Part shown: piece after piece, positions 1 to 64,000 of the stretch
Numbering within the stretch: the stretch's first letter is position 1
Layout: each line of letters starts with the position of its first letter
Assembly (NCBI GenBank): GCA_903906305.1
Contig: CAIVJR010000005.1
Location: 83,667 to 147,666, forward strand
Origin: an uncultured bacterium
GTDB lineage: Bacteria; Patescibacteriota; Dojkabacteria; SC72
Direction: 5' to 3'
Length of the DNA: 64,000 nucleotides
Translations under genes and position numbers: made by a program
The notes under the pieces: generated by a model
Told to the model about the DNA's origin: nothing
What the model saw: only the letters and a program-made list of their open reading frames with translations
The model's database searches: none

Positions 1-499
1 AAAAAATCAACGTGATAAAAGCTATTCCTATCATTCCTAGTATCTGCCAAATGTTTAATCCCAGTACAGAAGGTATCTCTTTTAATATTCTAAAATCTTC
101 CAGGAAAAGCTTTTGCATACTTCCCAACTCACCAACCGAAAAAGAGAACATCATGGAGAAGTTTGATGTCTGAATGTTAAACAAAGTAACAATTATTATT
201 GTCATATATAGGTACGTCCACAGTAAATCTAAGAGATTGAGTAGATTGATATATGGTTTCTTTTCTTCAGATATTCTGCCTAAAACTTCAAGCGTTTTCT
301 TGAACAGAAAAAGTATGACAAAAATGAACACAAAGAAAAGAAGAGCAACCGTAACATATCTTAAGCTAAAGATGTTTTCAGCAACAACTCCATATTTGCT
401 ATTGGCGAGACTTAAAGCAATAAAGCCAAAAAAATAAAGGATGGTTCCTCCCTCTATAACATACTTTGATAATTTTAGAAAACTGGGAATTTTCAACAT
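1..499 (-). CDS. hypothetical multi-pass membrane protein, 5' part only (runs off window start)
   Basis: Reverse-complement reading from ATG at 499..497 gives an uninterrupted hydrophobic ORF (MLKIPSFLKLSKYVIEGG...) to position 1. It is absent from the ORF track because no stop lies in the window. Confidence 0.4.
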   Translation of the reverse strand, partial: MLKIPSFLKLSKYVIEGGTILYFFGFIALSLANSKYGVVAENIFSLRYVTVALLFFVFIFVILFLFKKTLEVLGRISEEKKPYINLLNLLDLLWTYLYMTIIIVTLFNIQTSNFSMMFSFSVGELGSMQKLFLEDFRILKEIPSVLGLNIWQILGMIGIAFITLIF

Positions 500-564
500 T
501 GCCCCCTTAATAAAATAACTGGGGCAGTTTTATTTTTTTAATTATACACCATGAGCCAGCTTAC

Positions 565-1197
565 TCAACATATACTCTTCCAACTCTCCCTCCCTATAAC
601 CATATGATCGAGTAGTTTCATCCCTACCAAATCCAAAGCTTTCCCTACCCTCTCTGTAACAGCAAAATCCTCATCACTAGGTAAAGGGTCTCCCGAAGGA
701 TGATTATGTGCCAATATAACAGAACTAGCATTAAGTTCTAATGCAGGAATAATAACATCCCTAGGAAGTAACCCAGCCCCATCCACAGTACCAATAGCTA
801 ATGTACGTTGTTCTAATAGCTCAAATCTAGAATTAAGAAATATCCCAACAATATATTCCTGTTTCTTCTTTTGCATATCCCTAAGCAAATAGTAAGCCTC
901 TTGAGAATTATGTACGCATACCTTTTCCTTACTCCCAAGATCATACAACCTCCTACCCAATTCAATACCAGAAAGAATCTTCATAGCCGTAGCCAAACCA
1001 ATGCCAAGGATATCAACAATATCATTCACATCAACATTACCATTCTTTTTGATAGATTTACGAATACGATATACCACAGATCTAGAGACAGACATAAAAT
1101 TATGTCCCTTAATACCAGAACCAATAATAATGGCTATTAATTCCATATCACTGAGGCTATCTATACCCCTTTCTAAATATTTTTCTCTTGGAAGCAT
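565..1197 (-). CDS. radC: RadC-like JAB/MPN domain protein
   Basis: HNHPSGDPLPSDED JAMM motif and RadC-like N-terminus from MLPREKYLERG (internal Met of the 229-aa ORF, ATG at 1197..1195). Confidence 0.8.
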   Translation of the reverse strand: MLPREKYLERGIDSLSDMELIAIIIGSGIKGHNFMSVSRSVVYRIRKSIKKNGNVDVNDIVDILGIGLATAMKILSGIELGRRLYDLGSKEKVCVHNSQEAYYLLRDMQKKKQEYIVGIFLNSRFELLEQRTLAIGTVDGAGLLPRDVIIPALELNASSVILAHNHPSGDPLPSDEDFAVTERVGKALDLVGMKLLDHMVIGRESWKSIC

Positions 1198-1227
1198 ATA
1201 TATATCATAGAAGATATATATGAAATT

Positions 1228-1761
1228 ATGATGAAATCCCCTCCTCACTATCAAATTGACTTCCTAATTCACCCTATATATACTGGATATAAGATAATCT
1301 TTTATCAAAAAATTATGTCTGATACCCAAGATTTTGAAAGTTGTGCTCCAGAGGATCTTATAGAACAAGAAGGACCCAATCAAGGCAACATTAAGGATAT
1401 AGAGCTAGCAAGAATAGGCGCAGAAGCCGAGAATGAATCTAGGAGTCATAAAGTTAGAAACAAAATACTTGGTGAACTCGTACAGATTATTCCCGAACTT
1501 GAGGAAGACGGGCGTCATTTCCCAGCAGTGAGAGGAAATAACGAGGGAGAAAATGCAATGAGGAAAGAAGTTGAAAGAAGAGCAACTGAAAATGTCAAAG
1601 ATTTAGATATTGATCCAAAGACGAAAGAAGAGTTTCCAACGTGGGCAGTAGATGAATTTGATAAAAATGAAGATGACATGGAGGCAGCAAAGACCAAGGC
1701 AGATGAGATGGAAGCTAGGAAACCATTTGTCGAAGTTGCGAATATTTTGAAGAAAAAATAA
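1228..1761 (+). CDS. hypothetical highly acidic protein (probable start at MSDTQD, ~1315)
   Basis: 177-aa ORF, Glu/Asp/Lys-rich, no recognisable motif. Confidence 0.3.
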   Translation: MMKSPPHYQIDFLIHPIYTGYKIIFYQKIMSDTQDFESCAPEDLIEQEGPNQGNIKDIELARIGAEAENESRSHKVRNKILGELVQIIPELEEDGRHFPAVRGNNEGENAMRKEVERRATENVKDLDIDPKTKEEFPTWAVDEFDKNEDDMEAAKTKADEMEARKPFVEVANILKKK

Positions 1762-1784
1762 AACCCTTTCTACAATATTTAGGA

Positions 1785-3920
1785 TTACTCTGAACTCTTC
1801 TTTTTCTTCTTAGCCTTAAATGTCTTCTTTATATACTTACACTCCGGATAGTTACTACATCCAGTAAATGTTCTACCCCACTTACTCCTTCTCTCAACCA
1901 AAGGATGATTACACTCAGGACACTTCTCTTGCAAAAGAAGAGGAACCGTACCCTTACACTTAGGATAGTCCTTACAAGCCCAGAACTTACCATATTTACT
2001 ATTCTTTAACACCAATTCCCCACCACACTTAGGACACTTCTCAGGTCTAAGATATTTAGCAAAATCCAAACTCTCCTCATTCCCAGACAAATCCTTCATA
2101 CCCTTACACTCAGGGAACTTAGCACAACTAAGGAACTTACCATATCTACCAATACGTATAATCATCTCCCCACCACACTCAGGACACTTGTCCTCGGCCT
2201 TACCAAGTATTACAACATCTTCCTTTTTAACGTCTTTTTCAGCCTTAGCAATCTCTTCAACCAAAGGCTTGTATTGCTCATCCATAACTGGAGCATACTT
2301 CATCTTACCCGCAGCAATACCATCCAATTCAGCCTCAACCTTAGCAGTATATTTGTAATCTACCAACCTCTTAAAGTTATCTCTCAAGAAATTAGTAACA
2401 ATTCTACCAACATCTGTAGGAATCAAAGCCTTAGCTTCTTTAGTAATATATCCTCTCGCTTCAATAGTCGAAATGATGGTGGCATATGTAGAAGGCCTAC
2501 CAATCTCCAATGCCTCAAGTTTCTTAACCAATGATGCATCGGTATATCTAGCAGGAGGTTGAGTATATTTCTGTTCCTTAACAAACTTCTTCCATTTCAA
2601 TGAATCACCCTTCTCAATCTTGGAAATCTCTTGCAAATCATCTTCCACCTTACCAGTACCCAAAACCTTTCTAAAACCATCAAACAAAGTCATCTCACCA
2701 CCCAAAGTAAATACATATTCAGGTTTCTTCACATCCTTGTTAACAATGGAAACTGTTAAAATCTCTGCCTGTTTGTCTGTCATCTGACAAGAAACTACTC
2801 GCTTCCATATCAAGTCATACAATTTAGCCTCTGCACTACCAAACTGAGCTTCAATCTTCTCTCTAGTTACATTAATATCTGAAGGTCTGATTGCCTCGTG
2901 TGCTTCTTGTGCACCCTTGCTTCTAGTTTTGTAGTAATTAGGTGTAGCAGGTAAATATTCTTTACCATAGCTAGTACCAATTAACTCTCTAATGGAATCA
3001 ACAGCCTTACCACTAAGATTGAATGAGTCAGTTCTCATATATGTAATGTAGCCGGCTTGATACAGTATCTGAGCTATGGCCATGGTTCGCTTAGATGAAT
3101 ATCCTAAAACATTGTTAGCCGCCTGTTGAAGTGTAGATGTAGTAAATGGTGGATATGGATGCTTTTTAACCTTCTTAACAACTACATCTTTAACAATGTA
3201 ATCAGAAGATCCAAGTGTCTTTTCAATTCCCTCTACCTCATCTTTGTTTGTAGGAATATATTTCTTTCCATCCTTTTGAGCTAATTTTGCGTTTAATACG
3301 TTACCGCTTTCATCCTTAACCTCTACTCCGAAATCCCAATATTCCTCAGCTTTAAATGCTTCTCTCTCCTCTTCACGCTCAACAACCAATCTCAATGCAA
3401 CAGACTGTACTCTACCTGCAGAGAGACCATACCATATCTTCTTCCAAAGTAATTCTGAAAGCTTGTATCCTACCAATCTATCTAGTATTCTTCTTGCTTT
3501 CTGTGCTTCTACAAGGTTTTCATCAATCTCCAAAGGATGTTTAACAGCCTCTAGGATTGCATCCTTAGTGATTTCATTGAACATTACCCTCTTTGCATTC
3601 TTAGTCTTTAATACACTGTTTACATGCCATGCTATGGCCTCTCCTTCACGGTCAGGGTCCATTGCTAAGAAGACATTTCCATCTTTAGGAACTGCTCGTT
3701 TCAAGTCAGTGATTATCTTTCCCTTACCATATATTGTTTCAAACAAAGGCTCGTAGTTATGCTCAATATCTACTCCCAGTTTACTCTTAGGCAGGTCGAT
3801 AATATGGCCAACAGTGGCCATTACTTTGTAATCTGTACCTAAATACTTGTTAATGGTCTTCGCTTTTGCAGGAGACTCAACAATTAAAAGGTTTTTGTAT
3901 GATTTCTTTTTCTTTTCCAT
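1785..3920 (-). CDS. topA: DNA topoisomerase I with C-terminal Cys4 zinc ribbons
   Basis: 711 aa. TOPRIM N-terminus (LLIVESPAKAKTI), conserved type IA core, repeated C-x2-C...C-x2-C ribbons at the C-terminus. Confidence 0.9.
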   Translation of the reverse strand: MEKKKKSYKNLLIVESPAKAKTINKYLGTDYKVMATVGHIIDLPKSKLGVDIEHNYEPLFETIYGKGKIITDLKRAVPKDGNVFLAMDPDREGEAIAWHVNSVLKTKNAKRVMFNEITKDAILEAVKHPLEIDENLVEAQKARRILDRLVGYKLSELLWKKIWYGLSAGRVQSVALRLVVEREEEREAFKAEEYWDFGVEVKDESGNVLNAKLAQKDGKKYIPTNKDEVEGIEKTLGSSDYIVKDVVVKKVKKHPYPPFTTSTLQQAANNVLGYSSKRTMAIAQILYQAGYITYMRTDSFNLSGKAVDSIRELIGTSYGKEYLPATPNYYKTRSKGAQEAHEAIRPSDINVTREKIEAQFGSAEAKLYDLIWKRVVSCQMTDKQAEILTVSIVNKDVKKPEYVFTLGGEMTLFDGFRKVLGTGKVEDDLQEISKIEKGDSLKWKKFVKEQKYTQPPARYTDASLVKKLEALEIGRPSTYATIISTIEARGYITKEAKALIPTDVGRIVTNFLRDNFKRLVDYKYTAKVEAELDGIAAGKMKYAPVMDEQYKPLVEEIAKAEKDVKKEDVVILGKAEDKCPECGGEMIIRIGRYGKFLSCAKFPECKGMKDLSGNEESLDFAKYLRPEKCPKCGGELVLKNSKYGKFWACKDYPKCKGTVPLLLQEKCPECNHPLVERRSKWGRTFTGCSNYPECKYIKKTFKAKKKKKSSE

Positions 3921-4044
3921 ATGCTTGCTTCTTAAAATACATTAAATTAATTAGTATTGTCAAACATGTATACAAAACCTATACGCTATTCTACCCTTTT
4001 TAATTATGTATACATTTTCACTTCGTTGTGTAAAATATCTTTTT

Positions 4045-4713
4045 CTAGAAACATTTAATCTGATCTCCCTCTATGCCTAAAACCTGCTTAAAATCTTCTT
4101 CACCTGCAATTATTCCCGCTCCTTGTTTAATCAGTGAGTGACACCCACGAGATGTAGATTTAAATATATCGCCTGGAATTACGTACACATCTCTATTAAA
4201 TTCTAAGGCCAGATTGGCTGTAACCAATGATCCACTCTGTATATCCGCTTCTATGACTACTGTCGTCTCTGATATCCCAGCAAGTATACGATTGCGCATA
4301 GGAAACATACCTTTGTGCATCTCAACCTTTCCGCCATATTCTGCCATTACCAATCCTTTTTCTGAGATATCCTCGTAGAGTTTAGCATTGCTAAGAGGAT
4401 ATATATTCCCTATACCCCCCGCTATGACTGCAATTGTGGGAATGCCCAACTCCAAACATCTTCTATGCCCCATTGTATCTATCCCTTCCGCCAATCCACT
4501 TACAATACATATATCCAAATCAATGAGGTATGGTTGAAGCAACATATCCAATACCTCCTTGCCATATCTTGTAGCTTTCCTAGTACCAACAATGGTTAAA
4601 CACCGCTTCTTCAGTAAATCCACATTCCCCTTACAATGCAATTGTTTAGGAGGCTTGTGTATCTCCTTTAAAAACCTTGGATATCTAGAATCACCCATAC
4701 ATATATATGACAT
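4045..4713 (-). CDS. dprA: DNA processing protein DprA (Rossmann-fold core, short form)
   Basis: 222 aa with DprA-like motifs (IVSGLAEGIDTMGH, VIPGDIF). Classic dprA-topA adjacency. Confidence 0.75.
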   Translation of the reverse strand: MSYICMGDSRYPRFLKEIHKPPKQLHCKGNVDLLKKRCLTIVGTRKATRYGKEVLDMLLQPYLIDLDICIVSGLAEGIDTMGHRRCLELGIPTIAVIAGGIGNIYPLSNAKLYEDISEKGLVMAEYGGKVEMHKGMFPMRNRILAGISETTVVIEADIQSGSLVTANLALEFNRDVYVIPGDIFKSTSRGCHSLIKQGAGIIAGEEDFKQVLGIEGDQIKCF

Positions 4714-4747
4714 ATGTAGAGTATGACAAAGAAAGATGAAATATTGA

Positions 4748-6751
4748 TTAAATCTTGCCGTTTTGAACCATCCAAGCTATCATTTCCTTCATAATCTTGA
4801 CGGCGTTGAGACTCTCACCACCATCTTCAAGGAATATACTAAAGGAATATTTAGGATTGTCATATGGGAAGAAACCACCTACCCATGCATGTGTATGCTC
4901 GTAGTTACCCTTTTTGTCTAATGCACCGAACTCTGCAGTACCAGTTTTAGCAGCTACAACAGTTCCTAAATTAGCCAATGAGGATATTGACGCCCTCTCC
5001 CCATTAACCGCAGACCACATACCCTCTTTTGCGATTTTAAAAGCTTCTTTCTTAGCAATATTGCTCTGTAATATTTCCACAGGAATTTCTACTTTGTTCC
5101 CCTCTTCATCCATGAAGTACTTTGCAATATGTGGTTTGTAGAGGGTTCCCTCGTTAGCGATTGCTCCCATCCAGTTAGACATCTGGATTGGAGTAACTAA
5201 ACCAATTCCTTGACCAATGACAGAGTTACATGAATCGCCCTCAGGATACCAGATGGGATCTAACCATGGACTGGTGGAATTAGCTAACATGAGCTTGTTT
5301 GCAGGAGATGGTACCCTTCCCGCCATCTCACCAGGTATATCTATCCCTGTAATTCTTCCAATTCCAAATTTGTCTAAGTAAGGTACTAGAGAATTCATAT
5401 CCCAATGCCTAATGAGTTCACAGAAATATATATTTGAGGAAACAGTAAGTGCACCAACAACATTTACAGTACCATATGCATGATTGTGATATTCCTGAAA
5501 TGAAGCACCATTGGAGAAGGTATAGTTGGAGGTACTGGTATATTGAGTATATTTAGTAATGGCACCAGCATCTAAAGCTGCAGTAGCTACCATTGTTTTG
5601 AATGTAGAGCCTGCAGGAACCTGTGCAGCTATGGATCTATTCATCAATGGATTAGCTTTGTCATTGAGAAGTTTTGAGTAGTCAGCAACTGATATCCCAC
5701 CAATGAACAAATTGTTGTCATATGTAGGATATGTAACCATGGCTAGGATTTCACCCGTATTAACATCTTGGATGATTCCTGCGCCTCCTGTGGCTTTAGA
5801 GTTACTTACGCCCGTCTGTAATGCTTCGTACAACTTATTTTGTATCGTCATATCCAATGTAAGGTACAGGTTCTTTCCAGAGATTGGAGTTTTGATTGTT
5901 AAACCCTCTTGTGATATCTTTTTACCCAATGAATCCACCTCCCAGACCATCTGTCCATCTTCTCCCGCGAGTTGTTCATCATATTCGCGTTCAAACCCTG
6001 TACGGCCAACTACGTCAGTAGAATTAAGATAGCCTATCGATTCTAAATCCTCAGCAGTCACGTCACCTGTATATCCAAGGATTGATGAAAGGACATTCTT
6101 GTATGGATATGAACGTTTACTCCCGTCATCTATATATATACCAGGTAAATTCTCAGTAGCAGCTTTAATTTGAATTATCTCCTCGTTGTTTAGATCTGAA
6201 GCAATGAGGATATCAGTGAAGTATGGGCTTTGCGCATGTATCTTTAACACTCGCTCTATTATTGACCCATATTCAACCTCCTTGTCATCAGAAACCTTCT
6301 TCCATCGCGTACCTAGTATACCCTCCAGGGTATCTGATGTACTTTGTAATTTCGCATTATCTACCTCTCCCTCTACCAAATATCTATCTATCATTACATA
6401 TAGCCCCACAGAAGCCACATTTTCGACAAGTTTAACGCCATTACGGTCAAACATAACCCCACGATATGCGGGGATACTCTCTTTCCTAATCTGGTTGTTC
6501 TCCGACTTTGCCAGCATCTCCTCTCCTTTTACAATCTGAAGTGAACTAAGTTGGAGAAAAAGCACAGTAAACAGTACAAAAAAGAGTATGAAGACAATCA
6601 AATAGTTCCACGGAGAGCCCTCTGAGTACCCCGGAGTTGATTTCCAAAGCTTCTTAGCACTCTCCTTAAGGTTAATCTCCTTTATGCCATTGATTCCCTT
6701 GACCTTCTTCTTGTTCTTTGATTGTATGCTTTTTGAAAATTTTAAATCCAT
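4748..6751 (-). CDS. mrdA: penicillin-binding protein 2 (elongasome transpeptidase)
   Basis: 667 aa, N-terminal TM, dimerisation domain, transpeptidase motifs (STFK, SxN, KTG: AKTGTAE). Lies downstream of mreBCD. Confidence 0.85.
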   Translation of the reverse strand: MDLKFSKSIQSKNKKKVKGINGIKEINLKESAKKLWKSTPGYSEGSPWNYLIVFILFFVLFTVLFLQLSSLQIVKGEEMLAKSENNQIRKESIPAYRGVMFDRNGVKLVENVASVGLYVMIDRYLVEGEVDNAKLQSTSDTLEGILGTRWKKVSDDKEVEYGSIIERVLKIHAQSPYFTDILIASDLNNEEIIQIKAATENLPGIYIDDGSKRSYPYKNVLSSILGYTGDVTAEDLESIGYLNSTDVVGRTGFEREYDEQLAGEDGQMVWEVDSLGKKISQEGLTIKTPISGKNLYLTLDMTIQNKLYEALQTGVSNSKATGGAGIIQDVNTGEILAMVTYPTYDNNLFIGGISVADYSKLLNDKANPLMNRSIAAQVPAGSTFKTMVATAALDAGAITKYTQYTSTSNYTFSNGASFQEYHNHAYGTVNVVGALTVSSNIYFCELIRHWDMNSLVPYLDKFGIGRITGIDIPGEMAGRVPSPANKLMLANSTSPWLDPIWYPEGDSCNSVIGQGIGLVTPIQMSNWMGAIANEGTLYKPHIAKYFMDEEGNKVEIPVEILQSNIAKKEAFKIAKEGMWSAVNGERASISSLANLGTVVAAKTGTAEFGALDKKGNYEHTHAWVGGFFPYDNPKYSFSIFLEDGGESLNAVKIMKEMIAWMVQNGKI

Positions 6752-6757
6752 TACTTC

Positions 6758-7252
6758 TTACAGTGATCTTAATTTCGTTCCCTCATCACGCTTTCTAAGC
6801 CTGCTCCATACCAAATCGAATACCACACAGAAAGCTATTGATGCTAATGCCTTAAGTACCATTCCACCTACCATTAACCCCGTTATGCTTACCCAATTGC
6901 CTGTAGAGATTAATTCGGGAACAAAAGCTAGCAAGAGGTAATATATGAATATGCAAAAGAATTTTACACTGTATCCCGGCAAGTTGTAATTGAGGGGAAC
7001 TAGTAATGAGATTCCAAGCATTAGCAAAAGAGATATGCCTGTAATTAGTAAGTTAGTGCCTAGAACATAGTGATATATCACATCGAGGACTACAGAACCC
7101 AAGACTGTAAAGAACAAGAGATATTTCCAATTAATTTTGTTAAACAAGGCAATATTTAACAGAAAGAAAAATCTAAAATTACTCAATGCCACTAAAAAGC
7201 CTTCTAAGAAGATGGTAAGAAAGCAGGTTAAAAGCACGTACAGTATTGGCAT
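6758..7252 (-). CDS. mreD: rod shape-determining membrane protein MreD-like
   Basis: 164-aa polytopic membrane protein in the canonical position between mreC and PBP2. Confidence 0.55.
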   Translation of the reverse strand: MPILYVLLTCFLTIFLEGFLVALSNFRFFFLLNIALFNKINWKYLLFFTVLGSVVLDVIYHYVLGTNLLITGISLLLMLGISLLVPLNYNLPGYSVKFFCIFIYYLLLAFVPELISTGNWVSITGLMVGGMVLKALASIAFCVVFDLVWSRLRKRDEGTKLRSL

Positions 7253-7269
7253 TATATCTATTTTACAAA

Positions 7270-8091
7270 TTATTCAACACGCACAAACACTTGCATTAGG
7301 TTGTCGTAATCCAAGATTGGGGAAACAAATGCAGTTTTGTATGTACTTGCGGGGTTACTTGAAAGTGCTACCACATATCCTAAGGCATAGAATCCTCCAA
7401 CTTTTGAGTCATTAATATATACCATGTCACCATCGACTACTTCGGAGTTCATGGCTATATTTTCAATCATTATACCCTCTGCAGAGCCACTAACTACCCC
7501 GCTACTTAGAATATTGGTATTAACGTTTCCATCCTGACCAACTTTAAGTACAACCACTTCCAAATGTGAATTCCCATCTGATGGTAACCTTACAGTGCTT
7601 CCCTTCAAGTCAACACTCGACACTATCCCAACAAAGATATTTCCGACAGTAACCACATCTCCCTGCTGTAATCCAGATTCACTTCCTTGATCAATGGCCA
7701 AAGTATCTACATTGTCATCTCGTAATGTATTGGCTAGTACATACTTTGCCTCCCTATTCCCCAACGCTATCTGTTTTTTTAATGCTTCATTCTCATTTTT
7801 AAGAATGACATAGTTGGAGTACTGGGCTTCCTTGTCGTATGAAGCTATTTTCAAGTCATTGAACTCTTTTCTAAAGTTTCCGAGATTAACGAATGTTTGG
7901 AAATATTCTTTAACCTTCGAACCTGCAATATTGGCTTGAAAAGATGTTGGTTCAAATACAAAAGAGAGTGCATTTCTCACACCTTTCATTCCACTTAACC
8001 CATCCAGAAGAAGAAGTGTAATCGCTAAAAGCAAAGAGAAATATACTACAATGTTGTTGTTTTGTCCTTTGGTAGTATTGTTTTTCATCAA
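7270..8091 (-). CDS. mreC: rod shape-determining protein MreC
   Basis: 273 aa, N-terminal TM, coiled coil, beta-rich C-terminal domains. Position after mreB. Confidence 0.75.
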   Translation of the reverse strand: MMKNNTTKGQNNNIVVYFSLLLAITLLLLDGLSGMKGVRNALSFVFEPTSFQANIAGSKVKEYFQTFVNLGNFRKEFNDLKIASYDKEAQYSNYVILKNENEALKKQIALGNREAKYVLANTLRDDNVDTLAIDQGSESGLQQGDVVTVGNIFVGIVSSVDLKGSTVRLPSDGNSHLEVVVLKVGQDGNVNTNILSSGVVSGSAEGIMIENIAMNSEVVDGDMVYINDSKVGGFYALGYVVALSSNPASTYKTAFVSPILDYDNLMQVFVRVE

Positions 8092-8098
8092 AGTATTA

Positions 8099-9154
8099 TT
8101 AAACTAACTCATTCCAAGATCTTTGGACTCTTTCAAGTAGTTCGATGTGGTCTAACATCAATGCGGTTCCTCTTGCTACTGCTGAAAGCGGATCATCTAC
8201 TATTTTTACTGGAAGATTTAACTCCTCTGCCCAGAATGTATCCAATCCTTTTATCAATGCTCCACCACCTGTTAAATGTAATCCTGAGGTTAACAAATCT
8301 TTTAGTAATTCTGGTGGAGTATCTTCAATTGCATCTTTAACTGCTTCGGTAATCTGATATATGGAGGTCATGATGGCTTCTCTTACCTCTACACTACTAA
8401 GCTCGACTGTCTTTGGAAGTCCCGTTAGAAGATCCCTACCCTGTACAGACATCTTAGTTTCCTTTTTTAGTGGCATTGCTGAACCTATGGCAATTTTTAC
8501 GTCTTCAGCGCTTCGCTCACCTATGAGGACATTGTATTTTTCTCTTACATAGTTAACGATATCTTGATCCATTTCATCTCCCGCAATTCTCAAGGTATTA
8601 TCTACAACAATATCTCCAAGTGAGAATACTGCAATGTCAGAAGTACCTCCTCCAACATCTACAATCATACTTCCAGAGGCATCTTCTACCGGTAACCCTG
8701 CTCCAATGGCTGCTGCCATTGATTCTTCAACTATGAATACTTCTCTCGCTCCAGCTGTTTTTACCGCATCGATAACGGCTTGTCTTTCTACTTCAGTTAC
8801 CGAAGATGGGACGCCAACGATTACTCTTGGTCTTGGAAGTTTAAATGAATTTCCAAAGTAGGAATGTGCTCGGTGTATGAAGTGATGGATCATGGCTTGG
8901 GTAGTATCAAAGTCTGAGATAACTCCATCTTTGAGTGGTCTCACTGCTGCAATGTTTGCAGGGGTTCTACCAATCATTTGTCTAGCTTCTTTACCCACAG
9001 CGAGTACTGTTTTAGTTCTTTTGTCTATTGCCACAACTGAAGGTTCGGAGACTACGATGCCGTGGTTACGCATATATACCAAGGTATTTGCAGTACCCAA
9101 GTCAATTCCCAAATCATATGTTAGTAGTTCCCAGATTGAATCAAAAATTTTCAT
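8099..9154 (-). CDS. mreB: actin-like rod shape protein MreB
   Basis: 351 aa with MreB phosphate-binding motifs (GIDLGTANTLVY, DVGGGTSDIAV). Confidence 0.9.
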   Translation of the reverse strand: MKIFDSIWELLTYDLGIDLGTANTLVYMRNHGIVVSEPSVVAIDKRTKTVLAVGKEARQMIGRTPANIAAVRPLKDGVISDFDTTQAMIHHFIHRAHSYFGNSFKLPRPRVIVGVPSSVTEVERQAVIDAVKTAGAREVFIVEESMAAAIGAGLPVEDASGSMIVDVGGGTSDIAVFSLGDIVVDNTLRIAGDEMDQDIVNYVREKYNVLIGERSAEDVKIAIGSAMPLKKETKMSVQGRDLLTGLPKTVELSSVEVREAIMTSIYQITEAVKDAIEDTPPELLKDLLTSGLHLTGGGALIKGLDTFWAEELNLPVKIVDDPLSAVARGTALMLDHIELLERVQRSWNELV

Positions 9155-9254
9155 AGACTGATAGTATACAACTAGATATCCTTGATTCTAACATGTAAAA
9201 AAAAAGAACACGAGTGTTCTTTTATATATTTTCACCTAATTTGAATTGAGGGAA

Positions 9255-9479
9255 TTATGCTTCTTTTTCTTCTACTCCCTTTTGTAATCTCTTGTAGCAT
9301 TTCATACATATAGTGACGTTTTTAACAACTCCGTCAACTTCTAAGTCTATACTTCTAAGATTTGGTTTAAACTGTCTAACAGTGTGTGGTGCCTTATATC
9401 TCCAACCCACTGAGTGCTTGTGTTGGATACTTCGACCTGCTATCGTAGATTTTGTACAAATAAAACATTCTTTTGACAT
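9255..9479 (-). CDS. rpmB: 50S ribosomal protein L28
   Basis: From internal Met MSKECFICTKSTIAGRSIQHKHSVGWRYKAPHTVRQFKPNL, the L28 pattern including the PNL motif and a Cys pair. Confidence 0.75.
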   Translation of the reverse strand: MSKECFICTKSTIAGRSIQHKHSVGWRYKAPHTVRQFKPNLRSIDLEVDGVVKNVTICMKCYKRLQKGVEEKEA

Positions 9480-9549
9480 AACGGAGGTATTATAAACTAA
9501 AATCTGTTTTATTGTCAAAGATTTTGTGACATATATTATATAATAGATT

Positions 9550-10176
9550 ATGGAAGGTTTAAACGCAGAGACAATTTATTGGATTATACTTGCAGTTCCA
9601 ACTATACTTATTGCTTCTACAGTACACGAATATGCACATGGTTGGGCAGCTTACAAGCTTGGAGATCCTACTGCAAAAGCTGCTGGTAGACTTACATTAA
9701 ATCCACTTAAACATATCGACCCTATTGGTGCGTTATGTATGATTTTGTTTAGATTTGGGTGGAGTAAGCCGGTTCCAATTAATGAGTATAATTTTGAAAG
9801 ACGAGAAGTGGATACTGCACTCACTGCATTAGCTGGACCTGTATCTAATATATTGCTTGCACTATTAACCGCACTTGTTAATTTAATATTTAAGCCTGAT
9901 CCTAGTTCTATATTTGCAATCATATTAATGGTTTTTGCATCTATTAATATTTCATTGGCTGTATTCAATCTCCTCCCTATCCCACCTTTAGATGGACATA
10001 AGATAGTGAGAGCGTTGCTTCCAAAGAAGCTTAGGTATTACTGGGAGAAGCTAGAAAAGTTCTCTATCATTATAATTTTGATATTTATTTTGCCTATCTC
10101 TCCACTATCGGCCTGGACTTCTACCTTTTTAAGCGGCACCATAACGAAACTATTATCACTACTAGGTTTCTTATAG
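9550..10176 (+). CDS. site-2 protease family (peptidase M50) membrane metalloprotease
   Basis: HEYAHGW (HExxH) in TM1 and a NLLPIPPLDGHKI (LDG) motif. 208 aa, polytopic. Confidence 0.75.
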   Translation: MEGLNAETIYWIILAVPTILIASTVHEYAHGWAAYKLGDPTAKAAGRLTLNPLKHIDPIGALCMILFRFGWSKPVPINEYNFERREVDTALTALAGPVSNILLALLTALVNLIFKPDPSSIFAIILMVFASINISLAVFNLLPIPPLDGHKIVRALLPKKLRYYWEKLEKFSIIIILIFILPISPLSAWTSTFLSGTITKLLSLLGFL

Positions 10177-10358
10177 AATTTTGCTTACAGGCTCGTTCTT
10201 ATTTGCATACTATATATTTCAGTCATAAAATGTAGATGCTCTAGTGGGATGTAATAGAGGAATCATAGCTCTATATCCATAAAACGGGATTCCACACATC
10301 ATTTAACTCTGCGGAGTTGAATTGAGGAAACCCACTTGTATTACAGGGCTCTATGGCC

Positions 10359-11138
10359 TTACCCTGCTGGAGCATTCTCTAAGTCTATAGACGACTCTTG
10401 AGATTCTTTTCTCATGATATAGTCCACACAACCATATCCCCCATCTACAATGATGTTTGAACCCGTTATAAATGATGCCTTGGGACTAATTAGGAATGAA
10501 ACGACATTCGCTATCTCTGAGGGCTTCCCATTCCTTCCTAGAGGCGATAGATCCGCAGCTTCAAGTGATGATTCCGTAGCCATTTCAGTATTAATCCATC
10601 CTGGGGAAATGCTATTCACTCGAATTTTGTATTTGCCATAATTCAAAGCCAAACTCTGCGTTAGATTTATCAATGCCGCTTTGCTTGCAGAATATGACAT
10701 ACTTGAATACGATCCAGTCATTCCATCTGTACTTGCTATATTAACAATGCTCCCACCCTCTTCCATCTGATTGATCAACCTTACAGACGTTAACAAGATA
10801 GCATTAAGGTTAATATTTAATGTCTTGGCCCATATTTTGTAGTCAAATTTCTTGAAGTTTTCCATTTCAATAACTCCTGCGTTATTCACTACTACATTGA
10901 ATTTCACCTTTTTCAATTTCTCCAGCATCAATTCGACTTCTTTTTTCTTTTCCAAATCAAAGTACAATCCAGTGATATTAGGTTTAAGTTTTTGTACTAA
11001 TGCCTTGCTACTTTCACTTTCACTTCTGGATACACCATACACATAGTAGCCTTCTTTTACTAACTGCGTAGTAATAGCTGCCCCTATCCCTCGGGAAAAT
11101 CCAGTTATTAATGCTGTTTTTTGTGTTTGTTTTTTCAT
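10359..11138 (-). CDS. short-chain dehydrogenase/reductase (FabG-like)
   Basis: TGFSRGIGAAI Rossmann motif, NNAG, YSASKAA catalytic Tyr-Lys. Confidence 0.8.
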   Translation of the reverse strand: MKKQTQKTALITGFSRGIGAAITTQLVKEGYYVYGVSRSESESSKALVQKLKPNITGLYFDLEKKKEVELMLEKLKKVKFNVVVNNAGVIEMENFKKFDYKIWAKTLNINLNAILLTSVRLINQMEEGGSIVNIASTDGMTGSYSSMSYSASKAALINLTQSLALNYGKYKIRVNSISPGWINTEMATESSLEAADLSPLGRNGKPSEIANVVSFLISPKASFITGSNIIVDGGYGCVDYIMRKESQESSIDLENAPAG

Positions 11139-11200
11139 TGTATATACAAATGGACGCTCAATATGGTATATAATACAGTATAAATTGAGATATCATAAAC

Positions 11201-12013
11201 ATGTCGTCCACTGAAACGGACAGATTACATACAATTCTTTTTAACTTCGGATTAGAAGAGGAAGAAGTAAAGATATTTGAGTTCTTACTCCAAAATGGTC
11301 CATCCACTGCTTCCCAGATTAGTAAAGGTACCTCTATCCCTAGAACAACCGTCTACAGACTCATCGAGAAATTAGTTCTTACACAGTTAGTTAAAGAGCT
11401 AGTTACCTCCCAAGGGAAAGCCTTTGAAGCAGGAAATGTTCAAGAGTTAAAAATAATTCTTCAACAAAGAGAAGATGAGTTAAGTAATCTGAAGAATTCT
11501 TTTAAAGAATTAGAAAAGATTACGCGAACAATGGCTACTCCAGAAATTGCGAAAACAAAGATCCTTTCGTACAAAGGATTGGATGGGTTAAAACAGATGA
11601 CATGGAATAGTAAGAATGCTAAGAACGAGCTTAGAATTATAGAGAAATCTACAATGAGTCAGTTTCTAGACTATGGTTTTAGCGAAAGAGCAAGAACCGA
11701 ATTTTTACTTAACAAAATACAAGTTAAAGAAATTACAAACGAGAAGGAGATACCTGCTTGGACAGAGATAAAGCAATTTGTTACAGACTACTGGAAGTGT
11801 AAATACATTCCTTCTTCCCTCTTTGAGGTTAAGTTTGAGATATTAATCTACAATGATGTATATGCGATGTATAACTACGAGAATAACGATATTGTAGGTG
11901 TAGAGATATATAACAAGCAATTGGCAGATATGCAGAGGCAACTCTTTGACTTCCTTTGGAGCAATGGACAAGAATTAAAGAAGTTAAATGATAATGGTAA
12001 AAGCTCCTTGTAA
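11201..12013 (+). CDS. TrmB-like HTH transcriptional regulator
   Basis: N-terminal winged helix resembling TrmB (EEEVKIFEFLLQNGPSTASQISKGTSIPRTTVYRLIEKL) and a coiled coil. Confidence 0.6.
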   Translation: MSSTETDRLHTILFNFGLEEEEVKIFEFLLQNGPSTASQISKGTSIPRTTVYRLIEKLVLTQLVKELVTSQGKAFEAGNVQELKIILQQREDELSNLKNSFKELEKITRTMATPEIAKTKILSYKGLDGLKQMTWNSKNAKNELRIIEKSTMSQFLDYGFSERARTEFLLNKIQVKEITNEKEIPAWTEIKQFVTDYWKCKYIPSSLFEVKFEILIYNDVYAMYNYENNDIVGVEIYNKQLADMQRQLFDFLWSNGQELKKLNDNGKSSL

Positions 12014-12067
12014 TGGCAATATACAGTTGTATATATTTTTCAAGTATAATATACTTACTGTCGTTAA

Positions 12068-12144
12068 GCCTAAGTAGCTCAGTTGGTCAGAGCAACTGTT
12101 TTGTAAACAGTAGGTCGAGAGTCCGAATCTCTCCTTGGGCTCCA
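12068..12144 (+). tRNA. tRNA-Thr (anticodon TGT), CCA encoded
   Basis: Cloverleaf folded by hand: acceptor gcctaag/cttgggc, anticodon loop ttTGTaa, T-loop tccgaat. Confidence 0.8.
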
Positions 12145-12148
12145 TTAC

Positions 12149-12231
12149 GCAGAGGTGGCGGAGCGGTCAATCGCATTGGACTGTAAATCCAACGTCTTCG
12201 GACTACACAGGTTCAAATCCTGTCCTCTGCA
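12149..12231 (+). tRNA. tRNA-Tyr (anticodon GTA), class II long variable arm, no encoded CCA
   Basis: Acceptor gcagagg/cctctgc, anticodon loop ctGTAaa, 14-nt variable arm, T-arm acagg-ttcaaat-cctgt. Confidence 0.8.
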
Positions 12232-12294
12232 TATGGATATATATCCTTTTATGTTCTAGAATAAACAAAGGATATAACTTTAGCCCAATTACAT

Positions 12295-13017
12295 ATGGAT
12301 TCTATCTTCCCTATCATCATCATGCTTCTCTTTGCTACTGCAGCTGTATTAGTAGTTGGAGGAGTAATATATCTAGTTACCCAGTTAGTTAAGAACAAGG
12401 ATTCAAAGGATACTAAACCATTGAATATAACTGTAAAGATGCTTTTTAAGATATACCTCTATGTTATCTCTTTCATATCTCTTGCTGTTTCCGTTATAGG
12501 TGGTACCATGCTCCTTAAAGCTGGTGCTTCATATGCATTTGGTATTTCATTTTCATATACCCTCTACTCTGCAAGTGATGCTTCTACGGATGTCGTAAAA
12601 GATCCAGATGTAGTCATTCCAGATTGCTACGAAGGTAACACCATGACATTTGGAGACAAGGTTGTGTGTTTTGATGAGGATACTAGAAAACAAGAATTAA
12701 TAACTGGTGCTACATTCTTTGTATCTATGATGATGATCTTTGGATTACACCAGTTTGCATTGAATAGGTTAGAAAAGAAATCTAAAACCCCATGGTTAAA
12801 GAAGATATATACCTTTGTATCATTGATTCTTTACAGTATTGTAGGTGTAATCATAATTCCTACAGCAATATATCAATTAGCTACTCACCTACTCTACAGA
12901 GTAAATGATGTAACACTGTATGATGCGCCTGGGACAACCATTGGGATATTAATAATGACATTACCACTTTGGATATTCTTCTTAGTAAAAACTACTAAGA
13001 TGAAAGATGAGGATTAA
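12295..13017 (+). CDS. hypothetical integral membrane protein
   Basis: 240 aa with four to five hydrophobic helices. Confidence 0.45.
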   Translation: MDSIFPIIIMLLFATAAVLVVGGVIYLVTQLVKNKDSKDTKPLNITVKMLFKIYLYVISFISLAVSVIGGTMLLKAGASYAFGISFSYTLYSASDASTDVVKDPDVVIPDCYEGNTMTFGDKVVCFDEDTRKQELITGATFFVSMMMIFGLHQFALNRLEKKSKTPWLKKIYTFVSLILYSIVGVIIIPTAIYQLATHLLYRVNDVTLYDAPGTTIGILIMTLPLWIFFLVKTTKMKDED

Positions 13018-13038
13018 TGTAGTATAATTTTCGCCAAT

Positions 13039-13115
13039 GCTGAATTAGCTCAGACGGTTAGAGCACATTCTTGGTAAGAATGAGGTCCTGAGTTCGACTC
13101 TCAGATTCAGCTCCA
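13039..13115 (+). tRNA. tRNA-Thr (anticodon GGT), CCA encoded
   Basis: Acceptor gctgaat/attcagc, anticodon loop ttGGTaa, T-loop ttcgact. Confidence 0.8.
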
Positions 13116-13116
13116 T

Positions 13117-13956
13117 TTATACCACTCTCACATTTGGTATATCTGGGGAATCACTGTCTAAATATATCCCAGAGCTACTCGTATTTTTTACAACTCCCAT
13201 CATCTGTGCTCCCCATGTCCCATCATCATTCTGTTCTTTGCTAACCTGTAGCAATGCCCAAGAAAGATATCCCCTATCCGTACCTAATAAATTGTTTGAA
13301 CCTATCTCAAAGCTTTGAGCTGGAGTATTCCCATTATCAACAATATCAGAGCTTGTACCTGCAATAATTATTGGAATAACACAGTACATAGTATCTTTCT
13401 GCAATGGTATCTCCCTAGATTTAGACCCCTGTAAAGGCATTGCAAGATTGTCCAAAGTAATTCTATGCAGTATTTCCTCTCCTGTTTCAGTCTTTTCCTC
13501 TTTTTGTGTAAAAATAAAGGTATAAGGAAGAATATCTCCAACATTCTGCTTTCCACTTTCTTCAGACCAACTCATAAAAGTAACATCATCATCCGCAAAC
13601 ACTCCACCCTTGTAAGTTATTCGTACATTTGCTCCGCCAACATTCATAATTCCCCCTTCTCGTATAGCACGAGGATATTGCACATTTGGATCCTTTGAAT
13701 CTACTGCTCCCAGATAATCCCTAGAAACTGATACTGGATGACATTGTGCATCTCTTAAAGACTTCTTCTTTTCTACCAAAAATTTTTCAGCAGCATCTGT
13801 TCCAGCAGAATCAGTTTTAACGCCACAGGAGGATAATGCCACAGCACCTGCAATCACAGCCGTTGTTCTTAGTACACCCCTCAGGAACCTTCTTCTTTCT
13901 GGATTAAATGGTATACGCCCCTCCCCAGAATTACCTTCTTTTCCTTCTCCTCCCAT
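13117..13956 (-). CDS. hypothetical secreted lipoprotein with twin-arginine-like signal
   Basis: ERRRFLRGVLRTTAVIAGAVALSSCG: RR motif, hydrophobic core, lipobox Cys. GC slightly above window average. Confidence 0.5.
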   Translation of the reverse strand: MGGEGKEGNSGEGRIPFNPERRRFLRGVLRTTAVIAGAVALSSCGVKTDSAGTDAAEKFLVEKKKSLRDAQCHPVSVSRDYLGAVDSKDPNVQYPRAIREGGIMNVGGANVRITYKGGVFADDDVTFMSWSEESGKQNVGDILPYTFIFTQKEEKTETGEEILHRITLDNLAMPLQGSKSREIPLQKDTMYCVIPIIIAGTSSDIVDNGNTPAQSFEIGSNNLLGTDRGYLSWALLQVSKEQNDDGTWGAQMMGVVKNTSSSGIYLDSDSPDIPNVRVV

Positions 13957-14084
13957 ATGTATATATTTCTACTCAATTTACTTGCATAAGTATATCACAA
14001 ACCATTTGACCTCTTACATATTTTCCCATATAATACGCGTATATTTCCCAATATATACATTTTTAAATTGAATCCCTGAAGAAT

Positions 14085-14249
14085 ATGGCAAAAGTTAAAA
14101 GAGATCTCATCGCTTTGAAATGTACAGAATGTGATAGCAAGAACTACACTGATTACAAAACAAAGAATATAAAGGAGAAGATGGAAATGAAGAAGTATTG
14201 TCAGGTATGTCAAAAGCATACAGTGCATAAGGAGACCAAAATAAAATAG
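14085..14249 (+). CDS. rpmG: 50S ribosomal protein L33
   Basis: 54-aa ORF MAKVKRDLIALKCTECDSKNYTDYKTKNIKEKMEMKKYCQVCQKHTVHKETKIK with two CxxC pairs, not in the ORF track because under 60 aa. Lies upstream of tRNA-Trp-secE-nusG. Confidence 0.8.
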   Translation: MAKVKRDLIALKCTECDSKNYTDYKTKNIKEKMEMKKYCQVCQKHTVHKETKIK

Positions 14250-14269
14250 TCGCTCTTTGAATTAATTAC

Positions 14270-14346
14270 GGGCCCATAGTTTCAATTGGTTCAAACAGCG
14301 GTCTCCAAAACCGTTATTCCCTGTTCGAATCAGGGTGGGCCTGCCA
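14270..14346 (+). tRNA. tRNA-Trp (anticodon CCA), CCA encoded
   Basis: Acceptor gggccca/tgggcct, anticodon loop ctCCAaa, T-arm ccctg-ttcgaat-caggg. Canonical position before secE. Confidence 0.85.
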
Positions 14347-14357
14347 GAAATACAAAA

Positions 14358-14537
14358 ATGAAAAACAACATATTTAAAAATATAATAAGTGAATTAAAGA
14401 AAACCAAGTGGCCTACATGGAAACAGGTAGGAATATTAACCATATATACCCTAGTTATATGTGGTATAATCACCCTGTTAATTCTTGGTTTAGACCTAGG
14501 ACTCTACAAAATTAGAGACTGGTTTCTTAATGTTTAA
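14358..14537 (+). CDS. secE: preprotein translocase subunit SecE
   Basis: 59-aa single-TM protein from an internal Met (MKNNIFKNIISELKKTKWPTWKQVGILTIYTLVICGIITLLILGL). The upstream part of the track ORF overlaps tRNA-Trp. Confidence 0.7.
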   Translation: MKNNIFKNIISELKKTKWPTWKQVGILTIYTLVICGIITLLILGLDLGLYKIRDWFLNV

Positions 14538-14547
14538 CTAAATAATA

Positions 14548-15153
14548 ATGACAAAAGAAGTAGAAGTAAAAAAAGAAGTTAAAGAAAAAGCAGTAAAAGT
14601 TCCTAAAGAAGTTGTGAAGAAAGAAAATCCAAATGCAAAGTGGTATGTTTTAAATATTAGAACTGGATACGAGAACAGTATTCAAAAGGAATTAAAGCAA
14701 AGAATTGAAGCTACAGGTATGGAAAATCAAATAGTTGATATCCTAGTCCCTACTCAAAAGAAAATCTTTGTTAAAAAAGGTAAACAAGAAGTTAAAGAAG
14801 AAAAGATATTCCCTGGATATGTATTAGTAAAGATGGAATTAGATACAAGAACATGGGATTTGGTTAAGAATACAGAAGGTGTAAGAGGTTTTGTTAAAAC
14901 AGAAAAATATCCTAAACCACTACCAGAATCAGAAGTAAGAGCAATTACCAAATTCATGGAAGTCGAAACTCCTTCATTCCAAACATCATTCAGTGTTGGA
15001 GAGGCAGTTAAGATTACAGAAGGTGCATTTGCAGACTTCATCGGAAGTGTACAGGATATTGATACTACAAAAGGAAAGATCACAGTCCTCATTTCTTTCC
15101 TTGGTAGAGAAGCACCTGTTGAATTAGATCTTACACAGGTAAGTAAACTTTAG
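14548..15153 (+). CDS. nusG: transcription termination/antitermination factor NusG (Lys-rich N-terminal extension)
   Basis: NGN domain (KWYVLNIRTGYENSIQKEL) and a C-terminal KOW (GEAVKITEGAFADFIGSVQDID). Confidence 0.85.
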   Translation: MTKEVEVKKEVKEKAVKVPKEVVKKENPNAKWYVLNIRTGYENSIQKELKQRIEATGMENQIVDILVPTQKKIFVKKGKQEVKEEKIFPGYVLVKMELDTRTWDLVKNTEGVRGFVKTEKYPKPLPESEVRAITKFMEVETPSFQTSFSVGEAVKITEGAFADFIGSVQDIDTTKGKITVLISFLGREAPVELDLTQVSKL

Positions 15154-15169
15154 TTAAATATATATTGAT

Positions 15170-15595
15170 ATGGCAAAAATAGTAAAAAAAATAATTAAGA
15201 TAACTATACCCGCAGGCAAGGCAACAATGGCACCTCCAATAGGTCCAACTCTTGCTCCTTACGGTATCAATGCACAGGATTTCTGTGCACAGTTCAATGA
15301 AAAGACTAGAGAGAATGATGGTATATTAACACCAGTAATCTTAACAATCTATGAGGACAGAACATTTGGATTTGAATTAAAAACTCCTCCTACATCAGAA
15401 TTGATTAGAAGAGAATTACATATCAAGGCTGGATCTGCAAAACCAAACCTTGAGAAGGTTGGAAAACTTACCAAAGAACAGGTTTTGAAGATTGTTGAAG
15501 TAAAGATGCCAGATTTAAATACATCAGACCCAGAGCAAGCAGCAAAAATTATTGCTGGTACTGCAAAACAAATGGGTGTGGAAGTAGAACTTTAA
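15170..15595 (+). CDS. rplK: 50S ribosomal protein L11
   Basis: 141 aa, KATMAPPIGPTLAPYGIN... conserved L11 N-terminal domain. Confidence 0.9.
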   Translation: MAKIVKKIIKITIPAGKATMAPPIGPTLAPYGINAQDFCAQFNEKTRENDGILTPVILTIYEDRTFGFELKTPPTSELIRRELHIKAGSAKPNLEKVGKLTKEQVLKIVEVKMPDLNTSDPEQAAKIIAGTAKQMGVEVEL

Positions 15596-15614
15596 TTACA
15601 AGAGATATACAAAT

Positions 15615-16301
15615 ATGAAAAGAGGAAAAAAATATATTAAGACAACAAAAGGATTAGACAGAGAACAGTCATATACTGTTGCAGAAGGTATTAAGAAAGT
15701 TAAGACCCTCTCCTACTCTAACTTTGTAGGTACATTAGAATTACATGTTGATGTTAAATTACCTAAGGACAGAGATCCTAAGTCAATCAAGGGAGCAATC
15801 TCTCTTCCTAATGCTAGTGGTAACAAGGTTGTTAGAGTTGCAGTATTTGCTACTCCTGACAAAGATGAGGCAGCAAAAGCAGCTGGTGCAGATTTAGTAG
15901 GTATGGAGCAATTGATGAAGGATATTAAGGCTGGAAAGATTGAATTTGATGTAGCTATTGCTACTCCTGCAGTTATGCCTAAGCTTGCAGTACTTGGTAA
16001 AGAGTTAGGCCCTAAAGGATTAATGCCAAGTCCTAAGAATGGTACAGTTACTGATGATATTGCAAAGGCTGTTTCTGAATACAAAAAAGGTAAACAGACA
16101 TTTGCATGTGATGACTCTGGAGTTATACATTTAAATGTAGGTAAATTAGATATGGATGATGCTAAATTGGTAGAAAATGTACACGCTGGCGTTACCTCTA
16201 TTGAAGAAGTATTAGGTAAACCTGTAGATCAGATTCTACAGAAGATGCATCTTGCTCCTACAATGGGTGCAAGTGTTAAGATATCCTACTCTAAAGCATA
16301 G
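15615..16301 (+). CDS. rplA: 50S ribosomal protein L1
   Basis: 228 aa with the L1 signature (VDVAIATPAVMPKLAVLGKELGPKGLMPSPKNGTVT). Confidence 0.9.
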   Translation: MKRGKKYIKTTKGLDREQSYTVAEGIKKVKTLSYSNFVGTLELHVDVKLPKDRDPKSIKGAISLPNASGNKVVRVAVFATPDKDEAAKAAGADLVGMEQLMKDIKAGKIEFDVAIATPAVMPKLAVLGKELGPKGLMPSPKNGTVTDDIAKAVSEYKKGKQTFACDDSGVIHLNVGKLDMDDAKLVENVHAGVTSIEEVLGKPVDQILQKMHLAPTMGASVKISYSKA

Positions 16302-16325
16302 TAGATATTACATATTGTAAATGAA

Positions 16326-16351
16326 AGACCTCCGTAAGGGGGTCTTTTTGT
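16326..16351 (+). terminator. rho-independent terminator after rplA
   Basis: agacctcc-gtaa-gggggtct hairpin followed by a TTTTTG run. Confidence 0.5.
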
Positions 16352-16450
16352 TTATATATCTTCACAAGATGTATTCTATAGGATATAATGTGAATGTCTT
16401 GTTGCTCTTAAGAAGTCTGAAAATCATTATAAAAAGGCGGAGAATACATC

Positions 16451-16807
16451 ATGTGTTATAAAGTAGGACAAGAATTAGTACTAAAGCTAATCGTTGCAAG
16501 AGAGTATGGCAATTGTGCACACTACACACAAGTGGGTGGACACGGTCCAGATTTTCTGGTCCTCCCAGACAAAACGATGAAAGCCTGCAATTCAGATCCC
16601 AACCTCTTTTATCATGAAAGAGAAGAATATGTTTTAATCCATGGAATTAAAATTCCGTTGGAATCGGGATTTGAAAAAGTAACTGATAACTCTCGAAAGG
16701 TTGTTTCAAAAGGTGCAAAGTTCTCTATCACCTTGATTCTTTACAAACAAACAGCCCCAGAAAAAGAATCTGCTACTTTCAGAATTAAGTCGGTTAGTCT
16801 GGCTTAA
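16451..16807 (+). CDS. orphan hypothetical protein (118 aa) inserted between rplA and rplJ
   Basis: Intact ORF preceded by aaaggcggag RBS-like sequence. No recognisable motif. GC above neighbours. Confidence 0.4.
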   Translation: MCYKVGQELVLKLIVAREYGNCAHYTQVGGHGPDFLVLPDKTMKACNSDPNLFYHEREEYVLIHGIKIPLESGFEKVTDNSRKVVSKGAKFSITLILYKQTAPEKESATFRIKSVSLA

Positions 16808-16857
16808 CGTTACTCATTATTGAATTAGACTTTCTTAGGAACAAAATAGACAGAGGG

Positions 16858-16936
16858 TGCGCTAATAGTCGGATTACCTGAAGGTAACTCGAGAACCATT
16901 CAGGTTCACTATTATTAACAATATCTATTAGCGCGC
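16858..16936 (+). ncRNA. candidate structured RNA / nested hairpin element in the intergenic region
   Basis: Perfect 10-bp outer stem gcgctaatag / ctattagcgc (16859-16868 / 16925-16934) enclosing an inner 7-bp stem acctgaa / ttcaggt (16876-16882 / 16899-16905). It sits in a 255-nt non-coding gap. Confidence 0.3.
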
Positions 16937-17062
16937 TCTCAGCACCATCCTATTTATCACAATATATCTTTACAATTCCATTTCTATAGGATAGAATATC
17001 TAGGCAACAAGTATACCGTTGCACCTTTCAAACCAAAAGAATATCTGTAGTTAGGGAGAAAC

Positions 17063-17563
17063 TTGATGGACACAACAATTCTTGACGTTGAAAAATCCGT
17101 AGAACTAGAAACACAGCAAGAAATAGATTACTCTGGAAGTGACGGAGATCCGTTAATTCCATGGGAATGTCTATGTGAAGAACATCAAAGAAACAAAAAA
17201 TCCCACAGGTGGCACAAATCCTCCATGACCATAATCTCCGTAAGTGAGATTGATAAAAAGCATGTGAGAGTACATACTCCCAAGGGAGTATATATTTGCC
17301 GAATCACAAAATTCGACCAATATAAGGTTATAAGGGTTGTACGAACCAAAAAATCCTTTAAACCAAAAGATCCTCCCATTGAACTAGAAGATGAATTCCT
17401 CCCTGTCGTTATCGCCGAATGTGAGTTCTTGGAAGACAATTGGAAGGAGGTCCTTGCAGAGCAGAATCGGGAACAAAATCCCCAAGGAGAACAGCAAACA
17501 CTTAGAGTTATCTCTCCTGAAGCATTCAAAGCTGCAATGGACAAACGACAACCCAAAGCTTAA
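17063..17563 (+). CDS. orphan hypothetical protein (166 aa) inserted between rplA and rplJ
   Basis: Intact ORF with charged, Cys/His-containing N-terminal segment (WECLCEEHQRNKKSHRWH). No recognisable family. Confidence 0.4.
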   Translation: MMDTTILDVEKSVELETQQEIDYSGSDGDPLIPWECLCEEHQRNKKSHRWHKSSMTIISVSEIDKKHVRVHTPKGVYICRITKFDQYKVIRVVRTKKSFKPKDPPIELEDEFLPVVIAECEFLEDNWKEVLAEQNREQNPQGEQQTLRVISPEAFKAAMDKRQPKA

Positions 17564-17614
17564 GCCAAGGGTATTGTCTTCGTTTCGCAACCGTTATACT
17601 TGTTGAAAAAAGGA

Positions 17615-17701
17615 AGGTGGACCTAGTAATAGAATGTGATCTATAAAAGAAGCTGAGCTCTGCGCAGAGTTTCTTTTAAAAATCATTTCTTAGGTCCACC
17701 T
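17615..17701 (+). promoter_or_regulatory. long inverted repeat (12-bp arms) enclosing a weak terminator-like hairpin and T-run, upstream of rplJ (possible attenuator / L10-leader-like region)
   Basis: aggtggacctag (17615-17626) pairs with cttaggtccacct (17689-17701). Inside are the palindrome ctctgcgcagag and tttcttttaaaaa. Confidence 0.35.
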
Positions 17702-17830
17702 GCACGTCCCCATCTATTGACCCTACCCCATTCTACTGATATAATCCAAGCCATATATTAACCTAAGAAACAAGGTATAGAATAAATCCTTGTGAGGTAA
17801 ATAGTGAATTCAATTAAATAAATAATAAAT

Positions 17831-18352
17831 ATGTCAAAAACACGTTCCCAAAAAACGGAGTTATTAGATGGATATAAAGAAATCCTTAAGAACAAGGTTG
17901 GATATCTTTTAATCAACTCTGAAAAGACAGATACTAAGACTGTAACAGGCCTTAAGATCCAGTTAAAAGGTGTAGGTGCTAACTACGAAGTAGTAAAGAA
18001 CAGTATCTTTAAAATAGCTCTACAAGAAACAGAGCAACCATTAAAAACACAAGAATTTGATGGACCTACAGCAATCATATTTTTTGATGAAGATCCTACA
18101 GCTCCTGCAAAATTAGTAAAAGAAGCACAAAAAGTTACCAAACTTTTTGAAGCAAGAGGTGGTGTATATGAAGGTGAATTTTTAACAGCAGAAAAGGTAA
18201 TGCAATTAGCAGATATTCCTTCAAGAGAAGTATTACTTGGTAAGTTACTGGGCACAATGGTCGCCCCACTCTCTGGCTTTATGAATGCCGTTACTGGCAA
18301 TGTCAGAGGTTTAACAATGGTTCTAAAGGGCATTTCTGAAAAGGATGCTTAA
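17831..18352 (+). CDS. rplJ: 50S ribosomal protein L10
   Basis: 173 aa, L10 family, position upstream of rplL. Confidence 0.9.
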   Translation: MSKTRSQKTELLDGYKEILKNKVGYLLINSEKTDTKTVTGLKIQLKGVGANYEVVKNSIFKIALQETEQPLKTQEFDGPTAIIFFDEDPTAPAKLVKEAQKVTKLFEARGGVYEGEFLTAEKVMQLADIPSREVLLGKLLGTMVAPLSGFMNAVTGNVRGLTMVLKGISEKDA

Positions 18353-18392
18353 GGACATAATTTAGTTATTTAATTTATACATATCTACAAAA

Positions 18393-18797
18393 ATGGCAGA
18401 CGAAGCAAAAACATTACCAGAGCTTTCAGAGAACGCAAAGAAAGTTATGGATATTGTAGAGAAGATGACAGTGCTTGAACTTGCAGACTTGGTCAAGGTT
18501 ATGGAAGACAAGTTTGGAGTAAGTGCAGCAGCACCAGTTGCAGTAGCAGCTGTAGCAGCAGCACCAGCAGAAGCAGCAGAAGAGAAAACAATGTTTAACA
18601 TTGTTCTCAAAGCAGCAGGTGCAAACAAGATCTCTGTTATCAAAGTTGTAAGAGAAATCACAGAACTTGGTCTCAAAGAAGCTAAGGATATGGTTGATGC
18701 AGCTCCTCAGACAGTCAAAGAAGGTGTCAAAAAGGAAGATGCAGAAGCTATCAAAGCAAAATTTGAAGAAGCAGGTGCAACTGTTGAATTACAATAA
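18393..18797 (+). CDS. rplL: 50S ribosomal protein L7/L12
   Basis: 134 aa, Ala-rich hinge ([20 protein letters not shown]) and conserved C-terminal domain ([24 protein letters not shown]). Confidence 0.9.
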
Positions 18798-18826
18798 TAG
18801 TTCTACAGAATTAGATCGTATGAAAA

Positions 18827-18856
18827 GGAGCCATAGCAATATGGCTCTTTTTTTAT
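18827..18856 (+). terminator. rho-independent terminator after rplL
   Basis: gagccata-gcaa-tatggctc hairpin followed by TTTTTTT. Confidence 0.6.
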
Positions 18857-18867
18857 TCATAGACTAC

Positions 18868-19078
18868 CAAGGTCAGACCTAGGACAGTCCTCAATAATAT
18901 GTGATGCGCTTTTTTGTTGGATTGACGGACTTATCAGCCACTTTTTGTAGTTTGGTGCCATGCTAATTGGGCCTGTTTTTCTAATTATCTACACAGTACC
19001 CAATGTGCATTTGTCCTTACCTTCCATAGGTTTGTTGGGTTAATCGGTTGGGGAGGACTGACCTAGGTCAGTCCTTCG
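18868..19078. repeat. pair of related 20-nt palindromic motifs (centre CCTAGG) about 185 bp apart flanking a non-coding segment (REP/MITE-like)
   Basis: aggtcagacctaggacagtcct at ~18869-18890 and the perfect palindrome ggactgacctaggtcagtcc at ~19056-19075 followed by ttcgggg. Confidence 0.35.
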
Positions 19079-19174
19079 GGGTGTTAGATATTTATTAACT
19101 CCCATCGACAAATACACCCCAAATTAAGTATAATCTAACCAGAATCTGCCTTAATTTAATACACATATATTTCA

Positions 19175-19849
19175 ATGACCTATACACCTTTTACTCAATG
19201 GATGATTACGACTGGAGTACCACAACAAGTATTGGAATTGCTACTAGCTGTAATGATTGTAGCAACAATTGTAAGCATAGCTAGATATATAATTGGATCT
19301 AAAACATATGGAATATATGCACCAATAATATTGGCAATCGCATACTCATATACAGGTTTAAGATATGGATTAGCAATAACCTTGATAGTGATTTTGACTA
19401 CCCTACTCTCATACACCATACTACGAAGAGTACGTATGCATTACATAGCTAGAATAGCAGTAAATTACTGTCTGTTAGCTATAATGTTAGTAGTCTTCTT
19501 CATAGTCATAGGACAATTTGGTTTTGGTTTAGACAATATGGCAAATATCTCTGGACTTGCAGCAATATCAATTGCAGCACTTTCAGACTTCTTCATAAAA
19601 CAATATGTAAAGAAATCATTTAAATCTTCTGTCTTGATCCTCTTTAGCACTGTTTTCATTGCCACACTCGGATGGTTTGTCATAACCCGAGATGTCATAA
19701 CAACATATTTCTTAAACAACCTTTGGATTGTTCCAATCTTAATCATATTGAATATCCTCATTGGGCAGTTTACTGGCCTTAGAATCAAAGATCTCTTTAG
19801 ATTTAAATCAGTTATTCAGAATAAGGATAAAGATAATGTTCAGAAATAG
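19175..19849 (+). CDS. 7-TM membrane protein (7TM_transglut-like, no transglutaminase domain) that is the first gene of the ATP-grasp operon
   Basis: 224 aa with seven predicted hydrophobic helices. Its 3' end overlaps the start of the next gene by 14 nt. Confidence 0.6.
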   Translation: MTYTPFTQWMITTGVPQQVLELLLAVMIVATIVSIARYIIGSKTYGIYAPIILAIAYSYTGLRYGLAITLIVILTTLLSYTILRRVRMHYIARIAVNYCLLAIMLVVFFIVIGQFGFGLDNMANISGLAAISIAALSDFFIKQYVKKSFKSSVLILFSTVFIATLGWFVITRDVITTYFLNNLWIVPILIILNILIGQFTGLRIKDLFRFKSVIQNKDKDNVQK

Positions 19850-21293
19850 GATAAAAGATGTATTAGGACTAAACAGACGTAATCAAGAATACGTTCGTCC
19901 ATACAACCACCCAAAATCTAAAGCGTTAGCAGATAATAAGATTGCTACAAAAAAGCTTCTTGCAAAGGAAGGTATCAACACATCTGAGGTATACAAACTC
20001 ATTAAAAATCGTAAACAACTAGCCTTCTTAGATTGGGAATCATTACCAAAAAGTTTTGTAATCAAACCTAATCAAGGTACTGGTGGAAATGGAATTCTAG
20101 TAATCTATGGTAGAAAGAGGGGCGAATTAGCATGGATAAGGCCAGGCGGAGAAGTATTAAGTAAAAAAGATCTCTCCTTACACATTGAGAATATCCTCGA
20201 AGGAAGATTTTCAATGGGTGAAAGAAGCGATATCGCAATAATTGAAGAAAGAGTTAGAACTGATTCATTCCTAAAACAATACTCATACAAAGGTGTACCC
20301 GATATTAGAATCATATGTTTCAATCTCGTCCCCATTATGGCAATGATGCGAATACCTACCAAACGATCCAACGGTACTGCAAATCTACATTCTGGAGCTA
20401 TATGTACCGGTATAGACATAGCAACAGGCATAACCACCTACTCTATGCATATGAATAGCAAATCATTGTTGAGCGATACATATGAGATGATAGATAATAC
20501 TCAAGATTTGAAGATTAACAAAAAGCTTTCAGGTGTTCAGATACCTGATTGGGACAAGATCTTGGATATTGCAGTAAGATGCCAAAGAGCAAGTAAGCTT
20601 GGCTATACAGGTGTCGATATAGCATTAGACGCAGACAAAGGCCCTATCGTTTTTGAATTAAATGCTAGACCTGGCCTTGGAATCCAAGTCGCAAATCAAG
20701 CGGGTTTAAGATGGAGATTAGAAAAAGTAAAAGGATTGGAAGTGAAGAGTATTAAACACGGTATAAGGGTAGCGAAGAATCTGTTTGGTGGAGAAGTAGA
20801 AGACAGTATTGAAGCTATTAGTGGAAGAAAGGTTGTTAACATCAACGAGAAAATAACCCTGTATTACAAATCATACAAAGAAGGTAGCAAAAATGAGAAT
20901 AAAGACAGAGAGATTACTACCGCATTTGTAGATACAGGAGCTATAACCTCCCGTATCTCTCGAAGCTATGTATCCAGAATGGGATATTTCGAAACCATGA
21001 GACAGTTTGACTATCTAAAATGCCCTAAGAACTTCCTCGCTTTTAAGGATGCACAAGAATACATAGACGAATATAGTAAAAACATGACAGAGGATGCATA
21101 CATCATACGTTTAGCTAAAATCTTTGAGGATGGGCAAATAGTTGTCCGACCTGTTATCATTGTTAAAGTAAGAATATCAGGCGAAATACGTGATCTTGAA
21201 ATGATCGTAACTGAAGATAGTACACACTCTGTCACATTAGGAAGAAACGACCTCAGAGACTATTTAATTGATACAAGTAAAACATTTAAATAA
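19836..21293 (+). CDS. alpha-L-glutamate-ligase-related ATP-grasp protein (TIGR02291/RimK-related N-terminus) with a C-terminal DTGA retropepsin-like domain
   Basis: Start at MFRNRIKDVLGLNRRNQEYVRPYNHPKS...ADNKIATKKLLAKEGI, the characteristic G-x-N-R-R-N...Y-N N-terminus of the RimK-related family. ATP-grasp core (FVIKPNQGTGGNGILV ... DIALDADKGPIVFELNARPGL). C-terminal ~150 aa contain FVDTGAITS (20922-20948). Confidence 0.8.
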   Translation: MFRNRIKDVLGLNRRNQEYVRPYNHPKSKALADNKIATKKLLAKEGINTSEVYKLIKNRKQLAFLDWESLPKSFVIKPNQGTGGNGILVIYGRKRGELAWIRPGGEVLSKKDLSLHIENILEGRFSMGERSDIAIIEERVRTDSFLKQYSYKGVPDIRIICFNLVPIMAMMRIPTKRSNGTANLHSGAICTGIDIATGITTYSMHMNSKSLLSDTYEMIDNTQDLKINKKLSGVQIPDWDKILDIAVRCQRASKLGYTGVDIALDADKGPIVFELNARPGLGIQVANQAGLRWRLEKVKGLEVKSIKHGIRVAKNLFGGEVEDSIEAISGRKVVNINEKITLYYKSYKEGSKNENKDREITTAFVDTGAITSRISRSYVSRMGYFETMRQFDYLKCPKNFLAFKDAQEYIDEYSKNMTEDAYIIRLAKIFEDGQIVVRPVIIVKVRISGEIRDLEMIVTEDSTHSVTLGRNDLRDYLIDTSKTFK

Positions 21294-22282
21294 TGAAAAC
21301 ATACGAAGAATATCTAAAAGAAGCAGGAAATGTCCATTTAGCATACTATGTCGAAGCTGCTGACATCTTAGGAATCAAATATTCCATCGTTGTTAGAAGC
21401 CTAATTGCAAAGTTCGAAGTTGAAGACAAGCATTGGTTCATTATAAATACTGTTACACCCCTAACCTCCTCCCCAAGTGCTACCATTTCAAAACGAAAGA
21501 ACCTTACCAATATGGTATTAAGCTCATATGGTGTAGATGTCCCAAAGCAAGAGGGATTAACAAGCCCCATTGATGCTATAAAATTCTTTAATAAGTATAA
21601 AAACATAGTCATAAAGCCTGCTCAACAGCTTGGTGGAAAAGGTATTACCCTACTTCCAGAGACAGAAGACCAGGTTATATCTGCTTTCAACGAAGCATTC
21701 GAGAAAGATAGATCAAAAGGAGAAATTAAGGTATTGGGAGAAGAATTCATCAAAGGAGAAAACTATCGATTCTTAGTAGTTGGCGAAAACGTTGTTGGAA
21801 TAGTATGGAGAAAGGCCCCAATAGTTATCGGCAATAGCAAAAATACTATAAGAGAACTAATTGATACATCAAACAAAGAGCGTAGCCTCCTCGTTCTCAA
21901 ATCTATTCCCATAGATTCAGAAGTACAAACTAGATTAAAAAATGCTGACCTCACATTAGATTCAATTCCAGACGAAGGCCAAGTTATAACCCTTAGATAC
22001 AATTGTAATCTGACTACTGGTGGTACTACAGAAGAGTGTGCTTCCATTGTAGATCCATACTACAAGGAGCTCGCTGTAAAGGCCGTTAAGGCTCTTGATT
22101 TAGAATTCGGGGGTGTAGATATCATTGCAGAGGATATAACTAAACCAGGGAAGTGTGGAATTAATGAAATCAACTACAATCCTGGATTAAGATTACATTA
22201 CAAAGCTGACAAGGGTGAGAAGGTTAAGGTCGCTGTCCCTATTATGGAATATATTAGAGATAAGTATACAAATAAATTATAA
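21293..22282 (+). CDS. stand-alone cyanophycin-synthetase G-domain-like ATP-grasp ligase
   Basis: GENYRFLVVGENVVGIVWRKAPIVIGNSKNTIRELID ... NCNLTTGGTTEECASIVDP ... GVDIIAEDI matches CphA ATP-grasp motifs. TAATG start/stop overlap with the upstream gene. Confidence 0.75.
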   Translation: MKTYEEYLKEAGNVHLAYYVEAADILGIKYSIVVRSLIAKFEVEDKHWFIINTVTPLTSSPSATISKRKNLTNMVLSSYGVDVPKQEGLTSPIDAIKFFNKYKNIVIKPAQQLGGKGITLLPETEDQVISAFNEAFEKDRSKGEIKVLGEEFIKGENYRFLVVGENVVGIVWRKAPIVIGNSKNTIRELIDTSNKERSLLVLKSIPIDSEVQTRLKNADLTLDSIPDEGQVITLRYNCNLTTGGTTEECASIVDPYYKELAVKAVKALDLEFGGVDIIAEDITKPGKCGINEINYNPGLRLHYKADKGEKVKVAVPIMEYIRDKYTNKL

Positions 22283-22292
22283 GATAAACATT

Positions 22293-23984
22293 ATGAGTAA
22301 CGTGCAAGTATTACAAGGCCTAAATCTAGATTCAGAGATATCTGTCATAAAAATTAATGTACATAAGACCGATACTATCGTTAGATATCTTGAACTTCTT
22401 AAAAATTTTCACCCAATATTCATGCGTGAATACAAATTTGAAAATGACATCTTAAGCATTCACACAATGATAACCTCGTTGTGGAGAGAACTTGGAGAAA
22501 TAATAATCAAACTTTCAGAAGGAAAGATCGATTACGAAGAAGCAAGAAAACACACTCTTGAAGAAGTCCTTAAACAACGAGTAGCCTCTATGTCTACTAT
22601 TCCTCTAATCTTTTTTGCAAACAAAATGAAATATGAGGTAACACCAACGCTATTAGAAGACGAAAGGATAAAATACAATACAGGGCCCAATAGAATATAT
22701 ACTTTAGGCGTAGGTCGTAATTCCCAAATTATATATTCTATATCCTCTAGTAAAGATTCTAAAGAAGCAAAAGAAATTCAAAGAGATAAATATCTTACAA
22801 ACCTTATGATTCAGCGATTAGGTCTCCCTATTCCAAAATGGCAAGTCCTAGACAATATATCACAGATTGAAGAAGTCTGGAGTAGCTATGAAAAACCTGT
22901 CGTCATAAAACCAACAGGTCTTACAGGTGGGCATGGTGTTGTAGTTGGTATAGAAACGCTAGAGAAAGCAAAGGAGGCATTTAAATTTGCAAAAGAAGCA
23001 ACTCAGGATAGAATCAGAGAAGAATGGCAGCAAAAGATCATGATACAAGAACAAATCTCAGGTGAAGATTACAGGCTTCTCGTTATAAATGGCCATCTAG
23101 AAATCGCAACCAAGCGTATTCCAGCCTTCATCATAGGAGATGGCAAGCATACAATTGAAGAATTGATCGATATAACCAATACAGATCCTCGAAGAGATGT
23201 TACTAACCCTACTCATACATTAAAACCTATTAAGATTGATGATCCTCTAAAGTCATATATCAAAGATCAGAAATTAACCCTTACCTCTATTCCTAAGAAA
23301 GAGCAGAAAGTTAATGTGAGAAAGGTTGCAAGCATGAGCCAAGGCGGCATAACCGAAGATTTTACGGATAAGGTAAGCCCAGAAATTAAAGCAATTGTAG
23401 AGAGCATCGCATCATCGATTCATGCATTTACTCTAGGGGTCGATGTCATGTGTAAAGATCTTTCCAAACCATTAACAAAAGACAACGGTGCAATACTAGA
23501 AGTGAACACAATGCCTGAAGCATATCTTAATACCTATCCTGTCATTGGTGAATCCCGAGAATACGTATTCGACAAATATATAAAAGCTCTTTTAGAAGGC
23601 AATAACACAAAGCAGATAGTAATTGTAGGTAATAGCACAGAAGATGTACCTACTCTACTAAGAAAGAAATCGATCTTTGGATCATACCTCAAACAAGATG
23701 CCGTTATCGGAGAATACAAAGATGGAGAGATTAGAATTAATGGGTTGGATATAAATAAGGGCCTAGAGAAATGGAAAGCAATAGAAGGCCTTAAAGTAAA
23801 TGCATCTTTAGATGCAATGATCATACATCATAGAAATGTAGAAGAGGTTAGAGAAACAGGCTTAGGATTTAATAAAATTGACCTTTTAATGGTAGAATCT
23901 AAATATTTTGAAGATAGAGAATTTAAAAAAGCTATCCGAAGATACCAAATGAAAGGATTAATATCTAAAATAAAGAAATTCTAA
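22293..23984 (+). CDS. CphA-like ATP-grasp ligase with an N-terminal ~200-aa domain and a C-terminal ~120-aa extension, no Mur-ligase (M) domain
   Basis: Internal Met MSNVQVL at 22293. GEDYRLLVINGHLEIATKRIPAFIIGDGKHTIEELID ... MSQGGITEDFTDKV ... GVDVMCKDL is close to the CphA G-domain. Confidence 0.75.
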   Translation: MSNVQVLQGLNLDSEISVIKINVHKTDTIVRYLELLKNFHPIFMREYKFENDILSIHTMITSLWRELGEIIIKLSEGKIDYEEARKHTLEEVLKQRVASMSTIPLIFFANKMKYEVTPTLLEDERIKYNTGPNRIYTLGVGRNSQIIYSISSSKDSKEAKEIQRDKYLTNLMIQRLGLPIPKWQVLDNISQIEEVWSSYEKPVVIKPTGLTGGHGVVVGIETLEKAKEAFKFAKEATQDRIREEWQQKIMIQEQISGEDYRLLVINGHLEIATKRIPAFIIGDGKHTIEELIDITNTDPRRDVTNPTHTLKPIKIDDPLKSYIKDQKLTLTSIPKKEQKVNVRKVASMSQGGITEDFTDKVSPEIKAIVESIASSIHAFTLGVDVMCKDLSKPLTKDNGAILEVNTMPEAYLNTYPVIGESREYVFDKYIKALLEGNNTKQIVIVGNSTEDVPTLLRKKSIFGSYLKQDAVIGEYKDGEIRINGLDINKGLEKWKAIEGLKVNASLDAMIIHHRNVEEVRETGLGFNKIDLLMVESKYFEDREFKKAIRRYQMKGLISKIKKF

Positions 23985-23985
23985 T

Positions 23986-24933
23986 ATGAAATACCTCATC
24001 ATAGACAAAAGACAGCGTGTAGAAGTAGCTACAATGGGTGAAATACCTACAGGATCAGCAAGATTAGTAGAAGAATTAGATAAAAAAAATATTCCTCATG
24101 ATTTTGCATATAACGATGAAATAGAGTTCTTGTTTCATAATGGTTCCACGGTTATAAAAGTGGCAGGACATGACGTAACAGAGTACAGCAACATCATTCT
24201 TAGAGGTCATTCCTTAGGTGACGAACGTGAGTATCAATACAAGAGATTCATCATAGACTACGTTGATCAATATAATAGAGACAACCCAGAAAAAAAAGTG
24301 ATCATTCAGAATTCTAAGGCAATCAAGAATCTTCCATATTACAATAAGATAGCCTTTGCAATGCTATGTTCAAAAAATAACCTCCCCTACTTTAATACAT
24401 ATTTCCATACCAATGGGGAATATTTAAAAGATAGAGATATGTTAAAGGAATATCCATTGATTATCAAAGAATACTCGGGAATGAATAGAACTGAAATGAT
24501 TGAGGGTAAAGAGAAGATCAAGAAGAATGTGTTTAAATTAGAGAAAGATGAGGATTACAAGCAAGAAAATCTTGATGGACAAGATCTTTCCCATTTCTTC
24601 ATACAGGAATTTTCTGATGCTGGTGAAGATTACAGAATATTTGTTAAGTTAGGGAAAGTAATAGCCGGATGGAAAAGAAAGGCTGTTAATGGCTTTATGA
24701 CTGTAAGCAAGGGTGAGTACGAGATGTACAATACTCCTAACGAGGAGATAACTGAGATTGCTGAGAAGATGGCATCCGTATTAGAAGCTGACTTTATGGC
24801 CGTAGACTTTATGTATATGAATGGGAAGGCATGTATACAAGAGATAAGCTTCCATCCTGGATATAAGGCATATGAGACTAAGATTGAGGGAGAGCCAGTG
24901 AATATAGCTGAAGCTATAGTTACTGCTTTTTAA
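23986..24933 (+). CDS. RimK-like ATP-grasp ligase
   Basis: PLIIKEYSG ... FIQEFSDAGEDYRIFVKLGKVIAGWKRKA ... DFMAVDFMYMNGKACIQEISFHPG follows the RimK/glutathione-synthetase pattern. Start is 1 nt after the upstream stop. Confidence 0.7.
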   Translation: MKYLIIDKRQRVEVATMGEIPTGSARLVEELDKKNIPHDFAYNDEIEFLFHNGSTVIKVAGHDVTEYSNIILRGHSLGDEREYQYKRFIIDYVDQYNRDNPEKKVIIQNSKAIKNLPYYNKIAFAMLCSKNNLPYFNTYFHTNGEYLKDRDMLKEYPLIIKEYSGMNRTEMIEGKEKIKKNVFKLEKDEDYKQENLDGQDLSHFFIQEFSDAGEDYRIFVKLGKVIAGWKRKAVNGFMTVSKGEYEMYNTPNEEITEIAEKMASVLEADFMAVDFMYMNGKACIQEISFHPGYKAYETKIEGEPVNIAEAIVTAF

Positions 24934-27211
24934 GTCCTAGCTTCTCAAACATATTATTACTATCACCATTGTGATCATGTATTGCTTGGGCTTTGTATCT
25001 AGGTAGGACGAATATAAACTTACTTCCCTTACCTATTTCACTCTCTACTCGAATATCACCACCCATCTTACGTATAAGGTTGAAGGTTACGAATAATCCC
25101 AAACCAGTACCACCAGGTCTTACAATCTCTAGCTTCTCACCAACCTCTATGCTGGAGTTAATGTGATTCCCTGCCCTAAAGAATTTCTGTCCCAACTTAG
25201 GTAGCTCCTCTGCACTAATACCATAACCAGTATCAATAATGGATACTTCTACCCAGTTATCATCAAATCTATTCTCTATGGTCACACTACCTCTCTCTGT
25301 ATACTTAACAGCATTACTTATTAGGTTGTTCAATATCTCTACCACTCTAGCCCTATCTGCATATACATGAGGAGTATCTAATTGCATATTATTAATAATT
25401 GGAAGATCTTTTTCCATAGCATCTCTCTCATTCCCATGTATAGCCATATCTACCTCATTCTTAATATCTACCTCTTCAGGATCTATGACTATCTTATCCC
25501 CCTCTAATTTAGCACTACTCAGTAATGTATTAATTAGTTTTATTTCATTCTCTACAGCCATCTTAATCCTATCTACATACCTCTTGTATGCTTCAGGATC
25601 ACTCTGTATATCCCCTGTGAACTTCTCTAAGAGCTGTGCATTGAGTTTAACTATGGTAGCAGGTGTTCTTAACTCATGTCCCATTATATCAATCATATCG
25701 TTCTCTTTCTTACGAGCTTCCTGTAGTTCTTGAATCTTAACCTGAAGTTCTGCCGTCTGCGCATCAACCTTATATTGAAGGGTCTGATTGAAGGATTGAA
25801 GCTGCTTGTAAAGAAGGGCCTTATTAACAGAAATATGGAACTGGCTATATATACGATCCCAAAGATCTAATTCATCAATCTTGTACATCTGATTATTAGG
25901 TAGGTCTTGTATGAAAAGAACCCCTATTAGCTCACTCCCAGATACAATTGGATAGACTATTTGAATTTTAGATAACTCTAACAGATACAACAAATTAGAA
26001 TACTCTCGATATTCTAATGCATCTTTGTTACTCAAATACTCTAGCTCAGATCTGGAAAGAGATTTTAATCTTCCTACTGTAGTCGTTTCTTTATTCCAAT
26101 ACACTGGAATCTCTACAAAAATTTTATTAAGGTTTTCTATCTTCCAATCTCCATGAGTAAAACGATATGATTTTGTATTAACAGAGTCGTAAAGATATAT
26201 TTGAGCTTTGTTTGCAGAAGTATTTTGGCATATATAGCTCAAAGTCTTGTTACATATATCAGAAAGTTCTTGCTCAAAGTTAAGAAGTTTAATAAAGCCT
26301 TCACCCTTGTTTCTAAGGATCTGTTTTTCTGACAGGAAAATGTTGGCAACAGCATCTATAACTATTTTAAAAATAAGTGCTAACAAAAACGCAATTATGT
26401 AAAACAATATTTTAGGAATTTCCAACTGCTCAATTAGTGGGAAAACAACTACCAAAGAAACTACAAATACGATAGATGGAATAATGTAGAGAGATAAACT
26501 TCGCAAAATACCCCGTATCACAATCCCAAATCGTTGGAACCGTGTCTGTGTTAGACCATACGAAATAATAAGGTTTGCGATTGAGAATACCACAGGCCCA
26601 AACCAAATATATTCATAAACACCAAAGTATGGAGCTATGATATTAGCAGGGAAAGAACCCACTACTGTTAAAACATTTCCTATAATTAGATATTTTTGCT
26701 GTTCTTTCTCTATAAATGATAATGCTTTATACCCTCTTAAAGTTTTGTAAACATTAACTGCAAATACGATTGTTAACCATGCCATCCAGACCAGATATGC
26801 TTTACCAACTATTATATAGTTATTCCCTTCTAAGACAATTCTTTCTATAAAATTGTTTGTAAAGAATATTTCGTAAAGGAGAAAAAGAAATCCCCCTACT
26901 ACAAACAGAGCAAATAATAAATTGATCTTCTTTCTACGAAGATAATACGTAGAGAAAATATAATGGAACAGACCAATTGATATTGATGATAAATAGATAA
27001 TATCCGCCCAAAGTTTAGCGGTACTTAATGTATCTGTTAATAGAAAAGATACTGTTGAGAAAGCCCAAACCGGTCCAGCTATTATTCCCAAAATTCCTAA
27101 GAAAAAATATGCCTTGTTCTTTGGTTCTTTGAGAAAGGTAACTAAAGGCCCTATTAAGGAGGTAAACCCTAGTATTACAACAAACATATATAAAGTGTTA
27201 TCCCATATCAT
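24920..27211 (-). CDS. sensor histidine kinase with an N-terminal ~9-TM sensor domain
   Basis: 763 aa: nine hydrophobic helices, a cytoplasmic linker, H-box DIMGHELRTPATI and HATPase_c (GGTGLGLFVTFNLIRKMGGDIRVESEIGKGSKF). No response regulator adjacent. Confidence 0.8.
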   Translation of the reverse strand: MIWDNTLYMFVVILGFTSLIGPLVTFLKEPKNKAYFFLGILGIIAGPVWAFSTVSFLLTDTLSTAKLWADIIYLSSISIGLFHYIFSTYYLRRKKINLLFALFVVGGFLFLLYEIFFTNNFIERIVLEGNNYIIVGKAYLVWMAWLTIVFAVNVYKTLRGYKALSFIEKEQQKYLIIGNVLTVVGSFPANIIAPYFGVYEYIWFGPVVFSIANLIISYGLTQTRFQRFGIVIRGILRSLSLYIIPSIVFVVSLVVVFPLIEQLEIPKILFYIIAFLLALIFKIVIDAVANIFLSEKQILRNKGEGFIKLLNFEQELSDICNKTLSYICQNTSANKAQIYLYDSVNTKSYRFTHGDWKIENLNKIFVEIPVYWNKETTTVGRLKSLSRSELEYLSNKDALEYREYSNLLYLLELSKIQIVYPIVSGSELIGVLFIQDLPNNQMYKIDELDLWDRIYSQFHISVNKALLYKQLQSFNQTLQYKVDAQTAELQVKIQELQEARKKENDMIDIMGHELRTPATIVKLNAQLLEKFTGDIQSDPEAYKRYVDRIKMAVENEIKLINTLLSSAKLEGDKIVIDPEEVDIKNEVDMAIHGNERDAMEKDLPIINNMQLDTPHVYADRARVVEILNNLISNAVKYTERGSVTIENRFDDNWVEVSIIDTGYGISAEELPKLGQKFFRAGNHINSSIEVGEKLEIVRPGGTGLGLFVTFNLIRKMGGDIRVESEIGKGSKFIFVLPRYKAQAIHDHNGDSNNMFEKLGLKKQ

Positions 27212-28700
27212 TGTTCTTTGGCAGTTTTAATTCAAAAAATCTTGTTAAACTCATTTTCCTCTCTTCGTATGGTGGGTAATAAGAGCCTTCAATTCCTGTT
27301 AGCTCCAAGGTTTTCATTCCTGTCTTCCTTAGATCTTGAGCGATCTTTGGTGCTAGCTTCTTAGTTATTGCCCCAGCCTTCTTTGCCCCCATTAGATATC
27401 CCCAGAAACTGTTAAAACCTAATTTTTTTCTAACTTCAGCTAGAAGTTCATACTGCATAGTCGAAGATGGCGAAAAGAGTTGATTGATAAACGAAATCCC
27501 ATTTTTTTCTTTAATACTATATTCTGTATCTCCCAACTTAACATTTTTCTCAAAATTTTCTTTCTTTGTGAAGAAAATTGTCTTCAACATGCTCCCTGTA
27601 GAAAGATCAACTTGCATTCCAGGATCCAATGTACAATCTTGAAAAAGTCCTCCTGGTTTAACTCTTTTAACCATCTCGTCTACGACCTCAAAGTGAGTCT
27701 TCTCATCAAAATAGTTTATCCCGTTATCCGAAAATACAAAATGGTATGTATCATCACCCTTCTGCATAGATTCCAGAGCTGTTTCAAAATATATCGTTAC
27801 CCCCTCAAAATTCTTTTCTTTTTGCCCACTATCCAAAACAATTCGTGTAGGGATACCTCGCAAGGTTAACAACGTAGCTGCACAAATAACAGATTGAAGA
27901 GAGTTATCGGCAGAATGAAACTCAATTTTCTTTCCAGTCTCTTTAAGAGCCTCGTACATTAATGCTGTTGTGATGCCCGCACCGGTACATAATTCCTTAA
28001 CTTTGATTACTTCTTCTCCAGGAAAAGCCTCTTTCATATGATCTCTTGCCTTGGGAGCCATAATCCTTTCTAAACGATATGATTCATAGGCCAAAAGTTT
28101 GTTTAATATCCCTTCAATATTTGATTCCTCCCAATGCATAGATCTTTCCGTACTTTCATCTACGCCATTAGAAAAAAGTTTAGTTGTTTCTTTAAGTAAT
28201 TTTGGTATTAATTGATTAGACATTATTCGAATAGTTGCAGGAGCAAAAACAAATGGATTTTTTGGGTTCATGTATTCCCATTCAGCATAATTGGCATACT
28301 TTTTATGCACATCCATAAAAACAGGGACAAACTCATTTTGAGCATCTCGGACTTCAGCACTTATCTCTGTTGGAATCTTAATATACAAACCGTATTCGTC
28401 TGATCCTAACATCTTTAAATCAAGATCTTTTGGATCCTGAAGGTTAGAAATTTGGGCGTTTTCTTCATTTGTAGCTATTTGTGTCAAATAATTTGTTAAT
28501 GAAGGTAATTGCGAGATATTCTCTTCTGACTGTATTGGCTCATCTGCTGGGACTACAACTTCAGTAGTTACTGGAACGTTTGAAATTTCTTCCTGGGGTG
28601 GTTGCAAAGGAGAATTGGTTTCAACTTGCAAAGACATACCTTCACTCTCTAGTGGTGGTTTGTTATCCATTCTTATTTGGGCAATATTATGTATATACAT
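27198..28700 (-). CDS. class I SAM-dependent methyltransferase-fold protein with N- and C-terminal extensions
   Basis: 500 aa. VKELCTGAGITTAL (motif I-like G-x-G-x-G), VKPGGLF (post-I), FVFSDNGINY. Function unknown. Confidence 0.5.
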   Translation of the reverse strand: MYIHNIAQIRMDNKPPLESEGMSLQVETNSPLQPPQEEISNVPVTTEVVVPADEPIQSEENISQLPSLTNYLTQIATNEENAQISNLQDPKDLDLKMLGSDEYGLYIKIPTEISAEVRDAQNEFVPVFMDVHKKYANYAEWEYMNPKNPFVFAPATIRIMSNQLIPKLLKETTKLFSNGVDESTERSMHWEESNIEGILNKLLAYESYRLERIMAPKARDHMKEAFPGEEVIKVKELCTGAGITTALMYEALKETGKKIEFHSADNSLQSVICAATLLTLRGIPTRIVLDSGQKEKNFEGVTIYFETALESMQKGDDTYHFVFSDNGINYFDEKTHFEVVDEMVKRVKPGGLFQDCTLDPGMQVDLSTGSMLKTIFFTKKENFEKNVKLGDTEYSIKEKNGISFINQLFSPSSTMQYELLAEVRKKLGFNSFWGYLMGAKKAGAITKKLAPKIAQDLRKTGMKTLELTGIEGSYYPPYEERKMSLTRFFELKLPKNNDMG

Positions 28701-28723
28701 GATAGCACAAAAACTTGATCTGA

Positions 28724-29893
28724 CTATATCCCCGCCTTCTCAAATATTTCTAACCATTTATCTTTGTTTGGTACGTTATTTGGCATAGGTAATAACCCAT
28801 CCTCTACCCATTCACACTGTTTAAATGTAATCTTTCCCGCATACAATTGGTTATACAATCTAGGATTCTCTTCCAATTTCTTCTTAACTTTTCTAAATCC
28901 TCTAAAATATGCAATATCTTTACAATATATTCCTCGATCATGTGTATCCCCCAATCCTCTTTTAACACTATATGTAACATCAAATGCAGAATACTTAGGT
29001 AAAACAGCCAAAAGAACATTGTAAAGCTCTCTAAAGGAAAGATCTTCACCTAGATATACAGCCCATGTTAATGCTGCTTTGTTCTTCAACCATTTCTCTG
29101 TAAGAAGACCCATATTACTCTCATTCCATGTAGCCAAACCCTCCTCAACATCCAAATATTCAGGAAGATTAGCATTACTCAAAGCATTGAACCCACATTT
29201 CATACCATTTTCCGCTCTTAAAGCATGGGTCCCAACCTCGTGTACTAAAGTTTTTCGTAATTTGAAATTACTTCTTTCAATATTGGAATCCACCAAAATC
29301 TCTTTTCGTTTAATACCAAGCTTAATTCCATTTTTTGAAATATTTGCAGATTCATTTACAGTCCAACCATCTAACCCTAGCTCTCTGAAAGTAATGTCAA
29401 ATACTTTTTCAATATCATCATGATACAAAATCTTCCTCCTATTTATATCATCCTCCTTTACCACGTTGTAGTTATCTAACTTTCCTCTCAGTACCCTAGC
29501 CGCATTCCTAAATAGCTTGTCACTAGGTTTACCATACCTATGTACAGAAATATCAGTAACCTCTTCGTTATTACCAACCGCATACATAAGGTCGCTGGCT
29601 TCCTTTTTTGAATCAATTAACTGAAGGTAGAAATCAGAAATGCGAGGATCCACATCAACAATCTCTTTAACATTAGAAAGTTTCTTCAATATCTCTTTGT
29701 TATTATTCTTTACAATCCTGTATTCAAATACCGGATTGTATATCTCGCTATTAAAGAATTTCTTCTTCTCTGCTTCTAAGTTTGTAGGTGTAAATACTAA
29801 TGCAGTCGGTATCCTCAAATCACCAAGTAGCTTAGTAACTTCATCAAGCCTTAATGTCTTCTTTTTTCTAGCAAATATTTCCATGGGATACAT
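28724..29893 (-). CDS. DUF1704 / QEGLA-motif family protein (MATCAP-like HExxH metallopeptidase)
   Basis: 389 aa with HEVGTHALR (HExxH, 29223-29243) and a downstream EEGLA (29131-29151), the family-defining Q/EEGLA motif. Confidence 0.7.
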   Translation of the reverse strand: MYPMEIFARKKKTLRLDEVTKLLGDLRIPTALVFTPTNLEAEKKKFFNSEIYNPVFEYRIVKNNNKEILKKLSNVKEIVDVDPRISDFYLQLIDSKKEASDLMYAVGNNEEVTDISVHRYGKPSDKLFRNAARVLRGKLDNYNVVKEDDINRRKILYHDDIEKVFDITFRELGLDGWTVNESANISKNGIKLGIKRKEILVDSNIERSNFKLRKTLVHEVGTHALRAENGMKCGFNALSNANLPEYLDVEEGLATWNESNMGLLTEKWLKNKAALTWAVYLGEDLSFRELYNVLLAVLPKYSAFDVTYSVKRGLGDTHDRGIYCKDIAYFRGFRKVKKKLEENPRLYNQLYAGKITFKQCEWVEDGLLPMPNNVPNKDKWLEIFEKAGI

Positions 29894-29917
29894 TATATAT
29901 GTTAGAGAAGATTAAAA

Positions 29918-30937
29918 CTATCTCCTAAAATCTCTGTTAAATGAGAACTTCCTTGAGCCCTCTTCTATGAGGTCTAAAGCAATACCAGTACCTTTTACTA
30001 CACAAAAAAGAGGATCATCTGCGACATGAGCAGGCACACCTGTAGCACGAGAGAAAAGTTTGTCTAAATTTCTTAGCAAGGATGTACCACCACTCATGAC
30101 CATACCACGATCCATAATGTCAGCAGATAGCTCTGGAGGAGTCTTTTCTAATACTGCTTGTATACTCTTAATTATACTCCTCAATGGCCACTCTACAGCT
30201 TTAGCAATATCATTGGAATTAACAATTACTGATTTAGGCATACCAGCTCCAACATCTCTTCCCCTTACTTCCATCTCCCTTGGATCTTTTACCTCTAATG
30301 CACTCCCTATCTTTATCTTTATCTTCTCAGCTGTCTGTTCACCAATTAAAAGGCCTTTCTTTTTACGCATGTATGAGATTATGGCCTCATTAATAGCGTC
30401 ACCTGCTACTCTTAGAGATTCATATTCTACTACTCCGTCAAGGGATATAACCGCGACTTCGGTGGTACCACCACCCATATTTATAATCATATTTCCAGAT
30501 GATGTATTTATTGGCATCTCCGCACCCAATGCAGCTAACAGAGGTTCTGGGAGTAATGTAACATTCCTTGCACCAACCGCATTTGCAGCTTTAAGTACAG
30601 CTCTTTCTTCTACAGAAGTAATACCTGCAGGTACACTAATTACAACATCAGGTTTGAAAAATCTTCCTTTTCCCAATGCTTTGTCAAAGAAGTATCTAAG
30701 TAAAGCTTCAGTTACTCGAGAATCAGCTATGACACCATTACGAAGAGGTCTTTTGGCAACGATATTATCTGGAGTCTTACCAATCATTTCTTTAGCTTCC
30801 ATACCTACAGCTATGACAGTGAAGTTGTTTACATCTATGGCCACAACGGTAGGTTCAGTTAAGACAATCCCTTCCCCTTGGACAAATACAACTGAGTTAG
30901 CTGTTCCTAGGTCTATACCTAATTTCTTTACAAACAT
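29918..30937 (-). CDS. second MreB/Mbl-family actin-like protein (paralog)
   Basis: 339 aa (GIDLGTANSVVFV ... NMGGGTTEVAVIS). Clearly distinct from the mreB at 8.1-9.2 kb. Confidence 0.85.
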   Translation of the reverse strand: MFVKKLGIDLGTANSVVFVQGEGIVLTEPTVVAIDVNNFTVIAVGMEAKEMIGKTPDNIVAKRPLRNGVIADSRVTEALLRYFFDKALGKGRFFKPDVVISVPAGITSVEERAVLKAANAVGARNVTLLPEPLLAALGAEMPINTSSGNMIINMGGGTTEVAVISLDGVVEYESLRVAGDAINEAIISYMRKKKGLLIGEQTAEKIKIKIGSALEVKDPREMEVRGRDVGAGMPKSVIVNSNDIAKAVEWPLRSIIKSIQAVLEKTPPELSADIMDRGMVMSGGTSLLRNLDKLFSRATGVPAHVADDPLFCVVKGTGIALDLIEEGSRKFSFNRDFRR

Positions 30938-30975
30938 ATGAATTAGCTTCCAATACTACAAGTTATCTACTATCC

Positions 30976-31977
30976 TTAAAATTTCAACTTCATTGCCTCT
31001 TTCATCTGACCAGCAACACCAGTTGCTATACCGGCTACCTTAACACTTCCCTCTAATGCTTTCTTCATCAATTCTTCTTTCATACCTTCAGCTTCTCTTC
31101 TTCTCTCTCTAATTGGAGTTAAGAACTCATTCATAACTTCAAACAATCTTTCTTTAACTTCTACATCCTTTATAGTTCCATTCCTGTATCTCTCTTTCAT
31201 AGCCTCAACTTCTTCAATATCCTTGTCGAACAGATCTAGGTATGTAAATGCAACATTGCCTTCAATCTTACCAGGGTCTGTAGCATGAATTCTTGCAGGA
31301 TCGGTATATACCTTAAATACTTTCTTTCTTAATTCCTCTTCTGTATCAGCAAGATATATTCCATTGTTTAAACTCTTCCCCATCTTTGCATTGCCATCAA
31401 TCCCTGGTACATTAGCCTCAACACCAAACAGAGCCTGAGGTTGGTGTAATATATCTGTCTTGTATGTACTGTTAAACTTTCTTGCCAATACTCTAGTATC
31501 TTCAATCATTGGAGCCTGATCCTTACCCACTGGAACTAAGTCTGCATTAACACAAAGAATATCTGCAGCCTGATGTATTGGATATATGAAGAAGCCCAAA
31601 GGAGTAGAAACTTCCATCCCCTTTTGAGCCATTTCTGTTTTAATTGTTGGATTATGCTGAATCTGTTGTACGGTTGCAAAATTGGCAAGATATATGAATA
31701 TCTCATGGATAGCAGGAACTTCGCTCTGTATAAATATGGTAGCTTTGTTGAAATCAATCCCAGCAGCATAGTAGTCACAAAGGAGTTCTTCAATATTTTC
31801 TCTAACCTTACCCGGATTATCAAAGTTATCTGTCAATGCCTGCACATTCGCTATCTCAATATACTCCTCATATTCATCCTGTAATTTCGCCCTACTTTGT
31901 AAAGACCCAAAATAGTGGCCTATGTGCAACTGACCTGTAGGTCTGTCCCCCGTTAGAATTCTTTTCTTTACTTCCAT
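30976..31977 (-). CDS. trpS: tryptophanyl-tRNA synthetase
   Basis: 333 aa, HIGH motif (TGQLHIGHYFG) and KMGKS (AKMGKSLNNGIYL). Confidence 0.9.
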   Translation of the reverse strand: MEVKKRILTGDRPTGQLHIGHYFGSLQSRAKLQDEYEEYIEIANVQALTDNFDNPGKVRENIEELLCDYYAAGIDFNKATIFIQSEVPAIHEIFIYLANFATVQQIQHNPTIKTEMAQKGMEVSTPLGFFIYPIHQAADILCVNADLVPVGKDQAPMIEDTRVLARKFNSTYKTDILHQPQALFGVEANVPGIDGNAKMGKSLNNGIYLADTEEELRKKVFKVYTDPARIHATDPGKIEGNVAFTYLDLFDKDIEEVEAMKERYRNGTIKDVEVKERLFEVMNEFLTPIRERRREAEGMKEELMKKALEGSVKVAGIATGVAGQMKEAMKLKF

Positions 31978-32024
31978 AGTTTACATTCTAACAAACTTCG
32001 TACCCATTATGCTATACTCTTGGC

Positions 32025-33563
32025 ATGAAAACGTCTCCCAAGACCAAAGTTAAATCACATATTGGCTCAGTCCTCTACCCAATATTGTACACCTTAATAC
32101 TCTTTTTAGTTGCCTCAAGCATATATTTCTATGCTAATGGGTATAGATTGGATATTTTTAAGCAAGAAATAACTCAGAATGGTGTAATAACCGTTGAAAG
32201 TTCCCCATTTGGAGCAGATGTATATGTAAATGAAAAGTTAGTTGGAAAAACACCCAAAAGCACAAGCGTAAAGATTGGTACATACCATATTACTGTAAAA
32301 AAAGATGGATATTTTAACTGGGAAAAAGATATTGATATATTAGAAGGCAAATCTACTCCCATATTTCCTTGGTTAATTAAACAAAATCCTAAATATACTA
32401 CCCTATGGACATCCACAGGTTCAATTGAAAAATATTGGATTAATGAAGGAAACAACCACGTAGTATTCCTAACTAAAGAGATAGACGGATATATACTTTG
32501 GGAATATACATTAAACCCTGCGCTATGGGATTTCACTACAAATCCATCAGAAATATTGAAATTGGATAACAATGATGTTGATATAACTATGTCCCCTAGT
32601 GGTTTGCAAGTCATATTAAAAACATCAACAGATTCTACAAGCCAATACTATATCCTTAATACGCAAGTACTTTCCCAACTCTCAAACCTCAGGGCTCTAA
32701 ATATCGACGCATCAAAAGCATACGAAATCACGTGGTCAAATGACAACAGCTATTTGATCATCGAGTCGACTGACGGGATCTATTCATATGATATAAGAAT
32801 TAACCAATTGACCACATTAGTGGAAAAGTTGGAATCAAAAGAATATATATGGACCACCGATGAACAAGGATTCTTCTACATTGTAGAGCCTTCAAAAACC
32901 CAACTCACAGACCTCCACTCATACAATTTAAAACAAACAAACCTCAATGGATCCAATCCCAAATATATCATTGAAAACTTCTACTTCTACAAAACAGATA
33001 AATACCTCGAACAATACAGGACCAGTGGGTTTACATATACAGAATTTGCATCGTCCCCCGAAGGAACATTCTCTGCAGGAGAAATCACTAATGTTAATGT
33101 AAATCAACAAGCTCAAGGAGTATATATCAAAACTACTTTGGCTACATATTGGTTCAATATTCAAACCCAGAAATTCATGATGATTTCTGCCTACCCGGCA
33201 CAGTTCATAGCCTTTAACCATGACCATGAGCGCTTAATATTCACAGATGATAATCAGCTTGGAATATTTACCTTTGCTAAAACAGAAGGAGACCACACTG
33301 TAGACATAGGCTCTCAGAAAGTTAAGAATATCGCGGATATATCTCAATCCTCTAGTTACAAATGGCTTACAGACTCCCTAAACATCACCTATTTGCATGA
33401 AGGAATAATATATATTTCGGATGTAGATGGAGATAACAAAACCTATATTACAAAGCCTTCTAATTTGCTAGATTTCTTAATTAGAAATTCAAACAACACC
33501 CTACTCACATTCACCAAGGATGAGGAGAACAAACTTTCAATCACAGAGTTAGAAATTCACTAG
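32025..33563 (+). CDS. PEGA-domain membrane-anchored protein with large beta-rich extracytoplasmic region
   Basis: N-terminal TM, PEGA-like segment (GADVYVNEKLVGKTPKSTSVKIGTYHITVKKDGY), then ~400 aa of Trp/Tyr-rich repeats. Confidence 0.6.
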   Translation: MKTSPKTKVKSHIGSVLYPILYTLILFLVASSIYFYANGYRLDIFKQEITQNGVITVESSPFGADVYVNEKLVGKTPKSTSVKIGTYHITVKKDGYFNWEKDIDILEGKSTPIFPWLIKQNPKYTTLWTSTGSIEKYWINEGNNHVVFLTKEIDGYILWEYTLNPALWDFTTNPSEILKLDNNDVDITMSPSGLQVILKTSTDSTSQYYILNTQVLSQLSNLRALNIDASKAYEITWSNDNSYLIIESTDGIYSYDIRINQLTTLVEKLESKEYIWTTDEQGFFYIVEPSKTQLTDLHSYNLKQTNLNGSNPKYIIENFYFYKTDKYLEQYRTSGFTYTEFASSPEGTFSAGEITNVNVNQQAQGVYIKTTLATYWFNIQTQKFMMISAYPAQFIAFNHDHERLIFTDDNQLGIFTFAKTEGDHTVDIGSQKVKNIADISQSSSYKWLTDSLNITYLHEGIIYISDVDGDNKTYITKPSNLLDFLIRNSNNTLLTFTKDEENKLSITELEIH

Positions 33564-33565
33564 AA

Positions 33566-33640
33566 CGCACCTGGCCGGAGTCGGACCGACAACCTACACG
33601 TTAGGAGTGTGTTGCTCTATCCAGATTGAGCTACAGGTGC
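33566..33640 (-). tRNA. tRNA-Arg (anticodon CCT), no encoded CCA
   Basis: Reverse complement folds as acceptor gcacctg/caggtgc, anticodon loop ctCCTaa. Starts 3 nt after the PEGA gene stop. Confidence 0.7.
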
Positions 33641-33733
33641 TTATTTACAAACTAAGCTTAACACAAATATATCACATTTCCAATGGAATTTCATTTTTCT
33701 ATAGGATTATATATATAGCTTTTCCATGGTATA

Positions 33734-36595
33734 ATGTACGTTGCAATGAAACAAGAATATATAAAAATAAGGGGTGCAAGAGAGAATAACCTTCAGAATA
33801 TATCGCTTGATATCCCTAAGAACAAATTAGTAGTCATAACTGGAGTCTCCGGTAGTGGTAAATCCTCCTTAGCCTTTGATACATTGTACGCAGAAGGTCA
33901 AAGAAGATATGTAGAATCTCTCTCGTCCTATGCAAGGCAGTTTCTAGGCGTTATGAAGAAGCCTGATGTAGATTCCATAGAAGGACTCTCCCCTGCCATC
34001 TCAATCGATCAGAAGACCGCAGGATCCAATCCTAGATCTACCGTAGGAACTATCACAGAGATATATAGTTACCTTCGATTACTGTATGGAAATATTGGCA
34101 TCGCCCATTGTCCAAACTGTCATACACCAGTTGAAGCTCAGACTATACAAGAAATAACACAAAAAGTACTCGATCATATCAAAGGTTCTACCAAGAAGTT
34201 CCAAGTGGTTTCACCATTGATAAAGAACCGTAAGGGAGAGTTTTCTTCACTCTTTGAGAAGTTGCTAGCACGAGGGTTTCTCAGAATAATCGTTGATGGT
34301 AATACATATATGCTTGATGATATCGAAAATATCAAGCTTGATGAGAACAAAAAACACGATTTAGACCTCGTAATAGACCGATTAGATGGCAAAAGTGTAG
34401 AACAAAAACGTTTAACAGACGCCATAGAGCTTGCGGTAGCGCAATCTAAGGGTGAAGTTAAAGTATTAGTAGAAGGTGAAGAGCCCCTATTCTTCTCAGA
34501 AAACAACACTTGTCCAACTTGTGGTATATCATACCCTAAAATAGCTCCAGCCAGCTTCTCATTTAACGCTCCAGAAGGCGCATGCCCAAAGTGTGCAGGA
34601 TTAGGAATACTAAAAGAATTAGATATAAATCTACTCTACAACCCGAATTTGACCATATCAGAGGGTGGAATCTTCCCATGGAGTAATAGAACAAGCAAAG
34701 ACTCATGGACATTAAAGATCCTACAAAGTGTAGCAGTAGAACATCATTTTGATCTAAAGACACCAATTAAGAAATATCCTCAAGAGATATTTGACCTCAT
34801 CTTCTACGGAAAAGGCGCAAAAGAAACATATACCATACAGTACACCAATAGATTTGGTAGAACCAAAATCTATGATGCTGAATATGAAGGCGTAATCAAT
34901 GAATTAAACCGAAGATACAAAGAAACCTCTTCGGACTATTCAAGGCTCGAGACCGAGAAGTACATGGTAGAAAGAGTTTGTGATGCATGTAATGGTAAAA
35001 GACTAAAGCCATATACATTAGCAGTAACTATCAATGAAAAGAATATAGATGAGATAACCAATACACCAATTAACGAGTTGATCGAGTTCTTTGGTTCAAT
35101 TGAGCTAAAAGGCAACAAAGCAGAGATAGCAAAGCCAATTATTAAGGAAGTCCTCTCCAGATTAAACTTCCTAACTAATGTTGGTTTGGACTATTTAACC
35201 CTTTCTAGAAAAGCTACCACTCTTTCAGGTGGTGAATCACAAAGAATACGATTAGCATCACAAATTGGTACTGGACTCACAGGAGTCCTTTACGTACTTG
35301 ACGAACCTTCAATTGGATTACATCAAAGAGATGTATCAAAGTTGATAAAATCACTCGAGAACCTGCGCGATACCGGCAATTCTGTCATAGTGGTTGAACA
35401 CGACGAAGAAACTATAAGATGTGCAGATTGGGTAGTCGATATAGGCCCTAATGCAGGTAAGCATGGAGGTAAGGTAGTAGCAGAAGGTACTATAGATGAT
35501 ATCAAGCATAGTGGTTCTCTCACTGCTAAGTATATCAAGAAAGAGCTCTCCGTCGGGAAGAGTCTCAAGAAAAGTACAAGATCAGACACAAAGAACATGT
35601 TAAAACTCACAGGACTCACCACTCACAATCTTAAGGATGTAAATCTAGAAATCCCGTTAAACCAATTCATCTGTATAACTGGTGTTTCTGGCAGTGGGAA
35701 GTCTTCATTGATAAACGACACACTCTATCCAGTACTGATGAATAAAGTTATGCATTCAAAACAACAGGAAGGATCATACAAATCAATCGAGGGAGTGGAG
35801 AAAATTAATCAGATTATTGATATCGACCAATCGCCTATAGGCCGAACCCCGAGGTCAAATCCAGCTACTTACACAGGAGTATTTACTGCAATTAGAGATA
35901 TATTTGCTAATACCAAGGAGGCTAAAGCCAGAGGATATGGAACCAATAGATTTAGCTTCAATGTTAAGGGTGGAAGATGTGAGAAATGCCAAGGAGATGG
36001 TCAGATCAAAGTTGAAATGCAATTCTTACCTGATATGTATGTAACTTGCGATGCATGTAATGGGAAAAGATATAACGATGAGGCATTGCAGGTTGATTAT
36101 AAGGGAAAGAATATATCCGATGTCTTAAATATGACAGTTGAAGACGCATTGGAGTTCTTCAAGAACATTCCTTCTATATATAGAAAGCTTGCAGTATTGA
36201 ATGAAGTAGGCCTTGGATACATACAATTAGGTCAATCTGCACTCACTCTATCTGGTGGAGAATCTCAAAGAATCAAGTTAGCAAAAGAATTATCCAAAAT
36301 GTCTCGTGGCCATACCATGTACATATTGGATGAACCTACAACTGGGTTGCATTATCATGATATTGATAAGCTACTTACCCTACTTAAGGGATTAGTTGAT
36401 AAAGGCCATACTGTAATGTGCGTGGAACATAACTTAGATATCATAAAGTTCGCAGATTGGATCGTGGATCTTGGTCCTGAGGGTGGAGACAAGGGTGGTT
36501 ACATTGTAGCCGAAGGTACTGTCGAGGATGTGATGAAAAATCCTAAGAGTTGGACAGGAAAGTATCTTAAGAAATATCTAGAAAATTTAGAATAG
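33734..36595 (+). CDS. uvrA: excinuclease ABC subunit A (probable start at MKQEY, 33746)
   Basis: 953 aa, two ABC ATPase modules (GVSGSGKSSL twice; LSGGESQRI twice) and zinc fingers (CPTCGISY, CEKCQGDG). Confidence 0.9.
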   Translation: MYVAMKQEYIKIRGARENNLQNISLDIPKNKLVVITGVSGSGKSSLAFDTLYAEGQRRYVESLSSYARQFLGVMKKPDVDSIEGLSPAISIDQKTAGSNPRSTVGTITEIYSYLRLLYGNIGIAHCPNCHTPVEAQTIQEITQKVLDHIKGSTKKFQVVSPLIKNRKGEFSSLFEKLLARGFLRIIVDGNTYMLDDIENIKLDENKKHDLDLVIDRLDGKSVEQKRLTDAIELAVAQSKGEVKVLVEGEEPLFFSENNTCPTCGISYPKIAPASFSFNAPEGACPKCAGLGILKELDINLLYNPNLTISEGGIFPWSNRTSKDSWTLKILQSVAVEHHFDLKTPIKKYPQEIFDLIFYGKGAKETYTIQYTNRFGRTKIYDAEYEGVINELNRRYKETSSDYSRLETEKYMVERVCDACNGKRLKPYTLAVTINEKNIDEITNTPINELIEFFGSIELKGNKAEIAKPIIKEVLSRLNFLTNVGLDYLTLSRKATTLSGGESQRIRLASQIGTGLTGVLYVLDEPSIGLHQRDVSKLIKSLENLRDTGNSVIVVEHDEETIRCADWVVDIGPNAGKHGGKVVAEGTIDDIKHSGSLTAKYIKKELSVGKSLKKSTRSDTKNMLKLTGLTTHNLKDVNLEIPLNQFICITGVSGSGKSSLINDTLYPVLMNKVMHSKQQEGSYKSIEGVEKINQIIDIDQSPIGRTPRSNPATYTGVFTAIRDIFANTKEAKARGYGTNRFSFNVKGGRCEKCQGDGQIKVEMQFLPDMYVTCDACNGKRYNDEALQVDYKGKNISDVLNMTVEDALEFFKNIPSIYRKLAVLNEVGLGYIQLGQSALTLSGGESQRIKLAKELSKMSRGHTMYILDEPTTGLHYHDIDKLLTLLKGLVDKGHTVMCVEHNLDIIKFADWIVDLGPEGGDKGGYIVAEGTVEDVMKNPKSWTGKYLKKYLENLE

Positions 36596-36806
36596 TGAAA
36601 CCTTAGGGCCCGTTTTGGGTCAGAAATACTACGGGTCTGAAAAAGTAGACAGGGGTAAATAATAGGTACATCAGAAGTAAACCCATATCCCAAAACAGAA
36701 ATCTTACTAGAATCTCGCGTTATGGAAATTCGATAGCACCTCATCAGCATGGTCAATTTGAACAGTTTGAGGGTTTGAGAAAATAGTGAATTTCGCTTAG
36801 TTTCAC

Positions 36807-38291
<1,485 letters not shown>

Positions 38292-38307
38292 CTATTTATT
38301 CATTAAT

Positions 38308-39684
38308 TTAAACAATCTTAGGCCCAAATCCCCAATGATGGGCTGCTTTGGCCAATGCGGTATCTGGATGTTCAATAATCCACTGCTCCATATTTCCTCT
38401 GCCTAACGCTACATCCTTTGCCTGTATTACGGCTTCTACACCTGCTTCAATGCCCCATGGATGTCCTAAGACTCCACCACCTACTTGGATTACAATATCT
38501 TCACCTAATTGATACAGCGCTTCAGGAATAGTACCTGGATGTAATCCACCTGAAGCTACATGCCATACGGGTTTCATTCCATACCAGTTCTGTCCTAATG
38601 TCATACTCGTCTCTGGAGTAATATCCAACTGCAAAGTATCTCTAATGAGTTTTGGCTCACCATAATTTTCCATTTTCCCTACAGGAGCTCCACCATGAAG
38701 CGAGTCTACACCTAACATTCTCATGATTTTAGCAGTTACTACCATGGACATAGAAAAGTCTTTGATTTCGCCTCTGTCATACACCCCAGGACCAGACTCT
38801 CTGTCAAAAAGGCTGTGCATCGCCCTATGTGCATGTATTGCCAACCCTGGATTGTGCATCCTCATTGTCTGGATTGCACTAAATCCAGTAGTAACAATAT
38901 CCATCATCATCCATCTCCCTCCCTGTGCCTTTATCTTATCTGCCCTCTGTATCATCACATCTAGATTGGAATGCGTCACATTACATAGGTAGAATTTCTT
39001 TTTCCCCGTCTTCCTTTCTACCTCTCTTTGCACCTTATGTATCAGCTCACATCGATCATCAAAGGTATTGAATGGTAGACTAGTTAGATTTTCATCGTCC
39101 TTAATACCATGATATTCTGCATTTGCAGCAGTAAAAAGTATCTCTGCTAATTTTGCCTGTTCTTTGGCTGTACGTCCTACTTTTGGTTTTGGAACAGTAC
39201 AGAGCAATGGTCCTTCTTCGACTTGTAATAGCTCTCGCATACCCCAAATACCAAACTGTGGACCTTGGAATGCTTGAATAATGCACTTTGGGAAACGAAT
39301 ATCTAAACATCGAAATGCCTTGAGCATCTTCATTCCATCGATATTTCCTACTACTCCTGCCAATATTCCAGACATATTGTCATATTCAAATAGCTCTTTT
39401 TTGTAAGCAATCTTAAACGTCTTGGTATTGTGATCTAAATCAAATGCTATGGCCTTAAGCTTCTCTGCCATCCTTACGCCTGAATCTCGACCAGAATATA
39501 TCTCTGTCCATGTACCAGTAGAGCTTTCTGCAGCACATGCTGCTACTACATCTTCAAATTTCTCCATACCAATACCATCTGCAAGCTCAATATCGAGATA
39601 TGTAATGATGTAATTCTCATCAGGATTCTTAGGTTTCCACCCCTTTGGGGCGATGTAACCGTTGTGTGTAGCTCCAATAACCAT
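38308..39684 (-). CDS. rbcL: ribulose-1,5-bisphosphate carboxylase large subunit, form II/III
   Basis: 458 aa with AAESSTGTWTE, GIKDDENLTSLPF (KDDE loop), IHAHRAMH and GGGVLGHPWG active-site motifs. Confidence 0.85.
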   Translation of the reverse strand: MVIGATHNGYIAPKGWKPKNPDENYIITYLDIELADGIGMEKFEDVVAACAAESSTGTWTEIYSGRDSGVRMAEKLKAIAFDLDHNTKTFKIAYKKELFEYDNMSGILAGVVGNIDGMKMLKAFRCLDIRFPKCIIQAFQGPQFGIWGMRELLQVEEGPLLCTVPKPKVGRTAKEQAKLAEILFTAANAEYHGIKDDENLTSLPFNTFDDRCELIHKVQREVERKTGKKKFYLCNVTHSNLDVMIQRADKIKAQGGRWMMMDIVTTGFSAIQTMRMHNPGLAIHAHRAMHSLFDRESGPGVYDRGEIKDFSMSMVVTAKIMRMLGVDSLHGGAPVGKMENYGEPKLIRDTLQLDITPETSMTLGQNWYGMKPVWHVASGGLHPGTIPEALYQLGEDIVIQVGGGVLGHPWGIEAGVEAVIQAKDVALGRGNMEQWIIEHPDTALAKAAHHWGFGPKIV

Positions 39685-39770
39685 AGGGGCAATATGTTTA
39701 ATTAGATATATACATATTAGAGGAGAACGATTAGTTTGTAAATCACACGAAAGAACAATATAATGGGCAT

Positions 39771-40772
39771 ATGTTTAAAAGATTCCTTAAGAACAACAAT
39801 GTGCAGGGTTACAGAATTCAACAGCTGTATGACCAGTACTTCAAACAGGTGATTTCCTCATGGGATGAGCTTACTAATTGGCCTAAAGATCTAAGAGAAA
39901 AGCTTAAGGCAGAGGTTCCTTTTACTGAATTAGAGAATTTTACTGAATTCCCCTCTTCTGATCACAAGACTATAAAGGTATTGGCAAATACCAAGGAAGG
40001 TTTTCCTGTTGAGAGTGTGTTAATGCGCAACAAAGACCGTATTACCGTGTGTATTAGCTGTATGAGTGGTTGTCCTGTGGGTTGTAAATTTTGTGCTACT
40101 GGGAGAATGGGTTTAAACAAGAGCCTCTCTACTCACGAAATTATGGACCAGATTATGTATTTCCAAAGGAAGTTGAAAGCTACCGGTGAGAAGATTACCA
40201 ATATCGTGTATATGGGCATGGGCGAGCCTCTACTCAATTTAAAACATGTTTCTGAGTCTATCAATTTGCTAACAGATAGCAATGTTATGGCAATGAGTGC
40301 TAGAAGGATTACAGTATCTACTTCTGGATATATTCCTCAATTGGAAGAGTTTTTGAAGAAGGATATGGGTGTTAATCTTGCTATTAGTCTTCATGCTCCC
40401 AATCAAAAGCTTCGTGAGAAGCTTATGCCTACCGTTGCGAAGTTAAATCCTTTAGACAAGCTAATGGAGGTATTGATTAAGGATCAGAAGAAAAGAAACA
40501 AGAAGATTACATATGAGTATTTAATGCTTAAAGATATTACTGATACTCCCGAGTGTGCTAAGGAATTAGCTAAGTTACTCAAGAATCAGATTGTACTTGT
40601 TAACCTTATTAACTTTAACAAGGTTAATGGTATTGCCTACGAACCTAGTACTAGAAAAAGGATTGAGGGATTCCAAGCGGTATTGGATAGTAGAGGGATT
40701 ACTAATACATTAAGATATTCGTATGGAAGTGATATAAAGGGAGCTTGTGGGCAGTTATCAAGTCTCTCGTAG
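39771..40772 (+). CDS. rlmN: 23S rRNA (adenine2503-C2)-methyltransferase RlmN (radical SAM)
   Basis: CISCMSGCPVGCKFCATG radical-SAM cluster and conserved downstream GMGEPLLN. Confidence 0.85.
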   Translation: MFKRFLKNNNVQGYRIQQLYDQYFKQVISSWDELTNWPKDLREKLKAEVPFTELENFTEFPSSDHKTIKVLANTKEGFPVESVLMRNKDRITVCISCMSGCPVGCKFCATGRMGLNKSLSTHEIMDQIMYFQRKLKATGEKITNIVYMGMGEPLLNLKHVSESINLLTDSNVMAMSARRITVSTSGYIPQLEEFLKKDMGVNLAISLHAPNQKLREKLMPTVAKLNPLDKLMEVLIKDQKKRNKKITYEYLMLKDITDTPECAKELAKLLKNQIVLVNLINFNKVNGIAYEPSTRKRIEGFQAVLDSRGITNTLRYSYGSDIKGACGQLSSLS

Positions 40773-40779
40773 GGTCCGA

Positions 40780-41424
40780 CTAATTTTCAACGACCTGGAT
40801 TACAACTCCATTTACATAATAATCGTCATCAGGATGTATTAAAATAGGAGGATATTTTTCTGCTTCCGTAGATTCGCTAAGAAGTGTTATCCTATCCGTC
40901 TCTTTTCTAAAACGTTTAATGTTAGCCGCACCATCAATAATGGACAATACAATATTGTTATCCTCTGGAACCTTTGATGAATCGATAATTACGTAATCCC
41001 CATTTTTAATACCTTCAGAATCGCCTATTTGTGCAATATTCATAGAATCACCCACGGCTCTTAATGAAAAGTAATTTTCTTGGTTTCTTTCATTTCCATT
41101 AAATAATTTTTTTGAAACCTTTAAATACCCCTCAAGGTTTTCTTCTGCAATTAAAGTCGCCATACCACAATTAGCAGCGCCATAGATTGGTATATTTAGG
41201 AATATATCATTCTCAACATTTACAGGAAGAATCGATCTTATCCCACTTTCATCCCCTTTAAAGGTAATATAACCTTGCAAAACTAAAGCATCCAGATGAT
41301 ATTTAACACTTTGCCTATGATTTAACCCAATTTTTTCCCCTATTTCAGACAGCGTAGTTTCAAATAGGCCATTAGGATAAATAAGTCCTAATAGCATTTT
41401 CTGATATTTGTTCATATCTAACAT
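40780..41424 (-). CDS. lexA: LexA repressor (HTH + S24 peptidase)
   Basis: 214 aa. C-terminal LRAVGDSMNIAQI (Ser nucleophile), GDYVIIDS, IKRFRK (Lys general base). Confidence 0.8.
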   Translation of the reverse strand: MLDMNKYQKMLLGLIYPNGLFETTLSEIGEKIGLNHRQSVKYHLDALVLQGYITFKGDESGIRSILPVNVENDIFLNIPIYGAANCGMATLIAEENLEGYLKVSKKLFNGNERNQENYFSLRAVGDSMNIAQIGDSEGIKNGDYVIIDSSKVPEDNNIVLSIIDGAANIKRFRKETDRITLLSESTEAEKYPPILIHPDDDYYVNGVVIQVVEN

Positions 41425-41438
41425 TCTACCTGAAAGAT

Positions 41439-41474
41439 TACATTCTGTAAATAGGCGTCATAAAGTACTTTACA
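41439..41474. promoter_or_regulatory. candidate operator palindromes in the lexA / small-ORF divergent promoter region
   Basis: TTACA-ttc-TGTAA (41439-41451) and TGTAAA-N17-TTTACA (41446-41474), 15-50 nt upstream of the lexA ATG. Does not match a known LexA-box consensus. Confidence 0.25.
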
Positions 41475-41636
41475 CCTCTTGGAAATTGATATACAATATC
41501 CTTATAGTTAAATTATAAAAGAAAGGCAAATGGTTAATGAGAGCGAAAAATAAAGGCCCCCACCAAAGTGAGAGCCATTACACCAAATAATAGTATATAA
41601 GCAATTAAAAATTTTGCAACTTAATTTCAGTTATTT

Positions 41637-41936
41637 ATGGCTATGGGAACAATTAGGAACATAACAAAAACAAAAAAAGAATCTTCGGCTAGAAATGAGT
41701 CTGAGATAAAAGGCTATCTTTATTATTTAAATAACGATAGTAATACTTTTTATTATGCTGATAAACCAGGAATGGCAAGACAGCATAAAGAAGGAGACAG
41801 ATACTTTTCTGTCGGAAAGAAAACAAAACCAGAAGCTTTTTGGAAGCAATCAGTTAACAATGAATGGTTTTTGCAAACGGAACCAAACGCAAGCGAAGAA
41901 GATAACTTATTAAATCTCGACGATTATGAAAACTAA
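41637..41936 (+). CDS. hypothetical small protein (99 aa)
   Basis: Intact ORF that overlaps the next ORF by 11 nt. Confidence 0.4.
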   Translation: MAMGTIRNITKTKKESSARNESEIKGYLYYLNNDSNTFYYADKPGMARQHKEGDRYFSVGKKTKPEAFWKQSVNNEWFLQTEPNASEEDNLLNLDDYEN

Positions 41937-42168
41937 CGCTCACTTAATGAAACACCCTGGCGGTGGATGGGAAGGAAAGAAAGAGGGATCTCAAAGAGCT
42001 TCAGTTGTAAGAGAAACAAAATACGAAGCTGAAAAAGCAATGAAAGAGATTCTTAAAAACCAAGGTGGGGGTGAATTAAGAATTCACAACCTAAAAAATG
42101 TAATAATTGATAGTGATACAGTAGCTCCTGCAAAGGATCCTAATCCTCCTAAGGATACTGTCTATTAA
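41926..42168 (+). CDS. DUF2188-like small protein
   Basis: HPGGGWEGKKEGSQRASVVRETKYEAEKAMKEILKNQGGGELRIHNLKNVIIDSDTVAPAKDPNPPKD resembles the DUF2188 pattern (HPDGGW..K.EG..RAS.......A...A.ELAKNQ..EL.IH...G.I...DS...DP.PPKD). Confidence 0.55.
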   Translation: MKTNAHLMKHPGGGWEGKKEGSQRASVVRETKYEAEKAMKEILKNQGGGELRIHNLKNVIIDSDTVAPAKDPNPPKDTVY

Positions 42169-42211
42169 TTGATATACGTAGTTACGCAACGGGACTTGAT
42201 GTCATTTACTA

Positions 42212-42288
42212 TGGTCGGGGTGACTCGACTTGAACGAGCGACCTCTACGTCCCGAACGTAGCGTTCTAGCCAACTGAACTACACCCCG
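42212..42288 (-). tRNA. tRNA-Pro (anticodon CGG), CCA encoded
   Basis: Reverse complement: acceptor cggggtg/caccccg, anticodon loop ttCGGga, T-loop ttcaagt. Confidence 0.8.
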
Positions 42289-42295
42289 TACTCAT

Positions 42296-44083
42296 TTACA
42301 TCTCATCCACCACCCCTATACCAAGTAGTTCTAGCCCATTCTTCATCGTTAGCATTGTAGCCTGTACGATTGCTAGTAGGGATGCTCTATCCTTTTCTGG
42401 AGCTTCTAATACAGAAACCTGCTGATAGAAATTGTTAAAAGATTGTGCAAGATCAAAGATATACTGGGATAATATTGAAGGTGAGTAGTTTATACCTGAG
42501 CTAAGCAATACATACTTAGATTTGCTAAGCATCTCACCCAAGCTCTTCACTGCGGCGTTATCGAGGATATCTTCACCAATGTCTCCACCATTTTCCAATT
42601 CCGTATTGTTTTTTAGCAAAGATTTACACCTTGCATACACATACAAAAGATATGGACCCGTATCCCCATCAAAACTCAAAGCCTTAGTAGAATCAAACAC
42701 AATATCGCTGCCTACTCCAACCTTAAGAAATGCATATTTAATAGCTGCAATAGCTATTTTAAGGCTCTTTTCCTCAATACCCTCAGTAACCCTACCATTC
42801 TCCTTCATCATCTCCATAGCCTGCTGTGCAGTAGTATCAATTAGGGTTTCTGCACCTGCTGTACCCTTACGACTGGACATCTTCTTACCATCAACAGACT
42901 TGATTAAGCCATGAGGAATATGTGTAGTCTTCTCTGCCAAATCTTTATCTATCTTACTCAACGCATCCAATACCACCTTGAAATATCCCGCTTGCTCTTT
43001 ACCCGTGATGATAATGGACTCCTCGTAGTCAATAAGTTCATGCTTCTTAAATGCCAATCCCAAATCCTTAGCCTCATATGTTGGAATACCAAATTTGTTT
43101 ACAAAAACCCTTGTATGAAGACCTTTTGATTCATCACCTTCATATATGACAGCACCCGCATCCTTCTTAAATACTGTCTCCATATTCTTCATAACCATAT
43201 CCAAGCCAATGCTACTAGTCTCGCTTTCTAAGAAGTAATAGTCGAACTTAGTACCTAATTTCTTGTATATGGTTTCAAAATATTCCATACACCACTCCTT
43301 ACCCTTGAGGTACTTCTCCTTGATCTCTTCTTTTTCGTATAACCCAAAGTCCTTTTCAGGTAATTCTGGTACACACAATGAGAATATGTAGTAATTTAGG
43401 TTATCAATCTCTTCCTGTGCTTGCGCATCTTCCTTCCCATCGTAATACTCGCTACCTAATACATATGCCTCACCTAAATACTTAACCCTGCTGGGTAATT
43501 CCAACGATTCTAAGCTATTAAACTCCTTACCTTCTTCTCCCATTTTCTTCTCCAAACCCCACAATGTTTTAGCAACATGTAATCCAACATCTCCCTGATA
43601 TATGGCTCGCTTTACATCGGCTCCTAGCGCCTCCTGTAGGCGCGCATAGGACTCTCCAACTATGTTGGTATATAGATGACCCACATGGAGTATTTTGAAT
43701 GGATTAGGATCGGTATATTCAATTACAATCTTCTTTCCTTTTTTAACATCTAGCTTGAAGTAATCATCCTTCTGTTTAAGAATTTCTTTAACCTCATTCA
43801 TGAGATATGTATTTGAAAGGTAGAAGTTGATGAATCCTGGACCTGCTATTTCTACTTTCTCAATCTCTGTACCCTTTTCAAAGCTATCTACAATAGTTTG
43901 GGCTACCTCTCTTGGAGATTTCTTTAATTCTCCTGCAAGCTGCATCGCAATATTTGAAGTATATTCACCATGTGTTGGATTGTCTGTACCTGATACCTGG
44001 ATTCTTTCTCTGCCAAAACTACTGTTTAAGCTTAGAACTCCTTTCTCTAACCTCTCTTGTATGGTTTGAACTATATCCATCAT
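42296..44083 (-). CDS. argS: arginyl-tRNA synthetase
   Basis: 595 aa, class I HIGH (DPNPFKILHVGHLYTNIVGESYAR), anticodon-binding C-terminal domain. Confidence 0.9.
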   Translation of the reverse strand: MMDIVQTIQERLEKGVLSLNSSFGRERIQVSGTDNPTHGEYTSNIAMQLAGELKKSPREVAQTIVDSFEKGTEIEKVEIAGPGFINFYLSNTYLMNEVKEILKQKDDYFKLDVKKGKKIVIEYTDPNPFKILHVGHLYTNIVGESYARLQEALGADVKRAIYQGDVGLHVAKTLWGLEKKMGEEGKEFNSLESLELPSRVKYLGEAYVLGSEYYDGKEDAQAQEEIDNLNYYIFSLCVPELPEKDFGLYEKEEIKEKYLKGKEWCMEYFETIYKKLGTKFDYYFLESETSSIGLDMVMKNMETVFKKDAGAVIYEGDESKGLHTRVFVNKFGIPTYEAKDLGLAFKKHELIDYEESIIITGKEQAGYFKVVLDALSKIDKDLAEKTTHIPHGLIKSVDGKKMSSRKGTAGAETLIDTTAQQAMEMMKENGRVTEGIEEKSLKIAIAAIKYAFLKVGVGSDIVFDSTKALSFDGDTGPYLLYVYARCKSLLKNNTELENGGDIGEDILDNAAVKSLGEMLSKSKYVLLSSGINYSPSILSQYIFDLAQSFNNFYQQVSVLEAPEKDRASLLAIVQATMLTMKNGLELLGIGVVDEM

Positions 44084-44103
44084 ATTGTAAATATATTTTA
44101 AAA

Positions 44104-44177
44104 CGCACTCGGGGGGAGTCGAACCCGCAACCGTCGGTTCCGAAGACCGATGCTCTATCCAGTTGAGCTACGAGTGC
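44104..44177 (-). tRNA. tRNA-Arg (anticodon TCG), no encoded CCA
   Basis: Reverse complement: acceptor gcactcg/cgagtgc, anticodon stem tcggt/accga, loop ctTCGga. One C-C mismatch in the T-stem. Confidence 0.7.
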
Positions 44178-44185
44178 ATATTAGT

Positions 44186-44262
44186 TGGCGTACCTGGCCG
44201 GATTCGAACCGACAACCGTTGATTCCGCAAACCAATGCTCTATCCAATTGAGCTACAGGTAC
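44186..44262 (-). tRNA. tRNA-Arg (anticodon GCG), CCA encoded
   Basis: Reverse complement: acceptor gtacctg/caggtac, anticodon loop ttGCGga, T-arm gtcgg-ttcgaat-ccggc. Confidence 0.7.
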
Positions 44263-44308
44263 AAAAGAGCTATTTATACAGCCATTCTATCATATATTCT
44301 TACTCTTT

Positions 44309-45127
44309 TTAAAATGTAAATACAATATTACCTTCTTGGTACGTTACCAAATGTTGTACGTTGTGCTTTTCGAAAATATTGATTGTTTCACTGTGTGGAT
44401 GTCCGAAAGTATTGTCTGTACCACAGCTACAAATTGCAATCGATGGGAAAATCTCGCTGAGAAACATATCACTCGTAGCCGATCTTGAACAGTGATGCCC
44501 TGCTTTCAAAATATCAACCTGGTTTACTAAATTATTCTCAAGTAAATATTCTTCCGCCTCATATCCAGCGTCCCCCATTAACAAAATCTTCGAATCCTTT
44601 ATCTTAACATCTAAAACAATTGAGTCTTCATTTACATTTTGATGGCAATTAACGTCAAGAGGATATATCGCAGAAGCTGAGATATCACTATATGTGAGCT
44701 TCCAGTCATCATTTAGGTCATACAGAATGTTTTCGTAGTTAGTTTCAATATATTCCCAGTCTTTAGATTCAAAACATTGAGAGGCGTACACGATTGTACC
44801 TACTTTGTAATTATTCAGGATACTAAACAAACCTTGAATATGGTCATCATGGGAATGGGATAATACAACCACCTCTATAGTTCGATCATTGGCTGGCATG
44901 TATTTAGGCAATTCAAACAATATGGATGTATCTGCTCCAGTATCTACCAACATTTGAAAACTACCATGCTGAATTAGGGTTGCATCTCCTTGTCCAATGT
45001 TAAGAAAAACAAGAGAAGGTGTTGCTGAGGCTTGCATAGTACAAAGCCTGTAGATGGCGATAGCTAGTGAAAGAGTTAAGATGAAATTCTTAACTAGAAA
45101 TTTTAAGATAGAAATTATGACTTTCAT
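44309..45127 (-). CDS. comEC: ComEC C-terminal metallo-beta-lactamase domain protein with its own N-terminal signal/TM
   Basis: HSHDDHIQG (HxHxDH) and GHH motifs. 38-nt overlap in a different frame with the upstream ComEC membrane-domain ORF. Confidence 0.7.
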   Translation of the reverse strand: MKVIISILKFLVKNFILTLSLAIAIYRLCTMQASATPSLVFLNIGQGDATLIQHGSFQMLVDTGADTSILFELPKYMPANDRTIEVVVLSHSHDDHIQGLFSILNNYKVGTIVYASQCFESKDWEYIETNYENILYDLNDDWKLTYSDISASAIYPLDVNCHQNVNEDSIVLDVKIKDSKILLMGDAGYEAEEYLLENNLVNQVDILKAGHHCSRSATSDMFLSEIFPSIAICSCGTDNTFGHPHSETINIFEKHNVQHLVTYQEGNIVFTF

Positions 45128-46745
45128 CTTCTACAGGATAGAAATATATAGAAAGGAATATTAAAAGTACGCACATCACTATGGGAATAATAATTCCAAC
45201 TTTTTCTAATTCCCAATATCCCCACCCAACCTTACCTATCAAATTTACTACAAGTTCGAAATATTTGAGTTGAATGTTGGAGGCTTCGAATAATAGAACT
45301 GATAGTAAGGGGAAAAGTTTTAAAGATATTAATCCAAATATTCCTAAGAACATGGTGCTCTCTACGACTGGTAATATGAGGCAATTAGCTACCACTGCCC
45401 ATATTGATACCGTTCCGAATGTATATATCGTTATGGGCAATGTAGTAAGCGTACAACTCAATGTAGTAAGCAATGTATCTTCAACAAAACCATTACTTTT
45501 CTTGAATACCTTCTTCCATATATTGCTTAATGCAGGTTGGAGATATACCAAGCCTAATGTTGCCACTACAGAGAGTCGAAAGCCTACATTAAAGACAATC
45601 TTTGGATCAATGAGAACAAATATGAACGCGGCTAACGGCAAGGATATATGTATCGTATTCTTCTTCCCCAAGATCATAGCTACAAGAGCTATACTGGTCA
45701 TTATGCAGGCTCTCACTATGGATGGAGACAGTCCTGAAAGAATACAGAAGCCCCAAATCAAAAACAGGAGTAAGAACAACCGTATCTTTAATGGAAGAAA
45801 CTTTAGAAGCTTACTTCCTGCCAATATTAATATCGTTATATTGTACCCTGAAGCTGCTACGATATGGCTTACCCCAGCCATCCGCACGTTGCTATCGAAT
45901 TTTTCACTGAATAGCCTATCCTGTCCAAAGATTATTCCCATCATTAAAGATGATTGTGGCTCCTTAAGGTTTTGAGAAATAATATTGTTAAGTTTTTGTT
46001 TAAAATCTACCAATATATTTTGCAAAACAAAGCCTTCTCTTTTTCCGCTACAATCAATTTCAGGAAACTCCATCAAAAGGTAAATGTTATTGTTTTTTAG
46101 ATAGTCTTTGTAGTTAAAATCTTCGAAACTTTCAGGTATTTTAAACAAACCCTTTATGTTACACACTTCCCTTACCCTTGGATTTTGATATTTTTTAATC
46201 TTTATCAAGAACTTTTGGCTTTCCTTTTTAATCACACTCTCTCCTATCGATATATCTGAAGCGGGTTTTACTTCGATTGTATTGTAATTTGCCTTCTCTG
46301 TAATTTCAGATGTTACAATTGCGTCAAAAGTAGCCCATTGGTCTGTGAAACTTGCCGACACAGCATCATTTCTCTTTTCTTGCTTAATCATAGGAGCCAA
46401 TCTGATTGCAGAGAATACTGTTATCAGGACTAACAGATTAATTAGGTTCAAAAAGTGCAACAATTTTCTACATGTACTTTTTCTCTTTTTTGACTGATTT
46501 GAATTGGCAGATATGTTTCTCAGATGTTTTGATATCAAAAACAGAATAATTACTACCCCAAAAGTTAGTAAAATATGTCTCATGGAGATATGGATGTTTA
46601 TGTTTCTCAGAAGAGTGATGACCAAAATATTCAAAACGATATATGAGATGGAAATGAAAATAATTTTGAAATCGATCACATAGTGGATGAATCCACCTAC
46701 CCTTTTTCCCACATGGACGATTTTAGTCTTAAAAGAGTGAAACAT
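45090..46745 (-). CDS. comEC: ComEC/Rec2 competence channel, N-terminal and membrane (DUF4131 + Competence) part
   Basis: Polytopic membrane protein with an OB-like N-terminal domain. Probable start at internal Met (MFHSFK, 46745), immediately after the comEA stop. Confidence 0.7.
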   Translation of the reverse strand: MFHSFKTKIVHVGKRVGGFIHYVIDFKIIFISISYIVLNILVITLLRNINIHISMRHILLTFGVVIILFLISKHLRNISANSNQSKKRKSTCRKLLHFLNLINLLVLITVFSAIRLAPMIKQEKRNDAVSASFTDQWATFDAIVTSEITEKANYNTIEVKPASDISIGESVIKKESQKFLIKIKKYQNPRVREVCNIKGLFKIPESFEDFNYKDYLKNNNIYLLMEFPEIDCSGKREGFVLQNILVDFKQKLNNIISQNLKEPQSSLMMGIIFGQDRLFSEKFDSNVRMAGVSHIVAASGYNITILILAGSKLLKFLPLKIRLFLLLFLIWGFCILSGLSPSIVRACIMTSIALVAMILGKKNTIHISLPLAAFIFVLIDPKIVFNVGFRLSVVATLGLVYLQPALSNIWKKVFKKSNGFVEDTLLTTLSCTLTTLPITIYTFGTVSIWAVVANCLILPVVESTMFLGIFGLISLKLFPLLSVLLFEASNIQLKYFELVVNLIGKVGWGYWELEKVGIIIPIVMCVLLIFLSIYFYPVEDESHNFYLKISS

Positions 46746-46746
46746 A

Positions 46747-47421
46747 CTATATACAGATATTATCTTTAAATTTGTCATATGTTGCTTGACCAATTCCACT
46801 AACTTTGAGTAGATCCGAGACTAAGTTATAGGGTCGACTATCTATTATCTTTTGAGCCGTTGATGGTCCTATTCCATCAAGACTATCTAACTCTGTTATT
46901 GATGCTGTGTTGATATTAACGCAACTGTTTTCTACAGGGTTGTTCGTTATATCCTCTTCTGGCGTGACATTTTCTTCAGGGTTTTGAGGAGCAATCTCCT
47001 CCTCCTTTAAAGTGAACGGTTTTAATTCACACAGAAGTTCCTCTTTAGAAGGTATATATATCTTCTGATTATTTACTAAAACCTTAGATAGATTTATGCT
47101 CCTTGCTACATATTCTAACGAGGTATTTGTATTAAAACCCCCAGCCTTTTTTACAGCATCAATCACTCGGTCCCCTGGGTTAAAACAATACACTCCTGGA
47201 GTCCTGAGAGCCCCACTAATATCTATGAAGATACTACATTGTGTATTTACAACTTCGGGTTCTGGGCATACGTTATGCTCAACTTGGTAGAATTTCTCTT
47301 CCTTTAAACTTTGTTCTACTGTACTTAGGTTTGGAAAGATATATTTAAGTAAAAAGAAGCCTCCTAAAAGACCTATTACAAGACTACCTATACATAGAAA
47401 GATGATTTTTCTTGATGACAT
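46747..47421 (-). CDS. comEA: competence protein ComEA (TM + SLBB + tandem helix-hairpin-helix)
   Basis: C-terminal INTASITELDSLDGIGPSTAQKIIDSRPYNLVSDLLKVSGIGQATYDKF (HhH pair). Confidence 0.8.
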   Translation of the reverse strand: MSSRKIIFLCIGSLVIGLLGGFFLLKYIFPNLSTVEQSLKEEKFYQVEHNVCPEPEVVNTQCSIFIDISGALRTPGVYCFNPGDRVIDAVKKAGGFNTNTSLEYVARSINLSKVLVNNQKIYIPSKEELLCELKPFTLKEEEIAPQNPEENVTPEEDITNNPVENSCVNINTASITELDSLDGIGPSTAQKIIDSRPYNLVSDLLKVSGIGQATYDKFKDNICI

Positions 47422-47455
47422 ATATCAAATATATCAACAAGATATGAATCTTCGG

Positions 47456-48118
47456 TTAATTTTCCAATATCTGAACAGATACTAGTTTTACATCATTTAC
47501 TGGTTTATCATTTTTGTCTGTTTCAACCTTCTCTATGGAGTCAACAACTGCGAATCCTTTAGTTACGATACCGAAGATTGTGTATTTACCATCCATATAT
47601 TCCGAGTTCTCTGCAGGTATATTGCCAGATGTGATGAAGAACTGAGAACCGTTGGTATCTGCTCCAGAGTTTGCCATGCCTACTACATATGGGCCATATT
47701 TTCTCTCTGTGATTTCATTTTTAACATAGTAGCCTGGTCCACCAGTACCTGTTCCAGTAGGATCTCCGGTTTGTATGACGAAGTTCTTAATTACTCTATG
47801 GAAGATCATATCTTCGTAGAAGTTTTTACCCGTTAAGAACAAGAAGCTATTTACTGTTAATGGGGTTTCTTTCTCTAAGAGATCAATGGTTATATCTCCT
47901 ACTGATGTTTTTAATACTGCTTTGTAATCTATGTTTTTCTCCATGACTTGTTCTGATTGCGTGTATGATGCTTTGGTAAGATCAGATAGTCCTGAATCCA
48001 TACTTAGAAGCCCACCACTCTTAGTTAAATACAGGCCTAATACACATGCAAGAAGTAATCCTACCACTAGGAATAGTATTTTCTTGTTGTCTTTTAATAC
48101 GTCTTTTACTCCGCTCAT
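47456..48118 (-). CDS. membrane-anchored cyclophilin-type peptidyl-prolyl isomerase
   Basis: FHRVIKNFVIQTGDPTGTGTGG and MANSGADTNGSQFFIT cyclophilin signatures. N-terminal TM. Confidence 0.85.
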   Translation of the reverse strand: MSGVKDVLKDNKKILFLVVGLLLACVLGLYLTKSGGLLSMDSGLSDLTKASYTQSEQVMEKNIDYKAVLKTSVGDITIDLLEKETPLTVNSFLFLTGKNFYEDMIFHRVIKNFVIQTGDPTGTGTGGPGYYVKNEITERKYGPYVVGMANSGADTNGSQFFITSGNIPAENSEYMDGKYTIFGIVTKGFAVVDSIEKVETDKNDKPVNDVKLVSVQILEN

Positions 48119-48163
48119 ATGTATATATACTATACAGTACCGATATTAAATTGCCAAGATTAC

Positions 48164-51100
48164 TTATATTGGAGCCGGTGGTGGTGGTGGTGGTGGTTCT
48201 GGTCCCTCGGGAGTACCACTACCTACCCACCAGAACCCTTTCTTTGCACCACCGCTATCAAACCATTGCCCATGTCTCATTAATTGATCAATTGTTGGGC
48301 CACTGGATACATAGTCTACTTGTACCTGGCTTAAATATGGCGTTACATTACTATCCCAGCTTGTAAATATCGTTTTGTATTGTACATACTGGGCGCTACT
48401 CGCGAATGATATATTTTCATTTGATGAATTTTTTAGATATCCCGTAGATGATCTTAGGTCATCTATCCACATATTTCTTCCTTCATTTCCATCATTTAAT
48501 CTAAATGTTAAGAGATTGGTTGCGTCTACCTGATTAGATATGGTTCTGTTTTTTACTGGTATATATTCTTTTTGCCATTTAAATACGTCTGCATTTACGG
48601 TATATCCCCCTGATGGGAATGTTGATCCACTATCCCATGAGGATACTGCTACTGCACCTGTACTTAGGTTTACTGTAGAGACTGTTCCTTGAGCTATGTA
48701 TTCAGTTCCATCATAGTTTTCTTTGATTATGACTTTGTCTCCTGCATAGAGTTCGCTTCCGAGTGATGGTAAACCATACTTGGTTGCATCGATATTGAAT
48801 GCATAGTCTCCGGAACCTGTGATGAGGTTACCACTGGCTAGTGATGCTCCAAATGTTACTGTTATATTGTGTGTTCGAAGACCTACCTCATATGCTTGGC
48901 GGATTTCGTCAGCAGTACGTGGTGTATTGTCAATTCGAATTTCATCCATTGATCCATTAAAAAATCTTCCCGCCACAGTTGGGTCATTGCCAATAATAAC
49001 CGCCGTAGCAGTAGTATTGGGAGCCCCAATAGAAGAATCTACTCCCGCTAATTGTCCATCTATATACATCCTAGCATCTGTTGTTCCATTCACCAAAACA
49101 GCGAAGTGATGCCATTGGCCATCGGTAACTGACTGTGGAGACAGAATATCTATTACATTCATAGTACCTCCTGAACTGGTTCTGAAGGATAACTGCCCTG
49201 TGGTTATCCAAGTAGCCAACCACCAGTTTCTGGCTGTTGTAGATGTATTCTTGGTAATAATTCCTTTGTAATCAGAGGTTGTTGTTGTTTTTAGCCAACC
49301 GGAGATTGTAAAGGTTGTTAAATCGAATGAAGTTGATGTCCCTAAGTTAATAATGTCACTTGTCCCGTTAAAGGTCCTTGCTCCACCTAATTTTCCACTA
49401 CTAGTATATGTCGTTCCTGTAGGAGTTCCGTTATTACTTCCTGTAACATTCTGTATATATGCTCCACTTCCCCCTATCTCATCCATATGCCAAAGGCCTA
49501 CGGTATTGATATCTGATTGAGAGTTTGCAAATGCTGATTCCCCCCATGTAGCAGATAGGTATGTACCTGGCCTATCACTTGCTACATTTATAGCCATAGT
49601 ATTCTTAGTAGAGAGGTTTATAGTATTAAGTGTTTGATTAATATATGAATCTCTACCTAATTTATATGATTCTGCTATTTCATTTGCAGTACGAGCAATG
49701 TTTGAGATACGAACTTCGTCCAATGAGCCTTGGTAATATTCCGCTGTCCCAAAATTTCCCAAAGATAGTTCACTTGGAACTCCTGCTCCATAGGTATATC
49801 CCGTAAGTGATTGAACCAAAATTCCATTTGCATATAACTTATAATTCCCTGAAGTATCTACTGTTGCCGCTATATGAGTCCAAGTATTAAGTGGTGGAAT
49901 GTAGGATGATTTATTTTGGGCCGAACCATGAAGTTGAAGAGATCCATCAGTAGCATGCATATATAACATCCAGTTGTAGACAGTTGCAGATCGATTAACA
50001 ACAAGATCTTGATAACCCGTATATCTTGAAGGATTTATCCAAGTTTCTACTGTTAATTCTTGTCCATTTGTCCTATTAAATGCACTAGTGGAGGCACGTA
50101 TATAGTCACTTGAGCCATTAAAACTCCTTGCCCCTCCCACCTTTCCTGCATTAGTATATGTAGTACCAGTTGGAGTTGCATTGTTTGATACAGTTCCACC
50201 AGTATATGTAGAAGGATAGCGTATGATGACAATACCAGATCCTCCAGAGGCACCCGCAGCACCATTCCAACCACCACCACCTCCTCCTCCAGTGTTTGCC
50301 GTACCTGCAGTAGCTGCGGTAGGTGTACTGTTCCCTCCTGAACCACCACCACCTGTTCCACCATTTGGAGTATCAGGATTTCCGAATTGTCCAAAACTAC
50401 CACCACCACCTCCTCCGTATGTAACTGCAGTTCCTGAAATTGAATTGGATACTCCATTACCACCATTACTTCCACCACCAGTAAGTCCATCTGATCCTTG
50501 ACCACTTGCCCCACCACCACCACCAGCGCCATAGTTAATAGAGGCGTTTCCTATTCCACCAGCAGAACCTTGCCCCGCAGTACCAGAAGAACGAGATGTT
50601 GTTCCAGATCTGGATCCACCACCAGAACCTCCGTTAGCTCCAGTAGCATTAGTTGCATTTCCACCATAACCACCACCAACAGCTGTCACAGTAAGGAATG
50701 AGCTATTTCCACCACTAGTATTAGCAGCTCCGCCATTTCCTACAACAACAGTATTATTACCTGCACTAACAGATACGGAAGATGAATATAGTACGCCACC
50801 AGCACCACCACCTCCACCTCCACCAGTAGCAGCTGCAGTTCCACCGCCACCACCACCGGCAACGGCTAACACTTCAACATTACCTGCCCCATTAGCTACA
50901 AATGTACCACCCGAGGTAAAGGTGTGAGTTATATATCCTACGGAATACGATACTGTACCTCCTGTTGCAAATGGAATTGGCGTTATCGTGGAATCCTTTA
51001 AATAGGCTCCAGTACCACTTCGTTCATCTAGATGCCATAATCCAACAGTATTTGAATCAACGGAATATGCGCCATTAGATAATCTCGTAGCTCCAGTACC

Positions 51101-54100
51101 TTCTGTCTTGAAACTACTTAATTTTTGAGATATTGTGCTACTTTTATTCATAATCCCTTTAGTATAGTCAGAAGCAATAGTTGAAGCTGACAAAGCAGTA
51201 TTAAAAATACGAACCTCATCTATAACACCATTGAAGAAATATGAAGCAGTTCCACCATACGCCCCTATTCTTTCCCCAGTTTGTCCAACTCTTAATGTTT
51301 GAGTATATGCCTTACTCGCAGCTAATATCCCATTAACATAAACTCTTTTATTACTTCCATCGTATGTGCAGGCTATATGGTTCCAAGCGTTATTCTTTAC
51401 ATACGTGCTGGTTATGAATGTTAGATCATCCATTGCTGCAGCAGTATTAAATGTTCTAAAATAGAATGTATCTGCAGCTGTAAAGAAACAAGAGTATTGA
51501 GTATTTACAGACCCTTTTTCAAATATAAAACCATTTTGATTAAAATTCGCAGAATATACCCATGATTCAATTGTTAAATTTGTAACATCAAAAACCCCTG
51601 AGCTTGGAATTTCAATATAGTTATTACTTCCATTAAAACCTCTGGCACTTTCAGATTTCCCATTTACGTATGATGCTCCTACTGGTGTAGCATCTTCAGA
51701 TGTAACACCACCTATATTTACAGTAGGATATCGTATAACAACAATACCAGATCCTCCAGAAGCTCCTGCTGCACCATTCCAACCACCACCACCTCCTCCA
51801 CCTGTATTTGCAGCACCCGCAGTAGCCGCGGTAGGTGTACTATTTCCTCCAGAGCCACCACCACCTGTTCCACCGTTTGGAGTTGTAGGATTTCCATACT
51901 GACCAAAACTACCCCCACCACCTCCACCGTATGTAACTGCAGTTCCAGTAATTGAATTAGATACTCCATTGCCACCATTACTTCCTCCACCAGTAAGTCC
52001 ATCTGATCCTTGAGCACTTGCACCACCCCCACCACCGGCGCCATAGTTAATAGAGGCATTTCCAATTCCTCCAGCATAACCTTGTCCCGAAGTTCCCGAA
52101 GAACGAGATACATTTCCAGATGCAGAGCCACCACCGCTTCCACCATTGGCCCCTAATGTGTTACTCGCATTACCACCATAGCCACCACCAACCGCATTTA
52201 AAGAGAGGAATGAACTATTCCCTCCACTTGCATTTGCACTTCCGCCAGATCCAACAACTACAGCATTATTACCTGCACTAATAGCTGTAGAAGCTGAGTA
52301 AAGGACACCACCCGCACCACCACCACCTCCTCCGCCAGTCGCAGCTGCCGTTCCACCACCACCACCACCGGCAACAACAAGGACTTCTACTGTGCCTGGT
52401 TGGCTAGCTGTGAAGGTTCCACCCGATGTAAATGTATGTATCGTATATCCTCCAGAATATGTTACTGTCCCTCCGGTACCAAATGGAACTGGTGTTGTCG
52501 CAACATCCTTAAGATATGCCCCAGATCCATTGGCTTCATCCATTGGCCAATAGGCTACTAATCCAGGATCAGTAGTACTATACAAATATGGATTATCAAA
52601 ACTATACTCAGGATAGTCACTCCCTAATTTAGTCTTAGCTGTCCACCCACTTGTAGTAGAAGAATCCCTTCCTGTTGTACTTGCAAAATTCGTTAGAGTA
52701 CCATTGCAAGCTATACCACAAGTACCAGCAGATATTGCTGTAGTTCCACTCAATTCATTGAACTTCCAATGCGCTAATAGTCCTGTAGAGCTATATGGTG
52801 TTTCAAAATCAGATACAGTGTAATTTGAAGCTATCTCTGACCCTGATAGTACCCTGTTATATATCTGTATGTTGTCTATGCTTCCATCAACGTAACTTGT
52901 ACCGTTATTATATTTACCGATAGTCAAAAGATTTGTACCTGCATCTAATCCAGTTATTCCTACTGTACTAACCGGACTATTAGCATCTTCCACACCGTTA
53001 ATATATAGTCTGAGTCCTGTAGCACTATTGGCTGTAAATGTAGCACATACATGTTGCCATGCACCTGTGGTAGCACTATTGGTAGCACCCTCTATAAAGG
53101 CAGCTGCACTATTTTGTCCTACCCATATCTTGTACATATTGGTACGTCCACTTACCTGGCCTACAATATCCTTAACCAACATTATTCCACTCCATGTACT
53201 ATTATCTACCTTTGACCAGATCATACTGTCTCCAGTCATTGTATCGTTGTTTACCCATGCACATGTAGAGAATGAGGTTAGGGCATCTACAGTTGCAATA
53301 TCTCCTACATTTACATAATCATCATTTCCATCAAACATTAATGCACCATCATTGTATGAGGTCCAGTTACTCCATGTACTGTTGTCTGTACTTGTTCTGT
53401 ATTGGAATTCTATATTTCCAGATTGGTAGTTAGAGAGAATTTCATTAGCAGAAAGGGCACGGGAATATATACGGGTAGAATCAATCATACCTTGGAAATA
53501 ATATTCGTAACTGGCCAGTCCTAATCTTCCGATTTGCAAGACTCCAGCGTTTGCAGTAATAGGACTTGCAAGAGATCCTGTGGTACCTTGTAATACACCA
53601 TTTACATAAAGTAGCATTGTTGTACCATCCCAAGTGCCAACTAAATGATACCAATTTCCAGCAGAGATTACAGCTGAGCCTGTTGCCTGTTTAAAAGATC
53701 CACCTTGATAAATTCTGAAATATACTCTGTTATTATAAACTAATAAGTCATAATGTCCCTCTGCCTGATCTGTTGTTCCTTTCGAAACTATAACACTCGT
53801 TTGTGCACCGGAAAAAGAAGGAAACCCTGTCGGTTCAATCCAAGCTTCAATAGATAAAGCCGTCGTTGGATCAAGCCTACTATCACTACCAGCAGTAACA
53901 TAATCATTACTCCCATCAAACATTACTGCCCCACTTCCCCATCTTCGGTTATTCGCTGTCCATCCTGTCCCTACAGCAGCATCTTGTCCAGTAGTAGTCA
54001 TATTGGTTAAAGTACCATTACATGATGTACCACATGTACCACCACTTACAGCTGTAATACCACTTGTTTCATTGAAATTCCATTGAGCTACCATACCAGT

Positions 54101-56038
54101 AGTACTGTATGGTGTTTCTCCATTACCAGTATTAACACCAGAAGCTAACCAAGACATAGTCATACCTGAGGCAGCCGAACCAAAATCTATGGAAGAGGAA
54201 ATATATTCTGCATATGGAGAAACATTACCACCCGGAGTGTTAGGAGTTGTTAGATATCTCACTATAACACCCCCATTCCCTCCTAATCCCAACGATGCGC
54301 CAGTAGCCATTCCACCACCACCACCACCTGAGAAACTGGCACCACTACCACCACCAGTTTGACCAAAACCAGCACCCCCTGGACCACCAGTGGCAAAAAA
54401 TGAGTTTCCACCACCACCGCCACCATAGTAAGTTGCTGTGCCACTAATCGAAGAAAGATAGCCTGCTCCACCTGCTCCACCTGCTCCCGAGTTTCCAGCC
54501 GCACCCGCAGCACTTGCACCACCACCGCCACCTGCGGAATATGGACTAGCACAACCATATCCAGATCCGCCAGCATTACCTTGTCCAGCTGTACCACTAG
54601 CGCCACCTCCTACTTGTGGCGCACCACCACCAGATCCACCCGTTTTAGGAGCAACCGTTACAGAACAGCTGTTACTACTACCACCACCACCTCCACCATA
54701 CCCAGTTATTGTTCCAAAAACAGAATTTCCTCCATTTGTTTCCGCAGCTCCACCAGCACCACCGGTAACTGTAACAGGAGATGTGGTAACTGCGTATGAG
54801 GCATTGTACACAACACCACCACCACCGCCACCACCACCGTAGGTTCCACCACCACCACCTCCTCCTCCAACAACAAGAGCTTCAACATTCCTACTAGAAG
54901 GACACGACAATGTTGTTGTACCTGTTGAAAATGTATGAATAGTATATCCACCAGAATATGTTATGGTTCCACCCGTACAGTCAGTTAAAACTTCAGCGCT
55001 TTGTTTAATTTGTACTTTAGGTCCCGCTACACTCTCAGTTTTATTAAACACCCCACCACTAAAATCAGTAGTATCATCATGTACAATACTCGGGTCTATT
55101 CTTATGGGATATACCCTATTTGGATCCAACAGCCACTCAGAACTGACTGTAACTTTAGCCTCATAGTTCTCGGCCTTGATTTCATTTATTGTTAAACCAA
55201 CCTCGTATGTCTTGTTACCAGCATCATCTACTGCATAACTAGGTAGGAAATGTGCTAGATACTTACCATTACCATTAACAAAATAGTAAACTTCCGAGCT
55301 CTTTCCATCTACTGTAAACCAACCTTTCTTTAATACCACACCATCATCCACCTTCAAATCAAATACAAACTCATTTAATGGCAACTTACATCCCTCATCA
55401 CAACTATTTCTGTATGCTTCCAAGTCATTTATGACTATCTCTTCCTTCAAACCCAATCCCTTCAATACCTGATATTCCAAATCTACACCATCTGCAACAC
55501 CTTGATTGACTATAGTTTGCTTGGAAATAATTTGATCACCCTCATTTTCCCCTATTTCTCGACCCATTTCAGTAAGTACTGTGGAGGTCTTAATTTCCTC
55601 TGTTCCTAAAATGTCTGCAACTTTCTGTACCTCTTCATCTTGTTGAGCTTTCCCATCTGCCTTAGTTTCACTGAAATCTATGCCTTGCAAAGACATCTCG
55701 ATGCCTGACTTCTTCTTCGGTGTGAATATGCTAGCTATTTTTGTGAAAATGTTTTTCTTTTCTTCTGATGAAAATGGATTATCATTTGAAGTTTTTGCTT
55801 CAAACCTAATCCATTGCCCCTCAGGATTTTCTTTATCTCCAAACTGTACTTCGAAAGTAGGATTTTCATTTGCAAACAGTGCCACACCTTCAGAATTGGT
55901 AAGAATCTTGTCATTGGGTCTTACTCTAACCGCAAGAAAGTAGAAAAGAAGAGTGCCAATTAAAAGCACTATTAAAGGTACTAAATAGTAGAGATCTTTC
56001 TTTTGTTGGGCAGTCAATCGCATGATAAATACTAACAT
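48164..56038 (-). CDS. giant (2,624 aa) membrane-anchored surface protein with multiple LamG/concanavalin-A-like domains and three Gly-rich modules; ends PPPPPPPAPI
   Basis: N-terminal TM. LamG-like blocks (DGSNDYVTAGSDSRLDP...NWYHLVGTWDG...LYVNG, and FDGNDDYVNVGD...LRLYINGV). Recurring ~230-aa modules TGGTVTYSGGYTIHTFTSGGTF...VVAGGGGGG...GSGIVVIRY. Confidence 0.75.
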   Translation of the reverse strand: MLVFIMRLTAQQKKDLYYLVPLIVLLIGTLLFYFLAVRVRPNDKILTNSEGVALFANENPTFEVQFGDKENPEGQWIRFEAKTSNDNPFSSEEKKNIFTKIASIFTPKKKSGIEMSLQGIDFSETKADGKAQQDEEVQKVADILGTEEIKTSTVLTEMGREIGENEGDQIISKQTIVNQGVADGVDLEYQVLKGLGLKEEIVINDLEAYRNSCDEGCKLPLNEFVFDLKVDDGVVLKKGWFTVDGKSSEVYYFVNGNGKYLAHFLPSYAVDDAGNKTYEVGLTINEIKAENYEAKVTVSSEWLLDPNRVYPIRIDPSIVHDDTTDFSGGVFNKTESVAGPKVQIKQSAEVLTDCTGGTITYSGGYTIHTFSTGTTTLSCPSSRNVEALVVGGGGGGGGTYGGGGGGGGVVYNASYAVTTSPVTVTGGAGGAAETNGGNSVFGTITGYGGGGGGSSNSCSVTVAPKTGGSGGGAPQVGGGASGTAGQGNAGGSGYGCASPYSAGGGGGASAAGAAGNSGAGGAGGAGYLSSISGTATYYGGGGGGNSFFATGGPGGAGFGQTGGGSGASFSGGGGGGMATGASLGLGGNGGVIVRYLTTPNTPGGNVSPYAEYISSSIDFGSAASGMTMSWLASGVNTGNGETPYSTTGMVAQWNFNETSGITAVSGGTCGTSCNGTLTNMTTTGQDAAVGTGWTANNRRWGSGAVMFDGSNDYVTAGSDSRLDPTTALSIEAWIEPTGFPSFSGAQTSVIVSKGTTDQAEGHYDLLVYNNRVYFRIYQGGSFKQATGSAVISAGNWYHLVGTWDGTTMLLYVNGVLQGTTGSLASPITANAGVLQIGRLGLASYEYYFQGMIDSTRIYSRALSANEILSNYQSGNIEFQYRTSTDNSTWSNWTSYNDGALMFDGNDDYVNVGDIATVDALTSFSTCAWVNNDTMTGDSMIWSKVDNSTWSGIMLVKDIVGQVSGRTNMYKIWVGQNSAAAFIEGATNSATTGAWQHVCATFTANSATGLRLYINGVEDANSPVSTVGITGLDAGTNLLTIGKYNNGTSYVDGSIDNIQIYNRVLSGSEIASNYTVSDFETPYSSTGLLAHWKFNELSGTTAISAGTCGIACNGTLTNFASTTGRDSSTTSGWTAKTKLGSDYPEYSFDNPYLYSTTDPGLVAYWPMDEANGSGAYLKDVATTPVPFGTGGTVTYSGGYTIHTFTSGGTFTASQPGTVEVLVVAGGGGGGTAAATGGGGGGGAGGVLYSASTAISAGNNAVVVGSGGSANASGGNSSFLSLNAVGGGYGGNASNTLGANGGSGGGSASGNVSRSSGTSGQGYAGGIGNASINYGAGGGGGASAQGSDGLTGGGSNGGNGVSNSITGTAVTYGGGGGGSFGQYGNPTTPNGGTGGGGSGGNSTPTAATAGAANTGGGGGGGWNGAAGASGGSGIVVIRYPTVNIGGVTSEDATPVGASYVNGKSESARGFNGSNNYIEIPSSGVFDVTNLTIESWVYSANFNQNGFIFEKGSVNTQYSCFFTAADTFYFRTFNTAAAMDDLTFITSTYVKNNAWNHIACTYDGSNKRVYVNGILAASKAYTQTLRVGQTGERIGAYGGTASYFFNGVIDEVRIFNTALSASTIASDYTKGIMNKSSTISQKLSSFKTEGTGATRLSNGAYSVDSNTVGLWHLDERSGTGAYLKDSTITPIPFATGGTVSYSVGYITHTFTSGGTFVANGAGNVEVLAVAGGGGGGTAAATGGGGGGGAGGVLYSSSVSVSAGNNTVVVGNGGAANTSGGNSSFLTVTAVGGGYGGNATNATGANGGSGGGSRSGTTSRSSGTAGQGSAGGIGNASINYGAGGGGGASGQGSDGLTGGGSNGGNGVSNSISGTAVTYGGGGGGSFGQFGNPDTPNGGTGGGGSGGNSTPTAATAGTANTGGGGGGGWNGAAGASGGSGIVIIRYPSTYTGGTVSNNATPTGTTYTNAGKVGGARSFNGSSDYIRASTSAFNRTNGQELTVETWINPSRYTGYQDLVVNRSATVYNWMLYMHATDGSLQLHGSAQNKSSYIPPLNTWTHIAATVDTSGNYKLYANGILVQSLTGYTYGAGVPSELSLGNFGTAEYYQGSLDEVRISNIARTANEIAESYKLGRDSYINQTLNTINLSTKNTMAINVASDRPGTYLSATWGESAFANSQSDINTVGLWHMDEIGGSGAYIQNVTGSNNGTPTGTTYTSSGKLGGARTFNGTSDIINLGTSTSFDLTTFTISGWLKTTTTSDYKGIITKNTSTTARNWWLATWITTGQLSFRTSSGGTMNVIDILSPQSVTDGQWHHFAVLVNGTTDARMYIDGQLAGVDSSIGAPNTTATAVIIGNDPTVAGRFFNGSMDEIRIDNTPRTADEIRQAYEVGLRTHNITVTFGASLASGNLITGSGDYAFNIDATKYGLPSLGSELYAGDKVIIKENYDGTEYIAQGTVSTVNLSTGAVAVSSWDSGSTFPSGGYTVNADVFKWQKEYIPVKNRTISNQVDATNLLTFRLNDGNEGRNMWIDDLRSSTGYLKNSSNENISFASSAQYVQYKTIFTSWDSNVTPYLSQVQVDYVSSGPTIDQLMRHGQWFDSGGAKKGFWWVGSGTPEGPEPPPPPPPAPI
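50230..50960. repeat. intragenic direct repeat copy A (Gly-rich module 3 of the giant gene), ~90% identical at DNA level to copy B
   Basis: By-eye alignment of 50223-50560 with 51720-52100 shows long near-identical stretches (accaccaccacctcctcc...ccgcggtaggtgtact...gtaactgcagttcc...). Confidence 0.6.
51730..52460. repeat. intragenic direct repeat copy B (Gly-rich module 2)
   Basis: Same as copy A. Encodes PFGTGGTVTYSGGYTIHTF...GSGIVVIRYPT versus PFATGGTVSYSVGYITHTF...GSGIVIIRYPS. Confidence 0.6.
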
Positions 56039-57131
56039 ATACCAGAGGGTATTTGTAGGTTATTTTGCTATTGATTTGCGACCAGAATACGACTATAATA
56101 TGACTATGTTTAATCCCCAATATACAATTACAAACAAGCTCGCTACCAACATGCGAAAGGTTGGGGAGATTATTGGATTTCTTAATTCTCAAGCACTTTC
56201 TGATACCGTCCTTATGACCATGACCTCTGAAGCAAGAGCTTTGTCCTCATTCTCCTCAACTCAGATAGAGGGGAACCCCCTACCACTTACCGATGTAAAA
56301 AGAATTATTAAGTCTCAACCAGCAATAATTAAAGATACAGAGAGAGAGGTTCTGAACTACAATAAAGCGATATTAGTTCTAGATAAACAGATCAAAGATG
56401 GTGGTATTGGAAAACTTTCAAATCCATTCATATGTAATATCCAAAAAATAGTCATAGATGGACTTCTAAGTAATTCATACAAAGGTAAGTACAGGAATGA
56501 ACCTGTTTTTGTAAATGATCCAGTGAAGAGGGAGACTGTATATCTGCCTCCCGATGCAAATGATGTAGAACCTCTCATGACTGATCTAATTAACTTTGTT
56601 AATTCTCAAGAGAAAGAGATCGATCCTTTAATTATAGCTGGGATATTTCATAGGCAAGCGGTGATTATCCACCCATTCATGGATGGAAATGGTAGAACTA
56701 CAAGATTAATTACAAAGACTTTACTAGCTAAACTAGGCATAAATACATTTCCTCTTTTTAGTTTTGAAAACTATTACAACAGTAATGTAACCCGGTATTT
56801 TGAAAAGGTTGGGGTATTAGGAAACTATTACGATATAGTGGATCAAATTGATTTTACAGAATGGTTAGAATATTTTACAGAAGGTATCCTAGATGAATTG
56901 AACCGAGTAATATCAAAATTCCCACAGTACATGGAGAGGTTAGAACCACATCATAAAAAAATTCTTGAATATATTCATGAACACGGGTCAATCACAACTA
57001 GAGAATACGCTCAGATTACATCAAGAGCCAAAGCAACAAGAATTCAAGATTTTAAAAAGCTTACTGATATGGGGTTGATTAAGTCTGTAGGTATAGGCAA
57101 AGCTACCTACTACATTCTTAAAACTGAATAG
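56022..57131 (+). CDS. class II Fic-family AMPylase (FIC + C-terminal winged HTH); probable true start at MTMFNPQ (~56100)
   Basis: Canonical FIC motif HPFMDGNGRTTRL (56670-56702) and N-terminal inhibitory helix motif STQIEGN ([ST]xxxE[GN]). Confidence 0.85.
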   Translation: MINTNIYQRVFVGYFAIDLRPEYDYNMTMFNPQYTITNKLATNMRKVGEIIGFLNSQALSDTVLMTMTSEARALSSFSSTQIEGNPLPLTDVKRIIKSQPAIIKDTEREVLNYNKAILVLDKQIKDGGIGKLSNPFICNIQKIVIDGLLSNSYKGKYRNEPVFVNDPVKRETVYLPPDANDVEPLMTDLINFVNSQEKEIDPLIIAGIFHRQAVIIHPFMDGNGRTTRLITKTLLAKLGINTFPLFSFENYYNSNVTRYFEKVGVLGNYYDIVDQIDFTEWLEYFTEGILDELNRVISKFPQYMERLEPHHKKILEYIHEHGSITTREYAQITSRAKATRIQDFKKLTDMGLIKSVGIGKATYYILKTE

Positions 57132-57137
57132 TTATTT

Positions 57138-60100
57138 CTATAACGACCTGTTATATGTAATCGCAATATCACCTATCCTCACATAGTTATCACTCAATGA
57201 CGACATCCTCATTATGAATACGCATGTATCTCCTGCCACTGCACATTCATTTAGATCTGTTCCTGCAATAGTACTTGATGTCCAAACTCCTGCGGAGGAT
57301 GATACTCCTGCTGCAAATGTTCCATCAACTGTTACAGAATCTTCCTTGTAGATATACATATCAACCTTATTGTTGGTATCACTTGTTGATTCTGTAGTAT
57401 AGTTAAGTTTTACTCCTCCAGTGCTACCCCATCCATTGAAATCGGATGGTAATGTAAATCTTACACGTAAGTCATAGTCGTTTAAGGAAAGAGCTGCACT
57501 ACTCCATTCATAATAGTTCATGGAGTTAGATGATGATCCTGTATTGTCAGAGGTCATTGCCCCTACGTTATCTGTCCCATCTCCTGAGAGTACGGCACCT
57601 GCATATTCTGCAGAGAGTGTAACCTTTCTTGCAATATCACCTAATGGCATCCATTCTATACCATCGTTTGAGAATTCTATCGTATTATCGGTTGCATTAT
57701 ATCTTATACTCCCCTGGTCTCCTGTTGTTCCTAGGGTTATGCTTCCTCCTGCAATAGCGACATCCCCTGCTAAGGTCATATCTCCTTCTGAACTTACTAC
57801 CATCATATCTACACTATTGGTTTGTAGTTTGAGGAGATTTCCTCCTGTCCCCATCTTGTTTACCCATATACTATTCGTATTGTTTCCCCCATCTATCTGA
57901 GCTGCATTAGGTGCAATGTTTACTGAATATTCACTGGTTCTTAAATCAATTGCTGCACTTCCTAATATCACATCTAATTTAAGTTTCTGTGCTTTTCCAC
58001 TGTTGTTGTACAGTCTTACGGTATTTGCATCTGTTATCTGGATCTTGAATCCGGATGAATATGTAAAGGTAATATTCTCTAACTGTGGTTGGTAACTTAG
58101 GTTTGTGGTTGTAAAGATTACTCTGTACTGCATATATGCATTTGGTGTACTTGCTACTGGACTTCCTGTATTTGTAGAAAGTAGTTTCTCTGCTTCTACA
58201 TTGTCTAAGTAGATGGTATTACTGCTTGTAGAGAAGTTGGTTAATCGTATCTTGGTTATGGCATCTCTACTACCTACTGCTATATCTGATATATCCCAAT
58301 ATATCTTCTGCCATACATTGGCTGTATCGATTGTAATATCTTCGTACTGATCTGCTCCTGTGCTTTCTCCCATCCCTATTCTTATGGTATTACCTGCTTG
58401 GGAGGCTCTTACCCAAAGGGTTACATAGTCGTAGTTGGTTAGGTTAGCTGCAGCTATGGTTGATTCCATATATCCTCCATTGGTACTGCTAGTTACCTTA
58501 GTTAGGTTAGTACCTAGTGGTTCTACCTCATCTTCAAAACCATATATTGATGGCCGTGTTATATCTCCTTCCGCTACTGTTGCATTGGTTCCTGTCCAAT
58601 CTGTATGGGTATCGGCTCCTTGCAGTGTTGTGTAGTTAGTACCTGAAGTACTTGGTTTCCACGATTCCCATGTTCCATCGGTTGGATCATTGGTTGCTCC
58701 ACTTCTGGTTTGTACAGATATTTTTCCATATGTATTTAATGATGCATCCCACTTTAGGTTGTCATATGATTGGGCATTGGTTGTAGATACTACAGGACTA
58801 TTATATATTCCATATGGGGTTTGGTTTCTATATCGAACTATAACAACACCCGAACCGCCAGCTCCTGCACCACCATATCCATTGCTTCCACCTCCTCCAC
58901 CACCAGTATTTGCAGTTCCTGGATAGCCAACATACATACCTCCATCTCCACCTCCTCCTACGCCACCAGCTCCTCCACTACCTGTTGTATCTGCACCACC
59001 ACCACCTCCTCCTGCATAATAGGTTGAAATTCCCGAAATACTGTATGCTGATCCTGCACCACCAGCACCACTATGTGTAGTACTTGCAGGCAAGTATCCT
59101 CCACCGGCTGCACCACCTCCACCAGAGCTAGGATATGGAGCAGCGATAACATTTGTATTTCCTCCTGCATATCCCTGACCTGCCGTACCAGTTCCACCAT
59201 TGGCAGGATTAACTGTTGATGTTCTACCACCACCACCACCGGAGCCACCATTTTGAGCAGCCTCTGGACCCGTCGTGTCATTAGTACCACCTCTACCACC
59301 ACCTATGGCAGTTAGAGAACCAAAAACAGAATTACCACCTTGAGTTGGTGAAGCTCCACCCGCACCTCCAGCTCCTACAGTTACTGTTATTGGAGATGCC
59401 GTCGTTGCTGCATATGAAGCATTGTATAACAAACCACCAGCACCACCACCTCCAGCTTTTCCACCACCACCACCTGCTACTACCAATACTTCTACATTAG
59501 CTGTAGTTGTTGGTGTAAATGTTCCAGAAGATGTAAATGTATGAACTGTATATCCACCTGGATATGGCATAGTAGTTCTAGGATTTAATCCATTGGTATC
59601 TGTATATGTTATTGTTCCCCCTATTCCGATCACTGCAGGATTTAGATTACTTGCGTTTATGCTTGTCCTAATAACTCCACCTGCAGCCGCATCACTCCAT
59701 TGATTAGAAAGATTCTGTGTTACATTGTTATCTGCCCCCGTTACTTCTACCCATTTGTTTAATGTTGTATCAAATACCCATCCATTAGCTACTAGATTGT
59801 ATGTATTTTGACCATGTACTACCTCTAAGTAACTACCATTAGCTATAACATCGTTTGAGTTAGTAAATAGTCCATTTACTGAAGCATCATCTAATTCCAT
59901 CTGCGACAGTCCCCATTTAGATATATATATTGCTGTTTTGTTAGATGATCCTCTAGCTATCTCAAATTTTACCTTGTAGTTCTTGTCTGATGTTGGGAAT
60001 ATGAATGAATATTCATATTCTGGTAATGATCCCAACGTATTCGTTTGTATGAGTGTTCCTGTTACATAGTTAGCACCGTTATCATTTGATGCAGAGACTG

Positions 60101-63100
60101 TGATACTACTTGATGGATCACTTCCATCTATACTTGCAGTCATCCATAGGAAGGCTCGGTTGGTACTTTCTGCGAAGGTTGTTACATTAGAATAGTATGT
60201 TCCTGTACTGTTATTTCCATTAGAATCTACTCCCATTAAGGCTCCACTACTTCCAATATCTCCTGCGAATACAGGATAGTATCTACCCGATAGTGTTTCG
60301 ATGTTGTTTGTACTTGTACTTGGATCTGTTGCTGTAGTATATGCATTTAATCTTGTACTTGATGTTAGATCTATTTTAGATATTCCTCCTCCTTCTGTTC
60401 CTACATACATGTATTTACTATCTGGGGTTACTAGTATGTCTCTAATATCATTGCTTGTTCCACTTAATTGGTTGTATGTATCTGCAGATGTATGTGAGCC
60501 TTTGAGAGCTCTAAGACCATCTTCATATTGTGATTTGATTTGAGCAGAAGTTAATACAGTGCCAGTTACCATTGGTTCATCTATTATTCCTGCAAAGTAT
60601 ACGCTTGGAGTTCCAAGGGAGATACGACTTCCAATGGTAAAACGTTCCGTATTATCTATAAATGCAGCAGCGGGGACACCAGTTTGAGATGCTACTTCTA
60701 CTCCATTTACATACAATCTCATTACCGACCCATCATAGCTACCAACAACATTGTACCAAGTATTTGCGGTTGGAATAGCACCCGTAGCAGTTACAGTATA
60801 GCTGGTCCCATTGTATGTTGTGAATGCTAAATTCTGGCCGGAAGTATAGAACTGGTATGTATAATATGGAGCAGTTCCTCCATCACCCTTCCCAAGGATC
60901 TGCTTCGTACCCGCAACATTTGCGGGGTTTATCCAAGCAGAAACAGTAACATTTCCAGTGATATCTGTCTTTGTTACTCCTCCGCATGTGGCATCAGTAC
61001 AGTATAGATATTCATCTGTTCCATTGAAGTCTACTGCCTTACCTCTTACTCCAGAGACTGCGTCATTGCTATCTATATTTACTGCTGTTAATGCATTTGC
61101 CTTTGTGGATACATCTTCATTATCTGCACTTGTATTATCATAATTTAATGGCCACATTCCTCTAATATCCCCTACCATTTGTTCAGAGATATAGTCTTTG
61201 GTATAGTATTTTACAGAGCCCGTAGCTTCAACTGAACCATCTGCTAGATTACCTTTTCCCTGTACCTCTTGAATTACAGAAACACCTGCGGCAGTACCAA
61301 CATAAAGAGTATTTGATTTCCCGTCTACTATAGAGGTTCCTTCTGTAACCCTTAAGTTCTTAATTTGGTTGACGCTTGTAACTCCTAATATCGCCAACTT
61401 CCAAGCACTAGCTCCTTGGAAATAGTAACCGTTATTTTGTACAGTCCAAGTAGCGTCAGAGGATATAGATGCAGGATTATAGTAGGAATATAAAGCACTG
61501 TTATTTCCTGTATCGTCATTTCCAGCAATATATAAAACATTATTACTTGTCAAAACAGCCTTGCTTGTCCAGAGGACATTGGCATGCTGAGTCCCATTCC
61601 AAACATCTGCCTTTGTACCTTGTGTCTTATTTATAACCGTAACCGCCCCATCCACTCCCGTATCCCCTGTAGCCACAGCTACAAATTGTTTTGGAGATAC
61701 AGTACCTGTAGCGGTCCACGTATAACAATAATTATAAGAAGACGAGTAAAGATAAGTAGCATTAGCACTCCCCATATCTGCTTCAAAATTAGTGTTTGTC
61801 CTACCAACTCTAGGTTGCGCAGAAGACGCTTCAAAAAACCAATCAACACAATCGGCTTGGCTACTTGGGACACCACTAGAAGTAGCTCTCCTACCAACAT
61901 GACTCATGGTAACAATAGGCGTATTGTCAAATTTATATGGGAAGTTTACGAATTCTGCTATATCTTGCGAGTTATCTCCTTGTATATATCCCCACCCACT
62001 CACAGTCATCTCTTGTGTAGGTTGATTTGGTATAACAGCAGCAGAAACATCATTAACCTCATTGCTAATAATAGATACAGACGTATTAACAAGTGTATAG
62101 CCACTTCCAATATCTCTTCCACCAATACCTGTGCTTCCGCTAAACCTATATGTTCCACCATTAGAAATATCTATAGCAGAATCATTAACAAAGCTAATCT
62201 CTTGATATCCATTATCAGCAGCACTTGTATTACTTACAACATATAATTGCCCATTTAGTACATCCATTGCATTTATAGTTCTACCCGTATTTGCACTTAA
62301 CATCTTACCTCCAGCATAAGCAGCATTATTTGAAGCAAACTTCATCCATACTCTTTGAGTATCTACATCAACAATAGTTACATAGATATATGAAGCATCA
62401 GTACTACCAATGATTACAGATCTCTCTGGGAACTCCCTCTTACTACCCCTGTCATTAGCAGTAGTAGGCTCTATAATCCAGCTTGCAATTCTAAACTTGT
62501 CCCCATTCTTGTAATCACTTCTTACAGGCTTAACGGTTATACTGCTCCCGGAGCAGCTTCCTGATACAAATGCATACGAAGAACCAAATGCAAGATTAGC
62601 ACCAGAAGCCGTACAAGTACCATCTGAAGAAACAATATTAGCAGTAATACCCGTTGTAGTAGTACCAGTAATAGTCAAATCAATATATCCATGTTCAGAA
62701 CCAGTACCATATACACCGGATACACCAATTAAACTACCATTGTAGGAAGTAGTAAGATTAGAGGTTGTTTGAAGTGATACACCCTTGTACCAATTAGGAT
62801 CTACACCAACATCTACTAATGTCTCTGGAGTAGAATCTTGATCCTGTAGTCCAGATTGAGTTCTGTCATAGTACTTACTAGTTAGGAGTGTAGCTGTAGC
62901 AGAACCTAGATATCTGTTACCTGCAATATCCAACATACTGCTATCTATGGTTATTCCACCCCACACACCAGCCTTTTTAGCATCAGAGTCCACACCAATG
63001 GTTGAGTTAGTACTATCAATCTTCAGTGAATCTACAAAGTTATCAAACATTACTGTCTGAGATTGATTACTCTCTAAGTATCCTCTTCTCTCAGCATCTG

Positions 63101-64000
63101 ACATTGCTGTGTAATCATTTGCTAACTGATTGTAGATATCTCTGTATACGTTTTCATCATAGCTGACATTGAGATACATATCTGCGGTTACTTTGTTCTG
63201 TGCATCAAATACCATCTTTACATATCCAGAACCTGCATCAGCTATTGATGTAACAACACCTAACAATCCATTGGTTTGGGTTGTCCCAGAAGATGAATGA
63301 CCTTGTCCTGCTACTGTAGAGGAGTAAATATAGTCGCCACGAGAACTAGAGGCTGCATTATCTAGATTTACATCTACTACACCTTCAAATGCTACTAAGC
63401 ACGCATCTCCGTTGTCACATACTCCATCTTTATCTACATCTCCATTTAGTTCCACTCCTTGTACAACTCCTAGCGCTCCTTGGAGGCCTGGCACTGTGGT
63501 TGTAGTGAATGCTCCATTAGTAGATGAGTCTACAGTGACTAACGATCTTTCAGTTACTATACCTCCTGAGTTATTTATCAATACTGCTCCTAGACCCTTT
63601 CCTGAGGTTATGGTTCCTGATACATACAGGTTTCCATCTGCATCTAGGTACATCTTTTCTACACTGTTATTCATCACAGAGAGTAGCTTTGATGATGGGT
63701 TAGTAAATGCTGTAGAAGTATTGAATTGGAATGCGATTGCATCTTCACCATCTGCTACATGCGATACTGCTAAGCCATTTACAAAACCACCACCACTACT
63801 TCCAGCTCCTGTAGATGCTACTACTTCTAGTCTTAAATATTCATTCCCTCCAGAGTAGTTATACAGCCTTACGTTATTGGCGTCATACATAACTATTCTG
63901 TATCCACTGTTGTATGCAAGAGAAATACTTTCTAACTGTGGTTGATATGACAGATTTGTTGTTGTAAAGATTACTCTGTACTGTAAGTATTGATTTGGGG
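57138..64000 (-). CDS. second giant (>2,250 aa) surface protein, 3' portion (N-terminus beyond window end), LamG-like and Gly-rich modules
   Basis: Uninterrupted minus-strand ORF to the window edge. The last 60 nt of the window repeat an internal segment (58078-58140), showing the modular array continues upstream. Contains GGYTVHTFTSSGTF...VVAGGGGG...GSGVVIVRY and a LamG-like block (FNGTDEYLYC...MRLYVNGVEV). Confidence 0.75.
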   Translation of the reverse strand, partial: PNQYLQYRVIFTTTNLSYQPQLESISLAYNSGYRIVMYDANNVRLYNYSGGNEYLRLEVVASTGAGSSGGGFVNGLAVSHVADGEDAIAFQFNTSTAFTNPSSKLLSVMNNSVEKMYLDADGNLYVSGTITSGKGLGAVLINNSGGIVTERSLVTVDSSTNGAFTTTTVPGLQGALGVVQGVELNGDVDKDGVCDNGDACLVAFEGVVDVNLDNAASSSRGDYIYSSTVAGQGHSSSGTTQTNGLLGVVTSIADAGSGYVKMVFDAQNKVTADMYLNVSYDENVYRDIYNQLANDYTAMSDAERRGYLESNQSQTVMFDNFVDSLKIDSTNSTIGVDSDAKKAGVWGGITIDSSMLDIAGNRYLGSATATLLTSKYYDRTQSGLQDQDSTPETLVDVGVDPNWYKGVSLQTTSNLTTSYNGSLIGVSGVYGTGSEHGYIDLTITGTTTTGITANIVSSDGTCTASGANLAFGSSYAFVSGSCSGSSITVKPVRSDYKNGDKFRIASWIIEPTTANDRGSKREFPERSVIIGSTDASYIYVTIVDVDTQRVWMKFASNNAAYAGGKMLSANTGRTINAMDVLNGQLYVVSNTSAADNGYQEISFVNDSAIDISNGGTYRFSGSTGIGGRDIGSGYTLVNTSVSIISNEVNDVSAAVIPNQPTQEMTVSGWGYIQGDNSQDIAEFVNFPYKFDNTPIVTMSHVGRRATSSGVPSSQADCVDWFFEASSAQPRVGRTNTNFEADMGSANATYLYSSSYNYCYTWTATGTVSPKQFVAVATGDTGVDGAVTVINKTQGTKADVWNGTQHANVLWTSKAVLTSNNVLYIAGNDDTGNNSALYSYYNPASISSDATWTVQNNGYYFQGASAWKLAILGVTSVNQIKNLRVTEGTSIVDGKSNTLYVGTAAGVSVIQEVQGKGNLADGSVEATGSVKYYTKDYISEQMVGDIRGMWPLNYDNTSADNEDVSTKANALTAVNIDSNDAVSGVRGKAVDFNGTDEYLYCTDATCGGVTKTDITGNVTVSAWINPANVAGTKQILGKGDGGTAPYYTYQFYTSGQNLAFTTYNGTSYTVTATGAIPTANTWYNVVGSYDGSVMRLYVNGVEVASQTGVPAAAFIDNTERFTIGSRISLGTPSVYFAGIIDEPMVTGTVLTSAQIKSQYEDGLRALKGSHTSADTYNQLSGTSNDIRDILVTPDSKYMYVGTEGGGISKIDLTSSTRLNAYTTATDPSTSTNNIETLSGRYYPVFAGDIGSSGALMGVDSNGNNSTGTYYSNVTTFAESTNRAFLWMTASIDGSDPSSSITVSASNDNGANYVTGTLIQTNTLGSLPEYEYSFIFPTSDKNYKVKFEIARGSSNKTAIYISKWGLSQMELDDASVNGLFTNSNDVIANGSYLEVVHGQNTYNLVANGWVFDTTLNKWVEVTGADNNVTQNLSNQWSDAAAGGVIRTSINASNLNPAVIGIGGTITYTDTNGLNPRTTMPYPGGYTVHTFTSSGTFTPTTTANVEVLVVAGGGGGKAGGGGAGGLLYNASYAATTASPITVTVGAGGAGGASPTQGGNSVFGSLTAIGGGRGGTNDTTGPEAAQNGGSGGGGGRTSTVNPANGGTGTAGQGYAGGNTNVIAAPYPSSGGGGAAGGGYLPASTTHSGAGGAGSAYSISGISTYYAGGGGGGADTTGSGGAGGVGGGGDGGMYVGYPGTANTGGGGGGSNGYGGAGAGGSGVVIVRYRNQTPYGIYNSPVVSTTNAQSYDNLKWDASLNTYGKISVQTRSGATNDPTDGTWESWKPSTSGTNYTTLQGADTHTDWTGTNATVAEGDITRPSIYGFEDEVEPLGTNLTKVTSSTNGGYMESTIAAANLTNYDYVTLWVRASQAGNTIRIGMGESTGADQYEDITIDTANVWQKIYWDISDIAVGSRDAITKIRLTNFSTSSNTIYLDNVEAEKLLSTNTGSPVASTPNAYMQYRVIFTTTNLSYQPQLENITFTYSSGFKIQITDANTVRLYNNSGKAQKLKLDVILGSAAIDLRTSEYSVNIAPNAAQIDGGNNTNSIWVNKMGTGGNLLKLQTNSVDMMVVSSEGDMTLAGDVAIAGGSITLGTTGDQGSIRYNATDNTIEFSNDGIEWMPLGDIARKVTLSAEYAGAVLSGDGTDNVGAMTSDNTGSSSNSMNYYEWSSAALSLNDYDLRVRFTLPSDFNGWGSTGGVKLNYTTESTSDTNNKVDMYIYKEDSVTVDGTFAAGVSSSAGVWTSSTIAGTDLNECAVAGDTCVFIMRMSSLSDNYVRIGDIAITYNRSL

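Follow-up and report, generated by a model that had tools for sequence, protein, structure and literature searches.

We tentatively read the locus, with somewhat less than even confidence, as a split, multi-enzyme relative of cyanophycin synthetase that would make, without ribosomes, an oligopeptide or poly(amino acid) containing Asp/Glu and not canonical cyanophycin. In this Dojkabacteria cluster, four ATP-grasp ligases with intact catalytic residues are accompanied by two peptidases and one 7TM protein (Table 1). The ATP, Mg and catalytic-Arg residues are kept by all four ligases across 69–80 orthologs. The window, that is, the whole stretch of DNA that was analysed, is 64 kb long.

Table 1. 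Features of the ligase locus and its surroundings (window coordinates).
Feature	Position	Strand	Size	Remarks
Promoter-like site TCGACA-18-TATAAT	19105..19134	+		11/12 consensus match; 40 nt upstream of the operon's first gene
7TM membrane protein	19175..19849	+	224 aa	PF14402 7TM_transglut, 1.8e-16
RloC-like ATP-grasp domain	19836..20807	+	aa 1-324 of 485-aa fusion	PF14397, 1.5e-64
Retropepsin-like (RimB/RloA-type) aspartic peptidase domain	20808..21293	+	aa 325-485 plus stop	Fused to ligase
G1, free-standing CphA-type G domain	21293-22282	+	329 aa	Intact CphA1-type aspartate pocket
NGm	22293-23984	+	563 aa	N domain, G domain and M vestige; CphA2 architecture
NGm N domain	22293..22685	+	aa 1-131	CphA N-domain-like; without Cx19HxxEH metallopeptidase motif
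NGm G domain	22686..23600	+	aa 132-436	ATP-grasp catalytic residues intact; nucleophile pocket changed
NGm M-core vestige	23601..23984	+	127 aa (~437-563)	Without P-loop; strongly conserved
Divergent RimK/LysX-superfamily ATP-grasp ligase	23986-24933	+	315 aa	PF08443, 6.4e-8
Lineage-specific insertion between RimK-like and MATCAP genes	24920..28700	-		Two genes
7TM histidine kinase (insertion)	24920-27211	-		Pfam HisKA/HATPase_c/HisKA_7TM
Protein without assigned function (insertion)	27198-28700	-	500 aa	ORF
MATCAP/DUF1704-type metallocarboxypeptidase	28724..29893	-	389 aa	PF08014, 1.4e-26; 93.8 bits, cut-off 27

A preliminary description gave the coordinates and gene calls of G1, NGm and the RimK-like ligase correctly; absent from its inventory were the MATCAP-like carboxypeptidase, the 7TM protein and the fusion of an RloC-like ligase with a retropepsin. 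The operon begins upstream of G1 with the 7TM gene, followed by the fusion gene, whose true start is the ATG at 19836, 14 nt inside the 7TM gene. Its genes are packed on one strand: after this 14-nt overlap, the next pair of genes overlaps by 1 nt, and the last two junctions have spacers of 10 nt and 1 nt. The promoter-like site is a consensus match only, of a kind no commoner in the region than by chance; its position agrees with an operon start after rplL.

G1 and NGm are CphA G-domain homologs and not Ddl/GshB-type enzymes, as first proposed. Among NCBIfam models, G1 scores 204 bits with CphA against 168 with GshAB, and NGm 247 against 157; in both, CphA also ranks above NAGGN synthetase. 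Matches to the cyanophycin synthetase models span profile positions 167–471 in G1 (3.7e-60) and 183–567 in NGm (3.4e-73), and the closest solved structures to both are CphA1 and CphA2. With 202–204 bits, G1 lies far under the CphA family cut-off of 850–877, and G1 and NGm, with 202 and 243 bits, both lie far under the equivalog cut-off of 850. The motif pattern reported earlier survives as a homologous block in both proteins (DYRLL...KRIP...GDGK.TI.ELI...TTGG/SQGG), but neither matches it literally, the spacing being off by 1–2 residues.

In G1, K69, K108, R159, R173 and N239 (CphA1 K220, K261, R309, R323 and N394) are invariant, as are D276, E292, N294, G298 and R300 (D431, E450, N452, G456 and R458). 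The resulting pocket signature, TKKGRRNTDENGR, agrees with CphA1 [DE]KK[HQ]RRNSDENGR and not with GshF LKKFRRNSDENAH; at the level of the fold G1 is as similar to GshF as to CphA. Its AF2 model (pLDDT 80.8, with a low-confidence pocket loop at residues 297–304, pLDDT < 50) has its top TM-score, 0.74, to Asp-bound TeCphA1 7wae. The incoming Asp in TeCphA1 is bound by R323, N394 and R458 (PMC9427784). Because every one of these Asp-binding residues is retained in G1, we may reasonably infer that it adds Asp. The CphA1 E215 position, which binds the cyanophycin Arg side chain, is Thr in G1, and the H267 position is Gly.

NGm starts at the ATG at 22293 used by all orthologs, not at the GTG at 22215. 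Its N-terminal domain, put at ~200 aa in the preliminary description, is indeed CphA N-domain-like but spans only ~130 aa: the full-length AF2 model aligns to CphA2 7ta5 in Foldseek over 587 columns (E 1.1e-33), and the NGm family profile aligns from position 9 onward to some CphA-length proteins. HxxEH, part of the Cx19HxxEH metallopeptidase motif defined for the CphA N domain (PMC9262961), was not found in the NGm sequence. Within the G domain, K166, K206, R261, R275, D384, E403 and N405 are invariant in 80 orthologs. The pocket is changed to S347 (N394), E409 (G456) and Y411 (R458), each invariant or kept in 79/80 orthologs, although the model has pLDDT < 50 at pocket loops 345–353 and 408–414. 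This Ser/Glu/Tyr pocket is confined to NGm's own subfamily, whereas that of G1 is N-G-R plus R323; an earlier proposal that both enzymes extend chains with Asp or Glu alone thus cannot be carried over to NGm. Position 161, equivalent to the Arg-binding E215 of CphA1, is variable.

No functional M domain is present in either protein, as had been noted; what had been overlooked is the M vestige of NGm, a remnant of the initial part of the Mur-ligase-like M core. HMMER aligns NGm 437–484 to AbCphA1 480–531, so that GNSTED faces the CphA1 P-loop GTNGKT, and a PRK14016 alignment extends to profile position 567. The GNSTED segment, unlike the vestige as a whole, is not conserved among NGm family members. 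Judged by its sequence, NGm is without a functional M domain, like CphA2, because the P-loop is absent. This CphA2-like layout points to peptide-chain polymerisation at least as much as to protein tailing.

The fourth gene of the set, previously called a conventional RimK-like ligase, is very divergent. Its top NCBIfam matches, MptN (49.8 bits) and the RimK family (47.5 bits, cut-off 143.4), fall far below cut-off, and its profile finds LysX/RimK structures in the PDB at 3e-7. Four residues (K161, R217, D274, E286) are invariant, and ExS stands in place of the ExN motif, which one divergent lineage has in its canonical form. The RloC-like domain scores 289.8 bits against TIGR02291 'alpha-L-glutamate ligase-like' (cut-off 314.2), with the ATP Lys, catalytic Arg and D/E/N Mg ligands invariant in 69 orthologs. 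In the retropepsin fused to it, the DTG motif is kept (D366-T367 in 69/69 orthologs, G368 in 62/69) and T371-S372-R373 is near-invariant. In a PDB search with the retropepsin family profile, the DTG and C-terminal LLGR..L..LID blocks line up with 9g59/9g58, 'putative ATP-dependent zinc protease' (3.8e-5), and PF05618 is found in 16/21 family members (best 4.5e-8). As it is without a signal peptide, the retropepsin presumably works in the cytoplasm, as RimB does. The 7TM protein, kept at the same position in 67 loci, is equivalent to the 7TM half of RloB at its C-terminus (NCBIfam RloB positions 311–507); the inactive transglutaminase domain is missing. The MATCAP gene is convergent to the operon, and HExxH (H217, E218, H222) and EEGLA are conserved in 65 orthologs. 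Between the two, the kinase and 500-aa genes occur only in the window's closest relatives (L005–L008) and are absent in ~75 other loci; whether they are part of the ligase system is uncertain.

The whole gene block is found in ~80 species-level Dojkabacteria genomes, and in rearranged lineages the ligase and MATCAP genes stay clustered while order and neighbours differ. All six genes are together in L087/L088, without MreB; L089 clusters G1-like, RimK-like, MATCAP and NGm-like genes; and the deep lineage L084 has NGm, RimK-like and MATCAP genes. In L084 and L089 adjacency does not extend to the 7TM and RloC genes, and G1 is missing from the L084 locus; the 7TM/RloC module and the remaining ligase module may therefore have separable functions. 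Part of the clustering could be inherited gene order, because the synteny data come mostly from one phylum-level lineage.

In the non-ribosomal acidic chain synthesis that we favour, G1 would follow CphA1 G-domain chemistry, phosphorylating the C-terminal carboxylate and joining L-Asp via its alpha-amine. In NGm the N domain would anchor the chain during elongation, and the Ser/Glu/Tyr pocket suggests that the unit added is something other than Asp by itself. CphA2 polymerises preformed dipeptides with a G domain only. The RimK/LysX-like and RloC-like ligases could replace M-domain activity by adding Glu-type residues in-chain or to side-chain carboxylates, and the fused retropepsin (endo-cleavage of acidic chains) and MATCAP-type carboxypeptidase (C-terminal trimming) might set chain length or recycle product. 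The RloB-like 7TM protein may export the product or couple it to the membrane, a role put forward in the Pseudomonas Rlo system. There, mutants without all three RloA proteases have defects that are suppressed when RloB or RloC is lost, and RloA, whose channel is positively charged, cuts poly-Glu tails (PMC12239564). Substrate assignments for the ligases are provisional, being based on a handful of pocket residues.

The same parts might instead carry out reversible protein C-terminal tailing, with the ligases adding Asp/Glu and another residue and the retropepsin and MATCAP-like peptidase trimming them, which we consider unlikely but worth serious attention. RimK and RimB act so on ribosomal protein S6, and TTL/TTLL ligases and MATCAP on tubulin. 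The RloC-like and RimK-like ligases are members of the RimK superfamily, the MATCAP family (PF08014) comprises protein C-terminal carboxypeptidases, and the fused peptidase is RimB/RloA-like, RimB trimming RpsF poly-Glu tails (PMC12239564). In all the RimK/RimB and MATCAP precedents the substrate is a protein C-terminus, which speaks for tailing and against the acidic-polymer reading. The operon also lies directly after rplJ-rplL in ~65 loci, an adjacency retained, inverted, in L087/L088. However, no protein target was identified for the oligo-acidic tail envisaged in the preliminary description: L7/L12, L10 and the neighbouring MreB paralog end differently from species to species, the MreB neighbour is lost in L087 and L089, and rpsF is absent from the window. 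The CphA N domain and CphA2-like layout of NGm typify polymerases of free peptide chains, and the presence of a 7TM partner, like the secretion of RloA proteases in Pseudomonas, suggests an exported product. Rather improbable, in our estimate, is the making or tailing of a small molecule, be it an osmolyte-type di-/tripeptide (cf. NAGGN synthetase, GshF), a cofactor glutamyl tail (cf. MptN, CofF) or a cell-wall peptide. Four ligases, a polymer-anchoring N domain and an endopeptidase exceed the needs of a di-/tripeptide. An endo-cleaving enzyme such as the retropepsin implies chains of sufficient length, and the cluster holds no GNAT, amidotransferase or cofactor-pathway gene. Yet the dipeptide or tripeptide makers GshF and Ngg belong to the CphA-like ATP-grasp clade, MptN is the top match of the RimK-like gene, and proteobacterial MATCAP homologs adjoin N-formylglutamate amidohydrolase and GshB-like ligases. 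The small-molecule reading is also favoured by expression in Photobacterium, where low salinity strongly induces RimK, QEGLA and the gene next to QEGLA, annotated as the glutathione synthase GshB (PMC10308900), and by the requirement of the Rlo system for hypo-osmotic tolerance (PMC12239564).

Bona fide cyanophycin metabolism in split form, with beta-Asp-Arg made by a ligase and polymerised by NGm as a nitrogen/amino-acid store, strikes us as very improbable; in a variant, G1 and another ligase would stand in for the G and M steps. CphA2 is NGm's top structural match over its full length and, like NGm, has Tyr where CphA1 has R458; the Asp pocket of CphA1 is kept in G1, and the source annotation of G1/NGm-type proteins is 'cyanophycin synthetase'. 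But the primer Arg guanidinium is bound by E215 in CphA1 and D212 in CphA2 (PMC9427784, PMC10273328), and canonical cyanophycin is an unlikely product on residue grounds because G1 has Thr in place of this acidic residue and NGm has no conserved residue there. The CphA2-essential N393 is an invariant Ser in NGm and G455 a Glu, and the CphA scores are well below the equivalog level. A separate M-domain protein nearby, which the preliminary description had taken as a sign of genuine cyanophycin metabolism, is lacking: the 64-kb window has no active M domain, Mur ligase, cyanophycinase (S51) or isoaspartyl dipeptidase.

Among known systems, CphA2 (7ta5, 8fxh/8fxi) is built like NGm, with an N domain that is likewise without HxxEH, an ATP-grasp G domain and a truncated, inactive M domain, and is of comparable size (~630 aa). 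Identity is ~20–23%, and NGm differs in the N393 and G455 substitutions, the loss of an acidic binder of substrate Arg, its shorter M vestige (127 versus ~150 aa) and its place in a non-cyanobacterial CPR lineage beside three other ligases and two peptidases. G1 shares with the CphA1 G domain (TeCphA1 7wae, SuCphA1 7lg5; 25–28% identity) the ATP and Mg residues, the incoming-aspartate contacts R323, N394, G456 and R458 and the acyl-phosphate contact R309; it differs in standing free, without N or M domain, and in the E215 and H267 replacements.

Alongside RimK/RimB, the P. aeruginosa Rlo system (RloA retropepsin, RloB inactive-transglutaminase-7TM, RloC ATP-grasp; PMC12239564) has the same three families adjacent in one operon: TIGR02291-type ATP-grasp, PF14402 7TM and PF05618 retropepsin with DTG. 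RloB is reported to be 96% proteobacterial (PMC12239564). In Dojkabacteria, by contrast, the retropepsin is joined to the ligase C-terminus without a signal peptide, the 7TM protein is without the periplasmic transglutaminase-like domain, and the module shares its operon with CphA-type ligases. ATP-grasp/MATCAP pairing recurs in Proteobacteria as FGase-QEGLA-GshB-like operons (for example Pararhizobium pPspA13a, L086), where a MATCAP/DUF1704 'QEGLA motif' gluzincin with HExxH and EEGLA lies beside ATP-grasp amidoligases. Those peptidases, extended at the N-terminus or fused to FGase, have 630–660 aa and GshB-type partners, whereas the Dojkabacteria protein is a bare peptidase domain with CphA-type and RimK-type partners and no FGase. 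The closest non-orthologous relatives of NGm are the G domains of uncharacterised multi-G-domain proteins (for example P0255-P0260, P0257, P0262; 240–309 bits versus ~200 for CphA1). These are single polypeptides of 750–2400 aa that often include an acylphosphatase, AMP-binding or TPR domain, and none has the S-E-Y pocket. As at the Dojkabacteria locus, two or three different G domains stand side by side, and an acidic residue is common at the G456 position, as in NGm. Since the nearest relatives of NGm carry two or three tandem G domains, peptide assembly lines made of several ligases may form a wider clade.

We compared the two G-domain proteins of the locus, the stand-alone G1 and the larger NGm, with the NCBIfam models. 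Cyanophycin synthetase (CphA) was the highest-scoring family for both: G1 reached 202/204 bits (3.7e-60) and NGm 243/247 bits (3.4e-73), against 168 and 157 bits, respectively, for GshAB. NAGGN synthetase also scored below CphA, and CphA scored far above Ddl, GshB and RimK. The preliminary description had read both proteins as CphA G-domain-like, and these scores bear it out. The motif written there corresponds to a homologous block in both proteins but finds no literal match, failing as a regular expression because its spacing is off by 1–2 residues. Both proteins stay far below the CphA1 equivalog cut-offs (TIGR02068, 850 bits; NF010623, 877 bits). The closest solved structures by sequence are CphA1 and CphA2 for both, and G1 and NGm are 32% identical to one another, about equal to the likeness of each to CphA1. 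Separating G1 between CphA and GshF at the level of fold failed, both matching equally at ~1e-20; the best TM-score of the G1 model was 0.74, to Asp-bound TeCphA1. G1 is therefore placed with CphA by its HMM scores and pocket residues.

Residues of known function in TeCphA1 (PMC9427784) and StCphA2 (PMC10273328) were mapped via HMMER alignments, and their conservation was checked over 69–80 orthologues per family. The pocket assignments rest on sequence because confidence in the AF2 models is lowest in the pocket loops. All four ligases of the locus keep the ATP-binding lysines, catalytic arginine and Mg ligands, the sole exception being an E-x-S in the RimK-like ligase. G1 retains every TeCphA1 residue that contacts the incoming aspartate, all invariant. 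R323, N394, G456 and R458 of TeCphA1 correspond to R173, N239, G298 and R300 of G1, and the ATP/Mg residues together with the equivalents of Asp-binding R323, N394 and R458 are invariant in 78 orthologues. The 13-position pocket signature reads TKKGRRNTDENGR in G1, [DE]KK[HQ]RRNSDENGR in CphA1 and LKKFRRNSDENAH in GshF, and the N-G-R pocket recurs in G1-like proteins of divergent lineages. In G1 the equivalent of E215, the acidic residue that binds the Arg side chain in a cyanophycin primer, is T64 (72/78 orthologues), and the CphA1 P-loop residue His267 is replaced by Gly in both G1 and NGm.

An AF2 model of NGm was built from 28 orthologues (pLDDT 81.5). Its best PDB match in Foldseek was Gloeothece CphA2 (7ta5), aligned over the full length (E 1.1e-33, 587 columns, TM 0.67/0.65), followed by CphA1 enzymes and Stanieria CphA2 and then GshF, with Ddl, LysX and RimK appearing only at ~1e-9. 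NGm therefore has a CphA2-type layout, in which an N domain of ~130 aa (not ~200 aa, as first proposed) is followed by the G domain and, at the C terminus, by a remnant of the M core 127 aa long. In HMMER alignments NGm residues 437–484 match the beginning of the M domain in A. baylyi CphA1, with GNSTED opposite the Mur-ligase P-loop GTNGKT; this segment varies among orthologues, whereas other stretches of the remnant are invariant. The Mur-ligase-like M domain, which in CphA1 has an ATP P-loop and adds Arg, is absent from G1. Hence the earlier statement that both proteins lack an M domain holds for G1 and for the P-loop, but NGm keeps the remnant. Nor is a separate M-domain protein encoded nearby: when every larger ORF of the 64-kb window was scanned with Pfam, no Mur ligase, cyanophycinase or isoaspartyl dipeptidase was detected. 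The NGm N domain is without the Cx19HxxEH peptidase motif of primer-independent CphA1, which is missing from CphA2 too (PMC9262961).

The pocket of NGm is equally well conserved but is a different one. N394, G456 and R458 become S347, E409 and Y411, all invariant, so that the Asp pocket is not retained, Ser and Tyr occupying the N394 and R458 positions. The S-E-Y combination occurs only in the NGm subfamily, divergent members included. StCphA2 mutagenesis has shown that D212, R308, D362, N393 and S395 are required at the substrate site (PMC10273328). R308, D362 and S395 are kept in NGm as R261, D316 and S349, and N393 is the invariant S347. The position of D212 (E215 in CphA1) falls at residue 161 if the alignment is taken as ungapped across 5 residues, and is unconserved (K/E/N/T/D/Q).

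Genes of the ligase–peptidase locus
Gene	Position	Strand	Product and remarks
7TM protein	19175-19849	+	224 aa; PF14402; aligned to C-terminal 7TM half of RloB
RloC-type ATP-grasp::retropepsin fusion	19836-21293	+	485 aa
G1	21293-22282	+	329 aa; co-directional with NGm and RimK-like gene
NGm	22293-23984	+	563 aa; ATG at 22293 is the start in all orthologues
RimK-like ligase	23986-24933	+	315 aa
MATCAP/DUF1704 metallopeptidase	28724-29893	convergent to operon	389 aa; PF08014, 93.8 bits (Pfam cut-off 27)

The RimK-like protein scores 47.5 bits and the fusion 48.3 bits against TIGR00768, neither reaching its cut-off of 143.4, and a 22-sequence profile of the RimK-like family matches LysX/RimK structures only at 3e-7 and only over the C-terminal half. 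The label 'conventional' given to this ligase in the preliminary description does not survive. K161, R217, D274 and E286 are invariant, and the Asn of the E-x-N motif is Ser in 72/76 main-lineage orthologues, the canonical Asn being found in the divergent lineage. Residues ~1–324 of the fusion form an RloC-type 'alpha-L-glutamate ligase-like' ATP-grasp domain (PF14397, 1.5e-64) that falls just under the TIGR02291 cut-off (289.8 bits, E 2.1e-86; cut-off 314.2). Its last ~160 residues carry an invariant D-T-G...T-S-R block. The profile of this C-terminal family matches PDB 9g59/9g58, a 'putative ATP-dependent zinc protease' (3.8e-5), and PF05618 is detected in 16 of its 21 members (best 4.5e-8), by which the domain is assigned to the RimB/RloA retropepsin family. 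The MATCAP-type peptidase scores 114 bits against the TIGR02421 equivalog, under the cut-off of 338.65; H217, E218 and H222 of its HExxH motif and the EEGLA motif are kept in 65 orthologues.

Two same-strand genes upstream of G1, encoding the 7TM protein and the fusion, extend the operon. The coding regions overlap or abut, and a sigma-70-like site with a good match lies 40 nt upstream of the 7TM gene. The MATCAP gene is separated from the ligases by an insertion (24920–28700, − strand) that encodes a 7TM-receptor histidine kinase (HisKA_7TM/HisKA/HATPase_c), without an adjoining response regulator, and a 500-aa protein whose sole match, a faint one, is to a methyltransferase. We rejected both as core parts because they are confined to the window's closest relatives (L005–L008).

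Homologues carry the names Candidatus Dojkabacteria or candidate division WS6. Scanning species-representative genomes gave 106 relatives of NGm, and 80 loci, whose records bear Dojkabacteria/WS6 or generic uncultured-bacterium titles, were surveyed by tblastn. Sought beyond Dojkabacteria by a genome scan with family-specific peptide patterns, the system turned up only in Dojkabacteria-type MAGs, many titled 'uncultured Candidatus Saccharibacteria'. Among the 80 loci, the order rplJ–rplL–7TM–ligase::retropepsin–G1–NGm–RimK-like–(MATCAP, MreB, other strand) is found in nearly all contigs long enough to hold it, down to ~43% identity. Three deep lineages are rearranged, which allows function to be told apart from inherited gene order. 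One (L084) keeps only NGm, the RimK-like ligase and MATCAP together. In a second (L087/L088) rplL and rplJ are inverted and are followed by the 7TM, ligase::retropepsin and G1-like genes, an opposite-strand gene of unknown type, the RimK-like and MATCAP genes, a second unknown gene and an NGm-like gene, with no MreB near the clusters. The third (L089) has G1-like, RimK-like, MATCAP and NGm-like genes. G1, the RimK-like ligase, MATCAP and NGm therefore make up a core that persists. The Rlo-like pair often accompanies it, and MreB is a mere neighbour. Proteobacteria likewise pair ATP-grasp ligases with MATCAP: a Pararhizobium operon combines an N-formylglutamate amidohydrolase, a 632-aa QEGLA protein and a GshB-like ligase, and Vibrio has an FGase–MATCAP fusion. 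The unknown proteins embedded in the rearranged clusters (L087 6121–6915 (−), 264 aa, and 9216–9701 (−), 161 aa; L089 754–1203 (+), 149 aa) could be extra components or substrates.

MreB was excluded from the system because its tail is variable and divergent Dojkabacteria no longer have it next to MATCAP. The window has two paralogues: one (8099–9154, −) in a canonical mreB–mreC–(164-aa ORF)–PBP2 cluster (4748–9154), the other (29918–30937, −) directly upstream of MATCAP, with a C-terminal extension, G.R.F.FN.DFRR, conserved in part of the lineage only. On the other side of the locus, two ORFs without a Pfam match (118 and 166 aa; 16451–17563, +) lie between rplA and rplJ. The ribosomal protein cluster varies at this point, since other Dojkabacteria carry different small ORFs there on the opposite strand. 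Elsewhere in the window, prolyl-tRNA synthetase (36807–38276, −) is apparently split into a 110-aa N-terminal ORF (37944–38276) and a 345-aa ORF (36807–37844), the relatives having a single 491-aa protein; a frameshift, a pseudogene or an assembly error could account for this. The window also encodes a RuBisCO large-subunit homologue (38308–39684, −; 458 aa) in a genome with little sign of autotrophy; form II/III RuBisCO is common in CPR bacteria, where it serves nucleotide salvage. Two giant proteins with Laminin_G_3/concanavalin-like and Gly_rich_2 domains (48164–56038, −, 2,624 aa; 57138–63890, −, 2,250 aa), with a Fic/DOC-family gene between them (56022–57131, +), are probably surface adhesins of an episymbiont. 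Competence genes (44309–47421, −; 4045–4713, −) encode a two-part ComEC (a metallo-beta-lactamase part and a Competence domain), a ComEA-like HHH protein and DprA, which fits DNA scavenging.

A search of 1.8 billion representative proteins with the NGm profile returned 8,614 relatives. Next after the Dojkabacteria orthologues come the four most divergent NGm-like proteins (P0251–P0254, 515–543 aa). We rejected these as evidence for the system beyond Dojkabacteria, P0251 and P0252 having been traced to Dojkabacteria-type clusters and those traced belonging to divergent members of the lineage. They are followed by proteins of 750–2,400 aa with 2–3 tandem CphA-type G domains, which score 240–309 bits, compared with ~200 for genuine CphA1. 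This large and apparently uncharacterised set (P0255–P0300) is thus nearer to NGm by score than genuine cyanophycin synthetases are; some members carry acylphosphatase, AMP-binding, LPG_synthase_C or TPR domains, and their pockets are varied, with Asp frequent at the G456 position. These features suggest that multi-ligase ATP-grasp assembly lines form a clade of their own, so far uncharacterised, and that the Dojkabacteria locus represents it in split form.

What does the cluster make? Conserved together are four ligases of the ATP-grasp type, all intact, two peptidases (an aspartic endopeptidase domain and a metallocarboxypeptidase) and a 7TM protein, and we give little short of an even chance to their building an acidic non-ribosomal peptide or polymer. 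G1 would add Asp onto a C-terminal carboxylate, and NGm, CphA2-like and with a chain-binding N domain, would lengthen the chain by another kind of unit. The RimK/LysX-like and RloC-like ligases may place Glu-type residues in the chain or on side chains, replacing the lost M domain; the retropepsin and the MATCAP-type peptidase would trim or recycle the product, and the 7TM protein would tie it to the membrane. Pseudomonas mutants without the RloA proteases are rescued when RloB or RloC is lost, and RloA, whose channel is positively charged, cleaves poly-Glu tails (PMC12239564). In Photobacterium at low salinity a QEGLA protein, an adjacent gene annotated as glutathione synthase GshB, and RimK are up 27- to 52-fold (PMC10308900). 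These data fit a part for such acidic peptides in envelope or osmotic physiology but do not prove it. A bolder and rather doubtful version is that Dojkabacteria make an undescribed poly(amino acid), an Arg-free analogue of cyanophycin such as a poly-Asp backbone with Glu-type extension or decoration. Here G1 would add Asp and NGm another block, RimK-type ligases would replace M, the two peptidases would set length and the 7TM protein would deliver the product to the envelope. If so, the multi-G-domain proteins found elsewhere would be fused versions of the same ATP-grasp assembly line.

Somewhat less likely still is reversible C-terminal tailing of a protein, which has precedents in RimK/RimB acting on S6 and TTL/MATCAP on tubulin and would suit a locus that still adjoins rplJ–rplL, even in L087. 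Against it, no neighbouring protein has a conserved C terminus, the tails of the MreB paralogue, L7/L12 and L10 varying between species, and the CphA2-like architecture belongs to a polymerase. A small-molecule product, whether an osmolyte-like peptide, a cofactor tail or a cell-wall peptide, is improbable, as four ligases, an endopeptidase and a chain-binding N domain exceed what it would need. True cyanophycin from split enzymes is very improbable: neither the Arg-binding acid nor N393 is present, M activity is lacking, and no cyanophycinase or Mur-type ligase is encoded in the window. Source annotations of these proteins vary between 'cyanophycin synthetase', 'D-Ala-D-Ala ligase-like' and 'hypothetical', and the first of these labels is probably wrong for these CPR proteins.

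Very few enzymes can polymerise amino acids with neither a ribosome nor an NRPS, and cyanophycin synthetase is one of them. The locus carries its G domain in two versions, each a protein of its own and each with a distinct, strictly conserved pocket, alongside RimK/Rlo-type ligases and two peptidases. Practically all members of this CPR lineage, whose genomes are reduced (contigs ~0.7 Mb), retain the cluster. Six genes kept in a minimal genome imply that the product is apparently important, and heterologous expression of the single operon offers a tractable route to a possible new biopolymer or peptide modification. The locus moreover connects the Rlo osmotic-stress operon, the bacterial MATCAP/DUF1704 peptidases and the multi-G-domain ATP-grasp proteins, all poorly understood. 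Our literature search found no paper tying Dojkabacteria to cyanophycin or describing the cluster, and queries on CphA-like or cyanophycin-like enzymes turned up only the unrelated CphA beta-lactamase.

The component families (CphA, RimK/LysX, Rlo/RimB and MATCAP) are already known. The novelty lies in a CphA1-type G domain that stands alone, a CphA2-like partner whose invariant pocket is new, the fusion of ligase and retropepsin, and the joining of all these with MATCAP in a minimal-genome lineage. NGm matches the CphA2 architecture of N and G domains with a truncated, inactive M domain, and CphA2, the enzyme that polymerises beta-Asp-Arg dipeptides to cyanophycin, likewise has Tyr at the R458 position. 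RloB joins an inactive transglutaminase domain to a 7TM region, whereas the window protein is the 7TM half only, aligning to residues 311–507 of the 508-position RloB model (36 bits; cut-off 900). RloA is a secreted retropepsin with a DTG motif; the fusion retropepsin has the invariant DTG too, but is without an N-terminal signal peptide because it is attached C-terminally to a ligase, and it resembles RimB more than RloA.
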